Program-made: the position numbers and the translations under genes | Source: Candidatus Sungiibacteriota bacterium | Lineage (GTDB): Bacteria; Patescibacteriota; Minisyncoccia; Sungbacterales; HO2-52-23 | Direction: 5' to 3' | Assembly (NCBI GenBank): GCA_016186095.1 | Contig: JACPMG010000003.1 | Coordinates: forward strand, 1-52,199 | DNA: 52,199 nucleotides | Notes under the pieces: model-generated | Databases searched by the model: none | Seen by the model: the letters and a program-made list of their open reading frames with translations, nothing else | Told to the model about the DNA's origin: nothing | Shown here: positions 1-52,199 of the stretch, piece after piece | Layout: the number at the start of each line of letters is the position of its first letter | Position numbering within the stretch: the first letter of the stretch is position 1

Positions 1-1
1 A

Positions 2-94
2 ACTGTTTTGGATGAAGAAATCAAAGAGAAGCGCGCGCGTTTGGAATACATTGATGCGCGGTTTGGGAATAAGGCGTTTTATAAATTGAAATAA
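2..94 (+). CDS. 3' end of a CDS entering from the left edge (hypothetical; an FtsQ/DivIB-like tail is only a weak guess)
   Basis: Frame 2 is open from the window edge (TVLDEEIKEKRARLEYIDARFGNKAFYKLK), with TAA at 92-94. Confidence 0.35.
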   Translation, partial: TVLDEEIKEKRARLEYIDARFGNKAFYKLK

Positions 95-104
95 ATCTTC
101 TTCA

Positions 105-456
105 GAAAATTGCGCGGCCCTCCTTGGATTGCTCCTTGGAGGGCCGTTAACTACACCCGCAAGGCGGCCACTGAGGTCTTCACCCTCATGCCTTCTCCTT
201 GTCGCCGGGGTTACCCGCGTCGTTCTTACCTCGACCCATGGGTCGGGTGACGCGGGGTACACTCGCTCCGTGAACGCGCCGTCACAGGCGGACCGCTTGG
301 ATTTGCTCGGCGCGCCCACGGAGGTTGTTGACGAAAAGAACAGGGCTTTGGGATGCTGGCGTACCATCCCTCGGCCATCAAACAAGGTTAGCAACATTAT
401 GCCAACCGCCTGCCAAGGCTTCCTGAAAAATGACAGGGCAGGACAGACGCCAGAGA
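105..456 (-). ncRNA. Structured ~350-nt RNA; best guess RNase P RNA (rnpB-like), identity unconfirmed
   Basis: GC-rich non-coding block between a sigma70-like promoter (464-493) and a perfect 8-bp hairpin (116-123/138-145). On the minus strand there are order-conserved short matches to E. coli M1 RNA, recalled from memory: GAGCAAAUCC, GGUAAGAACG, GGGUAACCCCGGCGACAAGG, GUAGUUAACGG. The canonical GGAAAGUCC P4 motif is only imperfectly present (AGGAAGCC or CCAAAGCCC). Confidence 0.45.
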
Positions 457-463
457 TATGCTC

Positions 464-493
464 ATTATAGCAAATTCCATGGCCATCTGTCAA
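464..493 (-). promoter_or_regulatory. sigma70-like promoter, TTGACA-N18-TATAAT
   Basis: Minus strand TTGACA (488-493), an 18-nt spacer, then TATAAT (464-469), directly upstream of the structured RNA. Confidence 0.5.
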
Positions 494-513
494 GCTTTTA
501 GAAGTATTTATCC

Positions 514-540
514 AAAAATTGGCTCAAATAAGCCAATTTT
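514..540 (-). terminator. Rho-independent terminator of the 579-2399 gene
   Basis: Minus strand TTGGCT-TATTTG-AGCCAA hairpin followed by TTTTT. Confidence 0.6.
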
Positions 541-578
541 CTGTATTCGTATATTCGTATGATTCGTTATTCGTAGTA
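541..578. repeat. Cluster of 4 ATTCGT/ACGAAT units directly after the stop codon
   Basis: ATTCGT at 545-550, 553-558, 562-567 and 569-574. Same word family as the repeats inside the second GT-C gene. Confidence 0.6.
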
Positions 579-2399
579 TTAGGGAAGTTTATACAAAAAT
601 ATAGAGTATCCAATCTGTCCAGCAGGCGGATATGGCTTGAGCCATTCGTATGAGTCCTCGGGTTTGCGTATAAACCCCGGAGCGGTTTTGCCAAAAGCGT
701 CTTGCCTGAAAGTTGCCGAGATGGCAAACCAACCCGATGCTGGACCGCGCGAGGACTGCCACGGCTCGTATTTATCGCCCAGGTAATATCTGGGATTTCC
801 TCCGCCAAAATAATCCACGGCCAGTTTTTCTATTTTATTTTTCTCCACATACTGCGCGAGCCGTTTCAAATCCTGCCCCCAGTCGTAATTGGAATCAACT
901 GCAATTCTCCAGCCTGCTCTTGCGCCGCCCGCCAACTCATTATAGTAAGGCATAAAATTAGGGAAAACGGTCACCGTATTAAGGATAAGCCAAAACATTA
1001 AAAGTAAAACTAAAAGATACTTGGGTATGGAGGCAATATAAATTTGATATATATTTTTAAACCATCCGCCCCAAGTTTTAGGATCGGCCAATTCATGCGA
1101 GCGTAACCAAGGCGTTATATATCGCGAGACGAGGATATAAATAAAAGGAAAAGTCGGCAACACGTGCCGCACTCCGATATTGAGCGGAGAGGCCATGGAA
1201 AATATCCAGTAAAACAAAATGAAAACAAGCGAGCCCGTCTCCCAAAAGTGATTTTCCACGAAGCAGCGGATACGTTCATACGTCGTGCCGAAGTGTTCGG
1301 CCAGTGTCTTCTTGAATTTTTTTATGGCAAACCAAAAAGCGATGAGTGTGAGGATATGCAGCGCCAGAGGCTCTTTTAGAAGATAAAGAAGCGGGAAATA
1401 AGCCCTAGATCCGCTAGAGGAAACTTCGCCGAGGAAAAATGATGTGTTTCCTCCGGCGGAGCGTTGGCTGACCATAAATACGCCCAGTAAATATTGCCCC
1501 AGGGGCCGCGTCAGCGGGTTTTTTATGAGCGCGAAATCAAAGCTTGCCGCCGGACGCAAGCCGTAGGAGGATAATAAAAACTCCGCATCTCGCAGCTGAC
1601 GTTCCTGTGGATAATTCCAGGTAAATACCGCATACACTGCCCAGATAAGTAAAAGTCCGCTAAGGCCGACGACGATCGTTTTTCCGACCAGACGCATTCC
1701 CACGCGCAGGCGCTCGTGCAAATGCAGATTGGGGCGGCTTAGAATCCATATTATAAGTAGCAGCGCGTATATGGGGACAAGAAGCACGAGCGAGAATTTG
1801 AGAAGCTGGACGATACCGAAAATTATCCCTGCAATCGCAAGATTTTTCCTGGTTGGATTTTCAAGGAATGAGATAAACGAAGCAATACCTATGAAAAATC
1901 CCAAGGCCGCCCCAAGGTCGGTGGTAACATAACGCGCGTGGGTAAGGATTGTTGGCGAGAAAGCAAAAAGTAAGAGCGTCAATAGTGCCGCGGAGTTGCC
2001 GAATCGTTTTCTTGTCCATGAAAAAAGCAGCCATCCGAAAAATATAGTAAGAAGGATCAGCGGCAAGCGCGACCAGAAGATTATTTTATCCGCGTCATTG
2101 CCTGATTCGTATAAAAATTTAGCACCCTGCGCCCATTGGCCATTTATATCATCTTTCCAGTAGGGAGTATCGGTGGGAAAATACGGCCGAGCAAAAATCC
2201 ATCCGGAAATTGCGGCAAGAGCCTTAAGAAGCGGCGGATGCTCGGGATTTAGCCGATAGTCAAGTTGAGTAACGTATCCGAATCCTGCCGGAATGTGCGC
2301 CAACTCATCCATGGTGGCCGAGTCGTTCCAGACCGATCCGAGCATTAGAAGAAACATTATGAACAGGATTGCACCGGCAAAGAAATTGACTTTACTCAT
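579..2399 (-). CDS. ArnT/PMT-like GT-C (GT39/GT83-type) lipid-carrier-dependent glycosyltransferase
   Basis: 606 aa and polytopic. Has the first-loop acidic motif TMDELAHIPAGFGY typical of the family. Confidence 0.8.
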   Translation of the reverse strand: MSKVNFFAGAILFIMFLLMLGSVWNDSATMDELAHIPAGFGYVTQLDYRLNPEHPPLLKALAAISGWIFARPYFPTDTPYWKDDINGQWAQGAKFLYESGNDADKIIFWSRLPLILLTIFFGWLLFSWTRKRFGNSAALLTLLLFAFSPTILTHARYVTTDLGAALGFFIGIASFISFLENPTRKNLAIAGIIFGIVQLLKFSLVLLVPIYALLLIIWILSRPNLHLHERLRVGMRLVGKTIVVGLSGLLLIWAVYAVFTWNYPQERQLRDAEFLLSSYGLRPAASFDFALIKNPLTRPLGQYLLGVFMVSQRSAGGNTSFFLGEVSSSGSRAYFPLLYLLKEPLALHILTLIAFWFAIKKFKKTLAEHFGTTYERIRCFVENHFWETGSLVFILFYWIFSMASPLNIGVRHVLPTFPFIYILVSRYITPWLRSHELADPKTWGGWFKNIYQIYIASIPKYLLVLLLMFWLILNTVTVFPNFMPYYNELAGGARAGWRIAVDSNYDWGQDLKRLAQYVEKNKIEKLAVDYFGGGNPRYYLGDKYEPWQSSRGPASGWFAISATFRQDAFGKTAPGFIRKPEDSYEWLKPYPPAGQIGYSIFLYKLP

Positions 2400-2460
2400 A
2401 AAATAGTGTATGGTTTATATGGTTGTTTTAGCTTCTACAGTATACCACAAGGAGGAACAA

Positions 2461-2805
2461 ATGGGTTTTGGTCAGCGGACGCCCTCTGAGAAGTTTGTCC
2501 TTGCGGCTGTGCGAATGCATGGGTCTGAACACGGGACTGGGAAGATCGAACGTATCAGTCGCGTGGTTTATGACCAGGATGCTCAGGCCCTTGTGATTTG
2601 GGTGAGAGATTTTGCCGGTGAGGAAGAGGCGTTAGACTTGAAGTGGTATGACCCCGCAGAATTAGAGAGTAATCTTCGCAATAGCGGCGCGGATTTTGTA
2701 AGAAGCGTAGCCCTGATGTTTTTCAGACATGCCGGATATTCCATTCACGAAAATCCTCAGGCCGGAGGCGCTGAAAGGCGCGTAGTTGAGTGGAGCCGAC
2801 AGTAG
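2461..2805 (+). CDS. Hypothetical small protein
   Basis: ATG at 2461 is preceded by AAGGAGG (2448-2454). 114 aa with no recognisable motif. The track ORF starts earlier, at 2410. Confidence 0.55.
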   Translation: MGFGQRTPSEKFVLAAVRMHGSEHGTGKIERISRVVYDQDAQALVIWVRDFAGEEEALDLKWYDPAELESNLRNSGADFVRSVALMFFRHAGYSIHENPQAGGAERRVVEWSRQ

Positions 2806-2849
2806 AGGAGATAGACAAGACATGCGGTATGCCTTTGGGCAGCCGCTAG

Positions 2850-4559
2850 TTAATTTTCCAAAATCACGAAATCTCCGGGCACGCGTACCCTTAACTGGGG
2901 ATTTTTTTGTTTAATTTCATTAATTAGTGCTTTGTCTTCTCCGTTAAGAAAAGCGATGACTGTCGGCTGATTACTGGTAACTAGTAACTGGTTACTAATA
3001 TTCTGCGGCAATACGTACTCCATATTTTTCTCCTTTTGTCCAGTTTCGCGAAAAGTATCTGTGGCAAACATTACGGTCTGCGCGGGCACGCTGATGCCGC
3101 GCACTTCAACTCCGGGGAGATTTACCACCACATATTTTTTGGTCTCATTCGGAAGACCGTCTAGAAATTTGCCAAGATGCCATAAATCGGTTGAGAAAGC
3201 AAAATAGGTCTCCTCGCTTCCGGCCCAACGGATAAAATAATTCCGGTAGGTAAGAATAGGGATTAGCGTCAGAAGCAAAATCGCCAGAAGCGCCACCTCT
3301 TTTTTTACCCTCTCAAGTTGGCCTATATACGTCGGCCATTTTAACTTCTGCAGATCCAGCCAATTTATAATCTTTTGGTAAATCCACCACGCCCCCAAGC
3401 CTGATAAAATCATCACCGGCGGGATTAGGCCGATGGAGCGAAGCGCATGAGGAAGGCCTTCGCGCGTTAGAGTGGCAGGGAGAGACATAAAGAGGAGCCA
3501 GGCTAGTAAGCTTGTAGTTTGTAGCTTGTAGCTTGTAGCGCGGAAAAATAGCTGACGGAGCATAAGGATAAAACCCGTGAGGAAGAATATGGCTACAACA
3601 GATTGGAGTTGGGGCTGGCAGGCAAAATTATGCCGCCAGTTGCAGTCGCCTCGTATAAAAAACATACCTAATGTTGCCAGATTTGATTTTATAAATTCCT
3701 TCAGAGGCGATATGGATGAGAAAATAGATACGTCTCCGGCTCTTCCCAGAAAGTCCTGCGGATTTTGTACAAAATGTAATCCGAGGGGAAGAGCGACCAC
3801 GAAGGTTATGAGAAAAAAAAGTAGTACCGCGCACGGCGCACAGTATTTATTCGTATAATTGGTATTCATTCGTATATTGGTATCGGTGTTCTTCCACCAT
3901 TTCCACAAATACCAAATAAGTGGAACTGCTAGGACAAACGGTATGAATCTGAAAGCAATGTACGTGTGAAAGCCAAGACCGATAAAAATCCCGGCCCAAA
4001 CCATATCCAGAATTTTTCCTTGCCGAAGCCCTTTTAGCAAAAAATATATTCCAAACGTTGCCAAAAACGGGATCATGATTGCCCGAAACCCTATGCGGGA
4101 GAAATTGATGTGCCAATAGCTCGTGGCCAAAAAGAAAGAGGAGAGCAGCGCTACGAAATACGAATTGGTACGAAAGTACGAAAGATTGTTTTTCGTAATT
4201 TCGTATTCTTTCGTATTTCGTAGCCAATGCGATTGTCCAAACAGTTCTTTGGTTAAAAGGTAAACTCCGAGAATGGTTAAAGTTCCAAAAATGGCGCTGA
4301 CTATTCGCAATGCCCATGGCTCAATTCCAAAAAGCCGAAGCGAGAGCGCCTGCAAATTTATAAATAGCCCTTCGCGGCCGTTATTTTCCGGATAAAACAC
4401 CTTGAAGTCGCCCGTGGCAATGGCTTCAAGCGCGTTATTCCCGTTCATGGCCTCATCCGGATAAAGTCCGGGCGGGACTTCGGTGATTTGGTAGAAACGG
4501 AAAAATGCGCCTATGGCTAGGATAAAAATAAGGGTGGCGAATTTCTGTCTTTTGCTCAC
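2850..4559 (-). CDS. ArnT/PMT-like GT-C glycosyltransferase, second paralog
   Basis: 569 aa with a GTG start. Polytopic, with loop motif LYPDEAMNGNNALEA. Carries three in-frame oligo-repeat modules. Confidence 0.8.
   Translation of the reverse strand: MSKRQKFATLIFILAIGAFFRFYQITEVPPGLYPDEAMNGNNALEAIATGDFKVFYPENNGREGLFINLQALSLRLFGIEPWALRIVSAIFGTLTILGVYLLTKELFGQSHWLRNTKEYEITKNNLSYFRTNSYFVALLSSFFLATSYWHINFSRIGFRAIMIPFLATFGIYFLLKGLRQGKILDMVWAGIFIGLGFHTYIAFRFIPFVLAVPLIWYLWKWWKNTDTNIRMNTNYTNKYCAPCAVLLFFLITFVVALPLGLHFVQNPQDFLGRAGDVSIFSSISPLKEFIKSNLATLGMFFIRGDCNWRHNFACQPQLQSVVAIFFLTGFILMLRQLFFRATSYKLQTTSLLAWLLFMSLPATLTREGLPHALRSIGLIPPVMILSGLGAWWIYQKIINWLDLQKLKWPTYIGQLERVKKEVALLAILLLTLIPILTYRNYFIRWAGSEETYFAFSTDLWHLGKFLDGLPNETKKYVVVNLPGVEVRGISVPAQTVMFATDTFRETGQKEKNMEYVLPQNISNQLLVTSNQPTVIAFLNGEDKALINEIKQKNPQLRVRVPGDFVILEN
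3508..3540. repeat. Tandem 7-mer AGCTTGT array inside a CDS
   Basis: agcttgt agtttgt agcttgt agcttgt agcg, translated on the minus strand as ATSYKLQTTS. Confidence 0.7.
3847..3885. repeat. Tandem TTCGTATA(A)TTGGTAT duplication inside a CDS
   Basis: Two adjacent copies, translated as NTDTNIRMNTNYTNKY. Confidence 0.7.
4150..4224. repeat. 75-nt (25-codon) palindromic ACGAA-rich element inside a CDS
   Basis: GCTACGAAATACGAA (4150-4164) is the exact reverse complement of TTCGTATTTCGTAGC (4210-4224). The length is a multiple of 3 and there is no stop. Confidence 0.75.
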
Positions 4560-4585
4560 AGTTTAATTATAGTACAATACGTGAT

Positions 4586-5035
4586 ATGCCCCAAGATTCG
4601 CAAAAAGAGAAGGGAGCGGCGTCAGCCGAGGAAGAGATTCTGGAGCTGGAGCGAAAACTAGAGGAGAAAAAAAGAGAGCTTGCGGAAAGCGGCGCAGCAC
4701 CCGTTGAAGAAAAAGAGGTATTTCGCGAGGTATTGCGGGAACACGTGGAAGAAGCCCGTCCGCAAGCGCCCGGCGAAGGACCGGCAGTTTTGGCTCCTTC
4801 GGTTACTCATGTTTTAGCCGATGACCTCAAGAAGAAGGCCGACGAGGTGAAGAAAAAAGAACTGCGCGAAGAGCAAGTGCGCGAGCTAATTGAATTTGCC
4901 CTGACACGGACTATAAACGACGCGGTAAAAGTAGCGGAGCGCGCAACTCCATGGCTTTTGGATGAACTGCATGATCATCTGGTTGATGATTATTATGAAA
5001 AGCTAGTGCAGTTGAGGAAATTGAAGCAACTTTAA
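4586..5035 (+). CDS. Hypothetical acidic coiled-coil protein
   Basis: 149 aa, Glu/Lys-rich. Its TAA overlaps the ATG of the next gene (TAATG at 5033-5037). Confidence 0.6.
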   Translation: MPQDSQKEKGAASAEEEILELERKLEEKKRELAESGAAPVEEKEVFREVLREHVEEARPQAPGEGPAVLAPSVTHVLADDLKKKADEVKKKELREEQVRELIEFALTRTINDAVKVAERATPWLLDELHDHLVDDYYEKLVQLRKLKQL

Positions 5036-7467
5036 TGTACCTTTTCTATTTATATCTTTTATTGATTTTTGTCATAGTCCTGGCTCTGCTGGCGGTTTTG
5101 ATATTGCGCGGATACGCCCGCCGCGGCCTGATTTCCCGTTCCCTTAATCTGGAGCTTCTTTTGGTAAGGTTTTCCCCTGTAGCACCGTCTCCGCAGGAGC
5201 CGACTATGCAGCAGATCCGGGAGAAGATCGCCCTGATGGAACAATTCTACAGTCACCTGCATTTAATACGCGACAACTGGTGGAGAAAATTGCTTTACGG
5301 CAAGCCGACTTTTTCTTTGGAACTCACTATCCCCTCAATCGGCGAGGAAATTTCATTTTATGTTGCCGTTCCGCGACGGCTCCGTATGGCTGTAGAAAAA
5401 GTTATTCAGGGTATTTTTCCCGATGCGCAGGTTGAAGTTTCGCGCGACTATAATATTTTCAATCCGGAGGGGCAGGCGGTGGGTGCGGGCATAGTTTTAA
5501 AAGAGAATAGATACTATCCCCTGAAAACTTATCAGAAATTAGAGGGTGATCCCATGAAGGAGTTAACCAACGTGTTTACCAAGCTTGCCAAGGAGGGCGA
5601 AGGAGCCGCGTTACAGATTATCGCGCGCCCGGCGCGCAAAAAATGGAGCAGAAAGTTAAAAGATCGCGCCAAAATACTTTTTGGCGGCAAAAAGGCAAAA
5701 GAGAGCGTATTATTGGGAGCCGTGCGCGGAGCAGGGGATTTCACCGGCATGACGCCCGGGGGCCCTGCGCAGGAGAGACCGGAGGAGCTAAAAAAAATAA
5801 CGCCCCTGCAGGAGGAAATCGTGCGGGCGCTGGAGAATAAGGCATCCAAACCTCTTTTTGACGCCAATATACGCATCCTGGCATCAGCAGTAGATGATGC
5901 GCGGGCACGCTCAATCCTGCAGGGATTGACACTCGCTTTTGCTCAGTTTGCCGACCAGAATTTAAACAGTTTTAAAATAATACCCATGGAGGGTAGGTCT
6001 TTAAAAAGTTTTATCTTCAATTTTTCTTTCCGCGGATTTGACGATTACAGAAAAATTATTTTGGGATCGGAGGAGCTGACGTCTATTTTCCATTTCCCCA
6101 ATATCCTTACCGAAACCCCGAAGCTGAAAATTGTGAAAGCGCGCGAAGCGCCCCCGCCGGTAAATGTTCCGCAAGACGGCCTGCTTCTGGGGTATAACGT
6201 ATTTCGCGGAGAAAAAACCGACATTAAGCTGTCGGAAGAGGATCGGCGTAGGCATTTATATATCATCGGGCAGACCGGAACCGGAAAGTCGGTTTTCTTG
6301 GAGAGTATGATTATTCAAGATATACAGGCCGGCAAAGGGGTGTGCGTTATTGACCCGCACGGAGATATGGTGGAGCGTATTTTGGGGTTTGTGCCGCGGC
6401 ATCGAGCGCAGGACGTGGTTTATTTCAACCCCGGAGATGTGGCGCGCCCCATGGGCTTGAACATGCTCGAATACGATCCTAATTTTCCCGAGCAGAAAAC
6501 TTTTATTGTAAACGAACTTCTCTCCATTTTTGACAAACTTTACAATATGTCCATTGCCGGAGGCCCGATGTTTGAGCAGTATTTCCGCAACTCCACGCTT
6601 CTGGTTATGGATGATCCAACGTCGGGCAACACTTTAATCGAAATTGAGCGGGTGCTTACCGATAAGCCTTTTCGTGACCTTAAACTTTCGCGCTCCAACA
6701 ACATCGTGGTGAAAAATTTCTGGACGCAGATTGCGGAAAAAGCCGGAGGAGAAGCATCGCTGAAGGATATGGTGCCTTATATTGCCTCCAAGTTTGATAA
6801 TTTTATTGCGAACGAAATCATGCGTCCCATAATCGCGCAGGAGAAATCCGCTTTTAATTTCCGCGAGGTAATGGATAATCAAAAAATACTTCTGGTCAAT
6901 CTTTCCAAGGGGCGTCTGGGCGATCTGAATTCTTCCCTTATCGGCCTCGTGATCGTGGGCAAGCTCCTGATGGCGGCACTCTCCCGTACCGATCAGCCCG
7001 AGGAGCGCAGAAAAGATTTTTATCTTTATATTGATGAGTTCCAAAACGTTACCACTGATTCTATCGCGACCATCCTCTCGGAGGCGCGAAAATACCGGCT
7101 TGATCTTATCATCACCCATCAATTTATCGGACAGTTGAAAGAAGAAATCAAAAAAGCGGTTTTTGGAAACGTAGGCTCCATGGTTTCTTTCCGGATCGGA
7201 TCGGATGACGGCGAATTTATGGCCAAGCAATATAAACCCGTTTTCTCCGAGCAGGATTTGCTGAATATAGATAACTTCAACTGCTACGTGAAGCTTTTAA
7301 TAAAAGGCCAGACCTCGCCGTCTTTCAGTATGAAGACCTATCCTTCGGGCAAGGGCGAGAAAGAAGTCGCCGAGATGATAAAAGAGATTTCCCGTACCAA
7401 ATACGGCAGGCCGCGAGAAGAAGTGGAGCGGGAGATCATGGAAAAACATCAGAAGCCAAGCTTTTAG
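5035..7467 (+). CDS. VirD4/TraD/TrwB-like type IV coupling-protein-family P-loop ATPase
   Basis: 810 aa with an N-terminal TM segment. Walker A is IIGQTGTGKS and Walker B-like is FYLYIDEFQN, followed by a THQFIGQL block. Confidence 0.75.
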   Translation: MYLFYLYLLLIFVIVLALLAVLILRGYARRGLISRSLNLELLLVRFSPVAPSPQEPTMQQIREKIALMEQFYSHLHLIRDNWWRKLLYGKPTFSLELTIPSIGEEISFYVAVPRRLRMAVEKVIQGIFPDAQVEVSRDYNIFNPEGQAVGAGIVLKENRYYPLKTYQKLEGDPMKELTNVFTKLAKEGEGAALQIIARPARKKWSRKLKDRAKILFGGKKAKESVLLGAVRGAGDFTGMTPGGPAQERPEELKKITPLQEEIVRALENKASKPLFDANIRILASAVDDARARSILQGLTLAFAQFADQNLNSFKIIPMEGRSLKSFIFNFSFRGFDDYRKIILGSEELTSIFHFPNILTETPKLKIVKAREAPPPVNVPQDGLLLGYNVFRGEKTDIKLSEEDRRRHLYIIGQTGTGKSVFLESMIIQDIQAGKGVCVIDPHGDMVERILGFVPRHRAQDVVYFNPGDVARPMGLNMLEYDPNFPEQKTFIVNELLSIFDKLYNMSIAGGPMFEQYFRNSTLLVMDDPTSGNTLIEIERVLTDKPFRDLKLSRSNNIVVKNFWTQIAEKAGGEASLKDMVPYIASKFDNFIANEIMRPIIAQEKSAFNFREVMDNQKILLVNLSKGRLGDLNSSLIGLVIVGKLLMAALSRTDQPEERRKDFYLYIDEFQNVTTDSIATILSEARKYRLDLIITHQFIGQLKEEIKKAVFGNVGSMVSFRIGSDDGEFMAKQYKPVFSEQDLLNIDNFNCYVKLLIKGQTSPSFSMKTYPSGKGEKEVAEMIKEISRTKYGRPREEVEREIMEKHQKPSF

Positions 7468-7475
7468 CATATTTC

Positions 7476-8075
7476 ATGACCAGCAGACAAGATTATGCCA
7501 TCGCCGCTCTAGTCGGGTTTCTCACCGGAGTTTTTGCCGTACCCACTTTGGTAAATTTAGGTGTCTCAAGCTGGCCGCTTTTGATGGCATTGCCTTTGGT
7601 TGTTACATTGCTTTTTCTAGCTGGTCTTTGGATTGCCGGATTTATTTCGCGTTGGCTTGCGTTTCTGCCGCAATTGGCCAAATTCGCGGAAGTGGGGATT
7701 TTGAATAGCGCGATTGATTTTGGCATTCTTAATCTTTTCAGCGCCGCTACGGGGATTATCTCCGGGATCGTCGTAGGAGGGGTCAATATCCCCGGATTCA
7801 GTGTGGCGGTCCTAAACAGTTATTTCTGGAATAAATTTTGGGTTTTCAAGGGGCGTGAGGGCGCGATGCGTGATTTTCCCAAATTTATGGCCGTGAGCAT
7901 AGGTGGCCTTCTTCTTAATAGCGGAGTTATTGTGCTCGCGACCACGTATATTTCTGCCCCGGCTTTTTTAGGCGGTACCGCTTGGCTAAACTTGGCCAAG
8001 ATTTTGGCAACGCTTCTGGTATTTGTCTGGAATTTTCTCGGGTATAAATTTTTGGTGTTTCGTAAGAGTGTTTAG
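7476..8075 (+). CDS. GtrA family membrane protein
   Basis: 199 aa, 4 TM. Contains NSAIDFGILNLF and a C-terminal WNFLGYKFLVFRK, typical of GtrA. Confidence 0.8.
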   Translation: MTSRQDYAIAALVGFLTGVFAVPTLVNLGVSSWPLLMALPLVVTLLFLAGLWIAGFISRWLAFLPQLAKFAEVGILNSAIDFGILNLFSAATGIISGIVVGGVNIPGFSVAVLNSYFWNKFWVFKGREGAMRDFPKFMAVSIGGLLLNSGVIVLATTYISAPAFLGGTAWLNLAKILATLLVFVWNFLGYKFLVFRKSV

Positions 8076-8086
8076 CGGGTGTCCTC

Positions 8087-8275
8087 GGTGTTCTCTTTTC
8101 GCGACACGTCTCGGCGGCTCCAGCGGCCGCCTCGCTAAGGGTCGTCGCGATTTTCCTCGCTATCGCTCGGAGCCAAGCAAATCGGAGACGGGGCGTCCTG
8201 CTGTGGGCGCTTCGCGCTCCTCGCAGGAACGCCTCGCGTCTGGACTCTTCCCATTATCGCGAGAAAGAGAACCCC
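8087..8275. other. GC-rich ~190-nt long imperfect hairpin; candidate ncRNA or composite palindromic element
   Basis: An outer ~17-bp stem pairs 8087-8104 with 8257-8275. An inner stem runs 8185-8199/8221-8240 with apex GCGC-TTC-GCGC (8207-8217). Side hairpins are GGCGGC..GCCGCC (8114-8132) and GCGA-TTTTCC-TCGC. Confidence 0.4.
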
Positions 8276-8391
8276 TCGGTCCGCTAAAATTCATATGGGT
8301 TTGTTGCGCGTGAGCGAACTATGGGCTTCATTTTTGGCGATGGTAGTGCTACTCTAGTCGTAGAGGCCCGTCTTAATTTTAAGGAATACAT

Positions 8392-9204
8392 ATGAGCGAA
8401 ACAGGACAGCCGGAGAAGTACGGACCTGGTGAAGTCAACAGAGAGTTGAGACTGCGTAATGTTTTTGAAAATACGCTTCCTGAACTTCTGGCGTTGATAA
8501 CCATAGGACTAAGAGGTTTGCAGGATGCGATACCGCCGGACGACAGGGGAATGAGCCTTGATACGACGCTCGATCAGTTAATAAAGTTTCTGGAGCGTCT
8601 GGATAGGCATACACTTGAGAATAAGATTTGTCGCGAATTGGCCGAAGGAGATGACACCCTCGCCGTATCTTTTTTGACGCTCATCGCGGTGCGGGGCCAC
8701 CTCGATATTGAGGATAAGAAGCGCAAGATTGTGGAGGCCGCCAAGGAGGGTATAAAACTTTCCGCAGAAGGCCAGATGGTCCTTGATGCTATTAGCGGCG
8801 CGCATGATGATACCGAAAGCGCGCTAATGGGGCTTCTTGATGGGTCAAAAACTTTTGGCAGGCGATTCGGAGCGGATGATCTATGGGAATTTATTCGCGA
8901 GGACGAACGACGGGTTAGCGATTTGCAAAGGCACGGGATGAGAGCAAAGAGGGTAGGGTTAGAAAAAGCTTTTTTGGAGCGGATATTGAGTAGAGATTTT
9001 CAAAAAGGGGATCGCGATAAAATGCGCAGCGTTCTGGATCAACAAATGCAAGACGGGTTATCCTTAGCGGAGCTTGATATTATAAGCGTGCTGCAAGAGA
9101 AACCGGAGATGCGAAGGCAAATAAGTGAAGACGTCCAAGGGCTTCTGAAGCTTTATCAGATCCGGAAGTTTGTTGATCAAGTGATCCCAGAACAGCGGGT
9201 ATAG
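8392..9204 (+). CDS. Hypothetical protein
   Basis: 270-aa ORF with an AAGGA RBS upstream and a terminator downstream. No recognisable motif. Confidence 0.6.
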   Translation: MSETGQPEKYGPGEVNRELRLRNVFENTLPELLALITIGLRGLQDAIPPDDRGMSLDTTLDQLIKFLERLDRHTLENKICRELAEGDDTLAVSFLTLIAVRGHLDIEDKKRKIVEAAKEGIKLSAEGQMVLDAISGAHDDTESALMGLLDGSKTFGRRFGADDLWEFIREDERRVSDLQRHGMRAKRVGLEKAFLERILSRDFQKGDRDKMRSVLDQQMQDGLSLAELDIISVLQEKPEMRRQISEDVQGLLKLYQIRKFVDQVIPEQRV

Positions 9205-9219
9205 ATTAAAAATTATCAG

Positions 9220-9250
9220 AGGGCCTTTAGTTCATCAGGGCCCTTTTTAT
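9220..9250 (+). terminator. Rho-independent terminator
   Basis: AGGGCC...GGCCCT stem followed by TTTTTATTTT. Confidence 0.6.
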
Positions 9251-9281
9251 TTTCCGAAAAATATGTTAATCTCATCTTGCT

Positions 9282-10475
9282 ATGAGCGAACTTGTTCTCT
9301 ATCGCAAATACCGTCCCAAAAGCTTTGAAGAAGTTGTCGGGCAGGAGCATGTGATAGCGGCGATTACCAACGCCATCAGAACGGGCCGTGCGGCTCATGC
9401 TTATTTATTCTCCGGCCCTCGCGGTATAGGTAAGACGACTGTGGCGCGACTTATCGCCAAAGCCATGAATTGTGCCAATTTGTCCAAACTTTCTGAAGGA
9501 AAGTTTGCTGACAAATTGAGCACCCGCCGAAGCCTTGGCGAAGGCGGGTTTCCTATACCCTGTGATGCCTGCGATCTTTGCAAAAGTTTTAATGAGGGTA
9601 GGGCGTTTGATTTAATTGAAATCGATGCCGCGTCCAACAGGGGTATTGACGAGATACGAGAGCTTCGCGAGGGCGTGCGTTTTGTCCCGTCGCAGGGAAA
9701 ATACAAGACCTACATAATTGACGAGGTGCATCAGCTGACCAAAGAGGCCTTTAACGCGCTTCTGAAAACCCTGGAGGAGCCGCCCTCGCACGCGGTCTTT
9801 GTCTTGGCCACCACCGAGCTTGAGAAAGTTCCGGCAACAATTGTTTCGCGCACCCAGCACTTTGATTTTCGAAGGCCGAATGTTTCGCAAATCGTAAATC
9901 GTCTGACGCATATCGCAAAAAAGGAAAAAGTAGAGCTTGAACCGGACGCGGCGCACTTAATTGCGCTTGCCGCGGAGGGTTCTTTGCGTGATGCTGAAAG
10001 TATTTTGGGGCAGGTTATGGCCGTGGAGGATAAAGAGATTACGCGTCGCGAAGTGGAAAGCATCCTCGGGCTTCCCCGCAGGGAGTCGGCCAAAAAAATG
10101 TTTGAACTGGTGGCCAAAAAAGACGCTTCCGGGGCCCTTACTCTGGTGCAGGAGCTTCACGATGCCGGCCACGACCTAACTTATTTTTCCAAACTTCTCA
10201 TGCAGTATTTCCGCAGTGCGCTTTTTTTGAAAACGGATCCTGAACTTAAAAAATTCGTGATGGGTGAGATGCTGACGGATGAGATTGATTGTATCACGGC
10301 TCATCTTTCGCTCTTTCAGGCGGGTGATCTTTCGCGGGCGGTAAATATCATTTTTGACAATCTGCAATCTTTCAAAAAAACTCCTATTCCTCAACTTCCG
10401 CTTGAACTTACGGTGGTGGAGCTGATTGCGGGATCGGAGAAAAACGCCTATGGAGAAAAGATCAAAGTTATCTAA
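9282..10475 (+). CDS. dnaX: DNA polymerase III subunit gamma/tau (short form)
   Basis: YRPKSFEEVVGQEHV, Walker A GPRGIGKTT, IIDEVHQL and SRTQHF motifs, 397 aa. Confidence 0.9.
   Translation: MSELVLYRKYRPKSFEEVVGQEHVIAAITNAIRTGRAAHAYLFSGPRGIGKTTVARLIAKAMNCANLSKLSEGKFADKLSTRRSLGEGGFPIPCDACDLCKSFNEGRAFDLIEIDAASNRGIDEIRELREGVRFVPSQGKYKTYIIDEVHQLTKEAFNALLKTLEEPPSHAVFVLATTELEKVPATIVSRTQHFDFRRPNVSQIVNRLTHIAKKEKVELEPDAAHLIALAAEGSLRDAESILGQVMAVEDKEITRREVESILGLPRRESAKKMFELVAKKDASGALTLVQELHDAGHDLTYFSKLLMQYFRSALFLKTDPELKKFVMGEMLTDEIDCITAHLSLFQAGDLSRAVNIIFDNLQSFKKTPIPQLPLELTVVELIAGSEKNAYGEKIKVI
9485..9548. repeat. In-frame hairpin insertions in the dnaX zinc-module linker
   Basis: CAAACTTTC-TGAAG-GAAAGTTTG (9485-9507) plus CCCGCCGAAGCCTTGGCGAAGGCGGG (9523-9548). 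The 26-mer recurs exactly at 23579-23604. Confidence 0.75.
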
Positions 10476-10686
10476 GGAGTTTTTGGAGAAGAGTCTGGTC
10501 TATTTTCTGGCCGGCCTCGGTTTGGTGGCCGCGCTTGCTTGGAATGATGCCGTGCAGAGTTTGTTTAATGAGGTTTTCGGAGGAGCGCGTGGTTCGCTCA
10601 TCGCCAAATTCGGATATGCTTTTCTAATAACCGTGGTAGTAACGTTTGTTTCTTGGCGTCTGGGCCGTGAAATAGGCCAGAAATAA
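10450..10686 (+). CDS. Small 2-TM membrane protein (DUF5654-like guess)
   Basis: ATG at 10450 (MEKRSKLSKEF...), 78 aa. Overlaps the dnaX end by 26 nt. Confidence 0.55.
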   Translation: MEKRSKLSKEFLEKSLVYFLAGLGLVAALAWNDAVQSLFNEVFGGARGSLIAKFGYAFLITVVVTFVSWRLGREIGQK

Positions 10687-10723
10687 TATTGACTAATATC
10701 ATCGCACTAACTACAATAAGGAT

Positions 10724-10966
10724 ATGTTCAGCAAATTTGTAGAGCAAAAATTTAGATCCGCTCGGTATAAGATTTTGAAAGACGGAAGTTACTTTGGCGA
10801 AATCCCGGGATTTAAGGGGGTTTGGGCCAATGCCAAAAGTTTAGAGGATTGTCGCCAGGAGCTGCGCGAGGTTTTGGAGGAATGGTTGCTCTTGAAAGTA
10901 AAACATAGCGAATCGGTGCCAGGATTTAGATTTAGATTTGATCGGCGCGAGCTCGTGAAGAAATAA
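10724..10966 (+). CDS. hicB: HicB-family antitoxin (N-terminal HicB fold)
   Basis: 80 aa. The block YFGEIPGFKGVWANAKSLEDCRQELREVLEEWL is typical of HicB/UPF0150. A hicA-like gene follows 2 nt later. Confidence 0.65.
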   Translation: MFSKFVEQKFRSARYKILKDGSYFGEIPGFKGVWANAKSLEDCRQELREVLEEWLLLKVKHSESVPGFRFRFDRRELVKK

Positions 10967-10968
10967 CT

Positions 10969-11183
10969 ATGCCGCAGGAGATCTCTTGGAGGAAGTTGGT
11001 TCAGAAATTCCGCAACTTAGGATTTGATGGCCCCTATTCCGGCGGCCGTCATTTGTTTATGGTTAAGGGCGATTAAAGGTACATATTCCAAATCCGCACG
11101 ATGGAGATATCTCGCGGCAGCTTCTTTCAGAAATCCTTCGTCAAGCAGACATTTCTTCGAAAGAATGGAGGATGCATAAATAA
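10969..11183 (+). pseudogene. hicA: HicA-family toxin gene with a frameshift
   Basis: Frame A gives MPQEISWRKLVQKFRNLGFDGPYSGGRHLFMVKGD, then TAA at 11074-11076. The HicA C-terminus LKVHIPNPHDGDISRQLLSEILRQADISSKEWRMHK continues in the -1 frame from 11073 to TAA at 11181-11183. Confidence 0.65.
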
Positions 11184-11240
11184 TTTATTGCGGGGTAGTG
11201 AAGTAGTATCACGCTTGCCGGCGTCTGTCCTACACAAAAC

Positions 11241-11311
11241 TCCGGGCTCGTCTAATGGTAGGACGGTGGCCTTTGAAGCCATTAATCTACGTTCGAATCG
11301 TAGGCCCGGAG
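11241..11311 (+). tRNA. tRNA-Gln (anticodon UUG)
   Basis: Hand-folded cloverleaf: acceptor TCCGGGC/GCCCGGA, anticodon loop CTTTGAA, T-loop TTCGAAT. No encoded CCA. Confidence 0.85.
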
Positions 11312-11348
11312 TTTTGTGCGGGATAGCAACTAATTTAGGTCCGTTTTG

Positions 11349-11373
11349 TCCTTCCGAAGCCAAAGGCGAAGGA
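11349..11373. repeat. GC-rich hairpin of the GCC-AAA-GGC family
   Basis: TCCTTC..GCC-AAA-GGC..GAAGGA. The inner hairpin matches the TCAGCC-AAA-GGCTGA hairpin in the tRNA-like pseudogene. Confidence 0.5.
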
Positions 11374-11439
11374 GGGAGTCCTGGCCCGGCAGAAATCTTG
11401 AGATAAGGTCATAGCCATAGGAACGTATAGTAAACACAT

Positions 11440-12369
11440 ATGATAGAAGCAATACAACTATTCGGAACTTTAATTCTAACCGTAGTGGGTTTTGTAATCC
11501 CGATCTTAACGATTTTAGTGTCAATTTTCCCCGAAGGAGTTAAATCCTTAGCGTCGAAATATGAGAATGAAAGAAAGCAAAGCGATGAAAATATTGCCAA
11601 TGAGGCCATAAAGAAAAAAACCGTGACCGGACTGGATTATGGGGCTCTTGAAAAAACACTCCAAACACTCAAAGGTAAGAAGCGTGAAGCAGAACTAAAG
11701 CTTAGATATTTAGAGCCTGTGCAGTTTCTTTTGAGGACAGCCGTTCCATTTATAGTGGCTTTTATAGGAGTCCTAGTTACCTTAGTCGTAAAGGATTTAC
11801 TAGCAACAACTATCGCATTAGGCGCTAGCATAGTTTCTTTTGCGGCCGGTGTTACGGCCTTGTTCACAAGTATTTCTGTGTTATTTGAGGTTGCGGAAAT
11901 TGTTAACCAGAAAAAGACCAGTAACGAAGAAAAAATTATTGGTTTTCTCTCAATTTTAGCCAAAAAGCCAGGAGAAGATCCTTATTTAAAAGAAGGTGAA
12001 GTTAAGGTTGAGTTCAACAGCCGATCTTTAAAAAAAGACGAGAAATTTGATTTTTCTGTGGACAAGAAATATCAGATCCCAATCTATATTCATAATAGTA
12101 GTGATAGAATGGCTAAAACCGTAGAAGTCGGTTTTGTACTTCCGAAAGATGTAGTTATCGAAAAAACATCAAATCTGGAGATAACAACTACAGAAGAAGA
12201 ACAAATAGTCAGATTTAAGGAGGGGGAAATCCAGGCCCACAATAATAACGCTCAAGGAAATTTAGAGATAACTTTCCTCAAAGCAAAGAGTATAGATGTA
12301 GACGTTTTTATTAAGGGAGAGAACGTGAGATACCAAAGATTCCCATTTAAGTTAAATATTGTAAAATAA
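11440..12369 (+). CDS. Hypothetical membrane protein with a soluble beta-rich C-terminal domain
   Basis: 309 aa with about 4 TM segments. The region is AT-rich by eye. Confidence 0.55.
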   Translation: MIEAIQLFGTLILTVVGFVIPILTILVSIFPEGVKSLASKYENERKQSDENIANEAIKKKTVTGLDYGALEKTLQTLKGKKREAELKLRYLEPVQFLLRTAVPFIVAFIGVLVTLVVKDLLATTIALGASIVSFAAGVTALFTSISVLFEVAEIVNQKKTSNEEKIIGFLSILAKKPGEDPYLKEGEVKVEFNSRSLKKDEKFDFSVDKKYQIPIYIHNSSDRMAKTVEVGFVLPKDVVIEKTSNLEITTTEEEQIVRFKEGEIQAHNNNAQGNLEITFLKAKSIDVDVFIKGENVRYQRFPFKLNIVK

Positions 12370-12393
12370 GTTATCTAAGTTAAACCCCATAAT

Positions 12394-12744
12394 ATGTTTA
12401 ATAGATTTCTCACCAAGTACTCAGCAACGTTGGGAAAGTATTTCCGCTTTTTTTGTATTCTCGTTCTTCCGGTATTAGTACTCTATGTTACATGGATAAT
12501 ATTTTTTATGCCACATAGGTTGCCCTTAGATGGATTCATGATCGGCCTTTGGATTTTCTTGGTGGTCGGTGTAGTATTTCAAATGAGTCTTCTACATTGG
12601 TCGCGTCAACGAAGATATAAACCAGAGTACGAATTTTGGGCAGCAGCATTTTATCTATCTGTTTTAGGGGTTTTAGGTTATTTCTTTCTGCAGATTTTAT
12701 CGGACTGGATAGGTTTTAACGTTCTTAATTATCTCACTATATAG
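12394..12744 (+). CDS. Hypothetical 3-4 TM membrane protein
   Basis: 116-aa ORF directly after the preceding gene. Confidence 0.5.
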   Translation: MFNRFLTKYSATLGKYFRFFCILVLPVLVLYVTWIIFFMPHRLPLDGFMIGLWIFLVVGVVFQMSLLHWSRQRRYKPEYEFWAAAFYLSVLGVLGYFFLQILSDWIGFNVLNYLTI

Positions 12745-12756
12745 TAGAGAAAGATC

Positions 12757-12804
12757 CACAAAGAAGTCCTTAGATACTTGATTTCCGGTTAATCGATACC
12801 GGAG
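12757..12804. repeat. Copy 1 of a ~47-nt intergenic direct repeat
   Basis: CACAAAGAAGTCCTTAGATACTTGATTTCCGGTTAATCGATACCGGAG. A near-identical copy lies at 13422-13467. Confidence 0.75.
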
Positions 12805-12954
12805 TGGCCAGCAGCCTTGCGACCCCTACCGAGGCAGGTCAGGCGCCACAAAACGTATGGCGTCTAGGCCGCATGTTTTGTATTTAGGCTTGATTTTTTA
12901 ATATCGATATACTACAAATGGAGTAGTTCCACTAACCTGAATGTGGAGGTTTTT

Positions 12955-13338
12955 ATGGGTTTGCTAGCTTTCGTTCTTATTGTTTTTATGATCTTCTGGC
13001 TATACGGATATGAAAGACGGAAGAAAAAGCGAGATAAGATTCACCCGATTTTTAATCAGAATTTCCGCGCCAAGGTTTTAGATCGTGAACGTAACGACGG
13101 TTTCTATCTCGTCCTTGAACTTTTAGAAAAGGACGGGCAGCGGATTCGTTGGAAGGTTGATACCAAAGATTATGCTGCTTATCGAATTGGTGAAGAAATG
13201 ACGATTAAACTGTATTCTAGAGATGGGCGGAACTGGTATTCCAGCGCTGACTGGGAAGCCCACGAAGGTATCTTTGGCGAAATGTTTGATATATACACTT
13301 TGGGTAAATGCGTCCCCCAAAAATTCCAAATAGTCTAA
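12955..13338 (+). CDS. Hypothetical protein with an N-terminal TM anchor
   Basis: ATG at 12955 lies 5 nt after GGAGG (12945-12949). 127 aa, with a terminator immediately after. Confidence 0.55.
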   Translation: MGLLAFVLIVFMIFWLYGYERRKKKRDKIHPIFNQNFRAKVLDRERNDGFYLVLELLEKDGQRIRWKVDTKDYAAYRIGEEMTIKLYSRDGRNWYSSADWEAHEGIFGEMFDIYTLGKCVPQKFQIV

Positions 13339-13362
13339 TGGTGCAAAGCGCACCATTTTTTA
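13338..13362 (+). terminator. Rho-independent terminator
   Basis: ATGGTGC-AAAGC-GCACCAT followed by TTTTTT. Confidence 0.7.
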
Positions 13363-13421
13363 ATAGATTTCTCAATGCGGTCCCTACCGGGACCCCTCAA
13401 TAGGAGAAGGGGAACGACCCC

Positions 13422-13467
13422 CACAGAAGCCCTTAGGTACTTGATTTCTAGTTAATCGATACCGGAG
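13422..13467. repeat. Copy 2 of the ~47-nt intergenic direct repeat
   Basis: CACAGAAGCCCTTAGGTACTTGATTTCTAGTTAATCGATACCGGAG. Confidence 0.75.
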
Positions 13468-13510
13468 AGATCAGTTGCATTGTTTAACAAGTTTTGTTAT
13501 CATAATCTTC

Positions 13511-13729
13511 ATGGACACGCTTACTATTCCTAAAAAATTAGCTCAAAAGGACGATTTGGTAGTGATTCCCCGTAAAGAATACGAGGGACTTTTGGAATTG
13601 AGACGGATGAAAGAATTTATACCGACCCGTGCTCAAAAAAGGGCGATGTTGCGGGCAGAAAGAAATTTCAGCCGCAAAAAAACACTCTCTTATAATGAAC
13701 TCGTCAAAAAGTTGGGATTTACAGGTTGA
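13511..13729 (+). CDS. Putative antitoxin of a RelE/ParE-type toxin-antitoxin pair
   Basis: 72 aa (MDTLTIPKKLAQKDDLVVIPRKEYEGLLEL...). Overlaps the downstream toxin gene by 35 nt. Confidence 0.55.
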   Translation: MDTLTIPKKLAQKDDLVVIPRKEYEGLLELRRMKEFIPTRAQKRAMLRAERNFSRKKTLSYNELVKKLGFTG

Positions 13730-13964
13730 TCCCGATGTTTTCAAGATCTTGCAGAAGATGCCTCGGCATGATGCCGAGGTTATTTTGGAAGTAATCCGGC
13801 TCTTGCCTATCAATCCGCACTTCGGTGATATTCAAAAGATGAAGGGCGAAGATAATACTTGGCGTCGCCGCCTTGGTTCGTATCGGATTTTTTTCAGAAT
13901 CAAAATTGCTGAAAAAGTTGTTCTTGTTTTTCATCTGGAGCGCAGGACCTCCAAAACGTATTAA
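13695..13964 (+). CDS. RelE/ParE-family toxin
   Basis: 89 aa. The C-terminal WRRRLGSYRIFFRIKIAEKVVLVFHLERR matches the RelE/ParE core pattern (W.RRVGDYRIIY...V..I.HR). Confidence 0.65.
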   Translation: MNSSKSWDLQVDPDVFKILQKMPRHDAEVILEVIRLLPINPHFGDIQKMKGEDNTWRRRLGSYRIFFRIKIAEKVVLVFHLERRTSKTY

Positions 13965-14048
13965 ATTGGCCATACCGAGACCCCCGTTTTTATTAAACCT
14001 GCCTGCCGGCAGGTCTCAATAGAGGAAGAGAAATAACTCTTTAATATT

Positions 14049-14243
14049 ATGGAGCAAGAAATTATACAAAAACTCGCGGAGATTGAGAAAAAGCTTGAGG
14101 AAAATACGAAGATAGTTCGGCAAATGCGACAGTATTTTTTCTGGACGCTTATTATTTCCCTGGCGGTGATAGTCCTCCCCCTGATCGGACTTATTTTTAT
14201 CCTTCCCCAATTTATCAGCACCTACGGCAATCTGGGGATTTAG
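14049..14243 (+). CDS. Hypothetical small coiled-coil plus TM protein
   Basis: 64-aa ORF with no homology recognisable by eye. Confidence 0.4.
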   Translation: MEQEIIQKLAEIEKKLEENTKIVRQMRQYFFWTLIISLAVIVLPLIGLIFILPQFISTYGNLGI

Positions 14244-14273
14244 TTTTATGGAGAAACTTTTTATCAAACTTTG

Positions 14274-14732
14274 ATGATACTGAAGATAAGAAAAGCCAAA
14301 AAGCTGGATATAGATCAACTCGCAAGAATTTATAGGCGGGCTTATGGTCGTTCTCGAGACGGCGAGGACTGGAGCATTAAAAGAGCCAAGGCCTTACTGG
14401 ATTTTTACTTTGGGCAGAAAACTTTCCTAGGACTTACGGCCTTGGTTGAAGGTAAGATAGTCGGCGCTTTTTTCTCTTTTATAAAACCGTGGCATGATGG
14501 CGACCACTTGGGAGAGGGCGAATTATTTGTTGACCCGGACTACCAGAATAGAAAGATCGGCACAAAACTTTTCTTGGATATGAACAAGATTGCGGCGAAG
14601 AGGAGGTGTACGATTCACGAGCTGATTGTTTATGGGAGAGTCGCGCGGTGGTACAAAAAACTGGGGATCAAGGAAAGCGGTCTTAAACATCTGGAGGGCA
14701 GGATAAAAGATATAATAAAGAAAATGAGTTAA
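14274..14732 (+). CDS. GNAT family N-acetyltransferase
   Basis: 152 aa. The GELFVDPDYQNRKIGTKLF block matches the GNAT acetyl-CoA motif (Q/RxxGxG/A-like). Confidence 0.7.
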   Translation: MILKIRKAKKLDIDQLARIYRRAYGRSRDGEDWSIKRAKALLDFYFGQKTFLGLTALVEGKIVGAFFSFIKPWHDGDHLGEGELFVDPDYQNRKIGTKLFLDMNKIAAKRRCTIHELIVYGRVARWYKKLGIKESGLKHLEGRIKDIIKKMS

Positions 14733-14786
14733 TCTCCATGGCCAAAAGTGATTTTGAAGTAATTTCTGATCGGGTCCGATTACATG

Positions 14787-14815
14787 TTGACTTTATTTGA
14801 ATTTTATGATAAGCT
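14787..14815 (+). promoter_or_regulatory. Candidate sigma70-like promoter of the cold-shock gene
   Basis: TTGACT (14787-14792), a 17-nt spacer, then TAAGCT (14810-14815). Confidence 0.35.
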
Positions 14816-14873
14816 TTCTAGGAGTAAGAAATGGGGTCGGATTTCTACATAATAATGATGTAAGCTTTAAATT

Positions 14874-15071
14874 ATGACAGGAACTATCAAGACACTTACG
14901 GAAAAGGGGTTTGGATTTATTGCTCGCGAAGGCGAAACCAAGGATCTATTCTTCCATTCCAAGGAGTTGCAGGGTGTGACGTATAGTGAGCTGAAGGTTG
15001 GAGACACGGTCACTTTTGACGTCATCGAGACCGAAAAAGGCCCGGCCGCGACCAATGTATCACGTGCGTAA
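14874..15071 (+). CDS. cspA: Cold-shock domain protein
   Basis: 65 aa. Has KGFGFI (RNP1) and a FFHS RNP2-like motif. Confidence 0.9.
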   Translation: MTGTIKTLTEKGFGFIAREGETKDLFFHSKELQGVTYSELKVGDTVTFDVIETEKGPAATNVSRA

Positions 15072-15087
15072 AAGCTGATCTATGATC

Positions 15088-15125
15088 GAAAAGCCTTCTC
15101 GCTCGCGAGCGAGAAGGCTTTTCTT
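15088..15125 (+). terminator. Rho-independent terminator of csp
   Basis: Perfect palindrome GAAAAGCCTTCTCGCTCG/CGAGCGAGAAGGCTTTTC with a T-tract. Confidence 0.75.
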
Positions 15126-15144
15126 ACTGTTTCTAACGGGATGG

Positions 15145-15273
15145 ATCCCACACATAACTTTCACTGCGCTAAGTGCCAGTAGTAATGCTGTGGGAAAGTT
15201 AATTTTACGTTCACAAAAGACTTGTACGAGATAAAAGCTATTTTTTCTCTTTTGTGAAAGTTATGTGTGGGAT
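15145..15273 (+). promoter_or_regulatory. typA leader with a perfect 20-bp long-range inverted repeat covering the start codons
   Basis: ATCCCACACATAACTTTCAC (15145-15164) is the exact reverse complement of GTGAAAGTTATGTGTGGGAT (15254-15273). A competing 9-bp pairing joins 15211-15219 to 15249-15257. Confidence 0.5.
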
Positions 15274-17140
15274 GGAAATTAGAAATATAGCTATAATCGC
15301 CCATGTTGACCACGGGAAAACCACTCTGACCGATGCCATGCTGCGTCAGACCGGCGTTACCAAAGAAGGTGTTTCCATGGATTCCAATACGCTTGAACTT
15401 GAGCGCGGCATTACGATTTATTCCAAAAACGCGGCTATTTTTTATCCTTCGACAAGCACTTCAGCCATGAGCTCAGTGTCGAATGGCTCAGGACGTCCCG
15501 TAACAAAAATAAATATCGTGGACACTCCGGGACACGCGGATTTTGGATCTGAGGTGGAGCGAGTGCTCCGCTCCATAGATTCCGTACTTTTGGTGGTTGA
15601 CGCGCAGGAGGGGCCGATGCCGCAAACCCGCTTTGTCTTAAAAAAATCGCTTGAGCTTGGCCTGAAGCCGATCGTGATTATCAATAAAATTGATAAAGCC
15701 GCAGCCGATCCGGCGCAATGCGCAGAGCAGGTGCTGGAGCTTTTTTTGGAGCTGGGGGCTGACGATAGCCAAGCGAATTTTCCGATCGTATATGCGAACG
15801 GCAGGGCGGGCATTGCCAAGAAAAAACTTGCTGATGAGTCAAAGGATTTGACGCCGCTGCTGGATACGATTTTGGAGCATGTGCCATCGGCATCCTTGCC
15901 GGAATTATCGTCGCGGCCTCTTCGTTTTCAGCCCTTTAATCTCGCCTATGATAATTTTCTGGGACGCATGGCCGTGGGAAGGGTTTATGAAGGCGTGGTG
16001 CGGCCGGGCATGCAGGTTTTTGTGAAGAAAGACGGCGATGCATCCGCACAGGCAGGCGAAATTTCTTCCGGGAAAATAACTAAAGTTTTTACTTTCAGGG
16101 GCTTGGAAAGAATAGAGGCCGAGGAGGCAGGAGCGGGAGATATAGCGCTTATTGCGGGACTTGAGGGTATTGATATTGGCGTGACCGTTACTACCGATAA
16201 GGAGGCGTTGCCCCTGCCCGCAATTGCGGTTGATGAGCCGACCATTGCGCTTACGTTTCTGGTAAATAATTCTCCGCTTGGAGGACGAGAGGGAAAATTT
16301 GTCACCTCGCGCCAGATCAGGGAATACCTTGAGCGGGAATTGCAGGTGAACGTGGGACTTCGCGTTGACTTTACTTCAGCGGATAGTTTCCGGGTATACG
16401 GAAGAGGGGAGCTTCATATAGCTATCTTGCTGGAAAATATGCGGCGGGCCGGATACGAGGTCCAGGTTTCGCAGCCGCAAGTGATTATTCGCACGGAAAA
16501 CGGGGTGCGGCTGGAGCCTTTTGAGGAAGTGATTGTGGATACTCCCGCAGAATTTCAGGGTGTCATAATTGAGCGCTTGGGGCCACGCGGATTTGTTATG
16601 AAAAATATCTTTCAGAAGGGCGATCTTGTGCGACTTTCGTTTGAAGGGCCCACGCGAGGGCTTCTGGGATATCGCAACCAATTTGTAATTGATACGAAAG
16701 GGGAGGGCATTTTTTCTTCGCGCGTCCTCGGCTTCAGGCCTATGGTCGGAGAAATTTATAAACGCGCGGTGGGCTCCATGATTTCTATGGCGGCCGGAAA
16801 GGCCCTAGGATTTGCTCTTTGGGGCTTGCAGGAGCGCGGCACCCTTTATATAAGTCCCGGAACCGAAGTATATATAGGCATGGTCATAGGCAATACTTCC
16901 AAGGGCGAGGAGATGTCGGTGAATCCGACCAAAGGAAAACAGCTTACCAATGTCCGCGCCGCCGCATCGGATGAGGCGATTGATTTGGTGCCGCCGTTTA
17001 AACTCACCATTGAGCGCGGCCTTGAAGTTGTGGCCGAAGACGAATATCTTGAAGTTACTCCCCAAAGCGTTCGTCTGCGGAAGCAAAACTTGACCGAAGC
17101 GGAGCGCACGAAAGCGAAAAGACAAAAAACATATGACTAA
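15272..17140 (+). CDS. typA: Translational GTPase TypA/BipA
   Basis: AHVDHGKTTL (G1), DTPGHADF (G3), NKID (G4), and a BipA-type C-terminal region. The start could also be ATG 15263 or GTG 15254. Confidence 0.9.
   Translation: MEIRNIAIIAHVDHGKTTLTDAMLRQTGVTKEGVSMDSNTLELERGITIYSKNAAIFYPSTSTSAMSSVSNGSGRPVTKINIVDTPGHADFGSEVERVLRSIDSVLLVVDAQEGPMPQTRFVLKKSLELGLKPIVIINKIDKAAADPAQCAEQVLELFLELGADDSQANFPIVYANGRAGIAKKKLADESKDLTPLLDTILEHVPSASLPELSSRPLRFQPFNLAYDNFLGRMAVGRVYEGVVRPGMQVFVKKDGDASAQAGEISSGKITKVFTFRGLERIEAEEAGAGDIALIAGLEGIDIGVTVTTDKEALPLPAIAVDEPTIALTFLVNNSPLGGREGKFVTSRQIREYLERELQVNVGLRVDFTSADSFRVYGRGELHIAILLENMRRAGYEVQVSQPQVIIRTENGVRLEPFEEVIVDTPAEFQGVIIERLGPRGFVMKNIFQKGDLVRLSFEGPTRGLLGYRNQFVIDTKGEGIFSSRVLGFRPMVGEIYKRAVGSMISMAAGKALGFALWGLQERGTLYISPGTEVYIGMVIGNTSKGEEMSVNPTKGKQLTNVRAAASDEAIDLVPPFKLTIERGLEVVAEDEYLEVTPQSVRLRKQNLTEAERTKAKRQKTYD
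15446..15502. repeat. 57-nt (19-codon) palindromic in-frame insertion in the typA G-domain
   Basis: PSTSTSAMSSVSNGSGRPV lies between AIFY and TKINIVDTPGH, where E. coli BipA has only ND. Nested inverted repeats: TTCGACA (15448-15454)/TGTCGAA (15477-15483) and AGCCAT/ATGGCT. Confidence 0.7.
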
Positions 17141-18341
17141 TGAACACAACGATAATTTTAATGGTCTGGGCATAGCGCCCGGACTGCTGGAGATACTTGA
17201 AAAACTTCGCTACACCATACCAACCCCCATACAGCGCCAAGCCATTCCCCTGGCGATTGAAGGAAAGGACGTAGTGGGCATTGCCGAGACCGGCACCGGA
17301 AAAACTCTTGCTTTCGGCATCCCTATGATTCAGTTGCTCGCGCGAAAAAAAGGCCAGGGCTTGGCGCTTCTCCCTACGCGTGAGTTAGCACTGCAGGTAG
17401 AACAGGAGCTGCATAAAGTCGGCCGGCCCTTGGGTTTGAAAACCGCTGTCTTAATCGGCGGGATGTCTATGAGACCGCAAATTGCGGCTATCGCGAGGAT
17501 TCCTCACGTGATTATTGCCACTCCCGGGCGTCTGATTGACCACCTTCAGCAAAAGACTTTGCGCTTGGATAAGGTGAGCATTTTGGTGCTTGATGAGGCC
17601 GACCGGATGTTGGACATGGGTTTTCAGCCGCAGATCAGAAAGATACTTCAGGCCGTTCCCAAAGACAGGCAAACCATGCTTTTTTCCGCGACCATTCCTC
17701 CGGAGATTATGAAAATCGCCGGTGAGCATATGAAGCTACCCGTGCATGTGGAAGTGGCGCCCTCCGGAACGGCTCCGGAAACCGTAACGCACGAAATTTT
17801 CATTGTGGAGAAGGCCTCCAAACCCCGGCTGCTTATGGCGTTGCTAAAAGAGCATCGCGGATCAACCCTGGTTTTCACGAGGACTAAATTTGGCGCGAAG
17901 CGCGTTACCAAAGCTCTGCGCGCTTTGGGGGAGAGCGCTGCAGAAATTCATTCCAACCGCTCGCTTGCCCAGCGACGAGAGGCCTTGGAAGGATTTCGTT
18001 CCGGACGCTTCCGGGTTTTAGTGGCCACTGATATTGCCTCGCGCGGAATTGACGTGAAGGGGATTGAAACGGTCATAAATTATGATCTGCCATCGCAGGC
18101 AGAGGATTACGTGCATCGCATTGGCCGGACCGGACGCGCGGGAATGACCGGACACGCTATTTCTTTTGCCGAGCCCTCACAGCGCAATGAAGTCAGGGCC
18201 ATTGAGCGCCTGATGCGCAAAGCCGTTCCCGTATCTTTGCCTCCGGCAGGGTTTTCGCAAGAGGCGGGCGAGCGCGCCGAGTTTAACGCGCCTCGCCCGG
18301 TGCGCTATCCGGGCATGAACCGCCGCCGCCGACGGTGGTGA
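17133..18341 (+). CDS. DEAD-box ATP-dependent RNA helicase
   Basis: Q-motif, AETGTGKT, DEAD (VLDEADRM), SAT and HRIGRTGR. Arg-rich tail. Confidence 0.9.
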   Translation: MTNEHNDNFNGLGIAPGLLEILEKLRYTIPTPIQRQAIPLAIEGKDVVGIAETGTGKTLAFGIPMIQLLARKKGQGLALLPTRELALQVEQELHKVGRPLGLKTAVLIGGMSMRPQIAAIARIPHVIIATPGRLIDHLQQKTLRLDKVSILVLDEADRMLDMGFQPQIRKILQAVPKDRQTMLFSATIPPEIMKIAGEHMKLPVHVEVAPSGTAPETVTHEIFIVEKASKPRLLMALLKEHRGSTLVFTRTKFGAKRVTKALRALGESAAEIHSNRSLAQRREALEGFRSGRFRVLVATDIASRGIDVKGIETVINYDLPSQAEDYVHRIGRTGRAGMTGHAISFAEPSQRNEVRAIERLMRKAVPVSLPPAGFSQEAGERAEFNAPRPVRYPGMNRRRRRW

Positions 18342-18385
18342 AAAACTTCTATCTTCGCTATTGATCGTAGGTTCGCGCTTCCAAT

Positions 18386-18419
18386 AACATTCTAACATTC
18401 TCAAGAATGTGAGAATGTT
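18386..18419. repeat. AACATTCT direct repeat plus a perfect 10-bp hairpin
   Basis: AACATTCT occurs twice (18386-18401). AACATTCTCA-AGAATG-TGAGAATGTT spans 18394-18419. May act as the helicase terminator. Confidence 0.55.
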
Positions 18420-18457
18420 AAAAACTTCGGCCGGTAGAGAATGAGTGACTTATTACT

Positions 18458-18904
18458 ATGGTGGAATATAAAAAGAGTTCGGCAGTGTTAGTATTTAATG
18501 ATAAGGGGGAGTTGGCTTTGCAGTTGCGCGCTGCCAATGACGATTCATTTCCATCTCATTGGGATTTTTCCGCAGGAGGCGGAATTGATGTTGGAGAAGA
18601 TCCTAAAGATTCTGCAAAAAGGGAACTGCGGGAAGAACTTGGAGTTGACGCAACAGTAGAATTTATAGCTGAAGAGCATTATAAGTATCCGGCCTGGAAA
18701 CCATCTGTTTCAAGAGAAGTAGATCTTTTTATATACAAAGCGCATCACAACGGGCCGTTTAATCTGGATCCGGCAGAAATCGCTAAAGTTCAATTTCTCA
18801 AACTCACAATAATTAAAGAAATGATTGAATCGGACGCTAAATTTCATCCGGAATTTGTCTTGTCATGGAATAAGGGGATTATTTCTCGTGCCGCAAATAA
18901 TTAG
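18458..18904 (+). CDS. NUDIX hydrolase
   Basis: NUDIX box GGGIDVGEDPKDSAKRELREELGV. Confidence 0.8.
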   Translation: MVEYKKSSAVLVFNDKGELALQLRAANDDSFPSHWDFSAGGGIDVGEDPKDSAKRELREELGVDATVEFIAEEHYKYPAWKPSVSREVDLFIYKAHHNGPFNLDPAEIAKVQFLKLTIIKEMIESDAKFHPEFVLSWNKGIISRAANN

Positions 18905-18922
18905 CCCTACAGATGTTGATGA

Positions 18923-18958
18923 ATTGAAAAACCGCCTAAGATCAGGCAGTTTTTCAAT
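18923..18958. terminator. Bidirectional terminator hairpin between convergent genes
   Basis: ATTGAAAAAC...GTTTTTCAAT, a 10-bp stem with A/T runs on both sides. Confidence 0.6.
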
Positions 18959-18973
18959 TATCTCCGCATATTT

Positions 18974-19792
18974 TTAACCCTCTCCTTCGCCATCGGGTAT
19001 GAAGGCCTCAATACGGAAAGTCGGAGTTTTGCCCAAGAATGAAGTTCCGCTTGCGTCAACGTACGTTGCGGTAACTATTCCTGACCCTTCGCCGTATTCT
19101 GCAATGGCCTCGTCAAGTTTGGCAATAAATACTCCGGTCGGAGTAATACTTCCAACTTGTCCGATCAGAGTCCACTTAACATTTTCTTTGATAATCTGCG
19201 TGGATCCATCGGACATAACGAGTTTGGCCGTAAAGGTTACTTTGTCCCCCTCTTTTAATCCTTCAAGAGTTCGATTTTGAGTAACGATAAGATTTTTTGC
19301 GAAGATTTTCTGGGTTTTTGTTTCAGGCGATGAAGTCGGTTTGGGAGTTGGCGTAGTTAGCGTTGGAGTTTTTGGCTGCGGCCGAGTCTGACTCGGCTGC
19401 GGCTCGGATTTTTTCGGGACGACTGTGTCGTATACGACCGGGAAGGTAAATTTAGAAGAGTCGGGTAGTTTTGCGGATTTGACAGGATCAACTAAGTAGT
19501 CCTCGCCGCAGGAATTTTTCAAACTCAACTCCAGTAGTTGTACCGGATCCGTTCCAAGCGGCTGTATCTTCCAGGTAATCGTCTCATCGGCTTTGACCGC
19601 TTGCTTGGCGCCATTGAGGATTTTGGCATTTTTCACGTCAAGAGTAATCGTCCCCGGCTGGCCCAGGGATTTGGTCTGAATTTCAAAATAGCCGTTGGGA
19701 GCGACGGTAAAGGGTTTTAAGGAAGGAGTGCCAAATTTTCCTCCAGCCATCGGTATTAGTGGTATTTTTAGCCCGTTGCTGGATGGTTGCAT
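18974..19792 (-). CDS. Big_2-like Ig-domain surface protein; possibly the 3' part of a frameshifted gene
   Basis: 272-aa ORF with no signal peptide, a Pro/Thr linker (TPTLTTPTPKPTSSPE) and a C-terminal Big_2-like block. Overlaps the upstream ORF in another frame. Confidence 0.5.
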   Translation of the reverse strand: MQPSSNGLKIPLIPMAGGKFGTPSLKPFTVAPNGYFEIQTKSLGQPGTITLDVKNAKILNGAKQAVKADETITWKIQPLGTDPVQLLELSLKNSCGEDYLVDPVKSAKLPDSSKFTFPVVYDTVVPKKSEPQPSQTRPQPKTPTLTTPTPKPTSSPETKTQKIFAKNLIVTQNRTLEGLKEGDKVTFTAKLVMSDGSTQIIKENVKWTLIGQVGSITPTGVFIAKLDEAIAEYGEGSGIVTATYVDASGTSFLGKTPTFRIEAFIPDGEGEG

Positions 19793-20300
19793 CCCGCATC
19801 CGTACTTTGATCCAATAATTAGGGGAGGATGGACTCCAAGTAAACGCCCCGTCTCCGGTTAAATAATTGGTTCGGCCAACTTCTTTGGGATACCAGTCGA
19901 TAATATCTTCGTTGAGATCGGCAGGGAAAGGGACGTAGATTCTTACGAAATTTACGTCGTCAAGGTTCGAGTTTAAGGATATGGTAACTATGTTATCGGG
20001 ACCGGCAGTGGAAATTTCCGGAGTAACGTTGAGCACCCCGTAGGGCGAGATTAAGTCTATGCCCGCGGGTTTGGTCGGAACCGGGGGAGTGCAGTTGGCT
20101 TGGATCGGACCGGAAGGTTTTTCCGGTAAAGTCCCCGTACGCGTGAAAAAGGACTTAAATTTGGAAAAAAATGAGCCGAATGTCGCGGCCAATGATTTCT
20201 CCCCAAACCATCCAGCCTGGGCATGGTCAGGCGCTATTACCAAAAGTGAGACCAGCACCACTGGCACAAAAAGAGATAACAAAAAGGATTTTTTCATCAT
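19683..20300 (-). CDS. Secreted hypothetical protein; possibly the 5' part of the same gene
   Basis: Signal peptide MMKKSFLLSLFVPVVLVSLLVIAPDHAQA starts at 20300. The frame ends at 19683, 110 nt inside the next ORF. Confidence 0.5.
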   Translation of the reverse strand: MMKKSFLLSLFVPVVLVSLLVIAPDHAQAGWFGEKSLAATFGSFFSKFKSFFTRTGTLPEKPSGPIQANCTPPVPTKPAGIDLISPYGVLNVTPEISTAGPDNIVTISLNSNLDDVNFVRIYVPFPADLNEDIIDWYPKEVGRTNYLTGDGAFTWSPSSPNYWIKVRMRDATIQQRAKNTTNTDGWRKIWHSFLKTLYRRSQRLF

Positions 20301-20463
20301 ATAATTTTGATTAAAGGTTAGACTATAGTTAATATATAATAGAGTAGGGGAGTTTTCCACTTTCATCTGTGGATAAAGACTTTGCTTCGCCATTCCTGTA
20401 TGATACGGTGAAGCCGCTTCTAACGGGGTTGCCTACCCGAAGGCGGTCTGATATACTTAAACT

Positions 20464-20868
20464 ATGAGATTGACGTTGGCTTTAATCATCTTGTCGGTTT
20501 TGCTGGGTATGGGCATATTCGGATTTGCCGGAATATCGTGCGAGGCGGGGGCTGGCGCGCATTGTTGCCTGGCGGAAATTATCAATCTGAGTATTTGTCC
20601 CAGTGAGAACCCGCTGGCGGTCATAGATTTTCATTTTGGCGCTTTGCAGAGTTTTTCCACGGCTACGATAGACGCAGGAGTGATTGCGGCCTTTTTAGTT
20701 CTTGCCGTTTTTACGCTGGTTTTCTCTGCGGCTTTATTTTCCATGACTCCAGATTTACATATTATCACCCGCGGTTTTTGGGAAACTTTGCCGAGAATCT
20801 CGGCGTCAGCACGGGTAGAGAGTCTTTCTTGGCTAGCGCTTCACGAGAATAGTCCGGCTATTTTTTAG
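20464..20868 (+). CDS. Hypothetical membrane protein with a Cys cluster
   Basis: 134 aa, 2-3 TM, with CEAGAGAHCC. Confidence 0.45.
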   Translation: MRLTLALIILSVLLGMGIFGFAGISCEAGAGAHCCLAEIINLSICPSENPLAVIDFHFGALQSFSTATIDAGVIAAFLVLAVFTLVFSAALFSMTPDLHIITRGFWETLPRISASARVESLSWLALHENSPAIF

Positions 20869-20959
20869 ACGCCGAGGCAAAATCGTTCGTCGGCTGATTT
20901 TGTTCTCAAGCGTCTTATCTAAACCCAAGGCGGGTTTTTATTTTGTTATAATAAAACAT

Positions 20960-21457
20960 ATGGACAAGAATATTATTATAGGAATTCTCGCGATCATAGT
21001 CATTATCGGAGGGCTAGTGTGGTTCGGGCGCCCCTCTTCAAATAATCAGGCCGCCGGTTTGGCATTGAATTCCAACGGGGTTCTTAGGGCGGAAGAAACG
21101 GATTTTGACTTTGGTTCAATTTCCATGGCGGCCGGTAATGTAAGACACGCTTTCAGAATAAAAAATGTAGGTTCGGAGGCGGTGACTATAGGCAAGATGT
21201 ATACCTCCTGTATGTGCACCACGGCATATCTTGCCGCAGGCGATAAAAAGTTCGGACCTTACGGCATGCCCGGACACGGGTTTATTCCAAAAATTAATGA
21301 AACCGTAAATCCTGGCGAGGAAGCGGAAGTGGAGATCGTATTTGATCCGGCGGCACACGGCCCGGCAGGAGTGGGGGAGATACAAAGGGTAGTGACCATA
21401 GAAAATAATGGGCGTGAACGATTGGAGCTCCAATTCTCCGCTATGGTGACGCCTTAA
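20960..21457 (+). CDS. DUF1573-like protein with an N-terminal TM anchor
   Basis: FDFGSISMAAGNVRHAFRIKNVG...YTSCMCT matches the DUF1573 pattern (FDFG..., SCGCT). Confidence 0.65.
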   Translation: MDKNIIIGILAIIVIIGGLVWFGRPSSNNQAAGLALNSNGVLRAEETDFDFGSISMAAGNVRHAFRIKNVGSEAVTIGKMYTSCMCTTAYLAAGDKKFGPYGMPGHGFIPKINETVNPGEEAEVEIVFDPAAHGPAGVGEIQRVVTIENNGRERLELQFSAMVTP

Positions 21458-21461
21458 TTTA

Positions 21462-22244
21462 ATGAACAAGAAACTTATAATTTTAGTTTCTCTGGGCGTC
21501 CTGCTTTTTGCGGCGGTATTCTTCTTCCAATACGGGAACATCGGCACGACCGCTCTTTGGAATCTATCAAATGGCGGAAAGTGGCTTCTGCCGCTTGTGG
21601 TGGTGTCTTCCCTTATAGACAGCATCAACCCCTGCGCCTTTTCAGTTCTGCTTCTTACCATCGCTTTCCTTCTTTCCATCGGCAAGATGCGCTCGAGCAT
21701 CCTAAGAATCGGCGGGTCCTATATCCTCGGTATATTCGTCATCTACATTCTTATCGGTCTTGGCATACTGCAGACCTTGCATCTTTTTGACACGCCGCAT
21801 TTTATGGCCAAAGTCGGCGCATCGCTTCTTATAGCGCTCGGGGCGATAAATCTGATAAATGAATTTTTTCCAGCGTTTCCGATTAAATTAAGAATCCCGC
21901 AAGCGGCTCATCGCAAAATGGCCGAACTTATGGAAAAAAGCTCTATGCCCACGGCTTTTCTTCTGGGCGCGCTCGTAGGGCTTTGTGAGTTTCCCTGTAC
22001 CGGCGGGCCGTACCTGATGGTTTTGGGGCTTCTGCATGATCAGGCGACATATCTTAAGGGTCTTGGATATCTGCTTCTTTACAACGCCGTATTCATCCTG
22101 CCGCTGGTCGTAATGCTTCTTATCGCGAGCGAAGAAACACTTCTTGGGAAAGTGCAGGAATGGCGGAAAAAAGAAACAGGAAACATGCGGCTTTGGGGCG
22201 GAATTGCCATGGTCATTCTGGGAGTCATCATATTTCTTCTATAG
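21462..22244 (+). CDS. ccdA: CcdA/DsbD-type thiol-disulfide transmembrane electron transporter
   Basis: 260 aa, about 6 TM. The two conserved Cys motifs are DSINPCAF and EFPCTGGPY. Confidence 0.75.
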   Translation: MNKKLIILVSLGVLLFAAVFFFQYGNIGTTALWNLSNGGKWLLPLVVVSSLIDSINPCAFSVLLLTIAFLLSIGKMRSSILRIGGSYILGIFVIYILIGLGILQTLHLFDTPHFMAKVGASLLIALGAINLINEFFPAFPIKLRIPQAAHRKMAELMEKSSMPTAFLLGALVGLCEFPCTGGPYLMVLGLLHDQATYLKGLGYLLLYNAVFILPLVVMLLIASEETLLGKVQEWRKKETGNMRLWGGIAMVILGVIIFLL

Positions 22245-22247
22245 ATT

Positions 22248-22700
22248 ATGACTATCTTTATAGTTGTAACATCCATAATTGTTATCACGATATCGGCATG
22301 GGTAGTGAATAAATTTCTGCCTTGGGCGGTATGCCCTATTTGCGCGGGCGTGGCAGGCACCTGGCTTTGGATTTTATTCGGGATTTATACGGGCTGGCTG
22401 GAGGCCGAGGGCTGGAAGCTGGCAGCCGCGATAGCTATGGGTGGATCGGTCGTTGGGATGGCATATCAGGCGGAAAAATTTCTGCGCCCTTTTCGCTCAC
22501 GGCTTCTTTGGAAGACAATCTTTATTTCCACGGGGTTTGCGGCGGTCTATAGTTTGATTTTATTTTGGCGGGCGGGATTTATTATAGCGGTCGTGCTTCT
22601 GACGATCTTCACTCTTAAATTTTTGGCATGGCCGCGAGCCCGCGCAGTAAAAAGTAAAAAAGTCGAGGAACTCGTAGGCAAAATGGAGGATTGCTGTTGA
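22248..22700 (+). CDS. Hypothetical 4-TM protein with a membrane CxxC (VKOR/DsbB-like role is a guess)
   Basis: WAVCPICAGV at the start of TM2 and a C-terminal DCC. Sits between ccdA and a thioredoxin-fold gene. Confidence 0.45.
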   Translation: MTIFIVVTSIIVITISAWVVNKFLPWAVCPICAGVAGTWLWILFGIYTGWLEAEGWKLAAAIAMGGSVVGMAYQAEKFLRPFRSRLLWKTIFISTGFAAVYSLILFWRAGFIIAVVLLTIFTLKFLAWPRARAVKSKKVEELVGKMEDCC

Positions 22701-22723
22701 AGTTGGAAATAATCTTAAAGATT

Positions 22724-23098
22724 ATGAAAAAGAGCACCCTCATAATTATTGTTATCATCGGAGCGGCACTTGTATCTGTCGGCTATGTCGTCTTTTCCGC
22801 AAGCAAGGGCGAGTCGGCCAGTATGCTTGACGGGTTCGCGCAATGTATCCGTGAAAAAGGAATAATCATGTACGGCGCGGATTGGTGCCCGCATTGCCAG
22901 AACGAGAAGCGATCATTCGGCAACTCGTTCCGTCTGGTGCCTTATGTGGAGTGTCCGCAGGATCCGAAGCGGTGTCTGGCCGCCGGCATTTCCGGTTATC
23001 CGACCTGGATTTTTCCTGACGGGAAAAAACTTGAGGGCGAGCAGGGGACTGAAAAACTTTCACAGGAAAGCGGCTGTCCCCTCGGAATCAAGGATTAA
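22724..23098 (+). CDS. Membrane-anchored thioredoxin-fold protein
   Basis: YGADWCPHCQNEKRSFG...GISGYPTW resembles the Trx-like domains fused to bacterial VKOR. Confidence 0.65.
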   Translation: MKKSTLIIIVIIGAALVSVGYVVFSASKGESASMLDGFAQCIREKGIIMYGADWCPHCQNEKRSFGNSFRLVPYVECPQDPKRCLAAGISGYPTWIFPDGKKLEGEQGTEKLSQESGCPLGIKD

Positions 23099-23119
23099 AA
23101 ATTTAATCAAAAACTAAAT

Positions 23120-24052
23120 ATGGAAGAGAAAAATATAAAAGATCATATACTTCCGGCAAGCATCCTGATTGCTGCCGTCGTTATTGCCGGTGCCTGGGTA
23201 TATACCGCGAGATTAAAGGAAGCTCCGACGCTCCGGCTGCAGAGTGCGTCGGAGATCGGAGTCCCGACTTCGGAGGACGTCGGGAAAAAAGTTCTACCCT
23301 CTCAAGGAGTAGTCTTGCCTATCCGTTGGGGAGATCTTGGCGTCAAAATGGTCAGCGTAGGCCTGATCGATAAAGAGAGATTTGGAACTCTTTATGCGGA
23401 GCGCGGAGGTTTGAGCGCGGAAGAAAGAAAATTTCTTGAGCAGGCCGATAATGGTCAGATAAAGATTACTCCGCATAATTCCGGGATCTGGTTAAATATT
23501 TTTTGGGCCTTGGGATTGGGTACGAAAAATGATATTCTAGATGCAGGACCTATGGTGAGGTATGGCGGCGCGGGCTCGCCCGCCGAAGCCTTGGCGAAGG
23601 CGGGAAATTTTGCTTCAACCGGCGGATGGACTTTATCCAAAGGGGACGCCATGGAGCATTATAGTCGTCATCCTTTGATAGCATTGACGCCGGAGGAGCA
23701 GGAGCTGGTTGAACGCGTGAGTAAAAATATTTATCGTCCCTGCTGTAACAATCCGACCTATTTTCCCGACTGCAATCACGGCATGGCCATGCTCGGCCTA
23801 CTCGAACTTATGGCCTCGCAGGGTGTAAATGAAGAAGAAATGTATAAAGCCGCTTTGCAGGTTAACGCTTACTGGTTCCCGGATACCTATTTGACCATCG
23901 CCCAGTATTTGTCGTCCCAGGGAGTCAGCTGGGAAGAAGTAAATCCCAAAGAAATTTTGGGAGCAAACTATTCCAGCGGCTCCGGGTATCGCAAGATTCT
24001 TGATCAAGTCACCGTACCCGAAAGAAGAGGCGGCGGAAGCTGCGGAGTTTAG
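23120..24052 (+). CDS. Hypothetical membrane-anchored protein with a Cys/His motif
   Basis: 310 aa with CCNNPTYFPDCNHGMAM. Carries two palindromic insertions. Confidence 0.55.
   Translation: MEEKNIKDHILPASILIAAVVIAGAWVYTARLKEAPTLRLQSASEIGVPTSEDVGKKVLPSQGVVLPIRWGDLGVKMVSVGLIDKERFGTLYAERGGLSAEERKFLEQADNGQIKITPHNSGIWLNIFWALGLGTKNDILDAGPMVRYGGAGSPAEALAKAGNFASTGGWTLSKGDAMEHYSRHPLIALTPEEQELVERVSKNIYRPCCNNPTYFPDCNHGMAMLGLLELMASQGVNEEEMYKAALQVNAYWFPDTYLTIAQYLSSQGVSWEEVNPKEILGANYSSGSGYRKILDQVTVPERRGGGSCGV
23223..23285. repeat. 63-nt in-frame double-hairpin element (CTCCGAC/TCCCGAC family)
   Basis: CTCCGACGC (23223-23231)/GCGTCGGAG (23246-23254) and TCCCGAC (23262-23268)/GTCGGGA (23279-23285). Encodes APTLRLQSASEIGVPTSEDVG. 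Confidence 0.75.
23579..23604. repeat. 26-nt palindromic element identical to 9523-9548
   Basis: CCCGCCGAAGCCTTGGCGAAGGCGGG. Read here as PAEALAKAG, but as TRRSLGEGG in dnaX. Confidence 0.8.
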
Positions 24053-24094
24053 GATTATTAAAGGTCGAAGATTATAGATCCTTAAAAAATTATT

Positions 24095-24295
24095 GTGAAT
24101 CAAAATTTAGGAAAATTGTACAGGATTTTACGATTCGCGCTCGCGTTTTGGTGGCTCGGCCCGTGGGCGCCTCAATTTGGTGCCGCATGGGCAAACTGGC
24201 TTATTGTCTTTGTCGGTTGGGTTGCGCTTGCCGAAAGTTTACTCGGCTGGTGCGGACTTCACCGCCTGTTTAAAATAGACAATAGAAACCAGTAG
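24095..24295 (+). CDS. DUF2892/YgaP-TM-like small membrane protein
   Basis: 66 aa with a GTG start. Two TM segments and a conserved Cys near the C-terminus (GWCGLHRLF). Confidence 0.5.
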   Translation: MNQNLGKLYRILRFALAFWWLGPWAPQFGAAWANWLIVFVGWVALAESLLGWCGLHRLFKIDNRNQ

Positions 24296-24353
24296 TTTTA
24301 GGGAAGAATTTAAACAAAGGTCGAAAATTATTAATCTTAAATTAGATAAAACT

Positions 24354-24626
24354 ATGGAGCTTAATAAAAACAAATTTTCGCTGGCGGCAGCGGCAACCAT
24401 GGGCGTTGTTTATGTAGTTTGCGCCGTTTTTGTCTGGCTTTGGCCGGATTTCGCGCTTAAACTCTTCGGCTGGCTGGTGCATTTGGTTAATGTGGACAAA
24501 TTTGCCGGTGATGTTGCCATTACGGCGACCGGGTTTGTTGTTGGGTTGGTCCAGATATTGGTTTACGCTTACGTCGGCGCCTATGTCTTTGCCTGGCTGC
24601 ACAATCGGTTTATGAAAACCGTTTAA
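24354..24626 (+). CDS. Small 3-TM membrane protein (DUF5676-like guess)
   Basis: 90-aa ORF. Confidence 0.45.
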   Translation: MELNKNKFSLAAAATMGVVYVVCAVFVWLWPDFALKLFGWLVHLVNVDKFAGDVAITATGFVVGLVQILVYAYVGAYVFAWLHNRFMKTV

Positions 24627-24654
24627 TAAGGGGTTTAGGTTTTTAAATATATTT

Positions 24655-25350
24655 ATGCATTACGCTTGGCTCATCTGGAGTCTTATGCTTTTGGTTGTTT
24701 GGGCCGCGGTCTATCTTTCTTTAGAAAGTAAAGAAAGTAGAAAGGAGATGCTGGTGGTAAGCCTGTGGACTTCTCTGTTCGGGCTTACAGAGCCCTTATT
24801 CGTGCCGGAATACTGGAGTCCGCCGTCGCTTTTTGATTTGGCGCTAAAGACCGGCTTTGATTTGGAGAGCCTGCTTTTCATTTTTGGCGTTGGCGGTCTT
24901 GCGGTAGTCATCTATGAGAGAATCTTTCGGGTTAAGCATGTAAAAATCAGCGCGGAAGAAAAACACCGGCCGCGTCACAAATATCACCTGCTGGCCATTC
25001 TTTCAGCGCCGATGATCGGTATCCTGTTACTGGTATTTACGGACTTTAACCCTATTTATTCTGTATTCATCGCGCTAATCGGCGGCGGATTGTTTACTTG
25101 GTATTGCCGTCCCGATCTTAAAAAGAAGATGTTAGCAAGCGCATTTATATTTTTGGTACTATATTTTGTTTACTTTCTGACTCTCGTGTTTATGTATCCC
25201 GGATATGTCCAACAAGTCTGGAATCTCTCGGCAATATCAGGAGTTCTTATTTTAGGAATTCCCCTGGAAGAACTTATGTTTGCTTTCGGGATAGGATTTT
25301 TGTGGTCGAGCGCGTATGAGCATATTGGCTGGCGAAAACTCAATTATTAA
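24655..25350 (+). CDS. Lycopene-cyclase-domain-like polytopic membrane protein
   Basis: 231 aa with a PLEE motif (GIPLEELMFAFG). Confidence 0.5.
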   Translation: MHYAWLIWSLMLLVVWAAVYLSLESKESRKEMLVVSLWTSLFGLTEPLFVPEYWSPPSLFDLALKTGFDLESLLFIFGVGGLAVVIYERIFRVKHVKISAEEKHRPRHKYHLLAILSAPMIGILLLVFTDFNPIYSVFIALIGGGLFTWYCRPDLKKKMLASAFIFLVLYFVYFLTLVFMYPGYVQQVWNLSAISGVLILGIPLEELMFAFGIGFLWSSAYEHIGWRKLNY

Positions 25351-25360
25351 AACCTATCGT

Positions 25361-27535
25361 ATGAACCATAAACACAACGCCCAATTTTATACCTGCCCGA
25401 TGCATCCTGAAATAAGACAGGATAAGCCGGGCATGTGTCATGAATGCGGGATGAGTTTGGTGCCTACAGATGCAATCGACGCGCATCATGAACATAAGGC
25501 ATCCACTGACGCACATGATAAGCATGCTGGCCACAGCACGAAAATGTTTTTGAAAAAATTTTGGGTGAGTTCAATCCTCACCATCCCGGTAGTGCTTTAC
25601 GCGGATGTTCTTCAAAAAATCTATGGATGGTCGCCGCCGGACTTTCCCGGATCGGCGTATTTGCCGCTCGTGTTTGGCTCGGTGGTGTTTTTTTACGGCG
25701 GCTGGGTATTTCTGGCAGGAGCATACCGGGAGCTCAAGGCCAGGCTTCCCGGCATGATGACGCTTATCGGTATTGCGATTTTGGCAGCTTACCTCTGGAG
25801 CGTGTACGCGGTATTTGCGGGCGCGGAGGCTTTATTTTGGGAGCTTACGACTTTGATTACCATTATGCTTCTTGGCCATTGGCTTGAGATGCGGGCGGTT
25901 TCAGCCAGCCAAGGAGCGCTCAAAGAACTTTCCAAACTTCTTCCGGATACCGCTGAGGTAATCCGTAACGGCAGAATAGAAACGGTCGCTCTTTCTGAGC
26001 TTAGGGAAAAAGACGTGGTGTTTGTGCGACCGGGAGCTAAAATTCCTGCCGATGGAGTTGTTATGGAAGGTAAAGCGGAAGTGAATGAAGCTATGGTCAC
26101 GGGCGAATCCGCGCCGGTCGCCAAAATGACCAATAGCGCGGTTATCGCAGGCACCATAAATGGTGACGGGGCGCTTAGGATTCGCGTCAGCAGCATCGGC
26201 GAAAAAACATTTCTTGCCGGCGTAATGCGCTTGGTGGCCGAGGCGCAGGCCTCCAAGTCGCGGCTTCAAATTCTTTCAGACCGGGCGGCTTTTTACTTGA
26301 CTATCGTTGCCGTGGCCGGAGGACTCATCACTTTAATAGCTTGGCTCCTGGTCGGTGCTGAAATCGGTTTTGCCGTGGCGCGGCTTGTGGCGGTCCTCGT
26401 CATCGCCTGTCCGCACGCCCTGGGTCTTGCGGTTCCGCTCGTGGCTTCTATTTCAACCACACTTGCGGCTCGTCACGGATTTCTCGTCAAGCAGAGGTTG
26501 GCGCTGGAAGCGGCGCGAAGCACCAATATCGTTCTTTTTGATAAAACCGGAACTCTGACCCGCGGTGAATACGGCGTGACAAATATATGGCCGGTAAAAG
26601 TAGATGAGGAAGAGCTATTTCGGGTGGCCGCGTCAGTTGACATGCATTCCGAACATTTCATTTCCAAGGCCATTGTGAAAAAAGCGGAAGAGGGCGGCGT
26701 TAAAATGGCAGAAGTCAAGGATTTCGCGCGTCTTCCCGGCAAAGGGGTAAGGGGGAGTATAAACGGCGTGGTTATATTTGTCGGCGGGCAGGCGATTTTG
26801 GACGATCTTCAAGTTATGCTGCCCGGGCCGCTTAGAAGCGAGACGGAGGAAGAAAGTAAAAAAGGAAAAACTATTATTTATGTAATTGCGGAGAAAGAAC
26901 TATTGGGTATTTTCGCTCTCGCCGATCTTATAAGAGAGGAGTCGCGCGAAGCAATTCAGGGTTTGAAGGCAATGGGCGTAAAAATTGCGATGGTCACTGG
27001 TGATTCGGAAGGCGTGGCCTCGTGGGTTGCCGGGGAACTGGGCATTGATGAATATTTCGCGAGAGTCCTGCCGCACCAGAAATCGGAAATCGTAAAACGA
27101 TTACAAGAAGGAAAAGCTCCGACGCTCACGGAAGAGAGGTCGGAGTCCCGACCGACTGAAAGTCGCGTCGGGAGAAATAAAGTCGCCATGGTGGGTGATG
27201 GCATTAATGACGCTCCGGCGCTCACCCAAGCAGACCTTGGTATCGCTATAGGCGCGGGCACAAATGTCGCGATTGAATCAGCAGGCATTATTCTTGTCCG
27301 CAATGATCCGCGCGATATTGTGAAAATCATCAAATTATCGCGTCTCACCTATACCAAAATGATTCAAAATCTTTTCTGGGCTACGGGATATAATGTTGTT
27401 GCTCTGCCGCTTGCCGCAGGCGTATTGGTATCAGAAGGAATTCTGCTTCAGCCGGCCCTGGCCGCACTCTTTATGTCTCTTTCCACTATCATTGTCGCAA
27501 TAAACGCGGTGCTTCTCCGAAATAAAGCATTATAG
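25361..27535 (+). CDS. copB: Heavy-metal (copper) translocating P1B-type ATPase, CPH subtype
   Basis: N-terminal YTCPMHPE...CHECGM metal-binding module and a His-rich stretch. TM CPH motif (ACPHAL), DKTGTLT and [14 protein letters not shown]. Confidence 0.9.
   Translation: [724 protein letters not shown]
27117..27173. repeat. 57-nt (19-codon) in-frame double-hairpin element in the ATPase P-domain
   Basis: CTCCGAC (27117-27123)/GTCGGAG (27139-27145) and TCCCGAC (27146-27152)/GTCGGGA (27167-27173). Encodes [19 protein letters not shown] just upstream of [14 protein letters not shown]. Confidence 0.8.
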
Positions 27536-27646
27536 TGCGGCATGGCCGGATCGCATCTTTAACGGTAAAATAAAAGTTGAGACATGAATTTAATTTATGG
27601 GTCGGTCTAGTCAGCCGGTCCCGCCGTAATAGACGAAATAAACGTT

Positions 27647-28030
27647 ATGAATAACATAAAACTTATTGAGTGGGTATTGCGAGTCGCAGTCGCCGGAGAG
27701 TTTATCGGCCATGGAGTTTTTGCTCTGCAGGCCAAAAAGGATTGGGTCGGATGGTTTGCCAAATTTGGGGTTGCGAGTCCCGATACGGCAACTCAAATTT
27801 TGTTTGTTATCGGACTTGCGGATATAGCGCTGGCGATTCTGGTGCTTGTTAAGCCGATCCGCGTAGCGCTGCTTTGGATGGTGCTTTGGGGTTTTTGGAC
27901 CGCGCTCTTGCGCCCGATAGTAGGCATGCCAGTCTGGGATTTTGTGGAGCGTTGGGCCAATTGGGGAGCGCCCTTGGCACTGCTTCTTCTGATCGGCTGG
28001 CCCCGGACCTTAAAAGAATGGTGGAGATAA
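27647..28030 (+). CDS. Hypothetical 4-TM membrane protein (DoxX-like guess)
   Basis: 127-aa ORF. Confidence 0.45.
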   Translation: MNNIKLIEWVLRVAVAGEFIGHGVFALQAKKDWVGWFAKFGVASPDTATQILFVIGLADIALAILVLVKPIRVALLWMVLWGFWTALLRPIVGMPVWDFVERWANWGAPLALLLLIGWPRTLKEWWR

Positions 28031-28031
28031 T

Positions 28032-28793
28032 ATGTTTGAACTCAAAAACAAAGTTGCTTTGGTGACTGGCGGGCGGCGTGGCATGGGTAGAACTCATGCG
28101 CTTGCCTTAGCGGCTCAAGGCGCCAAGATTATAGTGACCGACATTGATGCTCATGAGTGTCTTCCGGTTATTGAGGAGATAAAATCTAAAGGCGGCGAAG
28201 CGGTGTGTTTCAAAATGGACGTGTCCAGTCAGATTGAAGTGAACCTGGTGTTCGATGAGGCGGTAAAACAGTTCGGCCGTCTGGATATTCTGGTAAATAA
28301 CGCCGGCATCTATTTTTCTAAGCCCGCACTGGAGATTACCGAAGGGGATTGGGATAAAATGATTGATATTGATTTAAAAGGCGTATTTTTGTGCGCGCAA
28401 AGAGCCGCCAAAGAGATGGCAAAAAATAAATGGGGGCGGATTATCAATATCGCCTCTGTAGCTTCGGGTGGAGCCGGCGTGGGCATTGCCGGCGGAGCGC
28501 ACTACACCGCGGCCAAAGGCGGCATCATTGGGTTGACAGAAACATTGGCAGTTGAATGGGCGTCTTTGGGGATTAACGTTAATGCCATAGCTCCCGGAGC
28601 GATTGATACGCCGATGGTCCAAGCGGCGCAGATGCCGAAAGCAGCAATGGATGCAATGCTTCAGCGGATTCCGTTGAAAAGAATCGGTAGACCGGAGGAG
28701 GTATCGGCCATGGTTATCTTTTTGGCTTCGGAAGAAGCGAGCTATGTGACCGGCGCCACATTTTATGTGGATGGCGGCTGGCTTGCCCAGTAA
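28032..28793 (+). CDS. SDR family oxidoreductase (FabG-like)
   Basis: TGGRRGMG, NNAG and the YTAAK catalytic motif. Confidence 0.85.
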   Translation: MFELKNKVALVTGGRRGMGRTHALALAAQGAKIIVTDIDAHECLPVIEEIKSKGGEAVCFKMDVSSQIEVNLVFDEAVKQFGRLDILVNNAGIYFSKPALEITEGDWDKMIDIDLKGVFLCAQRAAKEMAKNKWGRIINIASVASGGAGVGIAGGAHYTAAKGGIIGLTETLAVEWASLGINVNAIAPGAIDTPMVQAAQMPKAAMDAMLQRIPLKRIGRPEEVSAMVIFLASEEASYVTGATFYVDGGWLAQ

Positions 28794-28868
28794 TACAATT
28801 TCGGCAACTTATGTTTTGTACCGGCCGCAGTCGGGGCGGCCTGGCGACACAGGTTTAAATAACAGCGC

Positions 28869-29378
28869 ATGAACTTTGAGTCAAGATACATTTCGGCCGC
28901 GTATTTTCGGAATTTTGTATTTGGCGTGGAGGACAGCTTGGTATCTACGGTGGGATTGCTTTCAGGTATTGCGATAGCCGGGATGGATCCCAGGGCAATA
29001 TTCATTACCGGAACTGTTCTCGTGTTTGTGGAAGCGTTCTCCATGGCCGCCGGCAGTTTTCTTTCCGAGCGCTCGGCCGTAGAGTATATGCGTCAGGGCG
29101 AGGCCTCTTTTAAGCATCCGTTTCTCGGCGGGATCGTGATGTTTTTTTCCTACTTTGTATCAGGTTTCATCCCGCTTTTCCCTTATTTGGTTTTTCCTGT
29201 AGCTATGGCTTTTTGGGTATCGGTTGTCTTGTCGTTGGCAGCGCTTTTTGGGTTGGGAGTTATTGGGGCAAGGATTTCTGATATTAGCGTAGTCCGTAGC
29301 GGCTTGAGGATGTTAATAATCGGTGGCGTTGCTATCGCCTTGGGTATTACCGTCGGAAGTTTGATCAAAGTGATATGA
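28869..29378 (+). CDS. VIT1/CCC1 family iron/manganese transporter
   Basis: 169 aa with GVEDSLVSTVGLLSGIA and about 5 TM. Confidence 0.7.
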   Translation: MNFESRYISAAYFRNFVFGVEDSLVSTVGLLSGIAIAGMDPRAIFITGTVLVFVEAFSMAAGSFLSERSAVEYMRQGEASFKHPFLGGIVMFFSYFVSGFIPLFPYLVFPVAMAFWVSVVLSLAALFGLGVIGARISDISVVRSGLRMLIIGGVAIALGITVGSLIKVI

Positions 29379-30634
29379 CCCCGGACATAAAAAAAGTTTT
29401 GATTGTTGGCGCGGGTTTTGGCGGTCTGTCCGCCGCTTTGGTTTTGGAAAAACAAAAACCGGAGAATCTCAAGATAATACTGGTCTCGGATAAGCCTCAC
29501 TTTGAATACACCCCCGCGCTTTACAGGGTGGTTACCGGCCGCTCGCCTCTGGAGGTTTGCATTCCTGTCAGAGAGATAGTGCGCGGCAGAAATATTGAAT
29601 TTTCCATTGATAAAATTGTAGGCGTTGACGTCGGCCAAAAAATAGCCAAAGGGTCTTCCGGAAGCCGTTACCAGTTTGATTACCTTATTTTGGCTTTGGG
29701 CTCGGAGGCATCTTATTTCGGTATACCGGGACTTGAGCAATTTTCTTTAGGGTTTAAATCTATTCCCGAGGCGCTGAAATTAAAGCGGCACCTGCACCGG
29801 CTTTTTGAGGATTGCGTGAACCCCGTGGGGAAGCCTGATGAAAAAATCTGTTTATTGCATTTGGTAGTGGTGGGAGCGGGTGCCAGCGGGGTTGAGCTTG
29901 CGGGGGAGCTTGCCGTCTATACCAAAAAACTTGCCAGTCAACATAAAGTCGATCCGGCTCTCATAACTATTGACTTGGTTGAGGCCGCGCCGAGGATTTT
30001 GCCTATGTTTGCTGAAGTCGTATCGGCCAGGGTGGCGGATCGTCTAAGGCATTTGGGTATAAATATATATGTAAATCGTCCCATGGTAAAAGAAGACATC
30101 GAAGGCATTCAGGTGCAGGGGATGAGTGTGAAAACCAAGACGGTAATCTGGACCGCGGGCGTTAAGCCCAACTCATTTTATCAAGAAGCAAAGATTTTTG
30201 AATATGACCAGAAAGGCCGCGTGATTGTTGACGAATATTTGCAGGCCAAGGGTTTGAAAAACATTTTTGTGATGGGGGACGGCGCTTCAACTAAATATTC
30301 GGGCCTGGCGCAAACCGCGATCTCTGACGGTAAATTAGTCGCGCAAAATATAATTCGTATGCTGGGAAGTAGGCCGCTTATTCGGCAGCAGGAGCGGAAA
30401 CCTTATTATGTTGTCCCGGCAGGCCCTGGCTGGGCCGTGGCGATTCTTGGCCGGGTTACGATTTACGGAGCGGTAGGTTGGTTTGTCCGGCGAGCCGCCG
30501 ATTTTCGTTATTTCCTTTCCATTCTTTCCTTGGGCAAGGCCCTAACCGTTTTTCGCAACGGCAGGACTCTATGTGAGGCGTGTTCTATCTGCCTTCCCCA
30601 GTACAACGGCGATGGATTCGGCAAGAAAATATAA
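29375..30634 (+). CDS. ndh: Type II NADH dehydrogenase-like FAD/NAD(P) oxidoreductase
   Basis: GAGFGG and GAGASGVE dinucleotide-binding motifs, plus MGDGAS. ATGA overlap with the upstream gene. Confidence 0.75.
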   Translation: MTPDIKKVLIVGAGFGGLSAALVLEKQKPENLKIILVSDKPHFEYTPALYRVVTGRSPLEVCIPVREIVRGRNIEFSIDKIVGVDVGQKIAKGSSGSRYQFDYLILALGSEASYFGIPGLEQFSLGFKSIPEALKLKRHLHRLFEDCVNPVGKPDEKICLLHLVVVGAGASGVELAGELAVYTKKLASQHKVDPALITIDLVEAAPRILPMFAEVVSARVADRLRHLGINIYVNRPMVKEDIEGIQVQGMSVKTKTVIWTAGVKPNSFYQEAKIFEYDQKGRVIVDEYLQAKGLKNIFVMGDGASTKYSGLAQTAISDGKLVAQNIIRMLGSRPLIRQQERKPYYVVPAGPGWAVAILGRVTIYGAVGWFVRRAADFRYFLSILSLGKALTVFRNGRTLCEACSICLPQYNGDGFGKKI

Positions 30635-30640
30635 TTGACG

Positions 30641-30679
30641 GATAACAAAACTCCGGTTCTAAGCCGGAGTTTTGTTATC
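30641..30679. terminator. Bidirectional terminator, perfect 16-bp stem
   Basis: GATAACAAAACTCCGG-TTCTAAG-CCGGAGTTTTGTTATC. Confidence 0.75.
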
Positions 30680-31241
30680 AGCGAATAAGAGTTCCGATGC
30701 GTATGATGATCGCGGCCAAGGCATTGGTTACGACATTTTTGTACGTCCCGCTTAAGTTATAATCGTCGGAGAGGTAAGTGAGGATGGTGGCTACCGCGAA
30801 AAATATAAGCCAAGTTGCGGTAAACAATTCTCCCCAATGTTTGGGCGGTTCTTTGCCGCGGCGGCGCTCCAGTTCTTTGACTACCACGTATACTCCCAGC
30901 GCCCCGAGGTAGGGTTCCGATAAAGTGTCTATGATATAAGGAAAGGATTTTGGAACTTGTTTCGACAGGAAGAAGGTAATGATGGAAAGACCGAGATAAA
31001 GATAGGTAAAGGTACTTAAGAGATAGTAGAGAAGTGTTAAGAAATTCTTGTAGAGATACTCTTTTACGGCACGACGCAAAACCGCGAAGATATTTTCCTC
31101 CTTTTGAGCCGTGCTTTGATTTTCTTCTCCGGGTATATTTCTCCCGAAAAAGAGTAAGTGTGTCCACCAGGCCATACGTCGATCCCCTGCAAACGGATCG
31201 AAGCATGACTTGGGAAGCCAGACTTCCCTTGGTTTTTGCAC
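30678..31241 (-). CDS. Hypothetical membrane protein (start uncertain)
   Basis: 187-aa ORF with about 4 TM. Confidence 0.45.
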   Translation of the reverse strand: MQKPREVWLPKSCFDPFAGDRRMAWWTHLLFFGRNIPGEENQSTAQKEENIFAVLRRAVKEYLYKNFLTLLYYLLSTFTYLYLGLSIITFFLSKQVPKSFPYIIDTLSEPYLGALGVYVVVKELERRRGKEPPKHWGELFTATWLIFFAVATILTYLSDDYNLSGTYKNVVTNALAAIIIRIGTLIR

Positions 31242-31456
31242 GGCTTACCGAGAACTTTTCCACATCTTGTTGACAAAATCCTCTCTTTTTGGCGAAAGAG
31301 AGGATGGAAAAGTGCTTGACGGGTTTTCAAACGGCCCTTTTTTCTAGGTACGGGATTGCGGAAAACTATTTATCTATGCGGTATTTTATCCCTCTTATAC
31401 CATTATAACATTTGTCATATCTTTTTGGTATCTATGAAGTATGATATCATGGAGTT

Positions 31457-31861
31457 ATGAGTTTTCTCCAAAAAATTAAACCGGAATGGCCGCTGCGTTT
31501 GGGTTTAGGGCTTATGTATATTTATTCCGGTTTCAGCTTATTTTCCGAGCCGATCTATTGGGTCGGGTTTGTTCCCGGATGGTTTGACGGTCTTATCGCC
31601 AACATCATGCCCGTAGAATTATTTTTGCGTGTGCAGGGCGTTGGCGAATTTTTTGTCGGCTTGCTGTTTCTTGCCTGGTTCGGAGGAATCTGGGGTACGC
31701 GCATAGCTTCAATTCTGTCTTCACTATCGCTTGCCGCGATTATAGTTTTTGTCGGCGTGGATTTGGTTACTTTTCGCGATGTCGGACTTCTGGGAGCGGC
31801 CGTGGCCCTTTTGGTCATTTCTTGGAGCAGAAATTCGCTAGTCGGGAAAGAAGTAGTATAG
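31457..31861 (+). CDS. Hypothetical 4-TM membrane protein
   Basis: 134-aa ORF with a terminator downstream. Confidence 0.5.
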   Translation: MSFLQKIKPEWPLRLGLGLMYIYSGFSLFSEPIYWVGFVPGWFDGLIANIMPVELFLRVQGVGEFFVGLLFLAWFGGIWGTRIASILSSLSLAAIIVFVGVDLVTFRDVGLLGAAVALLVISWSRNSLVGKEVV

Positions 31862-31871
31862 AAAAATATTT

Positions 31872-31894
31872 GCAGCCCCCGGAAGGGGGGCTGC
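31872..31894. terminator. Bidirectional terminator hairpin
   Basis: GCAGCCCCC-GGAAG-GGGGGCTGC followed by TTT. Confidence 0.7.
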
Positions 31895-31918
31895 TTTGGT
31901 TCCATATTTTGTTATATT

Positions 31919-32524
31919 TTATTTCCCTCCGCCATCGCTCGGCCCGGCCGTTCCGGGAACAGCGCTGATATCCTCTACCGGCGGCGCTGGCGGCGGAGCA
32001 GGAGGCGGGGCCGGCTCTGAAAGCGCGCCAACAACAGCAGAAACGGCAAATGCCACAACAGCGATTACTGCTCCAACTACCGTAGCCATTCCTATTGCGG
32101 TAGCCGCAATGCCAAGAGCGGTCCCCACGACACTTATACCCATTTGTGCTTTTCCGGTGTTGGTAGATGTGTCCGGAGCAGGTGTTCCCACAACACCGCC
32201 CAGACCGACTGCGTGCGCCCCGGCATTGGCAACCGAATTTTGAGCTGCAGTGGAGACGCCGTTCACAGCCGCCGCTCCAACGCCCGTTGACCGGCCGTCA
32301 GCACTTCCTCCGTTTTGCGCCCCAGCCTGGCCTCCGTCTTGTTCAGATCCGGAAGGCGATGTCGCGCCAGGAGATGTTTCGCTAAAACCCGGCTGGCTCT
32401 GTGCCGAAACGATATTAACATGATTTCCGGCAAGCGGGAGAACGCTTAAGAGAATCGCCAGAATAATAGCAATCCATTGTTTAGGAAAGTAAAAATTGTT
32501 GAACCAAAAGTTATTCCTCCGCAT
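31919..32524 (-). CDS. Secreted Gly/Ala/Ser-rich protein with a Gly/Ala-rich double hydrophobic segment and a Pro-rich tail
   Basis: Start taken at MRRNNFWF (32524), where a signal-like segment follows. Contains GISVVGTALGIAATAIGMATVVGAVIAVVAFAVSAVVGAL and PAPPPAPPPAPP. Confidence 0.5.
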   Translation of the reverse strand: MRRNNFWFNNFYFPKQWIAIILAILLSVLPLAGNHVNIVSAQSQPGFSETSPGATSPSGSEQDGGQAGAQNGGSADGRSTGVGAAAVNGVSTAAQNSVANAGAHAVGLGGVVGTPAPDTSTNTGKAQMGISVVGTALGIAATAIGMATVVGAVIAVVAFAVSAVVGALSEPAPPPAPPPAPPVEDISAVPGTAGPSDGGGK

Positions 32525-32696
32525 AGGGGTCTTTTTTCTTATAGCCAGGTTCAAAAACTTTGAGGGAAGGACGCTTGTATTCTTGCTTGGGTTTTTCCGG
32601 GCCTTGGCCGCTGGCATAAAACCAAATCTTCCGGAGTGCTACTCCGACCAGCGGTGGTCCGAGGATAGAGACGGCGATAATAATGGCTTGGCTCAT
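32511..32696 (-). CDS. Possible small single-TM protein
   Basis: 61-aa ORF 15 nt after the 742-aa gene. Overlaps the next start by 14 nt. No clear RBS. Confidence 0.3.
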   Translation of the reverse strand: MSQAIIIAVSILGPPLVGVALRKIWFYASGQGPEKPKQEYKRPSLKVFEPGYKKKDPYAEE

Positions 32697-32711
32697 GGGA
32701 AGTAAGTTAAT

Positions 32712-34940
32712 TTATTCCGGTTTTATTTCTTTGAAGCCCGGAGGTCTTCTGACCTCTACTGTTTTCTGGGCGGAAACGGAATTGTGATTTTCATCGGTGC
32801 AGGTAAGCGTAAAAGTCACGGTTTTCAGAAAAATAATATTGACGCTTCCCGAAGTCGGTATGTTGCCGATGCCGTTATCCACTTCGCAGGATTGGGCGTT
32901 TTGCGCGCTCCAGGAGATAGTTATCGTGTCGCCCGGATTAAGCGGATTGGTGATGTTGAACGAAGATATGTGGAGATTGCCGATGCTTCCGCCGCTGCTC
33001 TCGGATGTGCCGAATATGCGAATTTCTCTGGCCGCCGGAGCCGAAGACACGGAATCTCGGCTTGTCTTATCTCCGCGTTTACATACTATACTATACACCT
33101 CATTGCCTGTTTGCGGTATGACGGTTTCTTCCCCCGAAGTTATTTTGTTTCCGTTCCAGCTGCCTTCAGCAGTACAGGAGAGCGCGTATTCCGAGGCCCA
33201 GGAAAGTTTTATCGGCGTTCCAGTTCTAAATACCAGTCCGCCGTCTTTGCCGTCGGCTTTTATATCCACTTTCGGGAGAGGAAGGGATGGGGTGGTGAAT
33301 TCTGTTTTCACCAAATTGCCCGGACTGCCGCAACCGGAGCAGACGGGCCGGTATTCCCGCCTTCGGCGTCCTCCGGCGATCTGGATACAGGTTGCATAAT
33401 TGATTTCTCCGATGAATTCTTTTTCATAGGGCAGGCTATACGTAGCTTCATACTCTCCCCGGGTACAGGCGATTCCTGCCGTGCCGGAGATGACCGGATA
33501 TTTTTGTCCGGTTGTTTTATCTTTTATCTCAACACTTTCCGCCACTCCCTGCGGAGCGTCTCCTTTCCAGCGGATCGTGGTTTTGACCAGTGATGAGGGG
33601 TTTTGGAGGAATTCTTCCGGCGTAGGAACTCCGGCATAAGTGATTTTTACGAATTTTACGTCGCGGGAAGTACGGATTTCCTGGCTTTCGGTTTTTTCTT
33701 TAGTGCAGGTGCCAAAAATATAGTCATAATTTCCATCGCAAGTAAGACTGAAGAGCGCTGTTCCTGCTTGATTTGCTAAGAGTGGGATCCCCACGATAGC
33801 TAAGCTGACGATTGCTACTGCCGTCCAGGATACCATTAACGCTCCCCCTAACGCTCCGGCGGCTGCAGTAATGCATCCCACCCCATAGGTTACCGCGCAG
33901 AAAGCAGCCGTTGCGATGATGCTGAAAACCGTGCCAAAAACGGCCCCGCCTCCCGCCTGAACGGGAATCGGGAAAAAGGCGAAACTAGAAACAAACGCGA
34001 TTAAAATAAAGACGGAAGTTATTTTAAGAAAGGCAGGCGACATGTTGAAAAAATTCAGGCCTCGACTATCGTTTACGACGCGCTCTGTTATTTCTTCTTT
34101 TCCTAATGCCCTCAAGTCTTTCCAAGCGAGCAGGCGGTATAGGTGATATACGGCTAAGTCGTAAAAACTTGCCACCATGACCCAGGGTATTGAGTAAAGA
34201 AATATACGCAGCATTGATTCACCGCGTAGGGAAAGATCGGTTAAAAGGTTTAGTTTTATAGTGAAAACAAGCCGCATGAGAATATAATAGGCGGCTCCGG
34301 CAACGGCGAAGGAAATAAGCAGATAACCCGCGATCAGAAACCAGTGCGGATGGATACGCCGTACGCTCTCCCGCAGGGATTTCAGAATGCTCTTTCCTTC
34401 AAGGAGAAGAATAAATGGGCCGTTGGCAAACGCCACCAAAAGATATATTCCGGGTAGGCCAAAGATTAAGGCAAGCGGAATTAAAAAAAGATTGTCAGCG
34501 ATAAGGCCCGGGAAGTAAGAACTGGCCAGCATCAGCAGGGGAGCGGTGAAAACGAGGAAACCGGCAAAAGTCAGGACGCTCGCGACGATGATATACCCCA
34601 GATAGACGGGGAGTTTTTTTAACCCGGCGACAAATGACTGGCGAAGTGATGTTCCCCCGAAAGAAAGATAAAGCGACGCAAAACCCCAAAGATGCAATAA
34701 AATTATGGCGCCAAGCGGCAGGAAAAGCGCGGGGGAGGATAAGAATTCCTGCTGGAGGGCACTGCCAAAAATCGCCTGGGAATAGTCAAGGTATTTGAGC
34801 GAATCAAGGCTTTCCAGTAGAACTTGCCTCGATAACTCAACCGATACCGTCGCTACGTAAAGAATTGTCCAAAAGATCCAAAATCGTTTGGCATAATCAG
34901 CCCATAATTCTTTGCAAAACTCTTTAAATGAGATGCTCAT
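32712..34940 (-). CDS. Large polytopic membrane protein with C-terminal Ig-like extracellular repeats
   Basis: 742 aa. About 10 TM segments, including a Gly/Ala-rich one, then Cys-containing beta-rich repeats. Confidence 0.65.
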   Translation of the reverse strand: MSISFKEFCKELWADYAKRFWIFWTILYVATVSVELSRQVLLESLDSLKYLDYSQAIFGSALQQEFLSSPALFLPLGAIILLHLWGFASLYLSFGGTSLRQSFVAGLKKLPVYLGYIIVASVLTFAGFLVFTAPLLMLASSYFPGLIADNLFLIPLALIFGLPGIYLLVAFANGPFILLLEGKSILKSLRESVRRIHPHWFLIAGYLLISFAVAGAAYYILMRLVFTIKLNLLTDLSLRGESMLRIFLYSIPWVMVASFYDLAVYHLYRLLAWKDLRALGKEEITERVVNDSRGLNFFNMSPAFLKITSVFILIAFVSSFAFFPIPVQAGGGAVFGTVFSIIATAAFCAVTYGVGCITAAAGALGGALMVSWTAVAIVSLAIVGIPLLANQAGTALFSLTCDGNYDYIFGTCTKEKTESQEIRTSRDVKFVKITYAGVPTPEEFLQNPSSLVKTTIRWKGDAPQGVAESVEIKDKTTGQKYPVISGTAGIACTRGEYEATYSLPYEKEFIGEINYATCIQIAGGRRRREYRPVCSGCGSPGNLVKTEFTTPSLPLPKVDIKADGKDGGLVFRTGTPIKLSWASEYALSCTAEGSWNGNKITSGEETVIPQTGNEVYSIVCKRGDKTSRDSVSSAPAAREIRIFGTSESSGGSIGNLHISSFNITNPLNPGDTITISWSAQNAQSCEVDNGIGNIPTSGSVNIIFLKTVTFTLTCTDENHNSVSAQKTVEVRRPPGFKEIKPE

Positions 34941-35040
34941 TTGACTTTAATATACCATGCCGTGCGTTTTTATCCAAATTCGGCTTATCCACATAGGCCT
35001 CTGGATTTATGGGGGCTGGTCGGATTATAATATAGAGCAT

Positions 35041-35595
35041 ATGAACACACTTTATGTTATTTTGGCGGCCATAGGTTTTTTGCTTTTGGCGCTGGCATTT
35101 ATTTATAACAGTTTAATAAGGAAACGAAATCAAGTCGGGGAAGCGTGGTCTGACATTGAAGTTCAGATGAAACGCAGATACGATCTTATACCGAATGTGG
35201 TGGAGGCCGTAAAAGGCTACGTTCTGCATGAACGGGGTGTTTTGGAAAATGTTACTCGGGCGCGGACCCAAGCCATGGGAGCGCATACGCCGCAGGAGCA
35301 TGCCCAGGCTGAAAATATGCTTACCGATACCCTAAAAACTCTTTTCGCGGTGGCGGAGAATTATCCGGATTTGAAAGCCAATGCCAATTTTCTGGATCTG
35401 CAGAGGGAACTTGCCGATACCGAAAATAAAATCCAGTCCGCGCGTCGGTTCTACAACGGGAATGTCCGCGATTACAATACCGCCGTTCAATCTTTTCCGA
35501 CTAATCTGGTTGCGAGAGCCTTTGGCTTCACCGGGAAAGAATTTTTTGATCTAGAAGAGGAAGCGGCAAGGCAGCCGGTAGGAGTCAGGTTCTAA
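35041..35595 (+). CDS. lemA: LemA family protein
   Basis: N-terminal TM, then NSLIRKRNQVGEAWSDIEVQMKRRYDLIPN, ENYPDLKAN and ARRFYN. Confidence 0.85.
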   Translation: MNTLYVILAAIGFLLLALAFIYNSLIRKRNQVGEAWSDIEVQMKRRYDLIPNVVEAVKGYVLHERGVLENVTRARTQAMGAHTPQEHAQAENMLTDTLKTLFAVAENYPDLKANANFLDLQRELADTENKIQSARRFYNGNVRDYNTAVQSFPTNLVARAFGFTGKEFFDLEEEAARQPVGVRF

Positions 35596-35615
35596 TTGAA
35601 TCCGCGAATTTAACT

Positions 35616-35641
35616 AAAAAGGGCATGTATATGCCCTTTTT
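35616..35641 (+). terminator. Rho-independent terminator
   Basis: AAAAAGGGCAT-GTAT-ATGCCCTTTTT. Confidence 0.75.
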
Positions 35642-35704
35642 AGTTAGAAGTTTTCTATCAAAGAGTCCTCAGAATTACAGCGTTGAGGTATACTGTAGGC
35701 GAGG

Positions 35705-38608
35705 ATGAATATTAGGTTTTTGTCCATCTTTGGCCTAGGAATCGGAGCGGTGGCAATCGCGTTTTTTGCGGCTGTGTTTATATTGTGGTTTTTCGCGCCT
35801 CTACCGGCGTTGGGAGCGGCCGGAGTGCGGATCATAAGCTATCAAGGACGGCTTACCAATGCCAATGGCGACCTTCTCGGCAGTAACGGTACCACTTTTT
35901 ATTTCAAATTCTCGCTTCACAGCGCTACTTCGGGGGGCACAAAGTTGTGGCCGGAGGGAACGCCTTGTACGCATTCGCTCAATGTCAAACAGGGGGTATT
36001 TAACGCAAACATCGGCGATGTTTTGGAGTGCCCGGACACATTGGACTTTGATTTTATTTCTAAGAATGCCATATGGCTTGAGGTGCGGGTTTCTTCCGAT
36101 AACGTGACTTTTGAAACTCTTTCTCCTCGCCAAAGAGTTAACGCAGCCGCCTTCGCGCTTGTCGCGGACACCGTAATTGCCACAAGCACTCAATCGCGTC
36201 TCGGCACCACCTCGCCCATCAGCACCTCGTTGCTTACCATTGAGGCGACGACCACTTCGGTTATTCCGCTTTCTATCCGCGCCTCCCCCGGCCAAGTAGC
36301 AGACCTTTTTAAAATACAAAATGCGGCGGGCGCGGATTTATTCACGGTAAGCGGCTATGGCGCCGTCGGCATCGCTTCTTCCACTCCCGGAGCGGGATTT
36401 GGAGTCGCCACCTCAACATACATCATCGGCGGCCTCGGAGTCGGAAGGGCGACGACGACAGATGGCGTGCTGGAGACTGTCTCCAATGCGATCATCGGGG
36501 GATTCCTTAATGTCTCCGGAAATGCGACCTCAACTTTTAATGCCAACGGCGTTAATCTCCGGGGCGGCTGTTTTGCTATAAATGGAGCCTGTGTTGGGGC
36601 GGGGACAATTAACTCGGGATCAATAAATCGATTGGCGTATTACTCGGGAGGAACAGCATTGGACTCGGCAAATTTTCTTGCGGTCAATGCCGCCAGTTCT
36701 CTTTTCGGCGTTGGTTCCACGACTCCCTGGGGAGCGTTGTCCGTGCAAAGTACGGTTGATCCTATAGTGGTGATCGCCACCTCAAGCGGCGCGACGGCCA
36801 TACTTTCGGTGACTTCTACTTCCACCGGTGCGCTTGATCATGCCCGCATAGGCATTGGTGTCAACACGGCATCCGGAAGTGGAGGAATACGCGATCAATT
36901 GACGGTGGCGGGCAGAATTTATTCCACTTGGCGTTATTTATCCTGTGATTTCTTTGGCGCGGATATGATAGGTTTGAATATCGTAGCCGACACCGCTCAT
37001 GTCTGCGGCCCGTTGGCTTTTGATGAAGATAGCGATGGACAGCTAAACAATACCGCCGACGGGAATCCAGGATTCACGACAATAAAAGGCGGGGCGGCCA
37101 CTCCTTCGGCCGGCGAAGGATCAGCGATTCGGACTTGGTATACTTTTGTGGCAGCGACTAGCAGTCCTACGACCGAAGTCATGTTGCGCATATCGAACTT
37201 TCGTGCCACAACCACCAAGCTTTACATGATAGGTTTTACGGACATAGCGGGAGGAGGGGATACGGCGACGCTGCCGTCCAACGGGATATTCTTTGCAGCT
37301 TCTTCCACGAATAATTGGATTGCTGTTGTGCGTAGCGGTAACAATGAAACTCGTCAGGATACGGGCGTGGCGACTTCCACCACCGCGTTTCAAAAACTTC
37401 GTATAGAAGTAACGCCCGCGACAGTTTATTTTTTGATAGACGGAGATGTGGTTGCTCAGATTTCTACCAATATCCCTGCGGTAAATATGGCCTTGGCAGT
37501 TTCGGCGGCAATCACGACCGGCGGCTCCAGCTCGGCGGCGCTTGATATCGCATCTATCCGGTTGTGGATCGACGATCCGCCCAGCGGCGAGAAAACGTCA
37601 GGAGAGCCGGCAAAAATCTTTCAGCAGCTGGATCTCATCCGAGGCGCTGATATCGCCGAGGCGTATCTGGTCGGCGATCCATGGCAGTTTAGCGAGGGAA
37701 AAATTGTAGTCAATGAGGATGGAGGCGCGGGGAAAGTGAAATTGGCGCAAGAGCCGTATGATCCTGATATGGCCGGGGCTATAAGCACGTCTCCTTATAT
37801 GGTGATGGGAATGTCTGCAGAAAATACCGTTGAGGTGGGGTTGTTGGGGAGGGTCCCGGTGGCGGCCTCTTTGATCAACGGGCCCATCCGGCGTGGCGAT
37901 CGTATCACTTCTTCCGTCATTCCCGGTATCGGCATGCGCGCTTCACGGCCCGGTTATGTTTTGGGCAGAGCGCTGGAGGGATTTAATCCGGCTGCCGGTA
38001 TCGGGACCTGTGATGATTCCTTAGCCGAGACAGTATCATCTGTTGTTGTGTCCGGGGAAATTGATTTGGCCGGAGCCGAATGCGCGGGTATTATATTGGT
38101 AGATCTCCGGCCGGGCTTTGATCTTGGAATCGGGAATATGATCCGGCAGTTTAAAGAGGGTATGGTAACGGCAGTTTCGGCTGTTGACGATTTGGCCGAT
38201 GAGGCATTTGAAACGGGAGCGGAGCTTATAAAACTTACCGCGGGGAAAATCGTTACCCAAACGGCAGTTATAAAAAATTTATTTGCCAAGGCGCTCTCTG
38301 TGCTTCCCGGGGGGACCATTTCTTTGCCGGAGGGAGTAAATCAAATTGTGGGCGAGGATGTCCTGCCGGTTGGCGCGACTTCCATTTTAGTACACAATAA
38401 TAAGGTGGCTTCAACCTCGAAGATATTTATCACTCCTTTGACGGTTATAGATCACCCTCTGGCAGTATCCGAAGTAAGGGCAGGAGAAGGATTTATAGTA
38501 AGCACCGCTATCCCCGTATCGCAGGACACTATTTTTAGCTGGATGATTATTTATTCCTACAGGGCCGCAGAAGAAGCATCTGCTGCGGTGCCGGCGCCGA
38601 GCCCTTAA
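35705..38608 (+). CDS. Large surface protein: tail-fibre-like N-terminal module plus a C-terminal intramolecular-chaperone (peptidase G2/S74-like) block
   Basis: 967 aa with an N-terminal TM anchor. Has ISYQGRLTNANGDLL...FYFKFSLHS...LWPE. The C-terminal block is GADIAEAY...GKIVV...GAISTSPYMVMG...GRVPV...GPIRRGDRITSS...GYVLGRALEG. Confidence 0.6.
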   Translation: MNIRFLSIFGLGIGAVAIAFFAAVFILWFFAPLPALGAAGVRIISYQGRLTNANGDLLGSNGTTFYFKFSLHSATSGGTKLWPEGTPCTHSLNVKQGVFNANIGDVLECPDTLDFDFISKNAIWLEVRVSSDNVTFETLSPRQRVNAAAFALVADTVIATSTQSRLGTTSPISTSLLTIEATTTSVIPLSIRASPGQVADLFKIQNAAGADLFTVSGYGAVGIASSTPGAGFGVATSTYIIGGLGVGRATTTDGVLETVSNAIIGGFLNVSGNATSTFNANGVNLRGGCFAINGACVGAGTINSGSINRLAYYSGGTALDSANFLAVNAASSLFGVGSTTPWGALSVQSTVDPIVVIATSSGATAILSVTSTSTGALDHARIGIGVNTASGSGGIRDQLTVAGRIYSTWRYLSCDFFGADMIGLNIVADTAHVCGPLAFDEDSDGQLNNTADGNPGFTTIKGGAATPSAGEGSAIRTWYTFVAATSSPTTEVMLRISNFRATTTKLYMIGFTDIAGGGDTATLPSNGIFFAASSTNNWIAVVRSGNNETRQDTGVATSTTAFQKLRIEVTPATVYFLIDGDVVAQISTNIPAVNMALAVSAAITTGGSSSAALDIASIRLWIDDPPSGEKTSGEPAKIFQQLDLIRGADIAEAYLVGDPWQFSEGKIVVNEDGGAGKVKLAQEPYDPDMAGAISTSPYMVMGMSAENTVEVGLLGRVPVAASLINGPIRRGDRITSSVIPGIGMRASRPGYVLGRALEGFNPAAGIGTCDDSLAETVSSVVVSGEIDLAGAECAGIILVDLRPGFDLGIGNMIRQFKEGMVTAVSAVDDLADEAFETGAELIKLTAGKIVTQTAVIKNLFAKALSVLPGGTISLPEGVNQIVGEDVLPVGATSILVHNNKVASTSKIFITPLTVIDHPLAVSEVRAGEGFIVSTAIPVSQDTIFSWMIIYSYRAAEEASAAVPAPSP

Positions 38609-38633
38609 AGGTCGATGTAATTCCGAAAATATT

Positions 38634-39161
38634 ATGGAAAAAGATTATATTATTCCACAGATAACTGAAATAGAAGAAGTTTATTCCGGCCCAGAAAACA
38701 AAAATGGCAGTTTTTCTGTAAAACCAGTATCTAATATTTCTTCAGGACCCAGCGCTTATACATATGGTCATCAGATATGGGCAGCCGCCGGAGTATTGGT
38801 TGTTTTATTTATAATTTGGGCAGTACTGGGGAGTTTTGGCTTCGTGCCCTTGGGAGAGTTTCCCCTTGTGTCCGGTTCAAAATGGCAAGCCGTGTTTCTC
38901 ACCAATGGCCAGGGTTATTTCGGCCATCTGCAAAATTATAATCGTGGTTATGTCACTATTCAGGATGTGTATTACTTGCAGACTTCCCAAGCTTTACAGC
39001 CAGAACAACAAACGGCGTCTAATCTGAATTTAGTAAAGCTTGGCGGAGAGCTTCATGGGCCGGAAGATGTCATATTCATCCCCAAGGAACAAATAATTTT
39101 TTGGGAAAATATGAAAGCGGATTCCCAGATAGTCAAGGGGATTGAGTCATCGAGGAGATAG
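38634..39161 (+). CDS. Hypothetical single-TM protein
   Basis: 175-aa ORF co-directional with the cluster. Confidence 0.5.
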   Translation: MEKDYIIPQITEIEEVYSGPENKNGSFSVKPVSNISSGPSAYTYGHQIWAAAGVLVVLFIIWAVLGSFGFVPLGEFPLVSGSKWQAVFLTNGQGYFGHLQNYNRGYVTIQDVYYLQTSQALQPEQQTASNLNLVKLGGELHGPEDVIFIPKEQIIFWENMKADSQIVKGIESSRR

Positions 39162-39194
39162 ATGGAATCTCCAGTTTAATAATTTTGCCTAGAG

Positions 39195-40535
39195 ATGATT
39201 TATTCAATCCTGTTTTATATTTTGTTTTTGCTTTTTTCTAGGCAGGCTCTGGCGGCAGAGTTCACCAGCACCAATTTTAAGATTCTTGATCCGGTACTAT
39301 CTATCGCCTCGAGTACCGAAATGGCGTCAACAAACTTTCGGCTTATAGGAGTAATGGGAGAGGCGGTGATAGGTACCTCCACAGCGGCATCTTTCAATAT
39401 CTCAAGCGGATTCCTTTATTTTCCGTTTATAAAGACCCCCAAAATCAGAGCGCAGGCCGGCAATGGCAGGGTGGCTTTGCATTGGACCAGGGAAACGGGA
39501 TTTTTGGGCTGGACGGTTGGAGGATATACTCTGGGCAAGTCAGCAATCAGCGGCGGGCCATATACCTATATTTCGGTAGGCAATACAACTGTCTCAGCTA
39601 CTTCATCCCTGGCCAACGGTTTAACCAACGGGACTACCTATTATTTTATAGTCGGGGTAGAAGATATCTTTGGAAACATAATCGCCACTTCATCAGAGGT
39701 ATCGGTCACTCCGAGCGCAAATTTTTACAATCTGCTTACCGCCGATTTTCCTACCGATGTTGCTTCATCTACTTCATTTGTCGCTAAGGACGGCATTAAA
39801 GTAGATATCACCGTACCCGTACATGTGCTTACGAACGGCGATATGCTGCAGCCGGTTTTCACCGCCCTTACCAAAGAGGCCGCCATAGATGGCAAGCCTT
39901 TGCCGAACGGAAAATTGGGGGCTGACACTTTCTACGACTTTTCCTGGTTTAAGGCCGACGATCACAGTCACGTAACATCCTTTGACAAACCCATCTCTCT
40001 TAAATTTTCATATACCGATGATGACATAGGCAAAATAGATGAGAGTACCTTAGCGCCATATCGCTGGGATGGATCTTCGTGGACAGTGCTGGACGGATAC
40101 GTTATCAATACTTCAGCAAATACCATTACAGTAGACACCAAGCTGTTTAGCTCCTTCGCGCTTATAGGAACAGAGTCTTCTTCTATTACTTCTGTTCCAT
40201 CCTCTTCGGTCGTCCAGGGTTATAAAGGGGAAGGCGGAATTATCGAATCCCCGCGAGCCCCCGGGCGTGTTACCTGGGATCGCCTCGGCTATTTGTCGGG
40301 ACAAATTGCGGCGACCTGGGACCACCTAGAAGCCGCGTTGACCAGGCCCGACTTTTCGCGTCCGACAGAAGTAAAAAAAAGTTTTCTGGAAAGCGTCAGC
40401 AGTACCTCTCCCGCGGCTATCTCGGCGGAAGTCGGGAAATTTTCCCGCGTTGTAGTCGCCTTAGTATACCTCCTCTTTATGGTTATTTTTGCTGCGATAG
40501 TGCTTCTGGGTCTGATTTTTGGGATATTAGCGTAA
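39195..40535 (+). CDS. Secreted fibronectin-type-III-like domain protein with a C-terminal TM anchor
   Basis: Signal peptide, repeated S-T-N-F motif, an FN3-like block (GRVALHWT...TTYYFIVG) and a C-terminal hydrophobic anchor. Confidence 0.55.
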   Translation: MIYSILFYILFLLFSRQALAAEFTSTNFKILDPVLSIASSTEMASTNFRLIGVMGEAVIGTSTAASFNISSGFLYFPFIKTPKIRAQAGNGRVALHWTRETGFLGWTVGGYTLGKSAISGGPYTYISVGNTTVSATSSLANGLTNGTTYYFIVGVEDIFGNIIATSSEVSVTPSANFYNLLTADFPTDVASSTSFVAKDGIKVDITVPVHVLTNGDMLQPVFTALTKEAAIDGKPLPNGKLGADTFYDFSWFKADDHSHVTSFDKPISLKFSYTDDDIGKIDESTLAPYRWDGSSWTVLDGYVINTSANTITVDTKLFSSFALIGTESSSITSVPSSSVVQGYKGEGGIIESPRAPGRVTWDRLGYLSGQIAATWDHLEAALTRPDFSRPTEVKKSFLESVSSTSPAAISAEVGKFSRVVVALVYLLFMVIFAAIVLLGLIFGILA

Positions 40536-40609
40536 AAATATTAATGAGGGGGCGTTGATTTTACCCTGTTTTGGGTGTATACTATTAGTATTAATGCGGT
40601 TATTAAGCT

Positions 40610-40831
40610 ATGTCTGAATCATACATTTATATCGGCGGGAACGCTTTATATTATTCGCCCGAAGTTAGGGCGGGCTTAGAATATTTGCGGGGCCTTGGCG
40701 AAGAAGAGGCGGCAGCGCTTTTTGACAAGGCCTACAATTTTGGGCCGGCCAAATTTTCCGACGGCCACGGCCGCTATTTTCTTCTCACTTATGAGAGAGA
40801 TAAATCTTATAGAATTTCTTTGCAGGAATGA
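40610..40831 (+). CDS. Hypothetical small protein, translationally coupled to htpX
   Basis: 73 aa. Its TGA overlaps the htpX ATG (ATGA at 40828-40831). Confidence 0.45.
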   Translation: MSESYIYIGGNALYYSPEVRAGLEYLRGLGEEEAAALFDKAYNFGPAKFSDGHGRYFLLTYERDKSYRISLQE

Positions 40832-41742
40832 CGCTTTACAGTCAAAAATCGGCGAATGTCAGAAAAACGTGGCTTCTCATGGCCATATTTTTTGGCGTGG
40901 TGATCGGAATCGGTTGGGTGTTTAGCCGGATCTATGGTGATCCTTCTATTCTTTATATAGCGGTGGCTTTCAGTATTCTTATGAATGTTTTGAGTTATTG
41001 GTTCTCTCATAAAATCGTGTTAGCTCTTCATCGCGCCAAACCGGTGGAATTTAAATCCCAACCTGAGCTTTACCGCGTGCTGGAAAATCTAACCATAGCC
41101 GCCGGGCTTCCCATGCCCAAATTTTATTTAATTGAAGACTCGGCGCCCAACGCTTTTGCTACCGGACGTAATCCCAAGAACGCGGTAGTTTGCGTAACTT
41201 CGGGTTTGCTTGAGAAGCTCGATCGCTCGGAACTTGAAGGAGTGTTGGCGCATGAGCTATCGCATATCGGCAACCGCGATATGCTGGTGTCCACGGTTGC
41301 CGTGGTGCTGGTAGGGTTTGTAGCCATTCTTTCCGATATGTTTATGCGATCTATATGGTATGGGGGAATGGGCAATCGGGATCGCGACAGGGGAGGAGCG
41401 CATACTATTATCCTTGTTGCTGGGATCGTTTTATCTATTTTGGCGCCGCTTATTGCCTCGCTGATTCATCTGGCCATATCCCGCCGGCGGGAGTTTTTGG
41501 CAGATGCCTCCGGCGCGCTTCTTACGCGCTATCCGGAGGGCTTGGCTTCTGCGCTTAAAAAGATTTCCTCTTATGGCCGTCCGATGAAGACCGCGACCAA
41601 CGCCACCGCGCATCTTTTTCTGGAAAATCCTTTTGGCGCGGACTCAAATGGCGCAAAAAGGACCCCGTGGCTTGTAAAAATTTTTTCCACCCATCCTCCG
41701 GTTGCTGAACGGATAGCGGCGCTTATGGGCTCAAGGCAATAG
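40828..41742 (+). CDS. htpX: M48 family zinc metalloprotease HtpX
   Basis: HELSHIGNRD (HExxH), 4 TM, and a C-terminal THPP..ERI motif. Confidence 0.9.
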   Translation: MTLYSQKSANVRKTWLLMAIFFGVVIGIGWVFSRIYGDPSILYIAVAFSILMNVLSYWFSHKIVLALHRAKPVEFKSQPELYRVLENLTIAAGLPMPKFYLIEDSAPNAFATGRNPKNAVVCVTSGLLEKLDRSELEGVLAHELSHIGNRDMLVSTVAVVLVGFVAILSDMFMRSIWYGGMGNRDRDRGGAHTIILVAGIVLSILAPLIASLIHLAISRRREFLADASGALLTRYPEGLASALKKISSYGRPMKTATNATAHLFLENPFGADSNGAKRTPWLVKIFSTHPPVAERIAALMGSRQ

Positions 41743-41792
41743 ATGGAATGCGCACTTGAGTTATTTACAAAGTAGATTATCATTATCCAGTT

Positions 41793-41879
41793 GGAAGGGT
41801 GCAGGAGCGGTTTAACTGGCGGTCCTGGAAAGACCGTGTACCAGAAATGGTACCGCGAGTTCGAATCTCGCCCCTTCCG
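41793..41879 (+). tRNA. tRNA-Ser (anticodon GGA)
   Basis: Hand fold: acceptor GGAAGGG/CCCTTCC, anticodon loop CTGGAAA, an 18-nt variable arm, T-loop TTCGAAT. Confidence 0.9.
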
Positions 41880-41889
41880 GTAGATTGAG

Positions 41890-41914
41890 CGCCCGTTCGA
41901 GAGACCGGGCGTTT
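41890..41914 (+). terminator. Hairpin terminator after tRNA-Ser
   Basis: CGCCCG...CGGGCG followed by TTT. Confidence 0.5.
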
Positions 41915-41930
41915 CGGAAGAATAATAAAT

Positions 41931-42788
41931 ATGTTTAAAAAAATATTTAATAAATTCAAGAAAGGAAAAACTGTGGGCGATTTTCAGAATCCCGTCATGA
42001 GCATCAACTGGTTCCCGGTCTGGGAAGATCCGGACTTACTTAAATATGTACGTTATAGTCTATATAAGACTAGTATAAAATCACTCCGCGAAGGTATAAA
42101 AATAAATTTCAAGGTTGTTGAATATACAACCGAAATAGAAGAGGAATCTATGCCGGAATTACCCTTAACTTCTGTAATGGAATTAATGAAAAAATTTGAG
42201 ACTACAACCCCAAATGATTTTATGCTATCGGCCGCAAGAGAAGGGTTTATCCCAAAAATAGTAAAAATTGAAAATCCAATAGCCATTATGGGAGATGCGT
42301 TATCCGATTATAGAACTCAAGTGGAACAAATCAAAAAATATTATCCAGAAAAAGCGATAGAGCTTGAAAGTATCTTAAACGATCTAGAGAGAATGAAGAC
42401 GGTTGATAAAAATTCTGATTCAAAATTACAGAGATTGCATGCGGATTCGTATAATTTAATTCAGAGTAATCCCGAATTGCAAAGAGATGTGATTTTTGAA
42501 ATTGGGAAAAACAGAACCCCGTCGTTTAAAAATTTTTTAGGTAAAAACTACTGCTTACTAATGAGCCATTATGGCAAAATGAATTTCGATGACGATAAAA
42601 ATAGCGCGGATGGCGGCGTTATGCTTCCGATTCGGTCTTTACCATACGGTCAGATGTTTATGGGGCGCATACTTGGTGTAGTATATTTCAATCCGCAACC
42701 TATTTTTAAAAATCTTGGCCCAGGACCGGTATTGGTAGCCGCAGCGATATCGGTGGGAATGAAAGCCGATATTCTGCAAAAACAATAG
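41931..42788 (+). CDS. Hypothetical protein (AT-rich orphan)
   Basis: 285-aa ORF. Visibly AT-richer than its neighbours. Confidence 0.5.
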   Translation: MFKKIFNKFKKGKTVGDFQNPVMSINWFPVWEDPDLLKYVRYSLYKTSIKSLREGIKINFKVVEYTTEIEEESMPELPLTSVMELMKKFETTTPNDFMLSAAREGFIPKIVKIENPIAIMGDALSDYRTQVEQIKKYYPEKAIELESILNDLERMKTVDKNSDSKLQRLHADSYNLIQSNPELQRDVIFEIGKNRTPSFKNFLGKNYCLLMSHYGKMNFDDDKNSADGGVMLPIRSLPYGQMFMGRILGVVYFNPQPIFKNLGPGPVLVAAAISVGMKADILQKQ

Positions 42789-42886
42789 CCCGACCTACCC
42801 CCATCAAATCGCGCCCTAAAAAAGAGCCCAGAAAAGCCTTATAATGCTTGCATAAGCAAAGTTCTAGACCGACTTACACCGCTTTT

Positions 42887-43459
42887 ATGCCGAAAAATTC
42901 AAAAAAATTTCCGCCTTCTGCCAAACGCGTCTTCAAGGGCGTACTTTTTGATATATGGCAGTGGAAGCAGAAGATATATAATGGAAGGGTAGAGACGTTT
43001 GAGAGAGTTATACGTTCCGATAGCGTGCAGGTTATTGCCGTGGTCGGCAAAAGAATTATAATTCAGGAACAGCTTCAGCCAAGTTGGCCCAAGGCCATGC
43101 TTACTTTCCCCGGCGGACGCGCGGACGAAGGGGGCAGTATACTTGAGGAAGCAAAACGTGAGCTTTTGGAGGAGACGGGTTATGTTTCGGATGACTGGGC
43201 GCTATGGAAGACCGTCAAGCCCTCCATGACGGTAATTTTTACCATATATATCTTTGTCGCTCGTAATTGTAGAAAAGTTGCCAGGCCCCAGCTTGATGGA
43301 GGCGAGAAAATCAAAAACAAACTTGCATCTTTTGATAAATTCCTCCTGCTTTCCGAAAATCCCAGATTTCGCGAGTCCGAAGTGGCGGCGGAGATGCTCC
43401 GCGCCCGTCTTAATAAACGGAATAAAACTAGGCTCCATAAATTACTTTTTAAAAAATGA
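42887..43459 (+). CDS. NUDIX hydrolase
   Basis: NUDIX box GGRADEGGSILEEAKRELLEETGY. Its TGA overlaps the dnaG ATG. Confidence 0.75.
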   Translation: MPKNSKKFPPSAKRVFKGVLFDIWQWKQKIYNGRVETFERVIRSDSVQVIAVVGKRIIIQEQLQPSWPKAMLTFPGGRADEGGSILEEAKRELLEETGYVSDDWALWKTVKPSMTVIFTIYIFVARNCRKVARPQLDGGEKIKNKLASFDKFLLLSENPRFRESEVAAEMLRARLNKRNKTRLHKLLFKK

Positions 43460-45243
43460 GTTCTCCGATTGATGATATTAAATCCCGCCTTGACTTGGTG
43501 GAGCTGATCCAATCTTACGTTCGTCTCCAGAAAGCAGGGATCAACTACAAGGCCAACTGTCCTTTTCATACGGAAAAAACCCCGTCCTTTTTTGTCTCGC
43601 CCACCCGGCAGATGTGGCATTGTTTTGGATGCGGGAAAGGCGGCGACCATTTTAAGTTTGTCATGGAAATTGAGGGGCATGAGTTTCCCGAGGCCTTGCG
43701 CATGCTTGCCCAACGTGCCGGAGTGGTCTTGAAAAGAGAAGACCCCGCTATTCGTTCCGAGCGTAACCGCCTGTATGATCTTTGCGAGGAGGCGACCAAA
43801 ATTTTTGAAAGGAATTTGGCGCTGACTCCTGCTGTCAAGACGTATCTTAAAAACAGGGGAGTGGTTGGTGAGACCGCGAAAGAATTTCGTATCGGTTTTG
43901 CCCCGCAAAGCTGGGATTTTTTAATGAAGGCGCTTAGCGCCAAAGGTTTTCGCAAAGAAGAAATTGAAAAGTCCGGCCTGGCTATAAAATCAGAAGACGG
44001 AAATTCATGGTATGATCGTTTCCGAGGCAGGATCATGTTTCCGATTGCCGACGGCAACGGCCGCGTAGTTGGTTTTAGCGGGAGAGTATTTGAAGAAGTC
44101 CCGACGCGCTCCGCGGTCGGGACCCCGACTCCCGATAAAAATCGGGACGTCGGGGCAAAGTATGTTAATACTCCGAATACCCTAATTTATGATAAATCTC
44201 ACGTGCTCTATGGTTTTGACAAAGCCAAGCAGGAGATCCGCGGCAAAAATAAAGTGGTGGTGGTGGAAGGCCAGATGGATTGCGTAATGTCGCATCAGGC
44301 CGGAGTGAAAAATACGATTGCGGTATCGGGCACGGCTCTTACCCCTCAGCAGTTGAAGGTCCTGCGCCGGCTCTGCGATACAATCGTAAGCTCTTTTGAT
44401 ACTGATGCTGCCGGAGATACGGCGACTAAGCGCTCTTTGGCGCTAGCCACGGAGTTTGAGTTTGAACGAAAGATTGCCGTGATACCTTCGGGCAAGGATC
44501 CTGCCGATGCGGTTTTAGAAAATCCAAAATCATGGCTTGGTGCGGTGGAGGCGGCCAAACCCGTGGTGGAATTTTATTTTGAAAAATCGTTCCGGGGGCA
44601 TAATCCATCCGGTGCTGACGGCAAAAAAGCCATTTCGGCCACGCTCCTTCCTTTGATTGCGGAGCTGGGGAATGAGATTGAAAAATCCCATTGGGTAAGC
44701 GAGCTTGCGCGCCGCCTCTCGGTGCGCGAAGATTCAGTATGGGCGGAGCTCAAGCGTAAAAATGCCGGAGCCGCGACACCCAAGACCAGCGAGCCGGTGG
44801 AGGCCGGGCGGGTTCCGACCAGGCGCGATCTGCTGGAGGAGCGGATGCTGGCGCTTTTATGTTTTGTGAAGGAGGATTTACGCAAAAAAGAGTTCGCCCA
44901 TCACTACGTTGCTTTCACTTCAGACATAAACCAGCGAATTTTTGAGACACTGCTGGGGGGAAAAGTGACTGTCGCGGCGCCGGAATTGAAAAATGATTTT
45001 GATCTTCTTCGTTTCAAAGGCGAGGTGCTGGTGCAGATGACGCATGATTTGGAGGAGGAGTTTCTTTCCTGTAAACGGGAGCTGGAAAAAGAGTGCATCA
45101 AGGAACGGCTTCTGAAGATCGGCGGGGAAATAGAGAAGAAAGAGAAAGAGGGAGACCGCGTTTTGGTGACCTCTCTCTTGCAGGATTTCCGCGCGCTTTC
45201 TGATAAATTAAAACTGCTATCGCATGATTATGCCCAAAAGTAA
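43456..45243 (+). CDS. dnaG: DNA primase
   Basis: CHC2 zinc finger ([11 protein letters not shown]...CFGCG), a TOPRIM domain ([16 protein letters not shown]). Confidence 0.9.
44098..44155. repeat. About 57-nt in-frame double-hairpin element in the dnaG RNA-polymerase domain
   Basis: GTCCCGAC (44098-44105)/GTCGGGAC (44116-44123). CCCCGAC (44123-44129)/GTCGGGG (44149-44155) encloses TCCCGAT-AAAA-ATCGGGA. Encodes [19 protein letters not shown] just before KYVNTP. Confidence 0.8.
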
Positions 45244-46423
45244 GAAAAAAATCATAAAAAAGAAAAAACCGGTCAGGCGCCAGACAGCGGATGTTAAGAA
45301 GGGGTTGGGCGAGAAACCGCCGTCCAGGAAAGAATCGGCCGAGGAGGCGGAGAAAAAAATTCAGCTGCTTATGAAGAAAGGCCGCGAGCGGGGGTTTGTC
45401 ACTTATTCTGAAATTCTTTATTATTTTCCGACGATTGAGGAGGATATTATGCTTTTGGAGGATTTGTACGCGCGGCTGGAGCGCGAAAATATTCAAATAC
45501 TTGAGTCGAAAGAATTTATTGAAGAAGGAGAAAAAGAAGAAAAAGTCTCCTTGAAAAGAAAAAAACGCGAGGCGGCGCTTGACTTTGAGCAAATGTCGCA
45601 GGATTCCGTGCAGATGTATTTGCGTGAAATCGGGCGTATAGCGCTCCTTACCGGGGACGAGGAGAAAGAGCTTGCCAAGCGGATTGAAAAGGGAGATGAG
45701 GAGGCGCGAAAGAAACTGACACAGGCAAATTTGCGCCTGGTGGTGTCCATTGCCAAGCGCTATGTCGGACGCTCTGCGCATTTAACGCTTCTTGATTTGA
45801 TCCAGGAGGGTAATTTGGGACTTTTTAAGGCAGTAGAAAAATTCGATTACCGCCGGGGGTATAAATTTTCTACCTACGCCACCTGGTGGATTAGGCAGGC
45901 CATCACGCGCGCCTTGGCGGATCAGGCGCGGACTATCCGTATACCGGTGCATATGGTGGAAACAATTTCCAAATATCAGCAAGTCAAGCGCCGACTGGTG
46001 CAAGAACTGGGCCGGGAGCCTTTATCGGAAGAAATTGCTGCCGAGATGAATTTGGAAGTTGAAAAAGTGCATCATCTGGAAAAAATAGAACAGGATACGG
46101 TGTCGCTTGAAGCACCGGTGGGGGATGATGATGAAGATTCGGTGCTCGGCGAATTTATCGTGGACGAAAAAACGCTTAGCCCTTCGCAGGTTGCCGCGCG
46201 GCGGCTGCTGCGCGATCAGCTGAATCATATAATACGGGAGTTAACACCGCGCGAGCAGAAAATTCTTTCCATGCGTTTTGGGCTGGATGATGGTATAACC
46301 CATACTCTGGAAGAAGTGGGCAAGGAGTTTGGAGTGACCAGAGAGCGTATCAGACAAATTGAAGCCAAGGCGCTCGAAAGAATCAGACTCCACGAGACGG
46401 CGAAAAAATTTGAACAATATTGA
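45224..46423 (+). CDS. rpoD: Primary RNA polymerase sigma factor
   Basis: Region 2 ([13 protein letters not shown]), region 3, and region 4.2 ([20 protein letters not shown]). Overlaps the dnaG end. Confidence 0.9.
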
Positions 46424-46466
46424 AATTTGTGGTAAATTCTGAATACATTTCAGCGTAGCGAAGTGG

Positions 46467-46494
46467 GCTGAAAGCAAACTGCTTTGCTTTCAGC
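46467..46494 (+). terminator. Perfect 12-bp hairpin after rpoD
   Basis: GCTGAAAGCAAA-CTGC-TTTGCTTTCAGC. No T-tract. Confidence 0.5.
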
Positions 46495-46524
46495 GGGCGA
46501 TTACAATAGAAACCAGTTGAAACC

Positions 46525-46665
46525 TCCGGCGTAGCTCAGTGGTAGACCTGCCTGCCGGTAGGCAGGGCGGCTCGCTGTTCCAATCGGAGGATGATCCGCC
46601 TCTGGCGGAAACGAGAAGGTCCCAGGTTCTCAGCCAAAGGCTGATTCGCCTCCGGCGAAGAATCC
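46525..46665 (+). pseudogene. tRNA-Asn-like gene carrying three hairpin insertions and lacking its 3' end
   Basis: After removing 46547-46566, 46580-46609 and 46630-46659, the remaining 55 nt differ at one position from the body of the intact tRNA-Asn at 46700-46771. Confidence 0.6.
46624..46665. repeat. 42-bp direct repeat, left copy
   Basis: AGGTTCTCAGCCAAAGGCTGATTCGCCTCCGGCGAAGAATCC, identical to 47040-47081. Confidence 0.9.
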
Positions 46666-46699
46666 ATAACAATTTTAATTTCATTGTAAAACCATTTTC

Positions 46700-46771
46700 T
46701 CCCCAGTAGCTCAGCGGTAGAGCGGCTCGCTGTTAACGAGAAGGTCCCAGGTTCGAATCCTGGCTGGGGAG
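46700..46771 (+). tRNA. tRNA-Asn (anticodon GUU)
   Basis: Hand fold: acceptor TCCCCAG/CTGGGGA, anticodon loop CTGTTAA, T-loop TTCGAAT. Flanked by a perfect 14-bp leader/trailer inverted repeat. Confidence 0.9.
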
Positions 46772-46798
46772 AAAATGGTTTTACTATTTTTTATACAG

Positions 46799-47041
46799 AT
46801 GTTTTTCATATATGTGTTGCAAAGTATTTCATATGGAACGCGTTATGCCGGTAGTACTGATAATATAGAAAAAAGATTGAGCGAACATAATAAGGGCCGT
46901 TGCCGATATACCAGCGGACGCAAGCCATGGGAGATTGTATATCGGGAAAAATTTGAGTCAAGGGGTGAAGCAATGAAGCGCGAAAAATTTCTAAAATCGG
47001 GACAAGGAAGAAAATGGCTAGACGATAATTTATCCGGTTAG
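46799..47041 (+). CDS. GIY-YIG nuclease family protein (UPF0213-like)
   Basis: MFFIYVLQS..YGTRYAGSTDNIEKRLSEHNKG...KPWEIVYREKFESRGEAMKREKFLKS. About 80 aa from ATG 46799. Confidence 0.8.
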   Translation: MFFIYVLQSISYGTRYAGSTDNIEKRLSEHNKGRCRYTSGRKPWEIVYREKFESRGEAMKREKFLKSGQGRKWLDDNLSG

Positions 47042-47081
47042 GTTCTCAGCCAAAGGCTGATTCGCCTCCGGCGAAGAATCC
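47040..47081. repeat. 42-bp direct repeat, right copy
   Basis: Identical to 46624-46665. Overlaps the GIY-YIG stop codon. Followed by a tRNA-3'-end-like TGCCCGGGGAGG. Confidence 0.9.
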
Positions 47082-47208
47082 TGCCCGGGGAGGTTTGAAT
47101 CGAAACAAAAGTCGTCCAGGGACGAGTGGCTCGCGGGCCAAAGCGAAAGTGCGGCGACCATAATCTTTTTTTCTTGAACCGCCGGAGAATCGGTGGTTTA
47201 ATGTAATC

Positions 47209-49941
47209 ATGACTGTTGCTCGCGCTTTTCTTTTATTACATGTCGTCATTTTGTGTCTGTCTTTCCTTGCTATTTTTGCGGCAGCTTCAAGCGGCGGCCT
47301 TTTTATCGTTCAAACCAACGGCCCTTCGGCCGGAGCCATAAAGCACGGTTTAGGGTTTTCTCCGGCAAAGCCCGATATTATTTATGTTGATAGATACAAG
47401 TCAACGGACGGCGGCAATACTTGGCGCGAATTTTCTTTGCCTGTAGACGAAGCCGTTCGGGCGATAGCGGTTGACCCCAAAAATGCCGACATAATTTATC
47501 TTGTCGTAAACCATACTATCTATAAAAGTTTTGACGGTGCGGGGTCTTGGCAAAAACTCATCGCTATTGATCCACGAGGCGATAACCCGACCGTCTCCGC
47601 CCTGGCTGTTAATCCGGACAACAGCAACATTGTCTATGCTGGCACAACCCACGGCGATTTGTACAAAACAGCCGATGGCGGCTTAAGCTGGCAGAGTATC
47701 AGCGGTCGGCTTGGCACGAACGCGCCTGTCAGCAGGATTGTTTTCAATCCTCAAAATACCCAAGAAATATATGTCGGCGCCGGAAGCTGGTATTTAAGCG
47801 CGTTAGTCGGGCTCCCCAAAAAGGGCGGAGGGTTGCTAGTTTCAAGAGATGGCGGAGAAAATTTTAAAAAAATTGAGAGCGACTTTAAAAACGATCTGGT
47901 GCAAGATGTTGATGTTTGGGGCAAGACAATTTATGCCAGCGTCCACCACGCGCCCGACTCCAATGAGGAATGGCGCAGAATATACAAATCCGAAGACGGC
48001 GGCGTATCCTGGAAAACCGTTTTGGATAAAAGAATTTTAACTCACGCGGCGGTTAATCCCAAAAACGCGAATCATATTGTCGTATCCGGAGCGGACAACG
48101 AGCCGTTTTATGTCTCAAAAGACGGCGGCGTATCCTGGAAAACAGTGGGCCTTAGCTCGTCTGAACCAATCCGCTACACCCACGAGCTGGAAATAGTGGA
48201 CGACAACCATGTCTATGCTCTTGAATATTACAAGCCATTTATGAAATCGTCGGACGGCGGCTCAAGCTGGCGCTGGTCGTCGGACGGAATAAAAAACAGC
48301 TCCGTTTACGCTCTTCGGATTCATCCGGCTAACAGAAATAAAGTTTTAGCCGGAACCGGAGATGGAGCTTTGCACACCACCTTAGACGGCGGTAAAATTT
48401 GGAAAAGATTTTTTGGCTCAAATCTTGAGGGTGGCAGTATAGCGGCGATAGAATTTAATCCCGCTAGTTCGGCCACTCTTTATTTTGGCGTGACCGGAGC
48501 TACGGACAGAGCGACCGGCAGGTATTTTGGTTCTCCGTGGCGCGATACGGGATTGTATGCGTCAGACGACAGCGGATCAAGCTGGAGTAAAATGCGGGGA
48601 CTGGCCCATCCTTACGGCAGTGGCGACAACCAGCTGGAAGTCTACGACATATTTATCCATCCGCAAAATCCGAATTTAATGCTGGTTGGTACCGCTTCGG
48701 AGGGTATTTATAGGAGTGAAGACGGCGGCAAAACGTGGCGGAACGCTAACAACGGCATCCCCAAAGAAGGATTTTATTGGAATTTAAATCTAAAGCCGGA
48801 AGGCAACACGCCCCGGGAAAGATGCGAAGGGGAATTCAATAAATATAAAGCGGGACAAAAGTTTGATACGGGATGTTTTTATTACGCCACCCATACCAGC
48901 ATGAAGCTCGCGGTTAGACCCAGTAATGCGGATGAAATATGGTACACGACGCTTAACGGCGTTTTTGTATCCCGCGATTCGGGTCGGTCATGGCAGTGGC
49001 TTTCGGATGATCTTAAAAATATTCATGTCCATTTTATGGCTTTTGATCCGCAAGACCCAGATATAATTTATTTGGGCACTCATCAGGGAGCGATAGACAG
49101 CCATGGCAACGTCGCCGATTCTTCCAAGGGTTTACTGATTTCGCGCAATGGAGGAAAAAATTGGTCGCAGACTGCAAGTGGCCCCGGTCAGGGGCATGAC
49201 ATACGGGCGATTGCCGTCAATCCGGAAGATCCTAATATGGTGGTGGTCGGCACCGAAGATCCGCTGTATGTCAGCAGGGACAAAGGCAAAACCTGGACGA
49301 AACTCGCGACCCCAAAATTAAAAGAAGCCGACAGAATACAAATAGACAATTCGGCTAAAATAATTTATATGGGAACGGCTCAAGCGGGCGTGTGGCGGGG
49401 GATAATAGATTATTCGTCATCTAGTCCCTCCCTTATGGAAGTGACCGGAGTAACGGCTCCGGCCGCGGCTAAGGCCGGCGATAATTTTTCTGTGGTAGTT
49501 TCTATTGATAATATAGGCGGTAGGGCGGGATCAATGCCGGTCAATGTAAAAATAGGTGAATTTAATGATGGAAAAACCGCCGATCTTTCTTTTACGGATC
49601 AGAAAACGGTGAACTTTTCCGCGTCCGTAAAAGAAAAGGGTGAATATGATATTTTTGTGAACGGCCAAAGCTACGGGAAAATAACTATCGGCGGCGGTTC
49701 TATTTTTTCGGGGTTATTTGAAAACGAAAAGGGCGAAAGCAAGGGCGAGGAGCAGGCGGCGAGCCGCGAGGAAAAAACGGGGGAGGACGGAAATATTTTG
49801 AAATCAGAAGAGACGGGATATTTTGGGAAATTATTCTGGCCGGTTTTCTGGATTATTTTTGCCGCCACGACTATTTTGGTCGGCCTAAAAATAGCGCCCA
49901 AAATATTCCGCGCCATTTTTAAACGAACCGGCAACAAGTAG
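47209..49941 (+). CDS. BNR/Asp-box repeat (sialidase/Vps10-type beta-propeller) surface protein with a C-terminal TM anchor
   Basis: 910 aa with a signal peptide. About 13 SxDxGxTW-type Asp boxes (STDGGNTW, SEDGGVSW, SKDGGVSW, SRDKGKTW...). Confidence 0.8.
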   Translation: MTVARAFLLLHVVILCLSFLAIFAAASSGGLFIVQTNGPSAGAIKHGLGFSPAKPDIIYVDRYKSTDGGNTWREFSLPVDEAVRAIAVDPKNADIIYLVVNHTIYKSFDGAGSWQKLIAIDPRGDNPTVSALAVNPDNSNIVYAGTTHGDLYKTADGGLSWQSISGRLGTNAPVSRIVFNPQNTQEIYVGAGSWYLSALVGLPKKGGGLLVSRDGGENFKKIESDFKNDLVQDVDVWGKTIYASVHHAPDSNEEWRRIYKSEDGGVSWKTVLDKRILTHAAVNPKNANHIVVSGADNEPFYVSKDGGVSWKTVGLSSSEPIRYTHELEIVDDNHVYALEYYKPFMKSSDGGSSWRWSSDGIKNSSVYALRIHPANRNKVLAGTGDGALHTTLDGGKIWKRFFGSNLEGGSIAAIEFNPASSATLYFGVTGATDRATGRYFGSPWRDTGLYASDDSGSSWSKMRGLAHPYGSGDNQLEVYDIFIHPQNPNLMLVGTASEGIYRSEDGGKTWRNANNGIPKEGFYWNLNLKPEGNTPRERCEGEFNKYKAGQKFDTGCFYYATHTSMKLAVRPSNADEIWYTTLNGVFVSRDSGRSWQWLSDDLKNIHVHFMAFDPQDPDIIYLGTHQGAIDSHGNVADSSKGLLISRNGGKNWSQTASGPGQGHDIRAIAVNPEDPNMVVVGTEDPLYVSRDKGKTWTKLATPKLKEADRIQIDNSAKIIYMGTAQAGVWRGIIDYSSSSPSLMEVTGVTAPAAAKAGDNFSVVVSIDNIGGRAGSMPVNVKIGEFNDGKTADLSFTDQKTVNFSASVKEKGEYDIFVNGQSYGKITIGGGSIFSGLFENEKGESKGEEQAASREEKTGEDGNILKSEETGYFGKLFWPVFWIIFAATTILVGLKIAPKIFRAIFKRTGNK

Positions 49942-49967
49942 CGGACACTACATTATTATGGTCGCCG

Positions 49968-50008
49968 CACGGCTCACGCCTGCAAAGATTTATTTACCCT
50001 GAGCCGTG
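49968..50008 (+). terminator. Hairpin after the BNR gene (weak terminator candidate)
   Basis: CACGGCTCA (49968-49976)/TGAGCCGTG (50000-50008). No T-tract. Confidence 0.3.
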
Positions 50009-50024
50009 TCGAAGGGCCAAAAAT

Positions 50025-50120
50025 CCAATACGCCATCCGCTGTGCCCTTCCGTAGCTTTAAATTCAATACGCCAGCCGAGTGGCGTATTGAAAAAAGCGA
50101 AGGAGGGGATGGCGTATTGG
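50025..50120. repeat. Nested perfect inverted repeats built on CAATACGCC
   Basis: The outer 14-bp pair is CCAATACGCCATCC (50025-50038)/GGATGGCGTATTGG (50107-50120). The inner 12-bp pair is TTCAATACGCCA (50063-50074)/TGGCGTATTGAA (50081-50092). Confidence 0.7.
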
Positions 50121-50205
50121 GCGGAAACGTTTACCCGCCTAAATTTATAGAATTTTGCAATAAATTCGGCGCGGGGGTTTAATGGGGGAGAAATGCTTAT
50201 AAACT

Positions 50206-50781
50206 GTGACACGAGCGGAATATATCTACAATTCAAAATATTATAATGGCGTAGACCTTATTCAGTTGAGGCCGCGCTCTTTTGCATTCAAAACAATTAA
50301 AACTAAAGACGGAACTCTGGTTGGACTATTTCAGGGTGAACGAGGAGAAAGATCTGATATTGATTTTGTAATAAAAATCCTTATCCCTGGTGCGGATAAA
50401 GTAATGCGACCGCCTACCCATACATTTTGGGTCGTAGATTTGTTATTAAAAATTCCGGAATTTAAGAGTGAAGTAAGAGAAATTGTGCAATATTATATTG
50501 ATTACTATGAACGCACGACCCCTTTTGGATCGGTTGAAGAACGAAATAATTATCAACTCGAGACTGTTGAGGAAATTTCTACACGCTATGTACAATTGGA
50601 ACAGCCATACACGCTTTCATTAGATTACGTTGCGACTGTTATTGAGCTCTTCTGTAAGAATGAAAAAATAAACCCCGGAGCATATATGTTTCGCGATCTA
50701 TTGATTATGCTGAGAGACTATATTGATGGTAGAAGACATTATACTGAGGTGCTTCAGGCCGCGATGCCTGGTTTTAGATAA
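50206..50781 (+). CDS. Hypothetical protein convergent with the restriction-modification pair (start uncertain, GTG)
   Basis: 191-aa ORF in an AT-rich region. No motif recognised. Confidence 0.4.
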   Translation: MTRAEYIYNSKYYNGVDLIQLRPRSFAFKTIKTKDGTLVGLFQGERGERSDIDFVIKILIPGADKVMRPPTHTFWVVDLLLKIPEFKSEVREIVQYYIDYYERTTPFGSVEERNNYQLETVEEISTRYVQLEQPYTLSLDYVATVIELFCKNEKINPGAYMFRDLLIMLRDYIDGRRHYTEVLQAAMPGFR

Positions 50782-50797
50782 GTAGATGCGTTAAAAA

Positions 50798-51319
50798 TCA
50801 CTTCGGTACAGGTAGGCCGATTTTTTGTAATGGTAGATAGTTAAAGTAATATTGGCATCCAACCGAAATGACGTAATCAAGAGTATCCTTATACGCAGGA
50901 TTTTTGAACCAATCGTTGAGAATATAAATATATTCTACGTCTATATTTAAAGGAGCCATTAGTTTTCGATACTGTTTTTTCTTAAAATCGCAGGTTTGCA
51001 ATTTTTCATCAACTGATCCGGCAACTTTTTGGAATTTCATCTCAATGATAAAAAGGGTGTTGTTGATGAGCACATAAAGTGCTTCGTCCGGGAAAAGACG
51101 CTTGGATACTAATTTCTTCCAGCCAATCTTTCTTTCTACGAGTAATTTGTATAAACCTTGTTTACGATAACTTCGGGCGACTTCTTTATTTTGAAAATAA
51201 ATGATATTGTTCTTTACGGTATAACCTTTTGCCTTTTTGAGAATATCTAAAATATCGCGTTCCTTTTCAAAGTTAAGCCCCGTTATAGTATTTCCACCTC
51301 CTGTGCCTTTCGTTTTCAT
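50798..51319 (-). CDS. Putative type II restriction endonuclease (PD-(D/E)xK-like)
   Basis: 173 aa. FPDEALYV...FIIEMKFQ fits PD...ExK. Lies 10 nt downstream of a DNA methyltransferase gene. Confidence 0.5.
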   Translation of the reverse strand: MKTKGTGGGNTITGLNFEKERDILDILKKAKGYTVKNNIIYFQNKEVARSYRKQGLYKLLVERKIGWKKLVSKRLFPDEALYVLINNTLFIIEMKFQKVAGSVDEKLQTCDFKKKQYRKLMAPLNIDVEYIYILNDWFKNPAYKDTLDYVISVGCQYYFNYLPLQKIGLPVPK

Positions 51320-51329
51320 AAGTTATATT

Positions 51330-52199
51330 TTATGCGGTTAAATATTTTCTTTTAAGGTTGCGGTCCAGTTCTTCAAATCGTTTGATTGATAGGTCTAAAA
51401 ATTTAGGCTCGGTGTCAATGCCAATAAACTTCCTACCATGGAGATATGCTGCGATACCGGTTGTGGAGCTTCCTGTAAAGGGATCAATAACTAAATCTCC
51501 TTTATTTGTGCTTGCGAGTACTATTCTTTTTAACAAATCTTCTGGTTTTTGTGTAGGATGTTTCCCAAACCTCTTTTCTATCGGTCTGGGAGTGCCCATT
51601 GACCAAACCGAGCGCATTTGGAGCCCCGGCTTTTTTAAATTATCCTCCGTCCAATGGCCGTTTTTCATTAGATCATAATTGAATGTGTGTTTTGTTTTTT
51701 TTTCTTTTCTTGCCCAAATTAAAGTTTCGTGGCTTGCAGTAAAATATCGACAACTTAAATTCGGCGATGCGTTTGGCTTAAACCAGGCAATATCGTTTAA
51801 GATATGGTATCCAAGCGCCTGTAAAGCATGACCGCATTGATAAATTGAATGATATGTACCGCTTACCCAAAGTGTGCCATGCGGTTTCAAAACTCTTCGG
51901 CAGGCTTCAAGCCATTTGTAATGAAAATCATAATCGTCCTTAAAACCTCGGCTCTTATCCCAGTCTCCTTTGTTGACACTAACCATTCTTCCGGCATGGA
52001 CCGTAATGCCTCCGTTTGAAAGATTGTATGGGGGATCAGCAAAGACCATATCAACAGAATTTTCGGGAAGTTCGGCTAGAATATCCAAACAGTTTGCTAA
52101 ATAAAGTTTGAATTTTGGCTTTTCGTAATAAGTTTTACTCAGTTTTTCAGGTTTTGTTTTTGCTGTTTCAAATGATATCCATCTTTCAACTGGCTGTTC
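51330..52199 (-). CDS. Beta-class amino DNA methyltransferase (N6-A or N4-C), 5' end probably beyond the window
   Basis: Motif IV FADPPYN lies N-terminal to motif I DPFTGSSTTG. The track starts at TTG 52088, but the frame stays open to the window edge through KFKLYLANCLDIL, a normal N-terminal MTase block. Confidence 0.8.
   Translation of the reverse strand, partial: EQPVERWISFETAKTKPEKLSKTYYEKPKFKLYLANCLDILAELPENSVDMVFADPPYNLSNGGITVHAGRMVSVNKGDWDKSRGFKDDYDFHYKWLEACRRVLKPHGTLWVSGTYHSIYQCGHALQALGYHILNDIAWFKPNASPNLSCRYFTASHETLIWARKEKKTKHTFNYDLMKNGHWTEDNLKKPGLQMRSVWSMGTPRPIEKRFGKHPTQKPEDLLKRIVLASTNKGDLVIDPFTGSSTTGIAAYLHGRKFIGIDTEPKFLDLSIKRFEELDRNLKRKYLTA

Follow-up and report, generated by a model that had tools for sequence, protein, structure and literature searches.

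Two copies of one hairpin in unrelated genes

The 52-kb stretch of DNA analysed here, referred to as the window, carries the 26-nt sequence CCCGCCGAAGCCTTGGCGAAGGCGGG exactly twice, both times on the plus strand (Table 1). One copy lies in dnaX, and the other in ORF310, a gene specific to the Candidate Phyla Radiation (CPR) whose product matched no Pfam family. The two copies are read in different frames, giving S-T-R-R-S-L-G-E-G-G in dnaX and S-P-A-E-A-L-A-K-A-G in ORF310. An initial annotation had listed this pair, and its sequence, coordinates and translations are all correct. No further match with up to three mismatches occurs in the window, and none appeared in 100 dinucleotide-preserving shuffles of it, the chance expectation being 0 copies. 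The element had also been called palindromic, which holds in that it forms a hairpin but not in the sense of a perfect palindrome, since GAA triplets face each other unpaired.

A covariance model (R1), built from 18 variants of the element, brings the number of family members in the window to three, of which two are intragenic. The third is diverged and intergenic, 33 nt past a tRNA-Gln gene. Directly before copy 2, the bases GCGGG (23570-23574) repeat the last 5 nt of the element.

Table 1. Genes and hairpin elements in the window
Feature	Position	Strand	Basis
dnaX, 397 aa, clamp-loader gamma/tau; DNA_pol3_delta2, lid and gamma3 domains	9282..10475	+	Pfam
41-nt AT-rich palindrome in the dnaX linker, just 5' of copy 1	9477..9517	+	
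Tag position of copy 1, occupied by AGCA instead of the usual CYTG	9519..9522	+	
Copy 1 of the 26-nt hairpin, CCCGCC-GAA-GC-CTTG-GC-GAA-GGCGGG, in dnaX, read as RRSLGEGG	9523..9548	+	Model R1, 41 bits
Third, diverged family member: tag TTTG + TCCTTCC-GAA-GCC-AAA-GGC-GAA-GGAGGGA (hairpin 11349-11377)	11345..11377	+	Model R1, 20 bits, E=0.009
ORF310, 310 aa, CPR-specific, N-terminal hydrophobic segment, conserved RPCCNNP..FPDCNHG	23120..24052	+	
Copy 2, full 30-nt unit: tag CTCG (23575-23578) + hairpin (23579-23604), in ORF310, read as SPAEALAKAG	23575..23604	+	Model R1, 49.5 bits; filled versus empty alleles

The insertion in dnaX

Copy 1 shares its site with another palindrome. Both fall in the 28-residue linker (residues 65-92) that leads from the first cysteine (NC) to the PCxxCxxC of the zinc module. 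The same linker has 7 residues (ETGITAT) in E. coli DnaX, and the BLASTP alignment opens a 21-residue gap at this point, as the earlier estimate of linker lengths implied. The second hairpin reported there (CAAACTTTC-TGAAG-GAAAGTTTG, 9485-9507) is real, and it forms the core of the longer 41-nt palindrome, AATTTGTC-CAAACTTTC-TGAAG-GAAAGTTTG-CT-GACAAATT. The arms of this palindrome show compensatory changes among orthologues (in L121, TAGAATTTC/GAAATTCTA). As a repeat family it was rejected, being seen only at the dnaX site of five related genomes.

Comparison with dnaX orthologues places copy 1 within an insertion, and ORF310 orthologues give the same picture for copy 2. The dnaX insert consists, in order, of the AT-rich palindrome, GAGCA and the 26-mer. 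In about 100 of the 120 closest DnaX orthologues (65-77% identity), the linker is short, with about 4-6 residues between NC and PCN. A long insert is common to the window and four relatives (P0002, P0004, P0008 and P0010) among these 120; in other relatives, inserts of unrelated sequence occupy this point. L124, a syntenic orthologue with 77% identity, lacks the insert entirely. The motif (G)AGCA also precedes the orthologous hairpin in L120, L121 and L122, with AAGCG in L123; the shared motif therefore marks the dnaX copy as one old insertion. Its orthologous copies have diverged to different degrees: the window copy is exact, that of L120 has one mismatch, and those of L121-L123 have indels or seven mismatches.

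Judged by source names, the organism is a Sungbacteria-like parcubacterium. Other Sungbacteria bear different hairpins at this site, namely a perfect 16-bp palindrome (L213) and a GC-rich GAA/GGA hairpin (L214), and the site is therefore a permissive hotspot. An AlphaFold2 model of DnaX (49 homologues) has a mean pLDDT of 82, with insert residues 71-90 below 50. The insert is thus predicted to fall in a disordered loop of the zinc module.

Conservation of the hairpin in ORF310

An AEALAKAG-type insert, a 10-residue xSPAEALAKAG segment, is present in 29 of the 120 closest ORF310 homologues, and most others read ...YGGAGNF... instead. The insert-bearing orthologues share 56-63% amino-acid identity with the window protein. 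Their hairpin DNA is identical to the 26-mer at 26/26 positions in L135, 25/26 in L164 and L191, 23/26 in L133 and 20/26 in L141. At identical amino acids outside the hairpin, the same codon is used in 40-46% of cases, whereas inside it the same codon occurs at 8/8, 7/7 and 7/7 positions in the first three orthologues (22/22 in total). The 4-nt tag drifts among the same orthologues (CTCG, TTCA, CTTG, CCGG). Conservation therefore acts on the hairpin DNA and not on the peptide, in line with what the two reading frames had first suggested. A protein-motif explanation is ruled out by this codon identity, by the differing frames and by the existence of antisense copies.

The insert-bearing alleles do not form a clade. 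Their identity to each other (64.6%) is similar to that between alleles with and without the insert (66.0%), and for 11 of the 29 the nearest neighbour is also insert-bearing, where 6.8 would be expected. They do share a linked 2-codon difference upstream. Near-exact copies in ORF310, set beside the decaying dnaX orthologues, show that the family consensus is kept, or restored, in some copies and decays in others. Selection, conversion between copies or re-insertion may each account for the maintained ones.

Architecture of the hairpin family

Folded as RNA, the 26-mer takes the form ((((((...((....))...)))))) at -14.5 kcal/mol, in which a 6-bp stem leads through a symmetric GAA/GAA internal loop to a GC-CTTG-GC tip. 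It probably represents the most frequent variant within a large family of miniature palindromic DNA repeats. The general form of this family is [C/T]CCGCC - G[A/T]A - GC - (CTTG/CTCG/TTTA/TTCA) - GC - G[A/G]A - GGCGG[G/A], with a 4-nt tag, in most cases CTTG or CCTG, standing unpaired in front of it. The covariance model picks about 40 additional variants in the retrieved loci. In the alignment fitted to it, 99% of cells are paired and both partners vary in 6 of 8 stem pairs; shuffled and slid controls come nowhere near these values. Because that alignment was fitted to the model, it leans towards structure, and the pairing statistics serve as supporting evidence only.

A degenerate pattern scan of IMG/VR returned 134 family members. 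Their tips are mainly CTCG (38), CTTG (31), TTTA (13) and TTCA (9), and their internal loops GAA/GAA (38), GTA/GAA (28), GTA/GGA (12) and GAA/GGA (11). The outermost pair covaries, with C-G in 44 and T-A in 46 members, and the tag is CCTG in 31 and CTTG in 23. The ends of the tip covary as well (C..G or T..A), so that TY forms the loop of a 3-bp stem at the tip. Six of the 134 members are the window's 26-mer, and the modules vary among the others, which makes the 26-mer one common variant of a modular family. The same modules recur inside single genomes (L007, L057, L095 and L104) and between phyla.

No Rfam family covers the element, either at the gathering score or at E-values up to 10, and a known RNA family was rejected on this basis. 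A bulge-helix-bulge intron and a d(GCGAAGC)-type mini-hairpin were considered from the sequence and set aside, as the geometry does not fit. Within the window, CYTG-tagged hairpins in general are not enriched over those with other tetranucleotides.

Distribution across genomes

At least 119 species-representative genomes, from about 9 phyla, contain the exact 26-mer, and its flanks in them are unrelated. Further copies in every frame had been named as the sign of an element at the DNA or RNA level, and they exist. The opposite outcome, a solitary pair derived by conversion of a homologous protein segment, is contradicted by these genomes. Hosts include Acidobacteriota, Verrucomicrobiota/PVC, Bacteroidota (Chitinophagaceae and Saprospiraceae), many Patescibacteria, Alpha- and Gammaproteobacteria, Myxococcota, Planctomycetota and Anaerolineales. 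One of the genomes is from an isolate, Reyranella soli, and cyanobacteria are absent from the 80 genome titles of matches listed. The exact sequence is also found on 6 IMG/VR contigs. Plasmid-borne spread was rejected, as 7.3 Gb of PLSDB plasmids contain no exact 26-mer and only partial matches at chance level. An assembly artefact was likewise dismissed: copies keep the reading frame, their diverged orthologues were recovered independently in JGI, ENA, Logan and NCBI data, and one match is from an isolate.

Host genes were assessed in low-GC loci, since long ORFs are reliable there, and host proteins were named by reading the translated ORFs rather than by family search. They include PriA, topoisomerase I (TopA; zinc ribbon), LeuRS, CysRS, UvrC, MutM, PolX, MnmA, YchF, ribosomal protein L10, PEP synthase and glycosyltransferases. 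Within long ORFs of these genomes, 13 copies are sense and 11 antisense, and all three frames are used in each direction. Orientation relative to local GC skew shows no bias either (51:66, p=0.2). Neither transcription nor replication direction thus biases orientation, and insertion is independent of frame and orientation.

In higher-GC genomes, copies are often intergenic and clustered with other hairpins that are related or incomplete. Tandem repeats of hexamers or heptamers border copies in L002, L047, L066, L069 and L117, and tandem arrays with a 30-31 nt period occur in L020 and L051. Copies abut tRNA genes in L038, L042 and L075, and one lies inside a bona fide RNase P RNA (L077, 191 bits). 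Exact identity across phyla exceeds what ordinary vertical inheritance of a neutral repeat would leave, and would call for either sequence-specific constraint or frequent transfer.

The 30-nt copied unit

The 26-mer had been taken as the relevant unit. It is real, but what is inserted is 30 nt long and comprises a 4-nt tag (usually CYTG) followed by the 26-nt hairpin. Three comparisons of filled and empty sites were available, and each differs by 30 nt. The ORF310 empty allele reads GGCGGCGCGGG^CAATTTT and the filled one GGCGGCGCGGG[CTCG+26-mer]AAATTTT, a difference of exactly 30 nt. The dnaX genes of L120 and L121 carry CCTG+CCCGCCGAAATCTTGATGAAGGAGGG between ATTG and AGCA, a unit that the window lacks and whose inner stem is changed compensatorily from GC/GC to AT/AT. 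In L120, a further unit, CCTG+TCCGCCAAAGCTTCAGCGACGGCGGA, is nested inside that locus's own 26-mer copy (CCCGCCGA^AGCC...). These comparisons indicate that the family has been copied to new sites as a 30-nt unit, including one copy within another, and mobility may be inferred from such differences between species.

The 5' flanks of 128 exact copies converge on G-C-Y-T-G (CTTG in 33, CCTG in 27 and CTCG in 7), and the 3' flank is random. The bases just 5' of the tag tend to match the element's own 3' end, by at least 1 nt in 59% of copies versus 28% of controls and by at least 3 nt in 18% versus 1.3%. The 3' GGCGGG of the L077 copy also serves as the native 3' strand of a helix in the RNase P RNA that hosts it.

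Reading frames of host genes are preserved because the unit is 30 nt long. The 26-mer, read off its sequence, has no stop codon in any of the six frames. Together, length and lack of stops allow insertions to survive within ORFs and to be translated.

Comparison with known repeat systems

Several classes of bacterial repeats resemble this family. Tagged REPs form the GTAG and CGTC super-families (Di Nocera, De Gregorio & Rocco 2013; PMC3733652). Those of the E. coli type (GTAG-3) combine an unpaired tetranucleotide tag with a stem, non-complementary trinucleotides and a short loop that has GC on its flanks and TY at its centre, and intragenic REPs are documented that often lie in replication or repair genes and encode an extra peptide (PMC3733652). 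REPINs are the RAYT-associated arrangement (PMC3116915). The window family shares with tagged REPs the 20-40 nt imperfect palindrome, the unpaired terminal tetranucleotide, the non-complementary trinucleotides, the GC-flanked TY tip and covarying stems. It also shares their occurrence as singletons, dimers and clusters, with some copies intragenic, often in replication or repair genes. As a short imperfect palindrome that forms a stem-loop (26 nt; 6-bp stem, 3x3 internal loop, 2-3 bp tip), the element fits the REP description. It differs in its tag, CYTG in place of GTAG or CGTC both in the 128 copies and in IMG/VR, in being common to many phyla including CPR, and in a 30-nt unit that brings its own tag. 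The element is not filed in the GTAG/CGTC super-families, because it lacks their defining tag and no RAYT homologue was found in the window or the flanks searched.

Rickettsia palindromic elements (RPE; Ogata et al. 2000, cited in PMC3733652) are likewise palindromic, lie in frame in functional protein-coding genes, are translated and are tolerated in surface regions. In the present family, host ORFs also stay intact around an in-frame insertion, as in dnaX and ORF310, whose orthologues without the insert are known, and in other CPR housekeeping genes. RPE-1 is about 100-150 bp long and not known outside Rickettsia, whereas the unit described here has 30 nt and hosts in many phyla, outside the RPE-1 range of both size and host.

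Cyanobacterial small dispersed repeats (SDRs) are described as hairpin repeats of 21-27 nt, apparently mobile, nested, located beside heptamer repeats and found in structural RNA genes; they are not known outside Nostoc and its relatives. As a lead, the window family is similar to this description in its 26-nt length, its nesting (L120), its heptamer flanks (L117, L066 and L047) and its presence in RNase P RNA (L077). Dispersed hairpins of 21-27 nt, nested and next to short tandem repeats, are thus found in both. To our knowledge, the description of SDRs includes neither in-frame insertion into essential genes nor pan-phylum spread.

Single-strand transposition of the IS200/IS605 type and the related PATEs also involve a hairpin with a short 5' motif, and single-strand chemistry would suit a 30-nt hairpin. 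Such elements insert 3' of a tetranucleotide present in the target, whereas the tag of the window family is absent from empty sites. No TnpA was found.

The literature searched yielded no paper with the 26-mer, its sub-strings or its six encoded peptides, and none on palindromic insertions in CPR. The description that fits the family best is that of CYTG-tagged miniature palindromic repeats resembling REPs or SDRs. In that literature we could not find described its sharply defined 30-nt unit, its routine in-frame residence in essential CPR genes and its letter-for-letter sharing over many phyla.

Propagation of the family and alternative explanations

The evidence points, with good probability, to a family of 30-nt tag-plus-hairpin units that are copied into new sites, tolerated and translated in permissive protein surface loops, and conserved at the DNA level. 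Against it count the exact identity across phyla, the non-canonical tag AGCA of the dnaX copy, and the 1 to at least 7 differences in its orthologues, which imply that some copies simply decay. A mobilising gene did not turn up either: about 2 Mb of flanking DNA yielded no RAYT homologue, and all-against-all BLASTP clustering of the flank ORFs recovered only generic families as recurrent neighbours. This negative is weak evidence, because such genes are single-copy.

A copying step may be outlined from the junctions. It would start where the target ends in bases that match the element's 3' end (...GGG), so that a DNA end finishing in ...GGG could pair with a donor copy at its terminus, beyond which, if the donor belongs to a tandem array, CTTG and the next hairpin would lie; one unit would then be copied before synthesis returned to the original template. 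A template switch onto another copy or a tandem array is one option for this step, and single-strand hairpin transposition an alternative. Old copies would either be re-homogenised against other copies or decay.

A bolder version of this scheme holds the 30-nt unit to be a self-propagating DNA replicator without an enzyme of its own. It would depend on the universal replication or repair machinery of the host and on template switching primed by microhomology, cross phyla, settle even in minimal CPR genomes, enter essential genes without shifting their frame, and stay exact through re-copying or conversion. We put it forward tentatively, as a speculation more apt to fail than to hold. If true, an enzyme-free 30-nt replicator would be among the smallest and most widely distributed mobile elements known.

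Selection on RNA rather than on selfish DNA offers a different account, in which the hairpin is a processing, stability or protein-binding signal in mRNAs and non-coding RNAs, recognised by a universal factor. The stability of the fold, the conserved GAA/GAA loop and YTYR tip, the covarying stems and the nucleotide-level conservation of orthologous copies would all be expected of such a signal. Copies next to tRNA genes and within RNase P RNA point the same way, and REPs are reported to affect mRNA stability (PMC3733652). Yet copies are oriented at random to host ORFs, so that half of the transcripts would have the UUC/UUC version, orientation is unbiased relative to GC skew, and no Rfam family matches. 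Many orthologous copies decay (L123 and L141), and a function would leave insertion into unrelated essential proteins unexplained. We consider this account improbable.

The same low probability attaches to an ordinary REP family moved by a RAYT (an HUH Y1 enzyme) encoded elsewhere in each genome, with CYTG in the role of GTAG. In its favour, the architecture fits the E. coli-type (GTAG-3) REPs of Di Nocera et al., and intragenic REPs, many of them in replication and repair genes, are documented. It is hard to reconcile with a tag that is neither GTAG nor CGTC, and with three insertions that bring their own tag instead of landing beside a pre-existing tetranucleotide. In addition, a phmmer search with E. 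coli RayT, a single query of limited reach, found no homologue when run against ORFs from all six frames of the window and of some 2 Mb of flanks.

An uptake or recombination signal spread by molecular drive, like DNA uptake sequences, whose favoured alleles keep the sequence exact and scattered over the gene tree, would suit the exact copies in both orientations and all frames and the insert-bearing ORF310 alleles outside a single clade. Genes for genome maintenance are rich in uptake sequences. We nevertheless rate this highly implausible, since copies arise as 30-nt and nested insertions and not by point mutation, one uptake signal common to about 9 phyla is without precedent, and the ORF310 gene tree is poorly resolved, such that the scatter may be noise.

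Implications

If the family is as it appears, the phenomenon known from REPs, RPEs and SDRs extends to the Candidate Phyla Radiation and to numerous phyla of soil and fresh water. DnaX, PriA, TopA, aminoacyl-tRNA synthetases and L10 would then routinely bear translated selfish DNA of 10 codons. A defined unit as small as 30 nt, with microhomology at its junctions, would also make the copying of REP-like repeats, a long-open question, accessible to testing. On the practical side, the six encoded peptides (PAEALAKAG, RRSLGEGG, PPKPWRRR, PAFAKASAG, RLRQGFGG and PPSPRLRR) are recurrent pseudo-motifs of the hairpin, and they can mislead protein alignments, domain calls, and metagenome assembly or binning.

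A further hairpin at the dnaX linker

In the dnaX locus of a related Sungbacteria MAG (L213), the linker carries a perfect 16-bp palindrome, TTCGAAGTTCGACTTCC-GCG-GGAAGTCGAACTTCGAC. It occupies the dnaX position that holds the insert in the window, and its translation is SKFDFRGKSNFDG. RNAfold assigns -26.9 kcal/mol to the 63-nt linker segment containing it. Similar SDF..GK..SDF peptides occur in the DnaX homologues P0007 and P0011, which suggests a further hairpin family; the homologue P0006 has a looser version, SGGKSDLKSF.

Tandem repeats around the 26-mer

At five loci from MAGs of Bacteroidota, Verrucomicrobiota, and Acidobacteriota (L002, L047, L066, L069, and L117), the 26-nt hairpin element lies amid hexamer or heptamer tandem-repeat runs, with units such as GATTCGT, ATTTGCG, and AACAGG. 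These runs are reminiscent of cyanobacterial STRR repeats.

Repeats and insertions near tRNA genes

A stretch next to the tRNA-Asn gene resembles that gene except for three small hairpins inserted into it; ARAGORN does not recognise the stretch as a tRNA. Its 3' end recurs as an exact direct repeat 416 nt downstream, and the two copies enclose the intact tRNA-Asn together with an 88-aa ORF at 46775-47041. The arrangement may be either a copy of the tRNA in decay or an element that has integrated here. Inspected by eye, the 88-aa ORF looks like a GIY-YIG nuclease. Because it shares a 20-nt near-identical segment, GCGGAC[C/G]CAAGCCATGGGAG, with ORF 34957-35595, the two suggest a paralogous GIY-YIG-like gene pair.

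Inverted repeats of 23-24 nt flank both tRNA-Gln and tRNA-Asn in the window; by pairing, they would prolong the acceptor stem and give the precursor a long helix.

Repeat and hairpin features of the window
Feature	Coordinates	Details
Intragenic palindrome	4150-4224	75 nt, 34-nt arms, -39 kcal/mol; ORF 2850-4559, - strand
tRNA-Gln inverted repeat	11225-11247 / 11304-11326	87% complementary
Direct repeat, 71 nt	12749-12819 / 13412-13482	80% identity, spacing 663 nt
Perfect inverted repeat, 20 nt	15145-15164 / 15254-15273	89 nt between arms; -48 kcal/mol over 141 nt
GIY-YIG-like shared segment	35262-35281 / 46914-46933	ORFs 34957-35595 / 46775-47041
tRNA-Asn-like stretch	46527-46665	
Insert 1		CCTG+CCTGCCGGTAGGCAGG, 3' of GGTAGA
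Insert 2		30 nt, in anticodon loop
Insert 3		TCAGCCAAAGGCTGA, in T loop
Exact direct repeat, 42 nt	46624-46665 / 47040-47081	
tRNA-Asn inverted repeat	46683-46706 / 46764-46787	96% complementary
Intact tRNA-Asn	46699-46772	

Palindromes and repeats elsewhere in the window

The 71-nt direct repeat sits where GC content is lowest in the window (about 40%). The perfect 20-nt inverted repeat forms a long stem and overlaps the listed GTG start of ORF 15254-17140, and Rfam returned nothing matching this stem. The intragenic palindrome, whose arms consist of TACGAAA-like heptamers, reads WLRNTKEYEITKNNLSYFRTNSYFVA; the protein that contains it is a glycosyltransferase-like membrane protein of 569 aa. 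The coding DNA of this Sungiibacteriota genome tolerates hairpin inserts of several kinds.

Follow-up and report, generated by a model that had tools for sequence, protein, structure and literature searches.

The 52,199-nucleotide stretch of DNA analysed here (the window) belongs to a chromosome of the Patescibacteria (Paceibacteria/Parcubacteria-type) and is approximately 90% coding. Three consecutive genes on the forward strand define the locus of interest: csp, encoding a cold-shock-domain protein, typA/bipA, encoding a translational GTPase, and a DEAD-box RNA helicase gene (Table 1); other genes nearby include those for DnaX, DnaG, RpoD and a P-type ATPase. The cold-shock assignment of the gene upstream of typA, made in a first-pass annotation, is confirmed by its PF00313 match. 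After csp comes a terminator-like hairpin, placed where most relatives have a "GC hairpin + T-run" ahead of their typA ATG. The encoded TypA is 64-78% identical to the products of 160 Patescibacteria typA genes, the best matches being MAG proteins; the csp-typA adjacency is confined to the window (0 of 160 related loci), and the typA-helicase arrangement is likewise found at none of the 160. An exact-protein look-up for strain variants yielded no record for TypA and, for Csp, led to the same short contigs only.

Table 1. Features of the csp-typA locus in the window, and copies of related elements at other loci in related DNA
Feature	Position	Strand	Basis or description
csp, cold-shock-domain protein gene	14874..15071	+	PF00313 CSD, E = 8.7e-22; outside the element
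Terminator-like hairpin after csp	15088..15123	+	Perfect 36-bp palindrome, then TTTTC; 16-bp stem, 4-nt loop, T-tail
GTTTCTAACGGGAT	15129..15142	+	Relic right arm of family B, or ancestral typA leader
Left direct repeat ATGGA	15141..15145	+	Duplicate of the first 5 nt of typA; upstream ATG at 15141-15143
13-codon uORF (MDPTHNFHCAKCQ, then stop)	15141..15182	+	From the duplicated ATG, across all of the left arm
Left terminal inverted repeat (arm)	15145..15164	+	Repeat search; depth in metagenome contigs about 10-fold higher
Spacer	15165..15253	+	89 nt; no convincing sigma-70 promoter found
Inner alternative hairpin	15207..15261	+	15207-15220 with 15248-15261; 13/14 bp, -12.8 kcal/mol
Right terminal inverted repeat (arm)	15254..15273	+	Ends in the AT of the typA start codon
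Right direct repeat ATGGA	15272..15276	+	True typA start codon and 2 nt
typA/bipA translational GTPase gene	15272..17140	+	GTP_EFTU and BipA_C domains
DEAD-box RNA helicase gene	17133..18341	+	PF00270 and PF00271; overlaps the typA stop codon
Copy with family-A arms	L128:2681-2744		Arms ATCCCACACATAACTTGTAC; two differences from the window, both compensated; 24-nt loop; start of spacer shared
Copy preceding a membrane-protein gene	L103:4913-5053		87-95% identical to the L117 typA element, arms and spacer
Copy at the ATG of obg	L085:959-1095		Homologous to the L095 typA element
Copy at the ATG of a DEAD-box helicase gene	L085:5652-5767		Family B
Copy at the ATG of an HMA-domain (HMA/copper-ATPase) gene	L003:3798-3922		Family B
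Copy at the ATG of a small membrane-protein gene	L044:5775-5853		Family B
Copy on a TTGAC promoter -35 box	L002:6690-6818		Related to the L085 typA element
Copy on a TTGAC -35 box	L003:1962-2034

The start of typA is bracketed by a perfect inverted repeat. Repeat search confirmed the two 20-nt arms reported in the first-pass annotation (ATCCCACACATAACTTTCAC and GTGAAAGTTATGTGTGGGAT), complementary at 20 of 20 positions across an 89-nt spacer and well beyond chance: the arm 20-mer was absent from 100 dinucleotide shuffles, the chance expectation being none, and with up to three mismatches it has no site in the window beyond these two. From arm to arm the element measures 129 bp (15145-15273); with TGGA taken as the flanking repeat, it shortens to 127 bp (15146-15272). 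As also reported earlier, the right arm holds GTG 15254, ATG 15263 and the first two bases of ATG 15272. Because all 160 relatives begin MEIRNIAIIAHVDHGKT, ATG 15272 is assigned as the true typA start; visual inspection of the right arm and of the leaders of relatives shows no evident Shine-Dalgarno sequence. An inner pairing competing for part of the right arm is indeed present, extends further than originally described, and is much weaker than the long helix.

Folding of the RNA from 15126 to 15300 gave -53.4 kcal/mol (z = -5.2) and a multiloop closed by the 20-bp helix; removal of the left arm left an ordinary fold (z = -0.4). Any transcript with both arms would, by these predictions, base-pair over the typA start codon, in keeping with the burial of that codon originally envisaged. 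The temperature-responsive, two-state leader proposed with it fared differently when the folding was run at several temperatures. No melting was predicted between 4 and 65 °C: the probability that 15260-15277 is unpaired changes from 0.12 at 4 °C to 0.23 at 65 °C, the AUG region staying paired throughout, and the duplex (-32.3 kcal/mol) is predicted to be more stable than the inner hairpin (-12.8 kcal/mol) by 19.5 kcal/mol. Because the helix is predicted to stay closed over this range and the alternative reaches only -12.8 kcal/mol, neither an RNA thermometer nor an equilibrium two-state switch is credible. Interrogation of Rfam at gathering and permissive thresholds retrieved only tRNAs and a sub-threshold cspA-thermoregulator match over the csp gene itself. 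An integron attC site, a CRISPR array and a tRNA-like spacer were also rejected: the genes have the wrong order and orientation for these, inverted repeats stand where direct ones would be expected, and ARAGORN and Rfam found nothing within the element.

Among the 160 related typA loci fetched, 153 had enough upstream sequence to be scored for the best helix between -260..-50 and -32..+6, the control being the same right segment paired against coding DNA (maximum 31). Only the window (48), L085 (54), L095 (52.5) and L117 (57) scored far above this control; L004 and L135 scored 33-34, and weaker helices of other geometry, likewise above the control, occurred at three to four loci (L049, L147, L133, L006). 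Clear carriers therefore number about 6 of 153, some 95% of typA leaders having no such helix. All six place the end of the right arm at or beside the ATG, and the leader hairpin and T-run ahead of the left arm; the spacers measure 73-94 nt (86-94 in five of the six), and the arm sequences differ. Carriers are scattered through a neighbor-joining tree of TypA, beside non-carriers of 84-94% TypA identity, with helix-less close relatives represented by L086 (94% to L095), L002 (84% to L085) and L051 (88% to L135). The usual leader in most relatives comprises a promoter, a small GC hairpin, ATTTTTATTT and the ATG. With carriers so few and scattered, nearest relatives lacking the helix, and no Rfam match, a conserved cis-regulatory typA leader was rejected. 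The csp-typA synteny, within which covariation was to be sought, is present at 0 of 160 related loci. What first looked like covariation among the typA leaders comes from the presence of distinct subfamilies of a mobile palindrome, and not from compensatory change in one orthologous RNA.

Metagenomic assemblies revealed that the arms are dispersed well beyond this locus. In the four groundwater metagenomes holding this genome, its own contig spans 15094-15419 unchanged; neither an inversion nor an empty-site allele was found at the locus in these contigs, which can hide minor variants. Depth at 15141-15166 and 15252-15276 is approximately 10-fold above that of the flanks, and at least nine other contigs bear both arms, around spacers of 8, 20, 24, 86, 256 and 318 nt, the right arm being followed by G and ORF-like sequence (e.g. 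MNGLSTSTK, MDENQITTRQL). Extra copies in this same genome are suggested by the depth ratios only; the window holds one full copy. In three of four runs from other studies or habitats (lake water, an unlabelled sample and another groundwater metagenome), the genome is absent and the arms recur with many short loops. Across these seven metagenomes the arms are 85-100% identical, and the TypA proteins of the hosts differ by 20-35%. The same four runs contained 67 typA contigs of other species that join the window sequence exactly at 15272, behind a T-rich leader; as read from this junction, they are the empty state.

Other contexts were identified by BLAST of each typA element against 1.07 Mb of fetched related DNA, with gene identities assigned by Pfam (Table 1). 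Three types of tip make up the superfamily: A (ATCCCACAC...), B (TCCCGTTAGA...) and C (ATGCC[C]GGTAG...). A GTAG-like motif is seen only in the arms of family C (GGTAG), and offers a lead in the comparison with REPINs. The first 9-16 nt or so of the window spacer (TGCGCTAAG...) are common to other family-A copies. Nearly every placed copy abuts the ATG of some gene, a 30-codon ORF being one further target, and two abut a TTGAC -35 box. Copies range from 62 to 137 bp, compared with 129 bp in the window, with arms of 13-35 nt; five have stems of exactly 20 bp, and orientation relative to the gene is constant inside subfamilies. Summed over copies, the arms form 293 Watson-Crick and 14 non-Watson-Crick pairs (6 G:T, 2 A:C and 6 other mismatches), and where copies differ, the opposite arm carries the compensating change; an excess of G·U, considered as a mark of selection at the RNA level, was uninformative at these numbers. 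By eye, uORFs open from the left ATG in L004, L003, L044, the L085 DEAD-box copy, L095 and L117, and in none of L085-typA, L128 and L135. These comparisons point to a start-codon-associated element family of Patescibacteria undescribed until now, a superfamily spread through the Paceibacteria-type members of the phylum.

Direct repeats of 4-5 bp, specific to the gene concerned, flank at least nine copies: ATGGA/ATGGA in the window and L004, ATGAA/ATGAA at the L085 DEAD-box gene, TATG/TATG in L095, L117 and L103, AATG/AATG at L085 obg, and TTGA/TTGA at L002 and L003:1962. They are imperfect in L003-HMA and L044, and the left ATG or direct repeat is absent or degenerate in three gene-start copies (L085-typA, L128 and L135); in family A, a left ATGG is so frequent among metagenome copies that it may instead belong to the element. 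One clean pair of empty and filled sites was found. Deletion of the 118 nt between the ATGAA copies renders the L085 helicase gene collinear with its empty L007 ortholog (64/87 identical), including the promoter and a -10 box 7 nt upstream of the ATG. In L002, the sequence GGCCTATTTTTT joined directly to ATGGAAAT reproduces the exact flanks of the L085 typA element. In the window, the left flank CTGTTTCTAACGGGATGG matches the native leader of L015, CTGCTTCTAACGGGATGG followed by AAATC, up to ATGG, and the empty-site junction would read CTAACGGGATGGAAATTAG. The segment 15129-15142 is, by a count made by eye, identical at 17 of 18 positions to the L015 native leader plus ATGG, and has further matches in the right arms at L004, L135 and L044 and in that of the L085 DEAD-box copy; no left arm that could partner it as a family-B relic was found in the window.

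Placement was assessed using 55 inverted repeats from the 1.07 Mb (arms of at least 13 nt, gaps of 20-400 nt), at least eight of which end on a start codon, compared with about 0.16 expected (P about 8e-12). By a rough estimate, typA starts are hit some eightfold more often than their neighbours (roughly 6-9 of 160, versus about 7 of approximately 1000 other gene starts); typA opens with the near-invariant ATGGAAAT. Because of the flanking duplications, we infer a short target, which would be WTGR for families A and B and NATG for family C. In AT-rich genomes that are 90% coding, such targets outside ORFs would be mainly start codons and -35 boxes, and the surviving insertions would be only those that regenerate an ATG, the duplication keeping the gene alive. 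The precision on start codons (at least 11 copies) is nonetheless tighter than a 4-nt target combined with selection obviously predicts. True start-codon targeting is conceivable, and would be the novel part.

We consider it likely that the repeat at typA represents the ends of a palindromic mobile element of approximately 130 bp, similar to MITEs or REPINs, inserted at the start codon. The alternative given in the first-pass annotation, inverted repeats around a segment as a feature of the DNA itself, was in essence right. Traits of a MITE are evident: small size (below approximately 300-500 bp), non-coding character (the sole ORF being the 13-codon uORF), terminal inverted repeats, and copies at unrelated sites. 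Mobility is inferred from distribution, because no mobilising enzyme was found: Pfam analysis of 33 ORFs revealed no transposase, recombinase or RAYT in the window, no ORF bounded by long inverted repeats with family tips occurred in the 1.07 Mb of related DNA (160 loci), and neither the arms in IMG/VR viral contigs nor the whole element in phage and plasmid records gave a match. As the search space was small, the absence of an autonomous IS is a weak negative.

Alternative explanations were weighed. A portable hairpin at start codons might be a 5'-UTR cassette used by the host, perhaps spread first by transposition, that brings a group of genes under the control of a single factor (for instance RNase III, a DEAD-box helicase, Csp or a dedicated binding protein); L085, where obg, typA and a helicase gene within 6.8 kb each carry an element and all three are ribosome-associated, would exemplify such a set. 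The conservation of the arms across seven metagenomes of different habitats, despite the divergence of TypA, and the constant gene orientation inside subfamilies both fit this reading, as do the stems of exactly 20 bp in five copies, since 20 bp is about the minimal substrate of RNase III. Yet the targets include an HMA/copper-ATPase gene, unrelated small membrane proteins, a 30-codon ORF and -35 boxes, most orthologs of every target gene have no element, loop lengths run from 8 to 318 nt, and no candidate factor was identified; we regard the cassette as improbable. Far less probable still is an RNA switch specific to typA, in which cold, Csp or the downstream helicase opens the long helix to turn on BipA. 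Its attractions are a helix that would bury the AUG, csp and DEAD-box helicase genes as neighbours, and an inner alternative hairpin; against these stand a helix predicted to remain closed at 4-65 °C, an alternative weaker by 19.5 kcal/mol, the two gene adjacencies absent from all 160 related loci, typA leaders that in approximately 95% of cases have no helix, the same arms at unrelated genes, and an empty Rfam result. The temperature- or Csp-responsive switch of the first-pass annotation is already largely refuted by the distribution of the element.

Two further readings concern the DNA itself. An invertase might flip the 89-bp segment between the arms and, with it, a promoter, so that typA expression varies in phase. 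Perfect inverted repeats do enclose a short segment, and Correia elements have been reported to invert (PMC10969869). However, in the contigs of all four metagenomes that contain the genome the segment has a single orientation, with no strand-switch joints (rare variants could be hidden in contigs), on neither strand does the spacer match a promoter consensus at 8 of 12 positions or better, the 8-24-nt spacers of some family members are too short to invert, and the window contains no recombinase gene, which together make an inverton a very remote prospect. A one-off local origin, for example a template-switch inverted duplication of the typA leader, with no family and no function, would also give perfect arms; it is refuted by the recurrence of the arms and adjoining spacer in many unrelated contexts and habitats, and we give it next to no weight.

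How typA would be expressed behind a mobile element can be sketched. On that reading, insertion at the first typA codons left ATGGA on both sides, and the right copy is the working start codon. Transcription would come from upstream, either reading through the terminator-like hairpin of csp or starting shortly beyond it at a weak promoter; no consensus promoter was found upstream of the window element or within it. A promoter carried by the element was rejected as a general feature, hits being inconsistent among copies and absent from the window copy. In the L085 helicase copy the left ATG comes close behind the native -10 box, and a transcript from that promoter would therefore include the whole element. 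In an mRNA with both arms, the AUG would lie under a 20-bp helix of great stability. The duplicate start at 15141 keeps the original initiation context and opens the 13-codon uORF across the left arm, so that a ribosome translating it would unzip the helix and free the true AUG. Such uORF-dependent unmasking of the typA start is a serious possibility that we nevertheless hold to be less than even; it cannot be the general route of expression, because L085 typA, L128 and L135 have no left ATG. Copies of that kind must be expressed otherwise, the obvious alternative being RNase III cutting of the two-turn duplex, and cleavage of the typA hairpin in this manner, as in Correia elements, can be put forward only tentatively. 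An undetected internal promoter that excludes the left arm from the mRNA seems unlikely. Overall, typA expression is probably altered in a tolerated and roughly constitutive way, and not switched by temperature.

For the window, annotation of a BipA cold riboswitch is removed and the repeat is explained as an insertion. If confirmed, the element would show how genomes that are approximately 90% coding can tolerate mobile DNA, supply natural experiments on translation initiation in organisms where Shine-Dalgarno sequences appear little used, and serve as a warning to gene callers, typA here having been extended to GTG 15254, inside the element. A bolder proposition, to which we attach a low probability, is that the superfamily integrates specifically at start codons, duplicating the ATG, and converts the genes hit into two-start units, the element serving as a portable module for translational control or RNase III processing. 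Were this so, each such gene would consist of a short uORF and a long helix over the real AUG, and the repeated capture at typA, obg and a DEAD-box helicase gene would show that the host uses the element and does not simply tolerate it. As a point against the mobile-element reading, arms so strongly conserved from habitat to habitat may also indicate a function for the host.

Several known systems offer comparisons. RNA thermometers (ROSE, fourU, the cspA 5'UTR) share with the element a helix over the translation start, but theirs are short, imperfect helices that melt at physiological temperature, whereas the element has a perfect 20-bp helix predicted to stay closed up to 65 °C. In the MS2 coat-replicase "Min Jou" interaction and in E. 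coli rpmI-rplT, long-range pairing masks a start until an upstream ORF is translated. As in those systems, a distant 5' segment is predicted to pair in the window with a downstream start, and translation through that segment would free it; they are conserved, gene-specific and experimentally verified, whereas the arrangement at typA would be a by-product of an ATG-duplicating insertion and is missing in some copies.

Among mobile palindromes, we found nothing in the searchable literature on such elements in Patescibacteria. REPINs resemble the present elements in having two conserved inverted ends of approximately 20 nt, a less conserved spacer and a long hairpin formed by the whole unit, and in REPINs compensatory changes keep the arms paired (PMC3116915). 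They differ in being extragenic, with no start-codon placement, no target duplications and a single-copy RAYT gene flanked by REPs; most copies described here have direct repeats, and no RAYT/Y1 transposase was found in the 52-kb window. Correia elements (CREE/NEMIS) of Neisseria duplicate TA, carry promoters and an IHF site, and are present in hundreds of near-identical copies per genome. They resemble the elements described here in their length of approximately 100-155 bp and in a location mostly directly upstream of genes; their terminal inverted repeats of 20-26 bp compare with arms of 20 bp in the window, and their short target duplications with the direct repeats around most copies here (PMC2649163, PMC10969869). 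They are co-transcribed into long hairpins, which RNase III cuts at the inverted repeats, altering expression of the downstream gene (PMC2649163, PMC10969869); for the present elements, co-transcription is proposed. Start codons go unmentioned in a review of prokaryotic MITEs from 2024 (PMC10969869), as does placement on them with regeneration of the ATG. In contrast to Correia elements, those reported here are unrelated in sequence, have no consistent promoter, comprise highly diverse arm subfamilies, and are placed directly on start codons, where the duplicated bases take in the ATG.

Among the 160 typA loci fetched from related Patescibacteria (designated by L-numbers), most share a conserved leader architecture: downstream of a sigma-70-like promoter come a short hairpin rich in GC, the sequence ATTTTT(A)TTT and, directly thereafter, the ATG. 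The 5' leader of typA thereby includes a terminator-like hairpin; it could serve as an attenuator or as a 5' stabilising hairpin, and the arrangement is without an Rfam family. A second recurring motif, of the form ...GCCCACCCCAGTAG...(loop)...CTACGGGGCAAG..., precedes typA in a number of more distantly related loci and is a candidate for an undescribed structured leader. The leaders of L139, L097, L011, L090, L083, L102 and L018, when submitted to Rfam, gave no match at the gathering threshold. Examples of the first leader and the loci with the second are collected below, along with the other features described.

Leaders, palindromic elements, structured repeats and flanked tRNA genes in the window and in related typA loci
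Feature	Source	Position	Detail
Promoter-hairpin-T-run leader	L001, L002, L005, L007, L009, L052	~-45..-1 relative to typA ATG	
GCCCACCCCAGTAG/CTACGGGGCAAG leader motif	L139, L141, L097, L011, L090, L083, L102, L018	~-70..-15, upstream of typA	
Palindromic element	L085	959-1095	at obg
Palindromic element	L085	2373-2502	at typA
Palindromic element	L085	5652-5767	at DEAD-box helicase
Solitary arm-like GCTTCTAACGGGGT	window	20416-20429	upstream of ORF at 20464
Imperfect palindrome	window	4150-4224	34 nt, of TACGAAA-like units
Nested inverted repeats of CCAATACGCCATCC	window	50025-50120	around terminator-like hairpin
tRNA-Gln	window	11240-11312	leader/trailer inverted repeat 11225-11326, arms 23 nt, 87% complementary
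tRNA-Asn	window	46699-46772	leader/trailer inverted repeat 46683-46787, arms 24 nt, 96% complementary

At the window typA gene itself, the longest ORF begins at GTG 15254, within the right arm of the palindromic element, which adds MKVMCG to the protein; genes carrying these elements are likely to be mis-extended by automatic gene callers. Between the G2 and G3 regions, the encoded TypA also bears a Ser/Thr-rich segment (FYPSTSTSAMSSVSNGSGRPVTK; ~15432-15506, residues ~54-78) that is absent or replaced in many related contigs, where the joints skip 57-75 nt. The segment represents an insertion within the GTPase domain that is specific to this lineage.

In one related locus, L085 (Ga0315285_10004136), three elements from three different arm subfamilies lie inside 6.8 kb, and the genes that carry them all encode ribosome-associated factors. 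This clustering may reflect coincidence, local hopping or functional recruitment. In the window, the lone GCTTCTAACGGGGT resembles the right arm of subfamily B, in the CCCC-tip variant found at L003:1962-2034; as it lacks a partner arm, it may be a copy that has decayed. The two other structured repeats of the window have no sequence relation to the typA element.

Long inverted repeats bracket two tRNA genes of the window, those for Asn and Gln, where the flanking arms lengthen the acceptor stem to a helix of >20 bp. Comparable flanks lie close to tRNA-like sequences in L002 and L061, and such helices may serve these bacteria as a stalk for double-strand-specific processing of pre-tRNAs.

With respect to known regulatory RNAs, the cspA thermoregulator (Rfam RF01766) gave a weak match to 14780-15122 that was far below threshold (20.5 bits, E = 0.003; gathering score 78), and this match covers not the typA inverted repeat but the 5' region of the upstream cold-shock-domain gene, csp, together with the gene.

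Follow-up and report, generated by a model that had tools for sequence, protein, structure and literature searches.

The typA/bipA gene occupies positions 15272..17140 (plus strand) of the window, that is, the entire stretch of 52,199 nucleotides (52 kb) analyzed here. The likely start codon is the ATG at 15272 (MEIRNIAIIAHVDHGKT...), and the mechanically delimited ORF begins at a GTG at 15254. The product contains the Pfam domains GTP_EFTU (PF00009), GTP_EFTU_D2 (PF03144), EFG_C (PF00679) and BipA_C (PF21018), and its homologues carry the name TypA. In phmmer comparisons with solved structures of Escherichia coli BipA (8ewh, 5a9v), the protein aligns over its full length with about 50% identity (E = 1.3e-167 for residues 3-618 in the case of 8ewh). 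The G1 (AHVDHGKT), G3 (DTPGH) and G4 (NKID) motifs are all intact and, like the alignment columns T78-F91, invariant among the aligned sequences; these motifs, together with the D2, EFG_C and BipA_C domains, assign the gene to the TypA/BipA translational GTPases. The window protein shares with this family the full domain set and every G motif but differs from it by 17 additional residues in the loop between strands beta2 and beta3 of the G domain, where a tight turn (WNDY) is seen in the solved structures of BipA.

The inserted peptide, PSTSTSAMSSVSNGSGRPV, is encoded at 15446-15502 and flanked by KNAAIFY and TKINIVDTPGHADF. Directly 5' of it are the KNAAIFY codons (15425..15445, plus strand), which form strand beta2 (residues 53-58 in the AlphaFold model), and directly 3' are the TKINIVDTPGH codons (15503..15535, plus strand), which encode strand beta3 (residues 78-84) and the G3 motif. 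Residues 59-77 are modeled as coil, the pLDDT of residues 63-72 falling below 50. The phmmer alignment with E. coli BipA opens a 17-residue gap exactly at the insert, and among the 120 closest TypA homologues the loop is short, of the E. coli length (17 aa), in 66, whereas it comprises 24 aa in 44 and 34-38 aa in seven; the ancestral TypA has a two-residue turn at this site. The insertion in the G domain reported by the first-pass annotation is therefore real. A candidate tryptic peptide spanning the junction in the window TypA is NAAIFYPSTSTSAMSSVSNGSGRPVTK.

The first-pass annotation took 57 nt, or 19 codons, as the unit of insertion. The repeated unit is instead 51 nt (17 codons, 15446..15496, plus strand), reads PSTSTSAMSSVSNGSGR (residues 59-75) and has sharp edges, with unrelated flanks at its other locations. 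It consists of three segments, all on the plus strand: a left arm (15446..15457, CCTTCGACAAGC) that occurs without the core in the close relatives L006 and L009; a nested 30-nt core (15458..15487, ACTTCAGCCATGAGCTCAGTGTCGAATGGC) that separates the window exactly from the base-loop typA alleles; and a right arm (15488..15496, TCAGGACGT) whose GGACGT end is also found in L025, a copy outside typA. The two arms together make up a base motif of 21-27 nt, CCTTCGRCAAGCTCAGGACGT, read as PS[TA]SSGR (also written CCTTCGRCAAGCTCAGG), which in many Parcubacteria typA alleles appears as CCT TCG RCA AGC TCA GGA CGT followed by two codons (PSxSSGRxV). The corresponding two codons in the window, CCC GTA (PV, 15497..15502, plus strand), are outside the dispersed consensus; in typA alleles they go with the base motif and replace the ancestral turn residues (KD/RG). 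The core is nested in the base motif at AGC^TCA, yielding the 51-nt long form, and differs from the family consensus at two positions, with A instead of G at 15463 and T instead of C at 15479. At the codon level, only the 30 nt of the core (15458-15487) are new in the window compared to its nearest base-loop relatives. The typA insertion is thus a composite of an older base motif and a nested 30-nt core.

The repeat is widely dispersed. A 22-nt probe, placed outside the inverted-repeat arms and requiring 21 exact bases, identified 24 exact matches to the core in public metagenomes (19) and genomes (5); the uniform look of the copies is partly due to this requirement. The 51-nt unit is found in approximately 17 unrelated flanking contexts, with block edges that are sharp in information content and a mean identity of 93% among 18 distinct copies. 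In nine genes, namely typA, aspS, valS, dnaE, xerC/D-like, degT, SNase-like, HD-domain and gvpL/F-dnaJ, the element is in frame and always read as PSTSTSAMSSVPNGSG, i.e. PS[TA]STSAMSSVPNGSG. The copy in dnaE adds 17 aa to the HHH_6 domain, the one in the SNase-like protein likewise adds 17 aa, and the one in AspRS corresponds to a 19-aa gap in the alignment with Thermus thermophilus AspRS. The prediction that the inserted sequence belongs to a family of in-frame insertions is thus borne out, with the core recurring almost unchanged in further Patescibacteria assemblies. Other copies are located between tRNA genes, where they fill the tRNA-tRNA spacer and abut the tRNA 3' end, and one adjoins a terminator-like hairpin upstream of typA. 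The consensus is kept in both Parcubacteria and Gottesmanbacteria (the L032 protein bears the NCBI name Gottesmanbacteria); several TPA MAGs carry titles ('Saccharibacteria', 'Gammaproteobacteria') that are unreliable as organism labels. One locus, L031, matches the Sungbacteria typA allele (L002) across 76 nt at the insert. The base motif, CCTTCGACAAGCTCAGG, is dispersed at other loci as well, and in L029 an AT-rich loop separates it from a second arm with which it pairs (CCCTCGACTTCGCTCGGG ... CCTGAGCTTGTCGAAGG); the two arms form a composite, imperfect palindrome that occurs between genes.

Among GTDB representatives, the long form is present in at most one copy per genome, which is unusual for a proliferating repeat. 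The 57-mer that the annotation had suggested searching for has no second copy in the 52-kb window at up to 3 mismatches, nor does the base motif occur elsewhere in the window at this threshold, and none of the repeat families of the window contains the typA element. No matches to the element were detected among IMG/VR viral contigs, PLSDB plasmids or INPHARED phages, and a protein-database search with a 51-aa concatenated element peptide retrieved 65 word-sharing candidates, none with E <= 10. Other nested typA inserts exist, one type in L001 and L007 (sharing GGCGGGCAGGCA) and another in L008; neither type has further copies in about 300 kb of collected loci. The primase (dnaG, 44098-44155), P-type ATPase (about 27116-27172) and dnaX (9474-9548) inserts of the window form strong hairpins and have no sequence in common with the typA element. 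The dnaX insert recurs in part elsewhere in the window, and a further insert is located at 23221-23604. An insertion style common to the typA, primase, ATPase and dnaX inserts is plausible.

The inverted repeats listed in the first-pass annotation are all there: TTCGACA (15448-54) with TGTCGAA (15477-83), AGCCAT (15463-68) with ATGGCT (15483-88), and TGAGCTCA (15468-75). They were described as nested, but the first two cross, the right arm of the second being located outside the right arm of the first and overlapping it, so that no single hairpin can form from both. The description of the 57-mer as palindromic is not supported by its predicted folding either. The RNA fold of the insert is not unusual (z = -0.51; 57 of 200 shuffled sequences are equally stable), 34% of all 57-nt windows in the 52 kb fold at least as stably, and the hairpin of the window copy and of the consensus, as DNA or RNA and on both strands, is not significant (z = -0.5 to -1.25). 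The combination of a perfect 7-nt stem with a second stem of at least 6 nt is marginal, being found in 2.9% of the 57-nt windows. Across the 18 element copies, covariation in neither stem rises above that in shuffled data, and nine of these copies fail to form one of the outer-stem pairs. An apparent compensatory change between the window (TTCGACA/TGTCGAA) and L002 (TTCGGCA/TGCCGAA) was considered and fails across the 18 copies. No Rfam family was detected in the window at the gathering threshold or for one intergenic copy at the E-value threshold, the only match being a chance one to a snoRNA (E = 0.08). Under the yardstick proposed in the annotation, symmetry that is not unusual for this genome, the insertion hypothesis would have been rejected; that yardstick was the wrong test.

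Comparison of closely related alleles reveals empty, base and long states of the same sites. Some typA genes possess the base motif while others, 92-94% identical to them, lack it, and a base/long pair (P0097 and P0021) is 96% identical. In the HD-domain family, which is unrelated to typA, a single site shows all three states, empty (RPD-KKL), base (RPDPSASSGQVKSKL) and long (RPDPSAS[TSAMSSVPNG]SGQVKSKL), with the same 10 codons nested in the base motif. The filled alleles differ from the empty ones by replacement rather than by clean insertion, 27 nt standing in place of 6 nt in typA and 30 nt in place of 3 nt in the HD-domain gene. Outside the loop, the window and L002 typA genes differ at 62% of the four-fold sites; within the loop, third positions differ at just 1 of 19 sites, and the total is 4 differences in 57 nt (binomial P ~1e-6). 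Carriers are patchy on the typA tree, the window lineage and the Sungbacteria GWC2_49_10 lineage being separated by non-carrier lineages, and the acquisition in the two is therefore independent. Going by the tree and the aligned sequences, the long form entered typA at least twice.

Several known systems provide precedents. The Rickettsia palindromic elements, RPE-1 to RPE-10, are dispersed short repeats found in frame in unrelated housekeeping genes and also between genes. Every family specifies a conserved peptide, the host proteins can fold and function with the insertions in place, and obvious terminal inverted repeats or duplications are lacking (PMC10969869, PMC3733652). The typA element is likewise multi-copy over unrelated flanks, although spread across genomes with at most one long copy in each, and is in frame in nine unrelated genes with a conserved peptide. 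It differs from RPEs, which are about 100-150 bp and strongly palindromic, in that it is 51 nt long (21-27 nt for the base motif) and folds like shuffled sequence; its hosts are Patescibacteria rather than Rickettsia, and it has a two-tier organization (core in base motif), recurrent polymorphism at the same site and a long form limited to one copy per genome. REPs (repetitive extragenic palindromes) are imperfect palindromes with a stem of 5-13 bp, a short loop and, in the GTAG and CGTC super-families, an unpaired tag at one end; they are associated with a RAYT transposase and reach a high copy number per genome. GTAG- and CGTC-tagged REPs are 20-40 bp, mostly intergenic but also intragenic, often in replication and repair genes (Di Nocera et al. 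2013, PMC3733652), and intragenic REP dimers encode 20-30 residues (PMC3733652). Similarly, the hosts of the typA element include dnaE (the dnaX and dnaG genes of the window carry other inserts), and the L029 base motif is one arm of an imperfect palindrome with an AT-rich loop. In contrast to REPs, the family consensus contains no GTAG or CGTC tag on either strand (CGTC appears only as the GGACGT right-end variant in typA copies and L025), the typA copy is a solo arm with a nested core, without a stem-loop, and the long form makes a poor hairpin. The copy number is low, and no RAYT (Y1) transposase was seen within the 52-kb window. Bacterial miniature inverted-repeat transposable elements that create in-frame fusions (MITEs; e.g. 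Coxiella QMITE, ERIC, Correia/NEMIS) are also small, non-autonomous repeats that are found inside ORFs and add peptide segments. MITEs are 70-300 bp long and have terminal inverted repeats of 15-30 bp and target-site duplications. By contrast, the two ends of the typA element, CCTTCGACAAGC and GCTCAGGGCAAG, show no inverted relationship to one another, and no duplicated flank is seen, the only duplication flanking the 30-nt core being a possible 2-nt GC repeat.

Quite probably, although short of certainty, the typA segment belongs to a family of short interspersed repeats found in Patescibacteria (Candidate Phyla Radiation, CPR) and is in frame at the loop that forms the tip of the beta2-beta3 hairpin of the GTPase domain; the element is RPE-like or intragenic-REP-like. 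It would be translated as a flexible, hydrophilic loop rich in Ser, Thr and Gly, and is probably tolerated because it is located at the hairpin tip, far from the nucleotide pocket, which would make it a selfish or neutral sequence and not an adaptive one. The base motif might serve as a landing pad for the core. A different long-form copy could act as donor, the transfer taking place by gene conversion or template switching over short homology (12 nt on the left and about 9 nt on the right) or else through a putative site-specific enzyme. The core might also be read as a 28-nt mini-palindrome (ACTTCGGC...GCCGAATG) accompanied by a 2-nt GC duplication. Neither terminal inverted repeats nor a target-site duplication was found in the aligned copies, and no transposase was detected among approximately 40 ORFs of the 52-kb window scanned against Pfam, so that mobility is deduced only from the distribution of the copies.

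The strong nucleotide conservation could instead stem from function as a DNA or RNA motif (for binding, uptake, processing or regulation) that is selected wherever it is located, with coding copies held to a harmless frame. This explanation, which we consider unlikely, is compatible with conservation that far exceeds the synonymous expectation and extends over Parcubacteria and Gottesmanbacteria, with the copies in tRNA spacers and at tRNA 3' ends, with the copy beside the terminator-like hairpin upstream of typA and with the intergenic palindrome that includes the L029 base motif. However, the fold is not significant, covariation is absent, no Rfam family matches and the long form does not exceed one copy per GTDB genome; the presence or absence of the element among near-identical typA and HD-domain genes argues that no host gene needs it. 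An ordinary lineage-specific expansion of the loop, by local slippage or duplication followed by vertical inheritance and with the inverted repeats as by-products, is very improbable. The variable loop length among TypA relatives, the non-significant palindromy and the resemblance of core pieces to flanking base-motif sequence (TTCGGC, GCTCAG, inverted TGCCGAA) are in keeping with it, and the long form probably originated once by local rearrangement; but the same 51 nt in about 17 contexts with unrelated flanks, in nine genes, effectively refute it. In addition, Tandem Repeats Finder detects nothing at the insert, the long-form carriers are not monophyletic, and the element DNA is 93% identical between the window and GWC2_49_10 typA lineages despite saturated synonymous sites.

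It is barely credible that the sequence is absent from the mature protein, as a mini-intein, a spliced RNA or a segment bypassed by a translational 'hop', although the insertion into essential genes and the conservation at the nucleotide rather than the amino-acid level would fit such a scheme. Seventeen residues without intein termini are far too short for an intein, and 51 nt are well below the size of any group I or II intron, the Rfam search being empty; there is no stop codon, nor does the insert have the pair of matching take-off and landing codons known from T4 gene 60. The single open frame and length divisible by three in nine genes are a pattern expected only under translation. An artefact of sequencing or assembly (adapter, chimera at a repeat, contamination) might be suspected when the same short sequence turns up in many independent metagenome assemblies, but can be practically dismissed here: the identical typA context comes from independent projects and assemblers (JGI, NCBI GCA_001001585, ENA), the copies differ by point substitutions, and the plasmid and phage collections (PLSDB, INPHARED) contain no match. 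Moreover, in typA, AspRS, DnaE, SNase and HD-domain genes homologous protein sequence extends in frame beyond either end of the element, and it is thus unlikely that all the contexts are assembly chimeras.

Within the preferred interpretation as a dispersed repeat, a more specific and rather doubtful proposal is that of a two-tier system of Patescibacteria. In this system, the 21-27-nt base motif (PSTSSG[QR]) would colonize intergenic or tRNA spacers as well as the surface loops that essential genes encode. As a specific landing pad it would then receive a mini-palindrome of 28-30 nt (ACTTCGGC-CATGAGCTCAGT-GCCGAATG, perhaps accompanied by a 2-nt GC duplication). Motif and mini-palindrome would both pass between the deeply divergent lineages Parcubacteria and Microgenomates and hit the same sites repeatedly.

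An in-frame dispersed mini-repeat does not appear to have been reported for CPR, and no reports of such elements in this group were found in a literature search. Selfish repeats that colonize essential genes in frame are a textbook curiosity known from Rickettsia, and an analogous, much smaller element is now seen in core genes of CPR (typA, aspS, valS, dnaE and others). CPR proteins are known for unexplained lineage-specific insertions, and origin from a dispersed repeat is a concrete, testable source for some of these; such insertions confound marker-gene alignments, phylogenies and structure predictions. CPR genomes contain few recognizable mobile elements, and the series of empty, base and long states in two unrelated genes, together with independent acquisition in typA, points to a sequence-specific copying process. 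The presence/absence polymorphism is a potential strain marker, and the element provides a natural map of 'permissive sites' in CPR proteins. If the two-tier system is real, it would rank with the smallest site-specific mobile elements on record and would provide a route to the remodeling of core proteins in reduced genomes.

The typA/bipA gene (15272-17140, plus strand) encodes the Pfam domains GTP_EFTU, D2, EFG_C and BipA_C; its homologues are called TypA, and its product aligns with solved BipA structures (E = 1e-167). The insertion in the GTPase domain that had been proposed from the sequence was borne out: the peptide PSTSTSAMSSVSNGSGRPV lies between KNAAIFY and TKINIVDTPGH, and it is precisely here that E. 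coli BipA, when aligned, has a gap of 17 residues. Among the 120 closest TypA proteins, all from Parcubacteria-type Patescibacteria (CPR) and 74-87% identical, the loop counted between ERGITI and DTPGH has the E. coli length of 17 aa in 66 (for example, FY-KD-TKINIV), 24 aa in 44 (FY-PSxSSGRxV-TKINIV), 25-26 aa in two (PSINSGSGRAP at 26 aa) and 34-38 aa in seven; one further protein does not match the pattern. At the codon level, the 24-aa relatives L006 and L009 encode CCT TCG RCA AGY TCA GGA CGT CCC GTA, and the window loop is the same with exactly 30 nt added at AGC^TCA (15458-15487). Because of this correspondence, the 57-mer originally delineated (15446-15502) is a composite of a base motif (21-27 nt, translated PS[TA]SSGR), a nested 30-nt core and two loop codons; base motif and core together form a 51-nt long form, the element (15446-15496).

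A 22-nt probe from the center of the insert, AGCACTTCNGCCATGAGCTCAG, picked to avoid the inverted-repeat arms, has 19 exact matches in metagenome contigs and five in GTDB species representatives, only a minority of them in typA. The element occurs in about 17 different contexts with unrelated flanks, and the information profile of the copies, of which 18 distinct ones show a mean identity of 93%, reveals a conserved block, CCTTCGACAAGCACTTCGGCCATGAGCTCAGTGCCGAATGGCTCAGG(GCAAG), with sharp edges and uninformative flanks. This block spans 51 nt or 17 codons, exactly the gap relative to E. coli BipA; the typA insert is a dispersed repeat. Nine contexts are long ORFs, all nine read in the identical frame as PS[TA]STSAMSSVPNGSG. 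The host genes, identified by Pfam, encode TypA, AspRS (a 19-residue gap relative to T. thermophilus AspRS), ValRS, DnaE (whose HHH_6 domain exceeds the profile by 17 residues), an SNase-like protein (likewise with 17 extra residues), a XerC/D-like recombinase, a DegT aminotransferase, GvpL/F-DnaJ and an HD-domain protein. Among the intergenic copies, one takes up the tRNA-Arg/tRNA-His spacer and another abuts the 3' end of tRNA-Ser. In Sungbacteria RIFCSPHIGHO2_01_FULL_50_25 (locus L015), typA itself carries a diverged base motif and nothing more. Roughly 110 nt ahead of its start, a long-form copy (5866-5916) is found in inverse orientation, and a terminator-like hairpin, GCCTG...CAGGC TTTTTTT, follows it; another 80 nt or so upstream lies a further base-like motif, CCTCGACAAGCTCGG. 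The shorter base motif is also dispersed on its own; L029 has four occurrences, in 8 kb, of a composite imperfect palindrome in which this motif makes up one arm. The organism names in the titles of the TPA MAG records L029, L031, L032 and L033 (GTDB) look unreliable: L031, titled 'Saccharibacteria', matches the typA allele of Sungbacteria GWC2_49_10 (L002) over 76 nt at the insert, and the HD protein of L032, titled 'Gammaproteobacteria', has the NCBI name Candidatus Gottesmanbacteria and homologues in Patescibacteria.

The TypA proteins of the window and L002 share 78% identity, with 62% of four-fold sites different, whereas their 19 loop codons differ at a single third position and 4/57 nt (P ~1e-6). 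On a loop-masked neighbor-joining tree of typA, empty loops (without the motif), base motifs and long forms are interspersed. Empty and base states are paired at 94.4% (P0029 and P0009), 93.2% (P0035 and P0013) and 93.9% (P0110 and P0042) protein identity, base and long states at 96% (P0097 and P0021), and the long form of the window and a base motif with a different nested insert (P0002) at 87%. Because the loop is near-identical, the rest of the gene diverged and the states interspersed, the core reached the base motif of typA on at least two occasions or was transferred. Other lineages bear different inserts nested in the base motif, namely 42 nt in L001 (1795-1836), 30 nt in L007 (1414-1443) and 27 nt in L008 (1693-1719), so the beta2-beta3 loop with its base motif is a recurrent insertion hotspot; the L001 and L007 inserts have GGCGGGCAGGCA in common. 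Further loops of this kind are those of P0012, P0030 and P0114, and smaller variants of +1 or +2 codons also occur. The HD-domain gene, which is unrelated to typA and whose protein carries the NCBI name Candidatus Gottesmanbacteria, repeats the empty, base and long series at a single site: RPD-KKL in most homologues, RPDPSASSGQ(VK)SKL in three and RPDPSAS[TSAMSSVPNG]SGQVKSKL in L032. This parallel gives the best support for specific addition of the core to pre-existing base motifs.

Taken at the sequence level, these comparisons document dispersal, in-frame residence, recurrence at the same site and, in two genes, a change from base motif to long form. Comparison of filled with empty alleles shows small replacements rather than clean insertions, no terminal inverted repeats or clear target-site duplication are seen at the element, and no transposase is encoded anywhere in the window. 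We favor short-homology gene conversion or template switching, by which another long copy would be copied onto a base motif, combined with exchange between genomes; the alternative to conversion would be a dedicated site-specific enzyme. Several copies retain G/C in the internal TTCGGC/GCCGAA although the local left arm has A, which argues that the core was transferred rather than regenerated locally.

The inverted repeats reported by the first-pass annotation are present, but they are not nested: 15448-15454/15477-15483 and 15463-15468/15483-15488 cross and compete for position 15483. The description of the insert as palindromic is at best marginal, given a fold z of -0.51 for the 71-nt region (57/200 shuffles equally stable), equal or greater stability in 34% of the 57-nt windows across the 52 kb, and the same combination of perfect repeats, by simple count, in 2.9% of windows. 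The consensus fold of the element is not significant (z = -0.5 to -1.25), neither candidate stem shows covariation, and the Rfam search yielded no matching family; the nucleic acid shows no sign of selected structure. In its behavior the element matches Rickettsia palindromic elements (RPEs) and intragenic repetitive extragenic palindromes (REPs), the latter described in Rickettsia, Opitutus, Thioalkalivibrio and Thauera (PMC3733652; review PMC10969869). Nevertheless, the defining features tested for each known family fail: the element has only a fraction of the length of RPEs, does not form a stable palindrome, and lacks the GTAG or CGTC tag of REPs and the termini of MITEs. Our literature searches turned up no description of elements of this kind in CPR.

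The suggestion that several families of in-frame inserts coexist in this genome holds, because the dnaG and dnaX inserts are very stable hairpins and part of the latter is repeated exactly. The dnaG insert (44098-44155; primase CDS 43456-45243), which lengthens the protein by about 16 residues over Aquifex primase, holds the most stable 57-mer of the window (44098-44154, -40.9 kcal/mol) and consists of two adjacent GC-rich hairpins, GTCCCGAC...GTCGGGAC and CCCCGACTCCCGAT-AAAA-ATCGGGACGTCGGGG, with a CGTC adjoining a stem-loop that is reminiscent of CGTC-tagged REPs. The dnaX insert (9474-9548; CDS 9282-10475) adds about 21-25 residues, NLSKLSEGKFADKLSTRRSLGEGGF, relative to E. coli DnaX ahead of the zinc-module cysteines; at the DNA level it is a nearly perfect 18-bp hairpin, CAATTTGTCCAAACTTTC...GAAAGTTTGCTGACAAATTG (MFE -26.4 kcal/mol, top 0.5% of windows), and its 26-nt 3' part, CCCGCCGAAGCCTTGGCGAAGGCGGG, recurs exactly at 23579-23604. 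The typA element has no sequence in common with these inserts and does not share their strong hairpin character. Further GC-rich palindromic segments at 27116-27172 (P-type ATPase, CDS 25316-27535) and 23221-23290 (ORF 23120-24052), among the most stable windows, have the related motifs CTCCGACGC...GTCGGAG and GGAGTCCCGAC...GTCGGGA and look as if they belong, with the primase insert, to one style of intragenic hairpin repeat.

Several other repeats and genes were observed in the window. Between the upstream acetyltransferase gene and typA, a perfect 36-nt palindrome (15088-15123; GAAAAGCCTTCTCGCTCG joined to CGAGCGAGAAGGCTTTTC) looks like a terminator. A perfect 20-nt inverted repeat (15145-15164/15254-15273, arms 89 nt apart) has its second arm ending within the typA start codon (GTGAAAGTTATGTGTGGGAT, followed by GG), so that in the 5' leader it could mask the site where translation starts. 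Just upstream of the typA region lie a small ParE-like toxin gene and an upstream partner ORF (13475-13964). The genes for tRNA-Asn (46699-46772; 46683-46787) and tRNA-Gln (11240-11312; 11225-11326) are flanked by 23-24-nt inverted repeats, 96% and 87% complementary, which prolong the acceptor stem into leader and trailer. Copies of a perfect direct repeat of 42 nt (46624-46665 and 47040-47081) also lie on either side of tRNA-Asn. A 34-nt inverted repeat (4150-4224; 85% complementary, 7-nt loop, TACGAAA-like units) is located within a PMT_2-type glycosyltransferase gene (ORF 2850-4559, minus strand), and an N6/N4 DNA methylase gene adjoins a PD-(D/E)XK-like ORF at the window end (51330-52088).

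At the protein level, all G motifs of TypA are invariant, and in the AlphaFold2 model (50 homologues) residues 53-58 and 78-84 are strands, residues 59-77 between them are coil, and pLDDT is < 50 at 63-72. Based on this model and the intact G motifs, we infer that the insert is probably translated as a disordered, hydrophilic loop at the hairpin tip. Only one of the four open frames is used in the nine element-bearing genes, and the lengths of both tiers, base motif and core, are divisible by three, in agreement with selection for a tolerable peptide.

Follow-up and report, generated by a model that had tools for sequence, protein, structure and literature searches.

The closest described counterparts of the sequence analysed here are the double-hairpin elements (DHEs) of fungal mitochondria, known from Allomyces and Schizosaccharomyces (Paquin, Laforest and Lang 2000, cited in PMC2800124 and PMC10085805). 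In these citing papers, the elements are described as short and G+C-rich, with two adjacent hairpins that have conserved stems and variable loops, and as dispersed through intergenic regions and the variable portions of structural RNA genes. They are portrayed there as being without flanking duplications, as retained in transcripts, and as nearly identical across species, which suggests transfer. The bacterial family described below resembles them in each of these respects, the missing duplications being seen at a junction in a tRNA-Thr fragment and the retention in transcripts being indicated by frame statistics. The two are likened by architecture, not by sequence. Unlike the mitochondrial elements, the bacterial family occurs in Patescibacteria and Omnitrophota and is not organellar, its members often lie in frame in protein genes, and it is associated with one particular nuclease gene and with a tRNA fragment, a link that these papers do not report for mitochondria.

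The Rickettsia palindromic elements (RPE), which Ogata et al. in 2000 reportedly found as in-frame insertions in functional genes, offer a second comparison; RPE-1 is about 100-150 bp long. To our knowledge, no mobilising enzyme is known for RPEs or for fungal mitochondrial DHEs, nor a dedicated enzyme for RPEs or CGTC REPs. Like RPEs and intragenic REP dimers (Di Nocera et al. 2013, PMC3733652), the bacterial elements are palindromic repeats that lie in frame in functional genes, among them genes for replication and repair, and add about 20-30 residues at tolerant positions with no evident peptide function. They differ from both in occurring in other phyla and in having a nuclease gene that consistently adjoins the master context. 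The CGTC REP families have an unpaired tetranucleotide end, an 8-9 bp stem from A/T pairs, and a loop of 4-5 nt (PMC3733652), whereas in the bacterial DHE the CGTC lies inside the stem or bulge, the stems are G+C-rich, and the loops range from 3 to >30 nt. Unlike REPs, the bacterial family has no unpaired GTAG/CGTC head, and it has a CCGAC core with a bulged G and a bulged C.

Inverted hairpin doublets, numerous solo copies in each genome, and one protein gene beside repeat copies recall the REPIN-RAYT systems; here, however, the adjacent gene encodes a GIY-YIG nuclease and not a Y1 HUH transposase, intragenic copies are common, and the element stands on one side of the gene, inside a tRNA fragment. 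In miniature elements derived from IS200/IS605, which go with a TnpA gene, the left and right subterminal hairpins are direct and insertion takes place 3' of a fixed tetra- or pentanucleotide, whereas in the bacterial family the hairpins stand in inverted relation and the sole preference at position -1 is for G (often AG). A GIY-YIG gene embedded among tRNA genes is also found in phage T4 (SegB, PMC2330249). A further T4 parallel is the gene 60 insert with MobA, likewise a short structured insert in a coding or target sequence that is linked to an endonuclease gene. Unlike SegB and MobA, the nucleases linked to the bacterial element consist only of the ~85-aa Slx1/UPF0213 catalytic domain and have no DNA-binding domain. 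In further contrast to the T4 systems, the bacterial inserts appear to be read through in frame instead of being bypassed as in gene 60, the hosts are cellular organisms, and viral contigs are almost devoid of the element.

The stretch of DNA analysed (the window) is a 52-kb groundwater Patescibacteria contig. We conclude that positions 23223-23285 (copy A) are probably a solo copy of a DNA repeat that is short and structured, for which we use the name bacterial double-hairpin element (DHE), and that this copy is probably a neutral, old, translated insertion. Copy A is 63 nt long, lies on the plus strand, and comprises 21 codons reading APTLRLQSASEIGVPTSEDVG; LQSASEIGVPTSEDVGK is an example of a peptide that would span 23223-23285. 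The sequence-only reading had described it as the second copy of a double hairpin, and its arms were found exactly where that reading had placed them: CTCCGACGC at 23223-23231, GCGTCGGAG at 23246-23254, TCCCGAC at 23262-23268, and GTCGGGA at 23279-23285. The peptide does lie, as had been stated, right behind the N-terminal hydrophobic anchor of the ORF at 23120-24052 (+), which encodes an N-terminally anchored protein of 310 aa. Hairpin 1 is two-tiered, with 5' arms CTCCGAC-G-CTCCGGC and 3' arms GTCGGAG-ATCGGAG, and hairpin 2 reads TCCCGAC-TTCGGAGGA-C-GTCGGGA; the layout includes both the extra-helical G (CTCCGAC-G-CTCC...) and the extra-helical C (...GGA-C-GTCGGGA). The predicted RNA fold has a minimum free energy (MFE) of -37.8 kcal/mol (z = -3.7; 0 of 200 shuffles as good). 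Covariance model R1, trained only on elements that precede GIY-YIG ORFs on unrelated contigs from metagenomes, matched copy A with 45.6 bits (E 1.3e-7).

The double hairpin is thus real, but the window holds three in-frame copies and not two (23223-23285, 27117-27173, and 44099-44155). Model R1 found exactly these three, with E-values from 1.3e-7 to 3.5e-10 and the next match at E > 2, and neither the model nor a pattern search revealed a comparable double hairpin elsewhere in the 52 kb. Their lengths are 63, 57, and 57 nt; none contains a stop codon, and all have 7-bp outer stems NNCCGAC/GTCGGNN in two abutting hairpins. Copy B (27117-27173, +; 19 codons, in APTLTEERSESRPTESRVG) is the ATPase copy of the earlier reading, which had correctly noted that it shares the arms of copy A and not the loops. 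It has the canonical form, CTCCGAC-G-CTC..GAG-GTCGGAG followed by TCCCGAC-CGAC..GTCG-C-GTCGGGA; copy A is longer because its hairpin 1 is a two-tier variant with duplicated arms, a variant also present in four further family members (L029, L045, L074, L115). The host gene of copy B (25316-27535, +) encodes a heavy-metal (copper-type) P-type ATPase, with Pfam matches to E1-E2_ATPase, Hydrolase, and HMBD and PDB matches to CopA/CopB. Compared with the CopB structure 3skx, copy B is an insertion between residues 204 and 208, shortly before the GDGxNDAP motif; model R1 gives it 55.3 bits (E 1.4e-9). Copy C (44099-44155; 19 codons) lies in the DnaG primase gene at 43456-45243 (+), which was identified from the ORF list and PDB primase matches. 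It reads TCCCGAC-G-CGC..GCG-GTCGGGA, then CCCCGAC-TCCCGAT..ATCGGGA-C-GTCGGGG, and model R1 matches it best on the minus strand (58.4 bits, E 3.5e-10, versus 53.9 bits, E 2.8e-9, on the plus strand). Compared with the Aquifex primase 2au3 it is an insertion between GRR..E and KYIN. The site is a loop that is variable among CPR primases, and primase relatives are therefore uninformative for dating copy C; the closest full-length relatives are ~50-59% identical, and one match of 82% ends before the site. The fold z-scores of copies B and C are -5.0 and -5.6.

Scanning one genome per species for the exact pattern returned 67 loci, about 64 of them with the full element, and the hosts were nearly all Patescibacteria and Omnitrophota metagenome-assembled genomes. 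The family is large and widespread in bacteria and is defined at the nucleotide level; its pattern is NNCCGAC-loop-GTCGGNN, twice, with a fixed core CCGAC/GTCGG, and sequence varies, with complementarity kept, in the two outermost base pairs and in the inner helices. A bulged G follows the 5' arm of hairpin 1 and a bulged C precedes the 3' arm of hairpin 2, which makes the whole element an inverted dimer. When the bulged G is skipped, helices of 3-10 bp that differ in sequence reappear. We discarded the order of the bulges as a mark of element orientation relative to the nuclease ORF, since reverse complementation leaves the architecture unchanged. Copies were located in ORFs, RNase P RNA, tRNA-gene fragments, and intergenic DNA. 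Those in ORFs use all six frames and both orientations relative to the host gene; those in RNase P RNA are oriented opposite to the search pattern. Some copies are nested in the loops of other copies, and others lie in RNase P RNA helices. The base at -1 is G in ~87% of the pattern-scan copies. A published description of the family, or of a module of nuclease, tRNA, and hairpins, was not found in literature outside subscription journals.

The characteristic position of the family is directly upstream of a stand-alone GIY-YIG gene of ~87 aa that fronts a tRNA gene. Among 80 metagenome loci selected solely by homology to this UPF0213/Slx1-like protein, about 69 (~85%) had element units in the 150 nt before the GIY-YIG ORF (median gap 19 nt), at 30 times the density seen elsewhere, and in 60 the ORF was followed by a tRNA gene at a distance of 0-120 nt. 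The layout with bulged G and bulged C was found in 40 of 50 abutting doubles upstream of GIY-YIG ORFs. In the pattern loci, a GIY-YIG ORF followed the element by 8-13 nt in 4 of 67; it was the sole recurrent neighbour gene noticed beside the element. In this context the element breaks up a short 5' fragment duplicated from the neighbouring tRNA. For tRNA-Thr, comparison of this fragment with the intact neighbour fixed the boundaries exactly as CTCCGAC...GTCGGGA, nothing being duplicated or lost, and there is thus no target-site duplication at the one junction resolved to the base. The element-linked nucleases have PDB matches to 1zg2 and 1ywl, then to SLX1, and eukaryotic members of the Slx1 lineage cut branched DNA (PMC1564403). 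Copies A, B, and C have no adjoining GIY-YIG ORF and tRNA gene and are therefore solo copies; the element-linked nuclease subfamily has no gene in the 52-kb contig.

These observations suggest a mechanism in which copies of the hairpin module would have spread to other places, and the intragenic copies that survive would be only those of length 3n, free of stop codons, and in tolerant loops or linkers. The adjacent GIY-YIG nuclease, which is of a structure-specific type, might recognise or cut the extruded hairpins and mobilise the module in trans; we consider this step plausible without calling it probable. The absence of an element-linked nuclease gene from the 52-kb contig counts against the mechanism. 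Alternatively, nuclease and hairpins could both accumulate at shared permissive places. A wider and somewhat more tentative proposal is that double hairpin, ~87-aa Slx1-like GIY-YIG nuclease, and duplicated tRNA 5' fragment together form an undescribed class of bacterial mobile element. Its minimal structure-specific nuclease would recognise extruded hairpins and move the cassette between tRNA genes, and it would also move the hairpin module alone, like a MITE, into hairpin tips and to sites directly after AG in genes and RNase P RNA; the class would have spread across phyla (Patescibacteria, Omnitrophota) and remodelled proteins by in-frame insertions. The proposal makes the nuclease, a member of the large and functionally uncharacterised UPF0213/Slx1-like group, a concrete candidate for the mobilising enzyme. 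As it adjoins the element in ~85% of the protein-selected loci, both the role of a minimal nuclease and the movement of hairpin repeats are directly testable with few purified components. In the annotation of ultra-small bacteria, unexplained inserts of 17-28 residues in conserved proteins, additional RNase P RNA helices, and "broken" tRNA genes may all go back to a single cause.

The same gene context could also be read as that of repair scars or immunity insertions. The GIY-YIG enzyme would then cut DNA, for example in the tRNA D-arm and at off-target sites after AG, and the break would be healed by a copied double hairpin that destroys the cut site; the element would not be self-mobile. The displaced tRNA 5' fragment was always accompanied by the element (40 loci with hairpins, 0 with the fragment alone), the element typically starts after tRNA nucleotide 10-12, at TAG/CTCA (the slash marks the junction), and the predominance of G at -1 fits this reading as well. 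There is also a precedent in phage T4, in which Bonocora et al. in 2011 reportedly found that the gene 60 insert protects against the linked endonuclease MobA. However, the D-arm of the intact downstream tRNA has the same sequence and is uninterrupted, so that the site is not evidently protected, and the copies in RNase P RNA helices and the self-nesting fit active insertion better than protection. We consider repair scars unlikely as an account of the family. What they imply for copy A overlaps with what our main reading implies.

Less likely again is a miniature element of the REP/REPIN type or derived from IS200/IS605, moved by a tyrosine HUH transposase that acts on single-stranded hairpins, with the adjacent GIY-YIG gene being incidental. 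The inverted dimer, the extra-helical base in each hairpin, the lack of a target-site duplication, and the self-nesting would all fit such an element, and intragenic REP dimers that encode 20-30 residues are documented (PMC3733652). Against it, the unpaired GTAG/CGTC head is missing and the sizes of stems and loops are unlike those of described REP families; no transposase gene was noticed next to the copies that were inspected; and the 30-fold enrichment lies directly upstream of one nuclease family in loci that were selected by protein. A phage vector was considered as well and is unsupported: among 2.9 million viral contigs, one nucleotide match and two distant protein matches were found.

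Among deep-coding copies, 15 of 18 have a length divisible by three (p = 2e-5), whereas the non-coding copies are spread over the three length classes as 16, 9, and 12. One of the three exceptions is copy C, which was measured as 49 nt in this count and is in truth 57 nt long; four coding copies (L010, L013, L033, L055) measure 56 nt and are not multiples of three. We infer from these frame statistics alone that the coding copies are retained in mRNA and translated, not spliced; among RNA sequencing runs, none was found to contain the gene with copy A. An intron, or another intervening sequence removed from RNA, was rejected on account of this frame constraint. The two candidates for a spliced mini-intron in tRNA D-loops, checked with ARAGORN with the element deleted, turned out to be dead 5' fragments upstream of intact tRNAs.

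The host protein of copy A matched no family in a Pfam search; it has 6680 homologs, mainly in Patescibacteria, and a conserved motif RPCCNNPTxFPDCNHGMAM, and its neighbouring genes suggest that it may have a copper- or thiol-related role. In the homolog alignment, copy A occupies a variable linker behind the membrane anchor, and without the 63 nt the protein reads ...KEEKVLPS, where the homolog consensus is LEEKVLPS. The sequence-only reading had asked whether orthologs lack the segment, and most of them do: it is present in only 4 of 120 homologs. Aligned at the DNA level, two of the orthologs (L001, L002) carry substitutions in the 3' arms and fold no better than shuffled sequences (z = -0.9), so the stems that are perfect in copy A are lost there. 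Copy A is an old insertion common to a small clade and most likely harmless in the protein linker, and its 21 residues are probably mobile-element filler with no functional motif. It would have entered the post-anchor linker in the ancestor of this clade and would be translated as 21 extra hydrophilic residues with no function of their own in the host gene, for which the practical consequence is modest. Intact stems in copy A against decayed ones in the orthologs are not explained by simple neutral decay and may reflect maintenance or refreshment in this lineage. In four groundwater DNA runs that hold the locus, no joint skipping the element was found, and there is thus no direct evidence for recent movement.

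The sequence-only reading had held that the stems and not the peptide are conserved or templated, and this is borne out. Members occur in all six frames, in both orientations, in non-coding RNA genes, and in intergenic DNA, and therefore no peptide is conserved, whereas outer and inner pairs covary. In 198 CCGAC...GTCGG units from loci picked without reference to a DNA motif, both outer pairs are complementary in 156 (about 12 expected), with at least 10 pair types, and the inner helix pairs show the compensatory changes that had been looked for, changing on two sides only and never on one. The stems are conserved through descent from a structured repeat family and not through a function of the hairpin in the copy A gene. 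An RNA structure that functions in the mRNA, by pausing at membrane insertion, by stabilising the message, or as a protein-binding site, and that is selected separately in each host gene, is a highly improbable account. It would fit the very stable predicted folds (z -3.7 to -5.6), the position of copy A right behind a membrane anchor, where a pause is plausible, and the intact stems in the copy A lineage. It fits poorly with the decay of the stems in orthologs, and with the presence of the element in either orientation relative to host genes and in dead tRNA fragments. Selection on a sense-strand RNA was rejected, since the stem mismatches (6 G.U versus 14 A.C) show no G.U excess. No Rfam family matched the element, neither for the whole window at gathering thresholds nor for 23150-23350 at E <= 1, and the Rfam matches on the pattern loci were confined to RNase P RNA and tRNAs. 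The view that the element is a palindrome arisen by chance, or a low-complexity peptide (PT...VG) reached by convergence, without common origin, deserves virtually no credence: CCGAC (42) and GTCGG (70) show no excess as 5-mers in the window, yet the window contains three full double hairpins, and about 64 further full copies with the same arms, the complementarity of the outer pairs, and model R1 matches down to E 3.5e-10 refute it.

The window also contains a small GIY-YIG ORF of its own, without a CCGAC hairpin, at 46799-47038 (+; 79 aa). It was found by tblastn and belongs to the UPF0213/Slx1-like type by Pfam (PF01541, E 3e-15) and alignment. It is ~33% identical to the element-linked nucleases, and is related context and not part of copy A; it lies behind tRNA-Asn.

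The CCGAC...GTCGG scan of the window returned a third double hairpin at 44099-44155 (copy C, 57 nt), in-frame in the DnaG primase, besides those at 23223-23285 (copy A, plus strand, 63 nt) and 27117-27173 (copy B, 57 nt, in the P-type ATPase). The fold z scores against shuffled sequence are -3.7, -5.0, and -5.6 for copies A, B, and C, respectively, and 0 of 200 shuffles were as good. In comparisons with solved structures, the ATPase has 24 residues at copy B, just before GDGxNDAP, versus three in CopB (3skx); copy C corresponds to about 16-19 additional primase residues between GRxxxE and KY(I/V)N, in a loop that varies among CPR primases.

Copy A lies in a plus-strand ORF of 310 aa (23120-24052). 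Its four arms are located exactly where the sequence-only reading had placed them, and the ORF list bears out that the encoded peptide, APTLRLQSASEIGVPTSEDVG, follows the N-terminal hydrophobic anchor. In hairpin 1 the arms are duplicated (CTCCGAC-G-CTCCGGC ... GTCGGAG-ATCGGAG); this two-tier variant is present in other family members too, and because of it copy A is six bases longer than 57 nt. The linker following the anchor is variable across all homologs in the alignment. When 23223-23285 is deleted in silico, KE-[21 aa]-KKVLPS becomes KEEKVLPS, matching the LEEKVLPS consensus of the homologs.

The sequence-only reading proposed that the stems of copy A, rather than its peptide, were selected or templated, and suggested that orthologs be checked for the segment. 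The segment is missing in all but four of 120 homologs, the element-derived peptide being found in the window, P0002, P0003, and P0043 only. In the DNA of two relatives (loci L001 and L002) the 5' arms are kept and the 3' arms are substituted (GTAGGAG, ATCGAGA); the segment no longer folds better than shuffled sequence (z = -0.9). Copy A is thus an old insertion that a small clade has inherited, and the aligned DNA indicates that it is not maintained in these two relatives. Four metagenome runs holding the locus contained no presence/absence variation of copy A. For its host gene, copy A is unremarkable, a translated and probably neutral remnant of a repeat element; however, its stems are perfect and those of its orthologs are lost, which simple neutrality leaves unexplained.

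The host ORF carries a strictly conserved Cys/His motif, YRPCCNNPTxFPDCNHGMAMLGLLELM. A Pfam search with the ORF matched no family; its more than 6000 homologs are widespread and uncharacterised. It is part of a same-strand cluster (20900-27535) with a DUF1573 protein, a thioredoxin-like protein, the copper-type P-type ATPase, and a SfLAP-like membrane protein whose Pfam match falls short of the family cut-off. These neighbours suggest a copper or thiol-redox role for the host family.

An exact-pattern scan (CTCCGACGCTC N10-40 GGAGTCCCGAC, one genome per species) gave 67 loci, about 64 with a complete element and three that are chance matches in Actinobacteria. The hosts are almost all Patescibacteria (many classes) and Omnitrophota, with a few MAGs labelled Planctomycetales, Bdellovibrio-like, or Gammaproteobacteria. 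The consensus is CTCCGAC-G-CTC[variable helix/loop]GAG-GTCGGAG followed by TCCCGAC-[variable helix/loop]-C-GTCGGGA. The layout of hairpin 2 is the reverse complement of that of hairpin 1, which makes the element an inverted dimer with an architecture that is symmetric under reverse complement. Copies occur between genes, in tRNA-gene fragments, in all six frames of long ORFs, and nested in loops of other copies (L008, L029, L037, L039, and L045). Rfam has no family for the element (searched with the whole window and with 23150-23350), and it is nearly absent from 2.9 million viral contigs.

In several Parcubacteria, copies lie in the P12 region of the RNase P RNA, on the strand opposite to the orientation of the search pattern; Rfam RF00010 confirms this RNA in four loci, and three further loci have the same flanks. 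The hairpins of these RNase P RNA genes are at 6080-6124 and 6207-6226 in L007 and at 1504-1522, 1606-1650, and 1724-1768 in L048; the other loci are L009, L012, L035, L040, and L065. In the L048 RNA, hairpins of this type also make up P3 and another pair in the P7-P10 region. Read in the RNA sense, several loops of the RNase P copies are GNRA (GCAA, GAAA, GTAA). Omnitrophota harbor a 63-nt subfamily of nearly identical copies within longer GGTGAC/GTGACC-rich repeats (L014, L015, L018, L023, L044, L059, and L062), some inside ORFs of more than 1000 codons; the two L014 copies (1011-1048 and 1951-1988) are 940 nt apart with identical flanks.

The compensatory changes that the sequence-only reading called for are present in a nucleotide-level alignment, where outer and inner stem pairs covary; together with the use of all six frames, this upholds conservation of the stems rather than the peptide. 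Among 198 CCGAC...GTCGG units from loci chosen without a DNA motif, both flanking pairs are complementary in 156, versus about 12 expected, with at least ten flanking dinucleotide types (TC/GA, CC/GG, CT/AG, AG/CT, TT/AA, and others). In a 25-member alignment, 97.8% of cells pair, versus 30-54% with partners slid; the outer pairs of this alignment were pre-filtered for complementarity, and 156/198 is the unbiased outer-pair figure. The inner pairs 9-28, 10-27, and 43-59 show 4, 8, and 10 double-sided changes, respectively, and zero one-sided changes.

Length is divisible by three in 15 of 18 coding copies (at least 50 stop-free codons on each side; binomial p = 2e-5), where one of the three exceptions is copy C, scored as 49 nt by the script against a true length of 57 nt, and the 15 include one spurious ORF that overlaps RNase P RNA. 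Non-coding copies split 16/9/12. The frame rule does not account for the 56-nt copies (L010, L013, L033, and L055). This constraint on coding copies speaks against excision from the RNA. We rejected a mini-intron in tRNA D-loops, as such "tRNAs" are 5' fragments beside intact tRNA genes. Comparison of the L024 fragment with an intact tRNA-Thr gives exact insert boundaries, CTCCGAC...GTCGGGA, with zero target duplication or loss. About 87% of pattern-scan copies are immediately preceded by G, often as AG.

The element is tightly associated with a nuclease/tRNA module. L037 encodes an 87-aa GIY-YIG protein between a tRNA fragment and an intact tRNA-Arg; tblastn found relatives in L008, L060, and L004 (degraded), whose ORFs start 8-13 nt 3' of a double hairpin and end at a tRNA gene. 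In 69 of 80 metagenome loci fetched by protein homology alone, CCGAC...GTCGG units lie at most 150 nt upstream of the ORF (median gap 19 nt), at 30 times the density of the rest of these loci; several of the other loci have variant hairpins. A tRNA gene lies 0-120 nt downstream of the ORF in 60 of the 80 (at least 12 specificities), and the upstream element splits a short partial duplicate of this tRNA, spanning its first 15-43 nt, most commonly after nucleotide 10-12 (TAG|CTCA). The 56 scorable loci comprise 40 with fragment and hairpins, nine with hairpins only, seven with neither, and none with a fragment without hairpins. The master context of the family reads [tRNA 5' fragment + double hairpin][GIY-YIG ORF][tRNA]. 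A covariance model (R1) trained only on elements upstream of GIY-YIG ORFs from protein-selected loci matched 44099-44155 (E 3.5e-10), 27117-27173 (E 1.4e-9), and 23223-23285 (E 1.3e-7), with no further window site at E < 2; the window copies are thus solo members of the nuclease/tRNA-linked family.

In L004, two different double hairpins (1829-1895 and 2169-2219) occupy the same anticodon-loop position (CTG|TGGAAG) in two tRNA-His remnants, which flank the degraded GIY-YIG ORF and an intact tRNA-His. This shared position may reflect an insertion into tRNA-gene loops that is specific for site or structure.

The element-linked proteins match Pfam GIY-YIG, and among solved structures they are nearest to the UPF0213 proteins 1zg2 and 1ywl, followed by eukaryotic SLX1. 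The prokaryotic Slx1-like group consists of minimal stand-alone domains of unknown role (Dunin-Horkawicz et al., PMC1564403). We infer that the hairpin module would spread on its own, that selection would leave in-frame, stop-free copies in tolerant loops, and that copy A would be neutral filler. More tentatively, the adjacent nuclease, which belongs to a lineage of structure-specific enzymes, might recognise extruded hairpins and mobilise the module in trans, a step we consider possible but somewhat short of probable. Alternatively, the hairpins would mark nuclease cut sites, either as scars of templated repair or as insertions with a protective effect. They could also be REPIN-like elements moved by a Y1 transposase; the family lacks the defining features of GTAG/CGTC REPs (PMC3733652). 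A role as mRNA structures is disfavoured, since the stems have decayed in orthologs, copies point either way with respect to the host gene, and stem mismatches show no sense-strand G.U excess (6 G.U versus 14 A.C), giving no support for selection on sense RNA.

The closest known kinds are mitochondrial double-hairpin elements, Rickettsia palindromic elements and intragenic REP dimers, and T4 endonuclease-linked inserts. Rickettsia palindromic elements are in-frame palindromes, and the present family resembles them as in-frame palindromic inserts. The phage T4 gene 60 insert is endonuclease-linked, as the present family is associated with a nuclease gene; T4 SegB is likewise an endonuclease among tRNA genes (PMC2330249). 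According to two accounts (PMC2800124, PMC10085805), the mitochondrial elements of chytrid fungi and fission yeasts comprise two hairpins, are transcript-retained, lack flanking duplication, and occur in variable rRNA regions, near-identical across species; the likeness lies in the two hairpins and in duplication-free insertion at the one resolved site. Intragenic REP dimers share the placement of palindromic repeats inside genes (PMC3733652). A search of mainly non-subscription literature found no description of the family or of a nuclease-tRNA-hairpin module. The family is a cross-phylum counterpart of the mitochondrial elements and the rickettsial in-frame palindromes, and its interest rests with its specific candidate enzyme and tRNA-gene context.

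Elsewhere in the window, 46520-47110 is an old tRNA-Asn gene split by many inserts. Four mini-hairpins with a GCC...GGC core, differing from the CCGAC type, lie at 46547-46566, 46580-46609, 46630-46644, and 46645-46659; an intact tRNA-Asn (46699-46772) and a 79-aa GIY-YIG ORF (46799-47038) form a cassette with one copy of a perfect 42-nt direct repeat on either side (46624-46665 = 47040-47081). With the mini-hairpins and cassette deleted in silico, ARAGORN calls tRNA-Asn(GTT). As with the CCGAC family, a nuclease and a tRNA are combined here with hairpins lying in tRNA loops; the hairpin family is a different one. A small perfect palindrome at 13998-14013, CCTGCCTGCCGGCAGG, is nearly identical to the mini-hairpin at 46547-46566 and may be a further copy of that family. 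At 4150-4224, a 34-nt inverted repeat (85% complementary, 7-nt spacer) of TACGAAA-like units (GCTACGAAATACGAATTGGTACGAAAGTACGAAA) is unrelated to the CCGAC family.

What the first reader, a model, noticed from the sequence alone, without database searches (positions are those of the whole stretch)
27117..27173. In-frame double-hairpin element inserted in the P-domain of a P1B ATPase (RPE-like)
Fifty-seven nucleotides (19 codons, [19 protein letters not shown]) lie between ...LQEGK and the near-universal hinge motif [14 protein letters not shown]. In P-type ATPases I know, such as E. coli CopA (...[21 protein letters not shown]), these are contiguous.

The DNA forms two adjacent perfect 7-bp hairpins: CTCCGAC/GTCGGAG and TCCCGAC/GTCGGGA. 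The same two-hairpin architecture, with the same first four codons (APTL), occurs at 23223-23285 in an unrelated ORF. A GTCCCGAC-type variant lies in dnaG.

The length is a multiple of 3, there is no stop codon, and the encoded peptide is hydrophilic. These are the hallmarks of Rickettsia palindromic elements, but here in what looks like a CPR-like genome.
Basis: partly seen in the sequence, partly recalled or inferred. Interest (0 to 1): 0.8.

Follow-up and report, generated by a model that had tools for sequence, protein, structure and literature searches.

The report
In-frame palindromic repeat inside copper ATPase
A 57-base, GC-rich double-hairpin repeat sits in frame in a surface loop of a copper-pump gene; it belongs to a previously undescribed repeat family spread through two phyla of ultra-small bacteria, and it behaves like the palindromic "selfish DNA" known from Rickettsia genes.

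Summary
Bases 27117-27173 form two abutting hairpins (RNA fold z = -4.8). They add about 20 residues between the P-domain helix "...EIVKRLQ" and the hinge strand "VAMVGDG" of a CopB-like P1B ATPase.

- **Absent from relatives:** 117 of the 119 closest homologues (67-81% identity) have no insert there.
- **Predicted shape:** AlphaFold2 models the insert as a low-confidence coil.
- **Other copies in the window:** two more lie in frame, in dnaG and in a 310-aa ORF.
- **Wider family:** Of the 108 with GC up to 0.62, 66 are labelled Patescibacteria and 26 Omnitrophota.
- **Independent confirmation:** these copies share features the pattern did not ask for, namely outer CCGACG...CGTCGG ends and an AGYC flank.
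- **Read through, not removed:** copies in long ORFs are biased to one length class modulo 3 (16/21 against 25/68, p = 0.002), and the same DNA is read in different frames.
- **Destructive elsewhere:** about 30 copies disrupt partial tRNA gene copies that lie beside an intact copy.

Best reading: a non-autonomous REP/RPE-like palindromic element, translated as a tolerated loop. The agent that mobilises it is unknown. I found no published description. It is a new member of a known kind.

The parts
25316..27535 (+). Host gene: heavy-metal (CopB-like, P1B) P-type ATPase. This is the longest ORF, 739 aa; the gene caller's version, P0001, starts 28 codons later.
   Evidence: Pfam HMBD, E1-E2_ATPase, Hydrolase. 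In one search the best solved relative is A. fulgidus CopB, 3SKX.
27117..27173 (+). The double-hairpin palindromic element (57 nt, 65% GC). The codon-aligned insert 27116-27172 encodes [19 protein letters not shown].
   Evidence: It is absent from 117 of 119 homologues.
27117..27145 (+). Hairpin unit 1: CTCCGAC-G(bulge)-CTC...GAG-GTCGGAG.
27146..27173 (+). Hairpin unit 2: TCCCGAC-CGAC-TGAAA-GTCG-C(bulge)-GTCGGGA.
23223..23285 (+). Second copy (63 nt), in frame in ORF 23120-24052. It sits in the variable linker after the N-terminal membrane helix and encodes APTLRLQSASEIGVPTSEDVG. It contains a 7-nt ATCGGAG duplication, or a nested unit.
   Evidence: z = -4.2.
44098..44155 (+). Third copy (58 nt), in frame in dnaG (43456-45243), encoding [19 protein letters not shown]. 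Hairpin 2 carries a nested unit, TCCCGAT...ATCGGGA.
   Evidence: z = -6.5.

Best explanation
The 57 nt are one copy of a short, non-coding, non-autonomous palindromic repeat. It was inserted into the ATPase gene and survives because it is in frame, has no stop codon, and lies in a permissive surface loop.

**Anatomy.** There are two hairpin units with the same CCGAC/GTCGG stem, arranged as an inverted pair. The outer ends read (AG)YC-CCGACG ... CGTCGG-GR. Each unit encloses a variable inner stem-loop.

**Consequence for the protein.** The element is transcribed and translated with the gene. It adds a hydrophilic, disordered loop of about 20 residues between the last P-domain helix and the hinge strand.

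**Shown here.**
- The insertion is real when compared with orthologues.
- The element belongs to a repeat family.
- That family is conserved at the DNA level, not the peptide level.
- Copies in coding sequence are selected to be in frame.
- The insert is predicted to be a loop.

**Inferred.** Spread probably happens through folded single-stranded DNA hairpins handled in trans by a structure-specific enzyme. This rests on analogy with REP elements and their IS200/IS605-type tyrosine transposases, and with CGTC-tagged REP dimers and Rickettsia RPEs. No such enzyme was identified. Selection then removes all copies except in-frame ones in tolerant loops and ones in dispensable DNA.
For: **Insertion.**
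- 117 of 119 homologues lack it. Codon-level comparison with L001 shows a contiguous ...AAA GGC AAT AAG GTT GCG ATG....
- The alignment to CopB 3SKX breaks exactly there.

**Loop.** In the AF2 model (P0001 numbering) there is a helix at 558-569, coil at 570-593 with pLDDT below 50 at 575-590, and a strand at 594-599.

**Family.**
- There are 3 copies in unrelated genes of the window.
- The genome scan returned at least 120 loci. Of the 108 with GC up to 0.62, 66 are labelled Patescibacteria/CPR and 26 Omnitrophota.
- 2.9 million viral contigs gave only 2 hits. 0.72 Mb of unrelated metagenome contigs gave none apart from one true copy.
- Features not demanded by the pattern are conserved. G follows the 5' CCGAC in 105 of 114 copies. 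C precedes the 3' GTCGG in 100 of 114. Flank position -2 is a pyrimidine in 98% of ends. AGCC is the commonest flank.
- Inner loops fold better than shuffles (-3.4 against -1.2 kcal/mol).
- 17 of 114 copies carry nested or extra units.

**DNA, not peptide, is the conserved unit.** The same nucleotides are read as PT..VG in 9 long ORFs, as PRR..SG in 10, and as PD in 2.

**In-frame selection.**
- The CCGAC-to-GTCGG length is 2 mod 3 in 16 of 21 copies in long ORFs, against 25 of 68 non-coding copies (Fisher p = 0.0023).
- No split ORF is restored by excising a copy in silico.

**Hosts are diverse.** They include PolA, GyrB (twice), LigA, SMC (twice), CarB, ADH, DUF255 and a second P-type ATPase.

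**Not an assembly artefact.** An identical DnaG occurs on an independent Logan contig. The L021 and L155 copies come from independent assemblies.
Against: - No transposase or RAYT-like gene is present in the 52-kb window (Pfam). The mobilising agent is unknown.
- No filled-site/empty-site pair was found between near-identical genomes, so the exact boundaries, any target duplication and recent mobility are not shown.
- Copy number per genome is unknown. There are 3 in 52 kb here, and most 8-kb loci hold only the copy that brought them in.
- The hairpins stay near-perfect in DnaG orthologues of only 62-70% identity, partly through changes on both strands (CCCGAC/GTCGGG to CCCGAT/ATCGGG).
- The same element type sits at the same site in scattered DnaG lineages, and in two ATPases that are only 39% identical.
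- Simple decaying junk would not predict the last two points. They point to recurrent site-specific insertion, gene conversion, or selection on the structure.
Confidence: 0.75

Rival explanations
1. The hairpins are a maintained, functional nucleic-acid structure rather than tolerated selfish DNA. Possible roles are an mRNA element that pauses ribosomes between domains, controls mRNA decay or processing, or a DNA site for a recombination or replication protein. On this reading the peptide is a by-product.
For: - Stems are conserved across two phyla.
- Hairpins are kept through paired changes, and inner hairpins are replaced by other hairpins, in DnaG orthologues of 65-70% identity.
- The same site is occupied in scattered DnaG lineages, in two ATPases 39% identical, in GyrB twice and in SMC twice.
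- Many sites lie at domain boundaries.
Against: - The element is absent from 117 of 119 close ATPase orthologues and from the closest DnaG relatives. It is therefore dispensable for these genes.
- Copies occur in unrelated genes, in 3' gene ends, in intergenic DNA and in broken tRNA copies, with no common gene context.
- No T-run follows the hairpins, so they are not terminators.
Confidence: 0.15
2. The element is removed or skipped during expression, as an intron-like RNA element or by translational bypassing, so the ATPase protein is contiguous.
For: - Very stable RNA hairpins.
- Many copies lie inside tRNA-like sequences at loop positions. This recalls the non-canonical tRNA introns of archaea (own knowledge).
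Against: - If the element were removed, its length and frame would be free. Instead, copies in ORFs are biased to one length class and are always open.
- No interrupted ORF is repaired by excision.
- Element-bearing tRNA copies are mostly truncated, and where checked each sits beside an intact copy of the same tRNA. The insertion is therefore destructive, not spliced.
- No Rfam family or ribozyme matches.
Confidence: 0.04
3. This is an ordinary lineage-specific loop expansion of the protein by local duplication or slippage, and the hairpins are incidental.
For: - The loop is a known tolerant site. P0029 and P0078 carry a different 14-aa insert at the same position.
- The DnaG site is hypervariable in length across Parcubacteria.
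Against: - The same nucleotide motif is present in unrelated genes and in non-coding DNA across two phyla.
- It is read in different frames.
- Shuffles never reach the observed fold energy.
Confidence: 0.03

Closest known systems
Rickettsia palindromic elements (RPE-1 to RPE-8; Ogata et al. 2000 and 2002, from own knowledge; described as in-frame inserts in PMC3733652)
   Same: - A dispersed palindromic repeat that folds into stable hairpins.
- Inserted in frame in conserved protein genes and absent from orthologues.
- Encodes a hydrophilic stretch in a surface loop.
- Also found in RNA genes and intergenic DNA.
- No associated transposase is known.
   Different: - 57 nt (family range 42-82 nt between the outer stems) against about 100-150 nt for RPE-1.
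- Built from two short hairpin units with identical CCGAC/GTCGG stems, not one long palindrome.
- Hosts are Patescibacteria and Omnitrophota, not Rickettsia.
- Sequence relatedness to RPEs was not tested.
CGTC-tagged REP elements arranged as head-to-head dimers (Di Nocera et al. 2013, PMC3733652; these include Rickettsia RPE-4 and RPE-6 and Neisseria dRS3)
   Same: - Short hairpin units paired in inverted orientation with the tag at the outer ends. Here GACG...CGTC is present in about 90% of copies.
- Intragenic dimers encode 20-30 aa.
- DNA replication and repair genes are frequent hosts.
- No dedicated transposase has been found.
   Different: - Published CGTC families have 8-9 bp stems that begin with A-T pairs, 4-5 nt loops and a CCA tail. 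Here the stem is (Y)YCCGAC, the interior is variable and often itself a hairpin, and units are often nested.
- The tag reads 5'-GACG...CGTC-3' on the element as written. I could not check this orientation against the paper's figures.
- The published families are mostly from alphaproteobacteria.
REP/BIME elements with RAYT (IS200/IS605-type Y1) transposases
   Same: - Hairpin units with a bulged base and a conserved flanking tetranucleotide.
- Units are paired in inverted orientation.
- They are presumed to move as folded single-stranded DNA, without target duplication.
   Different: - There is no GTAG tag.
- No RAYT or Y1 transposase is present in the window.
- REPs are by definition mostly extragenic, whereas all three window copies are intragenic.
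Bacterial MITEs that insert in frame (for example Coxiella QMITEs, PMC5896051; Neisseria Correia elements; cyanobacterial Nezha)
   Same: They are small, non-autonomous and inverted-repeat-bearing, and they can add residues to proteins.
   Different: MITEs are 70-300 bp with 15-30 bp terminal inverted repeats and target duplications. No target duplication could be defined here.

Membership tests
Rickettsia palindromic elements (RPE) | In-frame insertion in a conserved protein gene that is absent from orthologues | tested here: met
   117 of 119 homologues lack it. The PDB alignment is broken at the site.
Rickettsia palindromic elements (RPE) | Palindromic sequence folding into a stable hairpin | tested here: met
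   z = -4.2 to -6.7 for the three copies, folded as RNA and as DNA.
Rickettsia palindromic elements (RPE) | Inserted peptide lies at the protein surface or in a loop | tested here: met
   In the AF2 model (P0001 numbering) the insert is coil with pLDDT below 50 at 575-590, between helix 558-569 and strand 594-599. GRAVY is -1.36. This is a prediction only.
Rickettsia palindromic elements (RPE) | Dispersed multi-copy repeat within one genome, both genic and intergenic | tested here: inconclusive
   There are 3 copies in 52 kb, all genic. Across genomes, both genic and intergenic copies are seen. A whole-genome count was not possible.
Rickettsia palindromic elements (RPE) | Length of about 100-150 bp, sequence families RPE-1 to RPE-8, genus Rickettsia (own knowledge) | tested here: not met
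   The element is 57-63 nt and the hosts are Patescibacteria and Omnitrophota. Similarity to RPE consensus sequences was not tested.
CGTC-tagged REP superfamily (PMC3733652) | CGTC tetranucleotide at the outer end of each unit; head-to-head dimers predominate | tested here: inconclusive
   The outer ends are CCGACG (105 of 114) and CGTCGG (100 of 114). The tags lie outside, as in head-to-head dimers. Tag polarity relative to the published consensus could not be checked because the figures are not held.
CGTC-tagged REP superfamily (PMC3733652) | Stem of 8-9 bp starting with A-T pairs, loop of 4-5 nt, 3-nt CCA tail | tested here: not met
   The stems are (Y)YCCGAC, G+C-rich. The interiors are 8-30 nt and variable. 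There is no CCA tail.
CGTC-tagged REP superfamily (PMC3733652) | Intragenic dimers encoding about 20-30 aa; no linked transposase | tested here: met
   The window copies encode 19-21 aa. No transposase domain was found in the window.
REP/BIME with RAYT | GTAG tag and a RAYT gene flanked by REPs | tested here: not met
   There is no GTAG tag as part of the element. No Y1 transposase is present in the window. The rest of the genome was not available.
MITE | Terminal inverted repeats plus a target-site duplication | tested here: inconclusive
   The ends are inverted (AGYC-CCGACG ... CGTCGG-GRCT). No filled/empty pair was found, so no target duplication could be defined.
Self-splicing intron, intein or translational-bypass element | The element is removed from the RNA or protein, or skipped, so its length and frame are unconstrained, or catalytic motifs are present | tested here: not met
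   There is a length-class bias in ORFs (p = 0.0023). There is no Rfam match. At 19 aa it is far too short for an intein.

The most novel reading that the evidence does not exclude
The CCGACG...CGTCGG double hairpin is not just tolerated junk. On this reading it is the footprint of an undescribed, structure-specific and site-selective DNA mobility or recombination system shared by Patescibacteria and Omnitrophota.

The system would repeatedly hit the same loops of essential genes: DnaG, GyrB, SMC and P-type ATPases. It would target loop positions of tRNA genes while generating, or requiring, a partial duplication that preserves an intact tRNA. Its hairpins would be kept intact by re-insertion, gene conversion or selection. 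The nested units would show that the element also targets itself.
Probability: 0.25. Interest if true: 0.8.

Novelty: new member of a known kind. Interest (0 to 1): 0.6.

Why it matters
Patescibacteria (CPR) and Omnitrophota have very small, tightly packed genomes, where selfish DNA has little room to hide. A conserved palindromic repeat is written into essential proteins (primase, gyrase, ligase, Pol I, SMC, a metal pump) and into tRNA gene copies. That shows these genomes are shaped by a mobile or recombinogenic element nobody seems to have catalogued.

**Practical consequences.**
- Gene callers, tRNA finders and protein alignments of these phyla will meet 15-25 residue "mystery loops" and broken tRNA copies that have a simple DNA-level explanation.
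- Shared or absent insertions could serve as lineage markers.

**Wider interest.**
- The family offers a second, independent system, besides Rickettsia, for studying how palindromic DNA becomes protein sequence.
- Its conservation across two phyla gives a handle for finding the enzyme that moves CGTC-type repeats, which is still unknown.

Tried and rejected
1. **Metagenome scan for the element's 3' end next to the hinge motif** (CGTCGGG-N3-12-GTNGCNATGGTNGGNGAYGG). The pattern was badly chosen. Ordinary '...ASG(R/K)x-VAMVGDG' codons match it, and only 1 of 120 loci (L155) was a true element. The loci were reused as a 0.72-Mb negative control.
2. **Exact-protein lookup of the 739-aa ORF**. Nothing is on record, because the called gene starts later.
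3. **Split genes repaired by excision**. The candidates (L024, L038, L061) turned out to be elements at gene 3' ends, between two genes.
4. **Rfam**. No family matches the element.
5. **Literature.** Seven full-text searches and one preprint check found no description of such elements in CPR or Omnitrophota. The nearest paper is Di Nocera 2013.
6. **Further degenerate copies in the window.** CCGACG and CGTCGG occur at background frequency outside the three loci.
7. **Transposase in the window** (Pfam on 40 ORFs). None was found.
8. **Terminator function.** Rejected, because no T-run follows the hairpins.
9. **Homologues of the 310-aa ORF**. The element lies in a region that is unalignable in all relatives, so an 'empty site' cannot be shown for that copy.
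Full report
**1. What is in the sequence.**

The ORF 25316-27535 (+) is a heavy-metal P1B ATPase. Its best solved relative is the CopB catalytic fragment of A. fulgidus, 3SKX.

At 27117-27173 the DNA reads CTCCGAC G CTC-ACGGAAGA-GAG GTCGGAG | TCCCGAC CGAC-TGAAA-GTCG C GTCGGGA. These are two abutting hairpins, each a 7-bp outer stem continued by an inner stem across one bulged base.

- The RNA fold is -35.3 kcal/mol against -19.9 +/- 3.2 for dinucleotide shuffles (z = -4.8). The DNA fold gives the same z. The opposite strand folds equally well.
- The stretch is 65% GC in a 47% GC window.
- The codon-aligned insert is 27116-27172 ([19 protein letters not shown]; GRAVY -1.36). It is followed by RNK and then VAMVGDG.

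**2. It is an insertion.**

- Of the 119 closest homologues (67-81% identity, mostly from Patescibacteria or Parcubacteria sources), 117 read ...[18 protein letters not shown] with nothing in between.
- At codon level the nearest relative (L001) is contiguous.
- The alignment to CopB 3SKX splits into query residues 3-170 and 195-256, leaving 24 window residues opposite 3 CopB residues.
- An AlphaFold2 model built on 82 homologues (mean pLDDT 76.7) uses P0001 numbering, which is the ORF residue number minus 28. It has a helix at 558-569, coil at 570-593 with pLDDT below 50 at 575-590, and the hinge strand at 594-599. The insert is predicted to be a disordered loop at the edge of the P domain.
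- Two homologues (P0029, P0078) carry a different 14-aa insert at exactly this site. Its DNA has an A+T-rich part followed by a CCCGCC-CGN-GGCGGG hairpin. The site is evidently permissive.

**3. It is a repeat.**

The window holds three copies, all in frame in unrelated genes:
- 23223-23285, in a 310-aa ORF of the same copper/thiol gene cluster, in the linker after its membrane helix;
- 27117-27173, in the ATPase;
- 44098-44155, in dnaG.

TCCCGAC-N8-25-GTCGGGA occurs 3 times against 0 in 100 shuffles. Outside these loci the hexamers CCGACG and CGTCGG are at background frequency.

**4. The family is large and taxonomically focused.**

I scanned one genome per GTDB species for CCGAC-N8-30-GTCGG-RNY-CCCGAC-N8-30-GTCGGG.

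- Twelve loci are high-GC genomes (GC 0.66 or more), where the matches look like chance.
- Of the other 108 loci, 66 are labelled as Patescibacteria/CPR lineages and 26 as Omnitrophota. The latter include the complete genome of Ca. Velamenicoccus archaeovorus. The rest carry uninformative or automatic labels.
- The same pattern found only 2 matches in 2.9 million viral contigs.
- It found none in 0.72 Mb of unrelated metagenome contigs, apart from one true copy.

The 114 copies from loci with GC up to 0.62 (two of them from the window) share features the pattern did not specify:
- G follows the 5' CCGAC in 105 of 114 copies, and C precedes the 3' GTCGG in 100 of 114;
- flank position -2 is a pyrimidine in 98% of ends;
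- the flank consensus is A-G-Y-C, with AGCC the commonest.

The unit is therefore (AG)YC-CCGAC-G-[variable hairpin]-GTCGG, and the element is an inverted pair of such units.

- The interiors fold better than shuffles (-3.4 against -1.2 kcal/mol).
- Seventeen copies carry nested or additional units. The window's own dnaG and ORF-310 copies also show nesting.
- Subfamilies with conserved loops exist within and between Omnitrophota genomes, for example CCGACGCTCRCTTRCGYTCGGTCGG.

**5. Evidence that it is translated, not removed.**

In long ORFs (at least 60 open codons on each side) the hosts are Pol I, GyrB (two genomes), NAD-ligase, SMC (two genomes), CarB, a zinc alcohol dehydrogenase, a DUF255 protein and a second P-type ATPase.

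- The same nucleotides are read in different frames: PT...VG in 9 ORFs, PRR...SG in 10 and PD in 2. The conserved object is therefore DNA, not a peptide.
- The CCGAC-to-GTCGG length is 2 mod 3 in 16 of 21 copies in ORFs, against 25 of 68 non-coding copies (Fisher p = 0.0023). This fits a unit that extends two bases beyond each stem (53 + 4 = 57) and is selected to keep the frame.
- Excising copies in silico never repairs a split gene. The apparent cases are copies at gene 3' ends.

**6. The tRNA observation.**

About 30 of the 114 copies lie inside partial copies of tRNA genes. Most are in the D-loop (after GTAGC or GCTCAG). Some are at positions 27/28, in the anticodon loop or in the variable region.

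- In every case inspected, an intact copy of the same tRNA lies a few tens to a few hundred bases away.
- Some broken copies are 5' fragments upstream of the intact gene (L108, L009, L081, L007).
- Others are nearly complete copies downstream (L074, L071, L104).

This shows that insertion into an RNA gene is destructive and is only seen where an intact copy remains. That argues against removal at the RNA level. How the duplications arise is unexplained.

**7. What does not fit simple junk.**

*DnaG.* The site between GFSGRxF and AKYVNTP is hypervariable across Parcubacteria.
- The same element ([13 protein letters not shown]...VG) occurs in P0127, P0138, P0151 and P0224, which are 62-70% identical to the window protein. 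Decayed forms occur in P0130 and P0195.
- The closest relatives (74-80% identity) carry other inserts.
- On a neighbour-joining tree with the site masked, the carriers are scattered. This is a rough tree.
- At the DNA level, hairpin 1 is nearly identical in the three loci examined. Hairpin 2 has a different interior in each, but always a hairpin. The window's nested unit has changed on both strands (CCCGAT/ATCGGG).

*Second ATPase.* A CopA-like ATPase that is only 39% identical (L021) carries the same type of element at the same site and in the same frame...LQNE-VPTPQLLRRGSGSRPAKSRVG-KNIVAMVGDG. It was recovered independently as L155.

These facts call for recurrent site-selective insertion, gene conversion between copies, or selection on the structure. 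I cannot decide between them.

**8. Mechanism.**

- *Shown:* an inserted, dispersed, DNA-level palindromic repeat under in-frame selection, predicted to form a loop.
- *Inferred:* spread as folded single-stranded hairpins handled in trans, by analogy with REP/RAYT and IS200/IS605.
- No candidate enzyme lies in the window. Pfam scans of 40 ORFs found no transposase. A small GIY-YIG gene sits next to a broken tRNA copy, but that copy carries other hairpin types.

**9. Comparison with what is known.**

Functionally this is what Ogata and colleagues described for Rickettsia RPEs (own knowledge). It is also what Di Nocera et al. 2013 (PMC3733652) generalised as GTAG- and CGTC-tagged REPs. According to that paper:
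- CGTC-type units form head-to-head dimers with the tags outside;
- they occur inside ORFs, where dimers encode 20-30 aa;
- they are frequent in replication and repair genes;
- they have no linked transposase;
- they include RPE-4 and RPE-6.

The present family shares the outer GACG/CGTC tags, the dimer layout, the 19-21 aa coding size and the host-gene bias. It fails the published stem, loop and tail definition, and it lives in other phyla.

Seven full-text searches found no description of it, and Rfam has no model.

**10. Verdict.**

This is a new family (a new member) of a known kind of element. Interest is moderate to high because of three things:
- its spread across two phyla of ultra-small bacteria;
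- its presence in essential genes;
- its unexplained site recurrence and its association with tRNA duplications.

Noticed in passing
L108:1744-1897; L009:187-360 (-); L081:5797-6125 (-); L007:2200-2441; L074:4183-4394; also L071, L100, L104 and others: About 30 copies of the element sit inside partial tRNA gene copies. Most are in the D-loop; some are at position 27/28, in the anticodon loop or in the variable loop. Each inspected case lies next to an intact copy of the same tRNA. Some are 5' fragments upstream, others near-complete copies downstream. How these duplications arise is unexplained.
   Followed up: partly
window 46520-47081: A degenerate tRNA-like copy (46527-46665) is interrupted by several unrelated small hairpins: CCTGCCTGCCGGTAGGCAGG, CCGCCTCTGGCGG and TCAGCCAAAGGCTGA. 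It lies upstream of an intact tRNA (46700-46771). A small GIY-YIG nuclease gene follows (46775-47038; Pfam E = 4.6e-15). The tRNA and the GIY-YIG gene are bracketed by a perfect 42-nt direct repeat (46624-46665 and 47040-47081). It looks like a mobile tRNA-plus-GIY-YIG cassette inserted in a tRNA gene.
   Followed up: partly
L002:11723-11767 and L003:3545-3589 (ATPases P0078 and P0029): A different 14-aa insert (FENLKFKIENSRPR / FENWKLEIENSRPW) occupies exactly the same ATPase site. Its DNA is an A+T-rich direct-repeat part followed by a CCCGCC-CGN-GGCGGG hairpin. These proteins share the local 'IVKxLQEGK' with the window protein, although overall they are more distant than homologues without any insert.
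   Followed up: partly
dnaG site, window 44092-44157; L126:2728-2766; L127:3637-3711: The loop between GFSGRxF and AKYVNTP is hypervariable across Parcubacteria DnaG (8 to about 50 aa). Recurring low-complexity types include ESGIKNQESGKVE, QPEAGSRKPEAAQAE and ALPxExLxKEGxKSSSAKATxD. L127 carries another hairpin (CCCGCCGACGCTAAGGCTTTGGCGGG) flanked by direct repeats. This suggests several repeat families use the same site.
   Followed up: partly
L081:5935-5995 (-): A second partial tRNA-Val copy in Ca. Velamenicoccus archaeovorus carries a different double-hairpin family in its D-loop, with stems built on CCCTCGGGA.
   Followed up: no
L011:370-422 and L018:1009-1060 (GyrB); L051:2217-2266 and L082:2545-2594 (SMC): Elements of the same family occupy apparently the same position of GyrB (about aa 610, between Toprim and the C-terminal domain) in two different genomes. 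The same holds for SMC (about aa 615-627) in two genomes. Seven of the 12 identified hosts, counting the window's DnaG, are DNA-metabolism proteins. Di Nocera et al. made a similar remark about REPs.
   Followed up: no
window 6215-6238: A single CCGAC-ATTAAGCT-GTCGG hairpin lies inside the VirD4/TrwB-like ORF 5035-7464. It may be a solo unit of the family, or it may be chance.
   Followed up: no
window 12749-12819 and 13412-13482: A 71-nt direct repeat (80% identity), 663 nt apart, lies in a region of small ORFs without Pfam matches, next to a ParE-like toxin gene (13629-13961).
   Followed up: no
window 15088-15123 and 30641-30679: Two long perfect palindromes lie in intergenic positions: GAAAAGCCTTCTCGCTCGCGAGCGAGAAGGCTTTTC upstream of typA/bipA, and GATAACAAAACTCCGG-TTCTAAG-CCGGAGTTTTGTTATC. 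They are unrelated to the CCGAC family and are probably terminators or operators.
   Followed up: no
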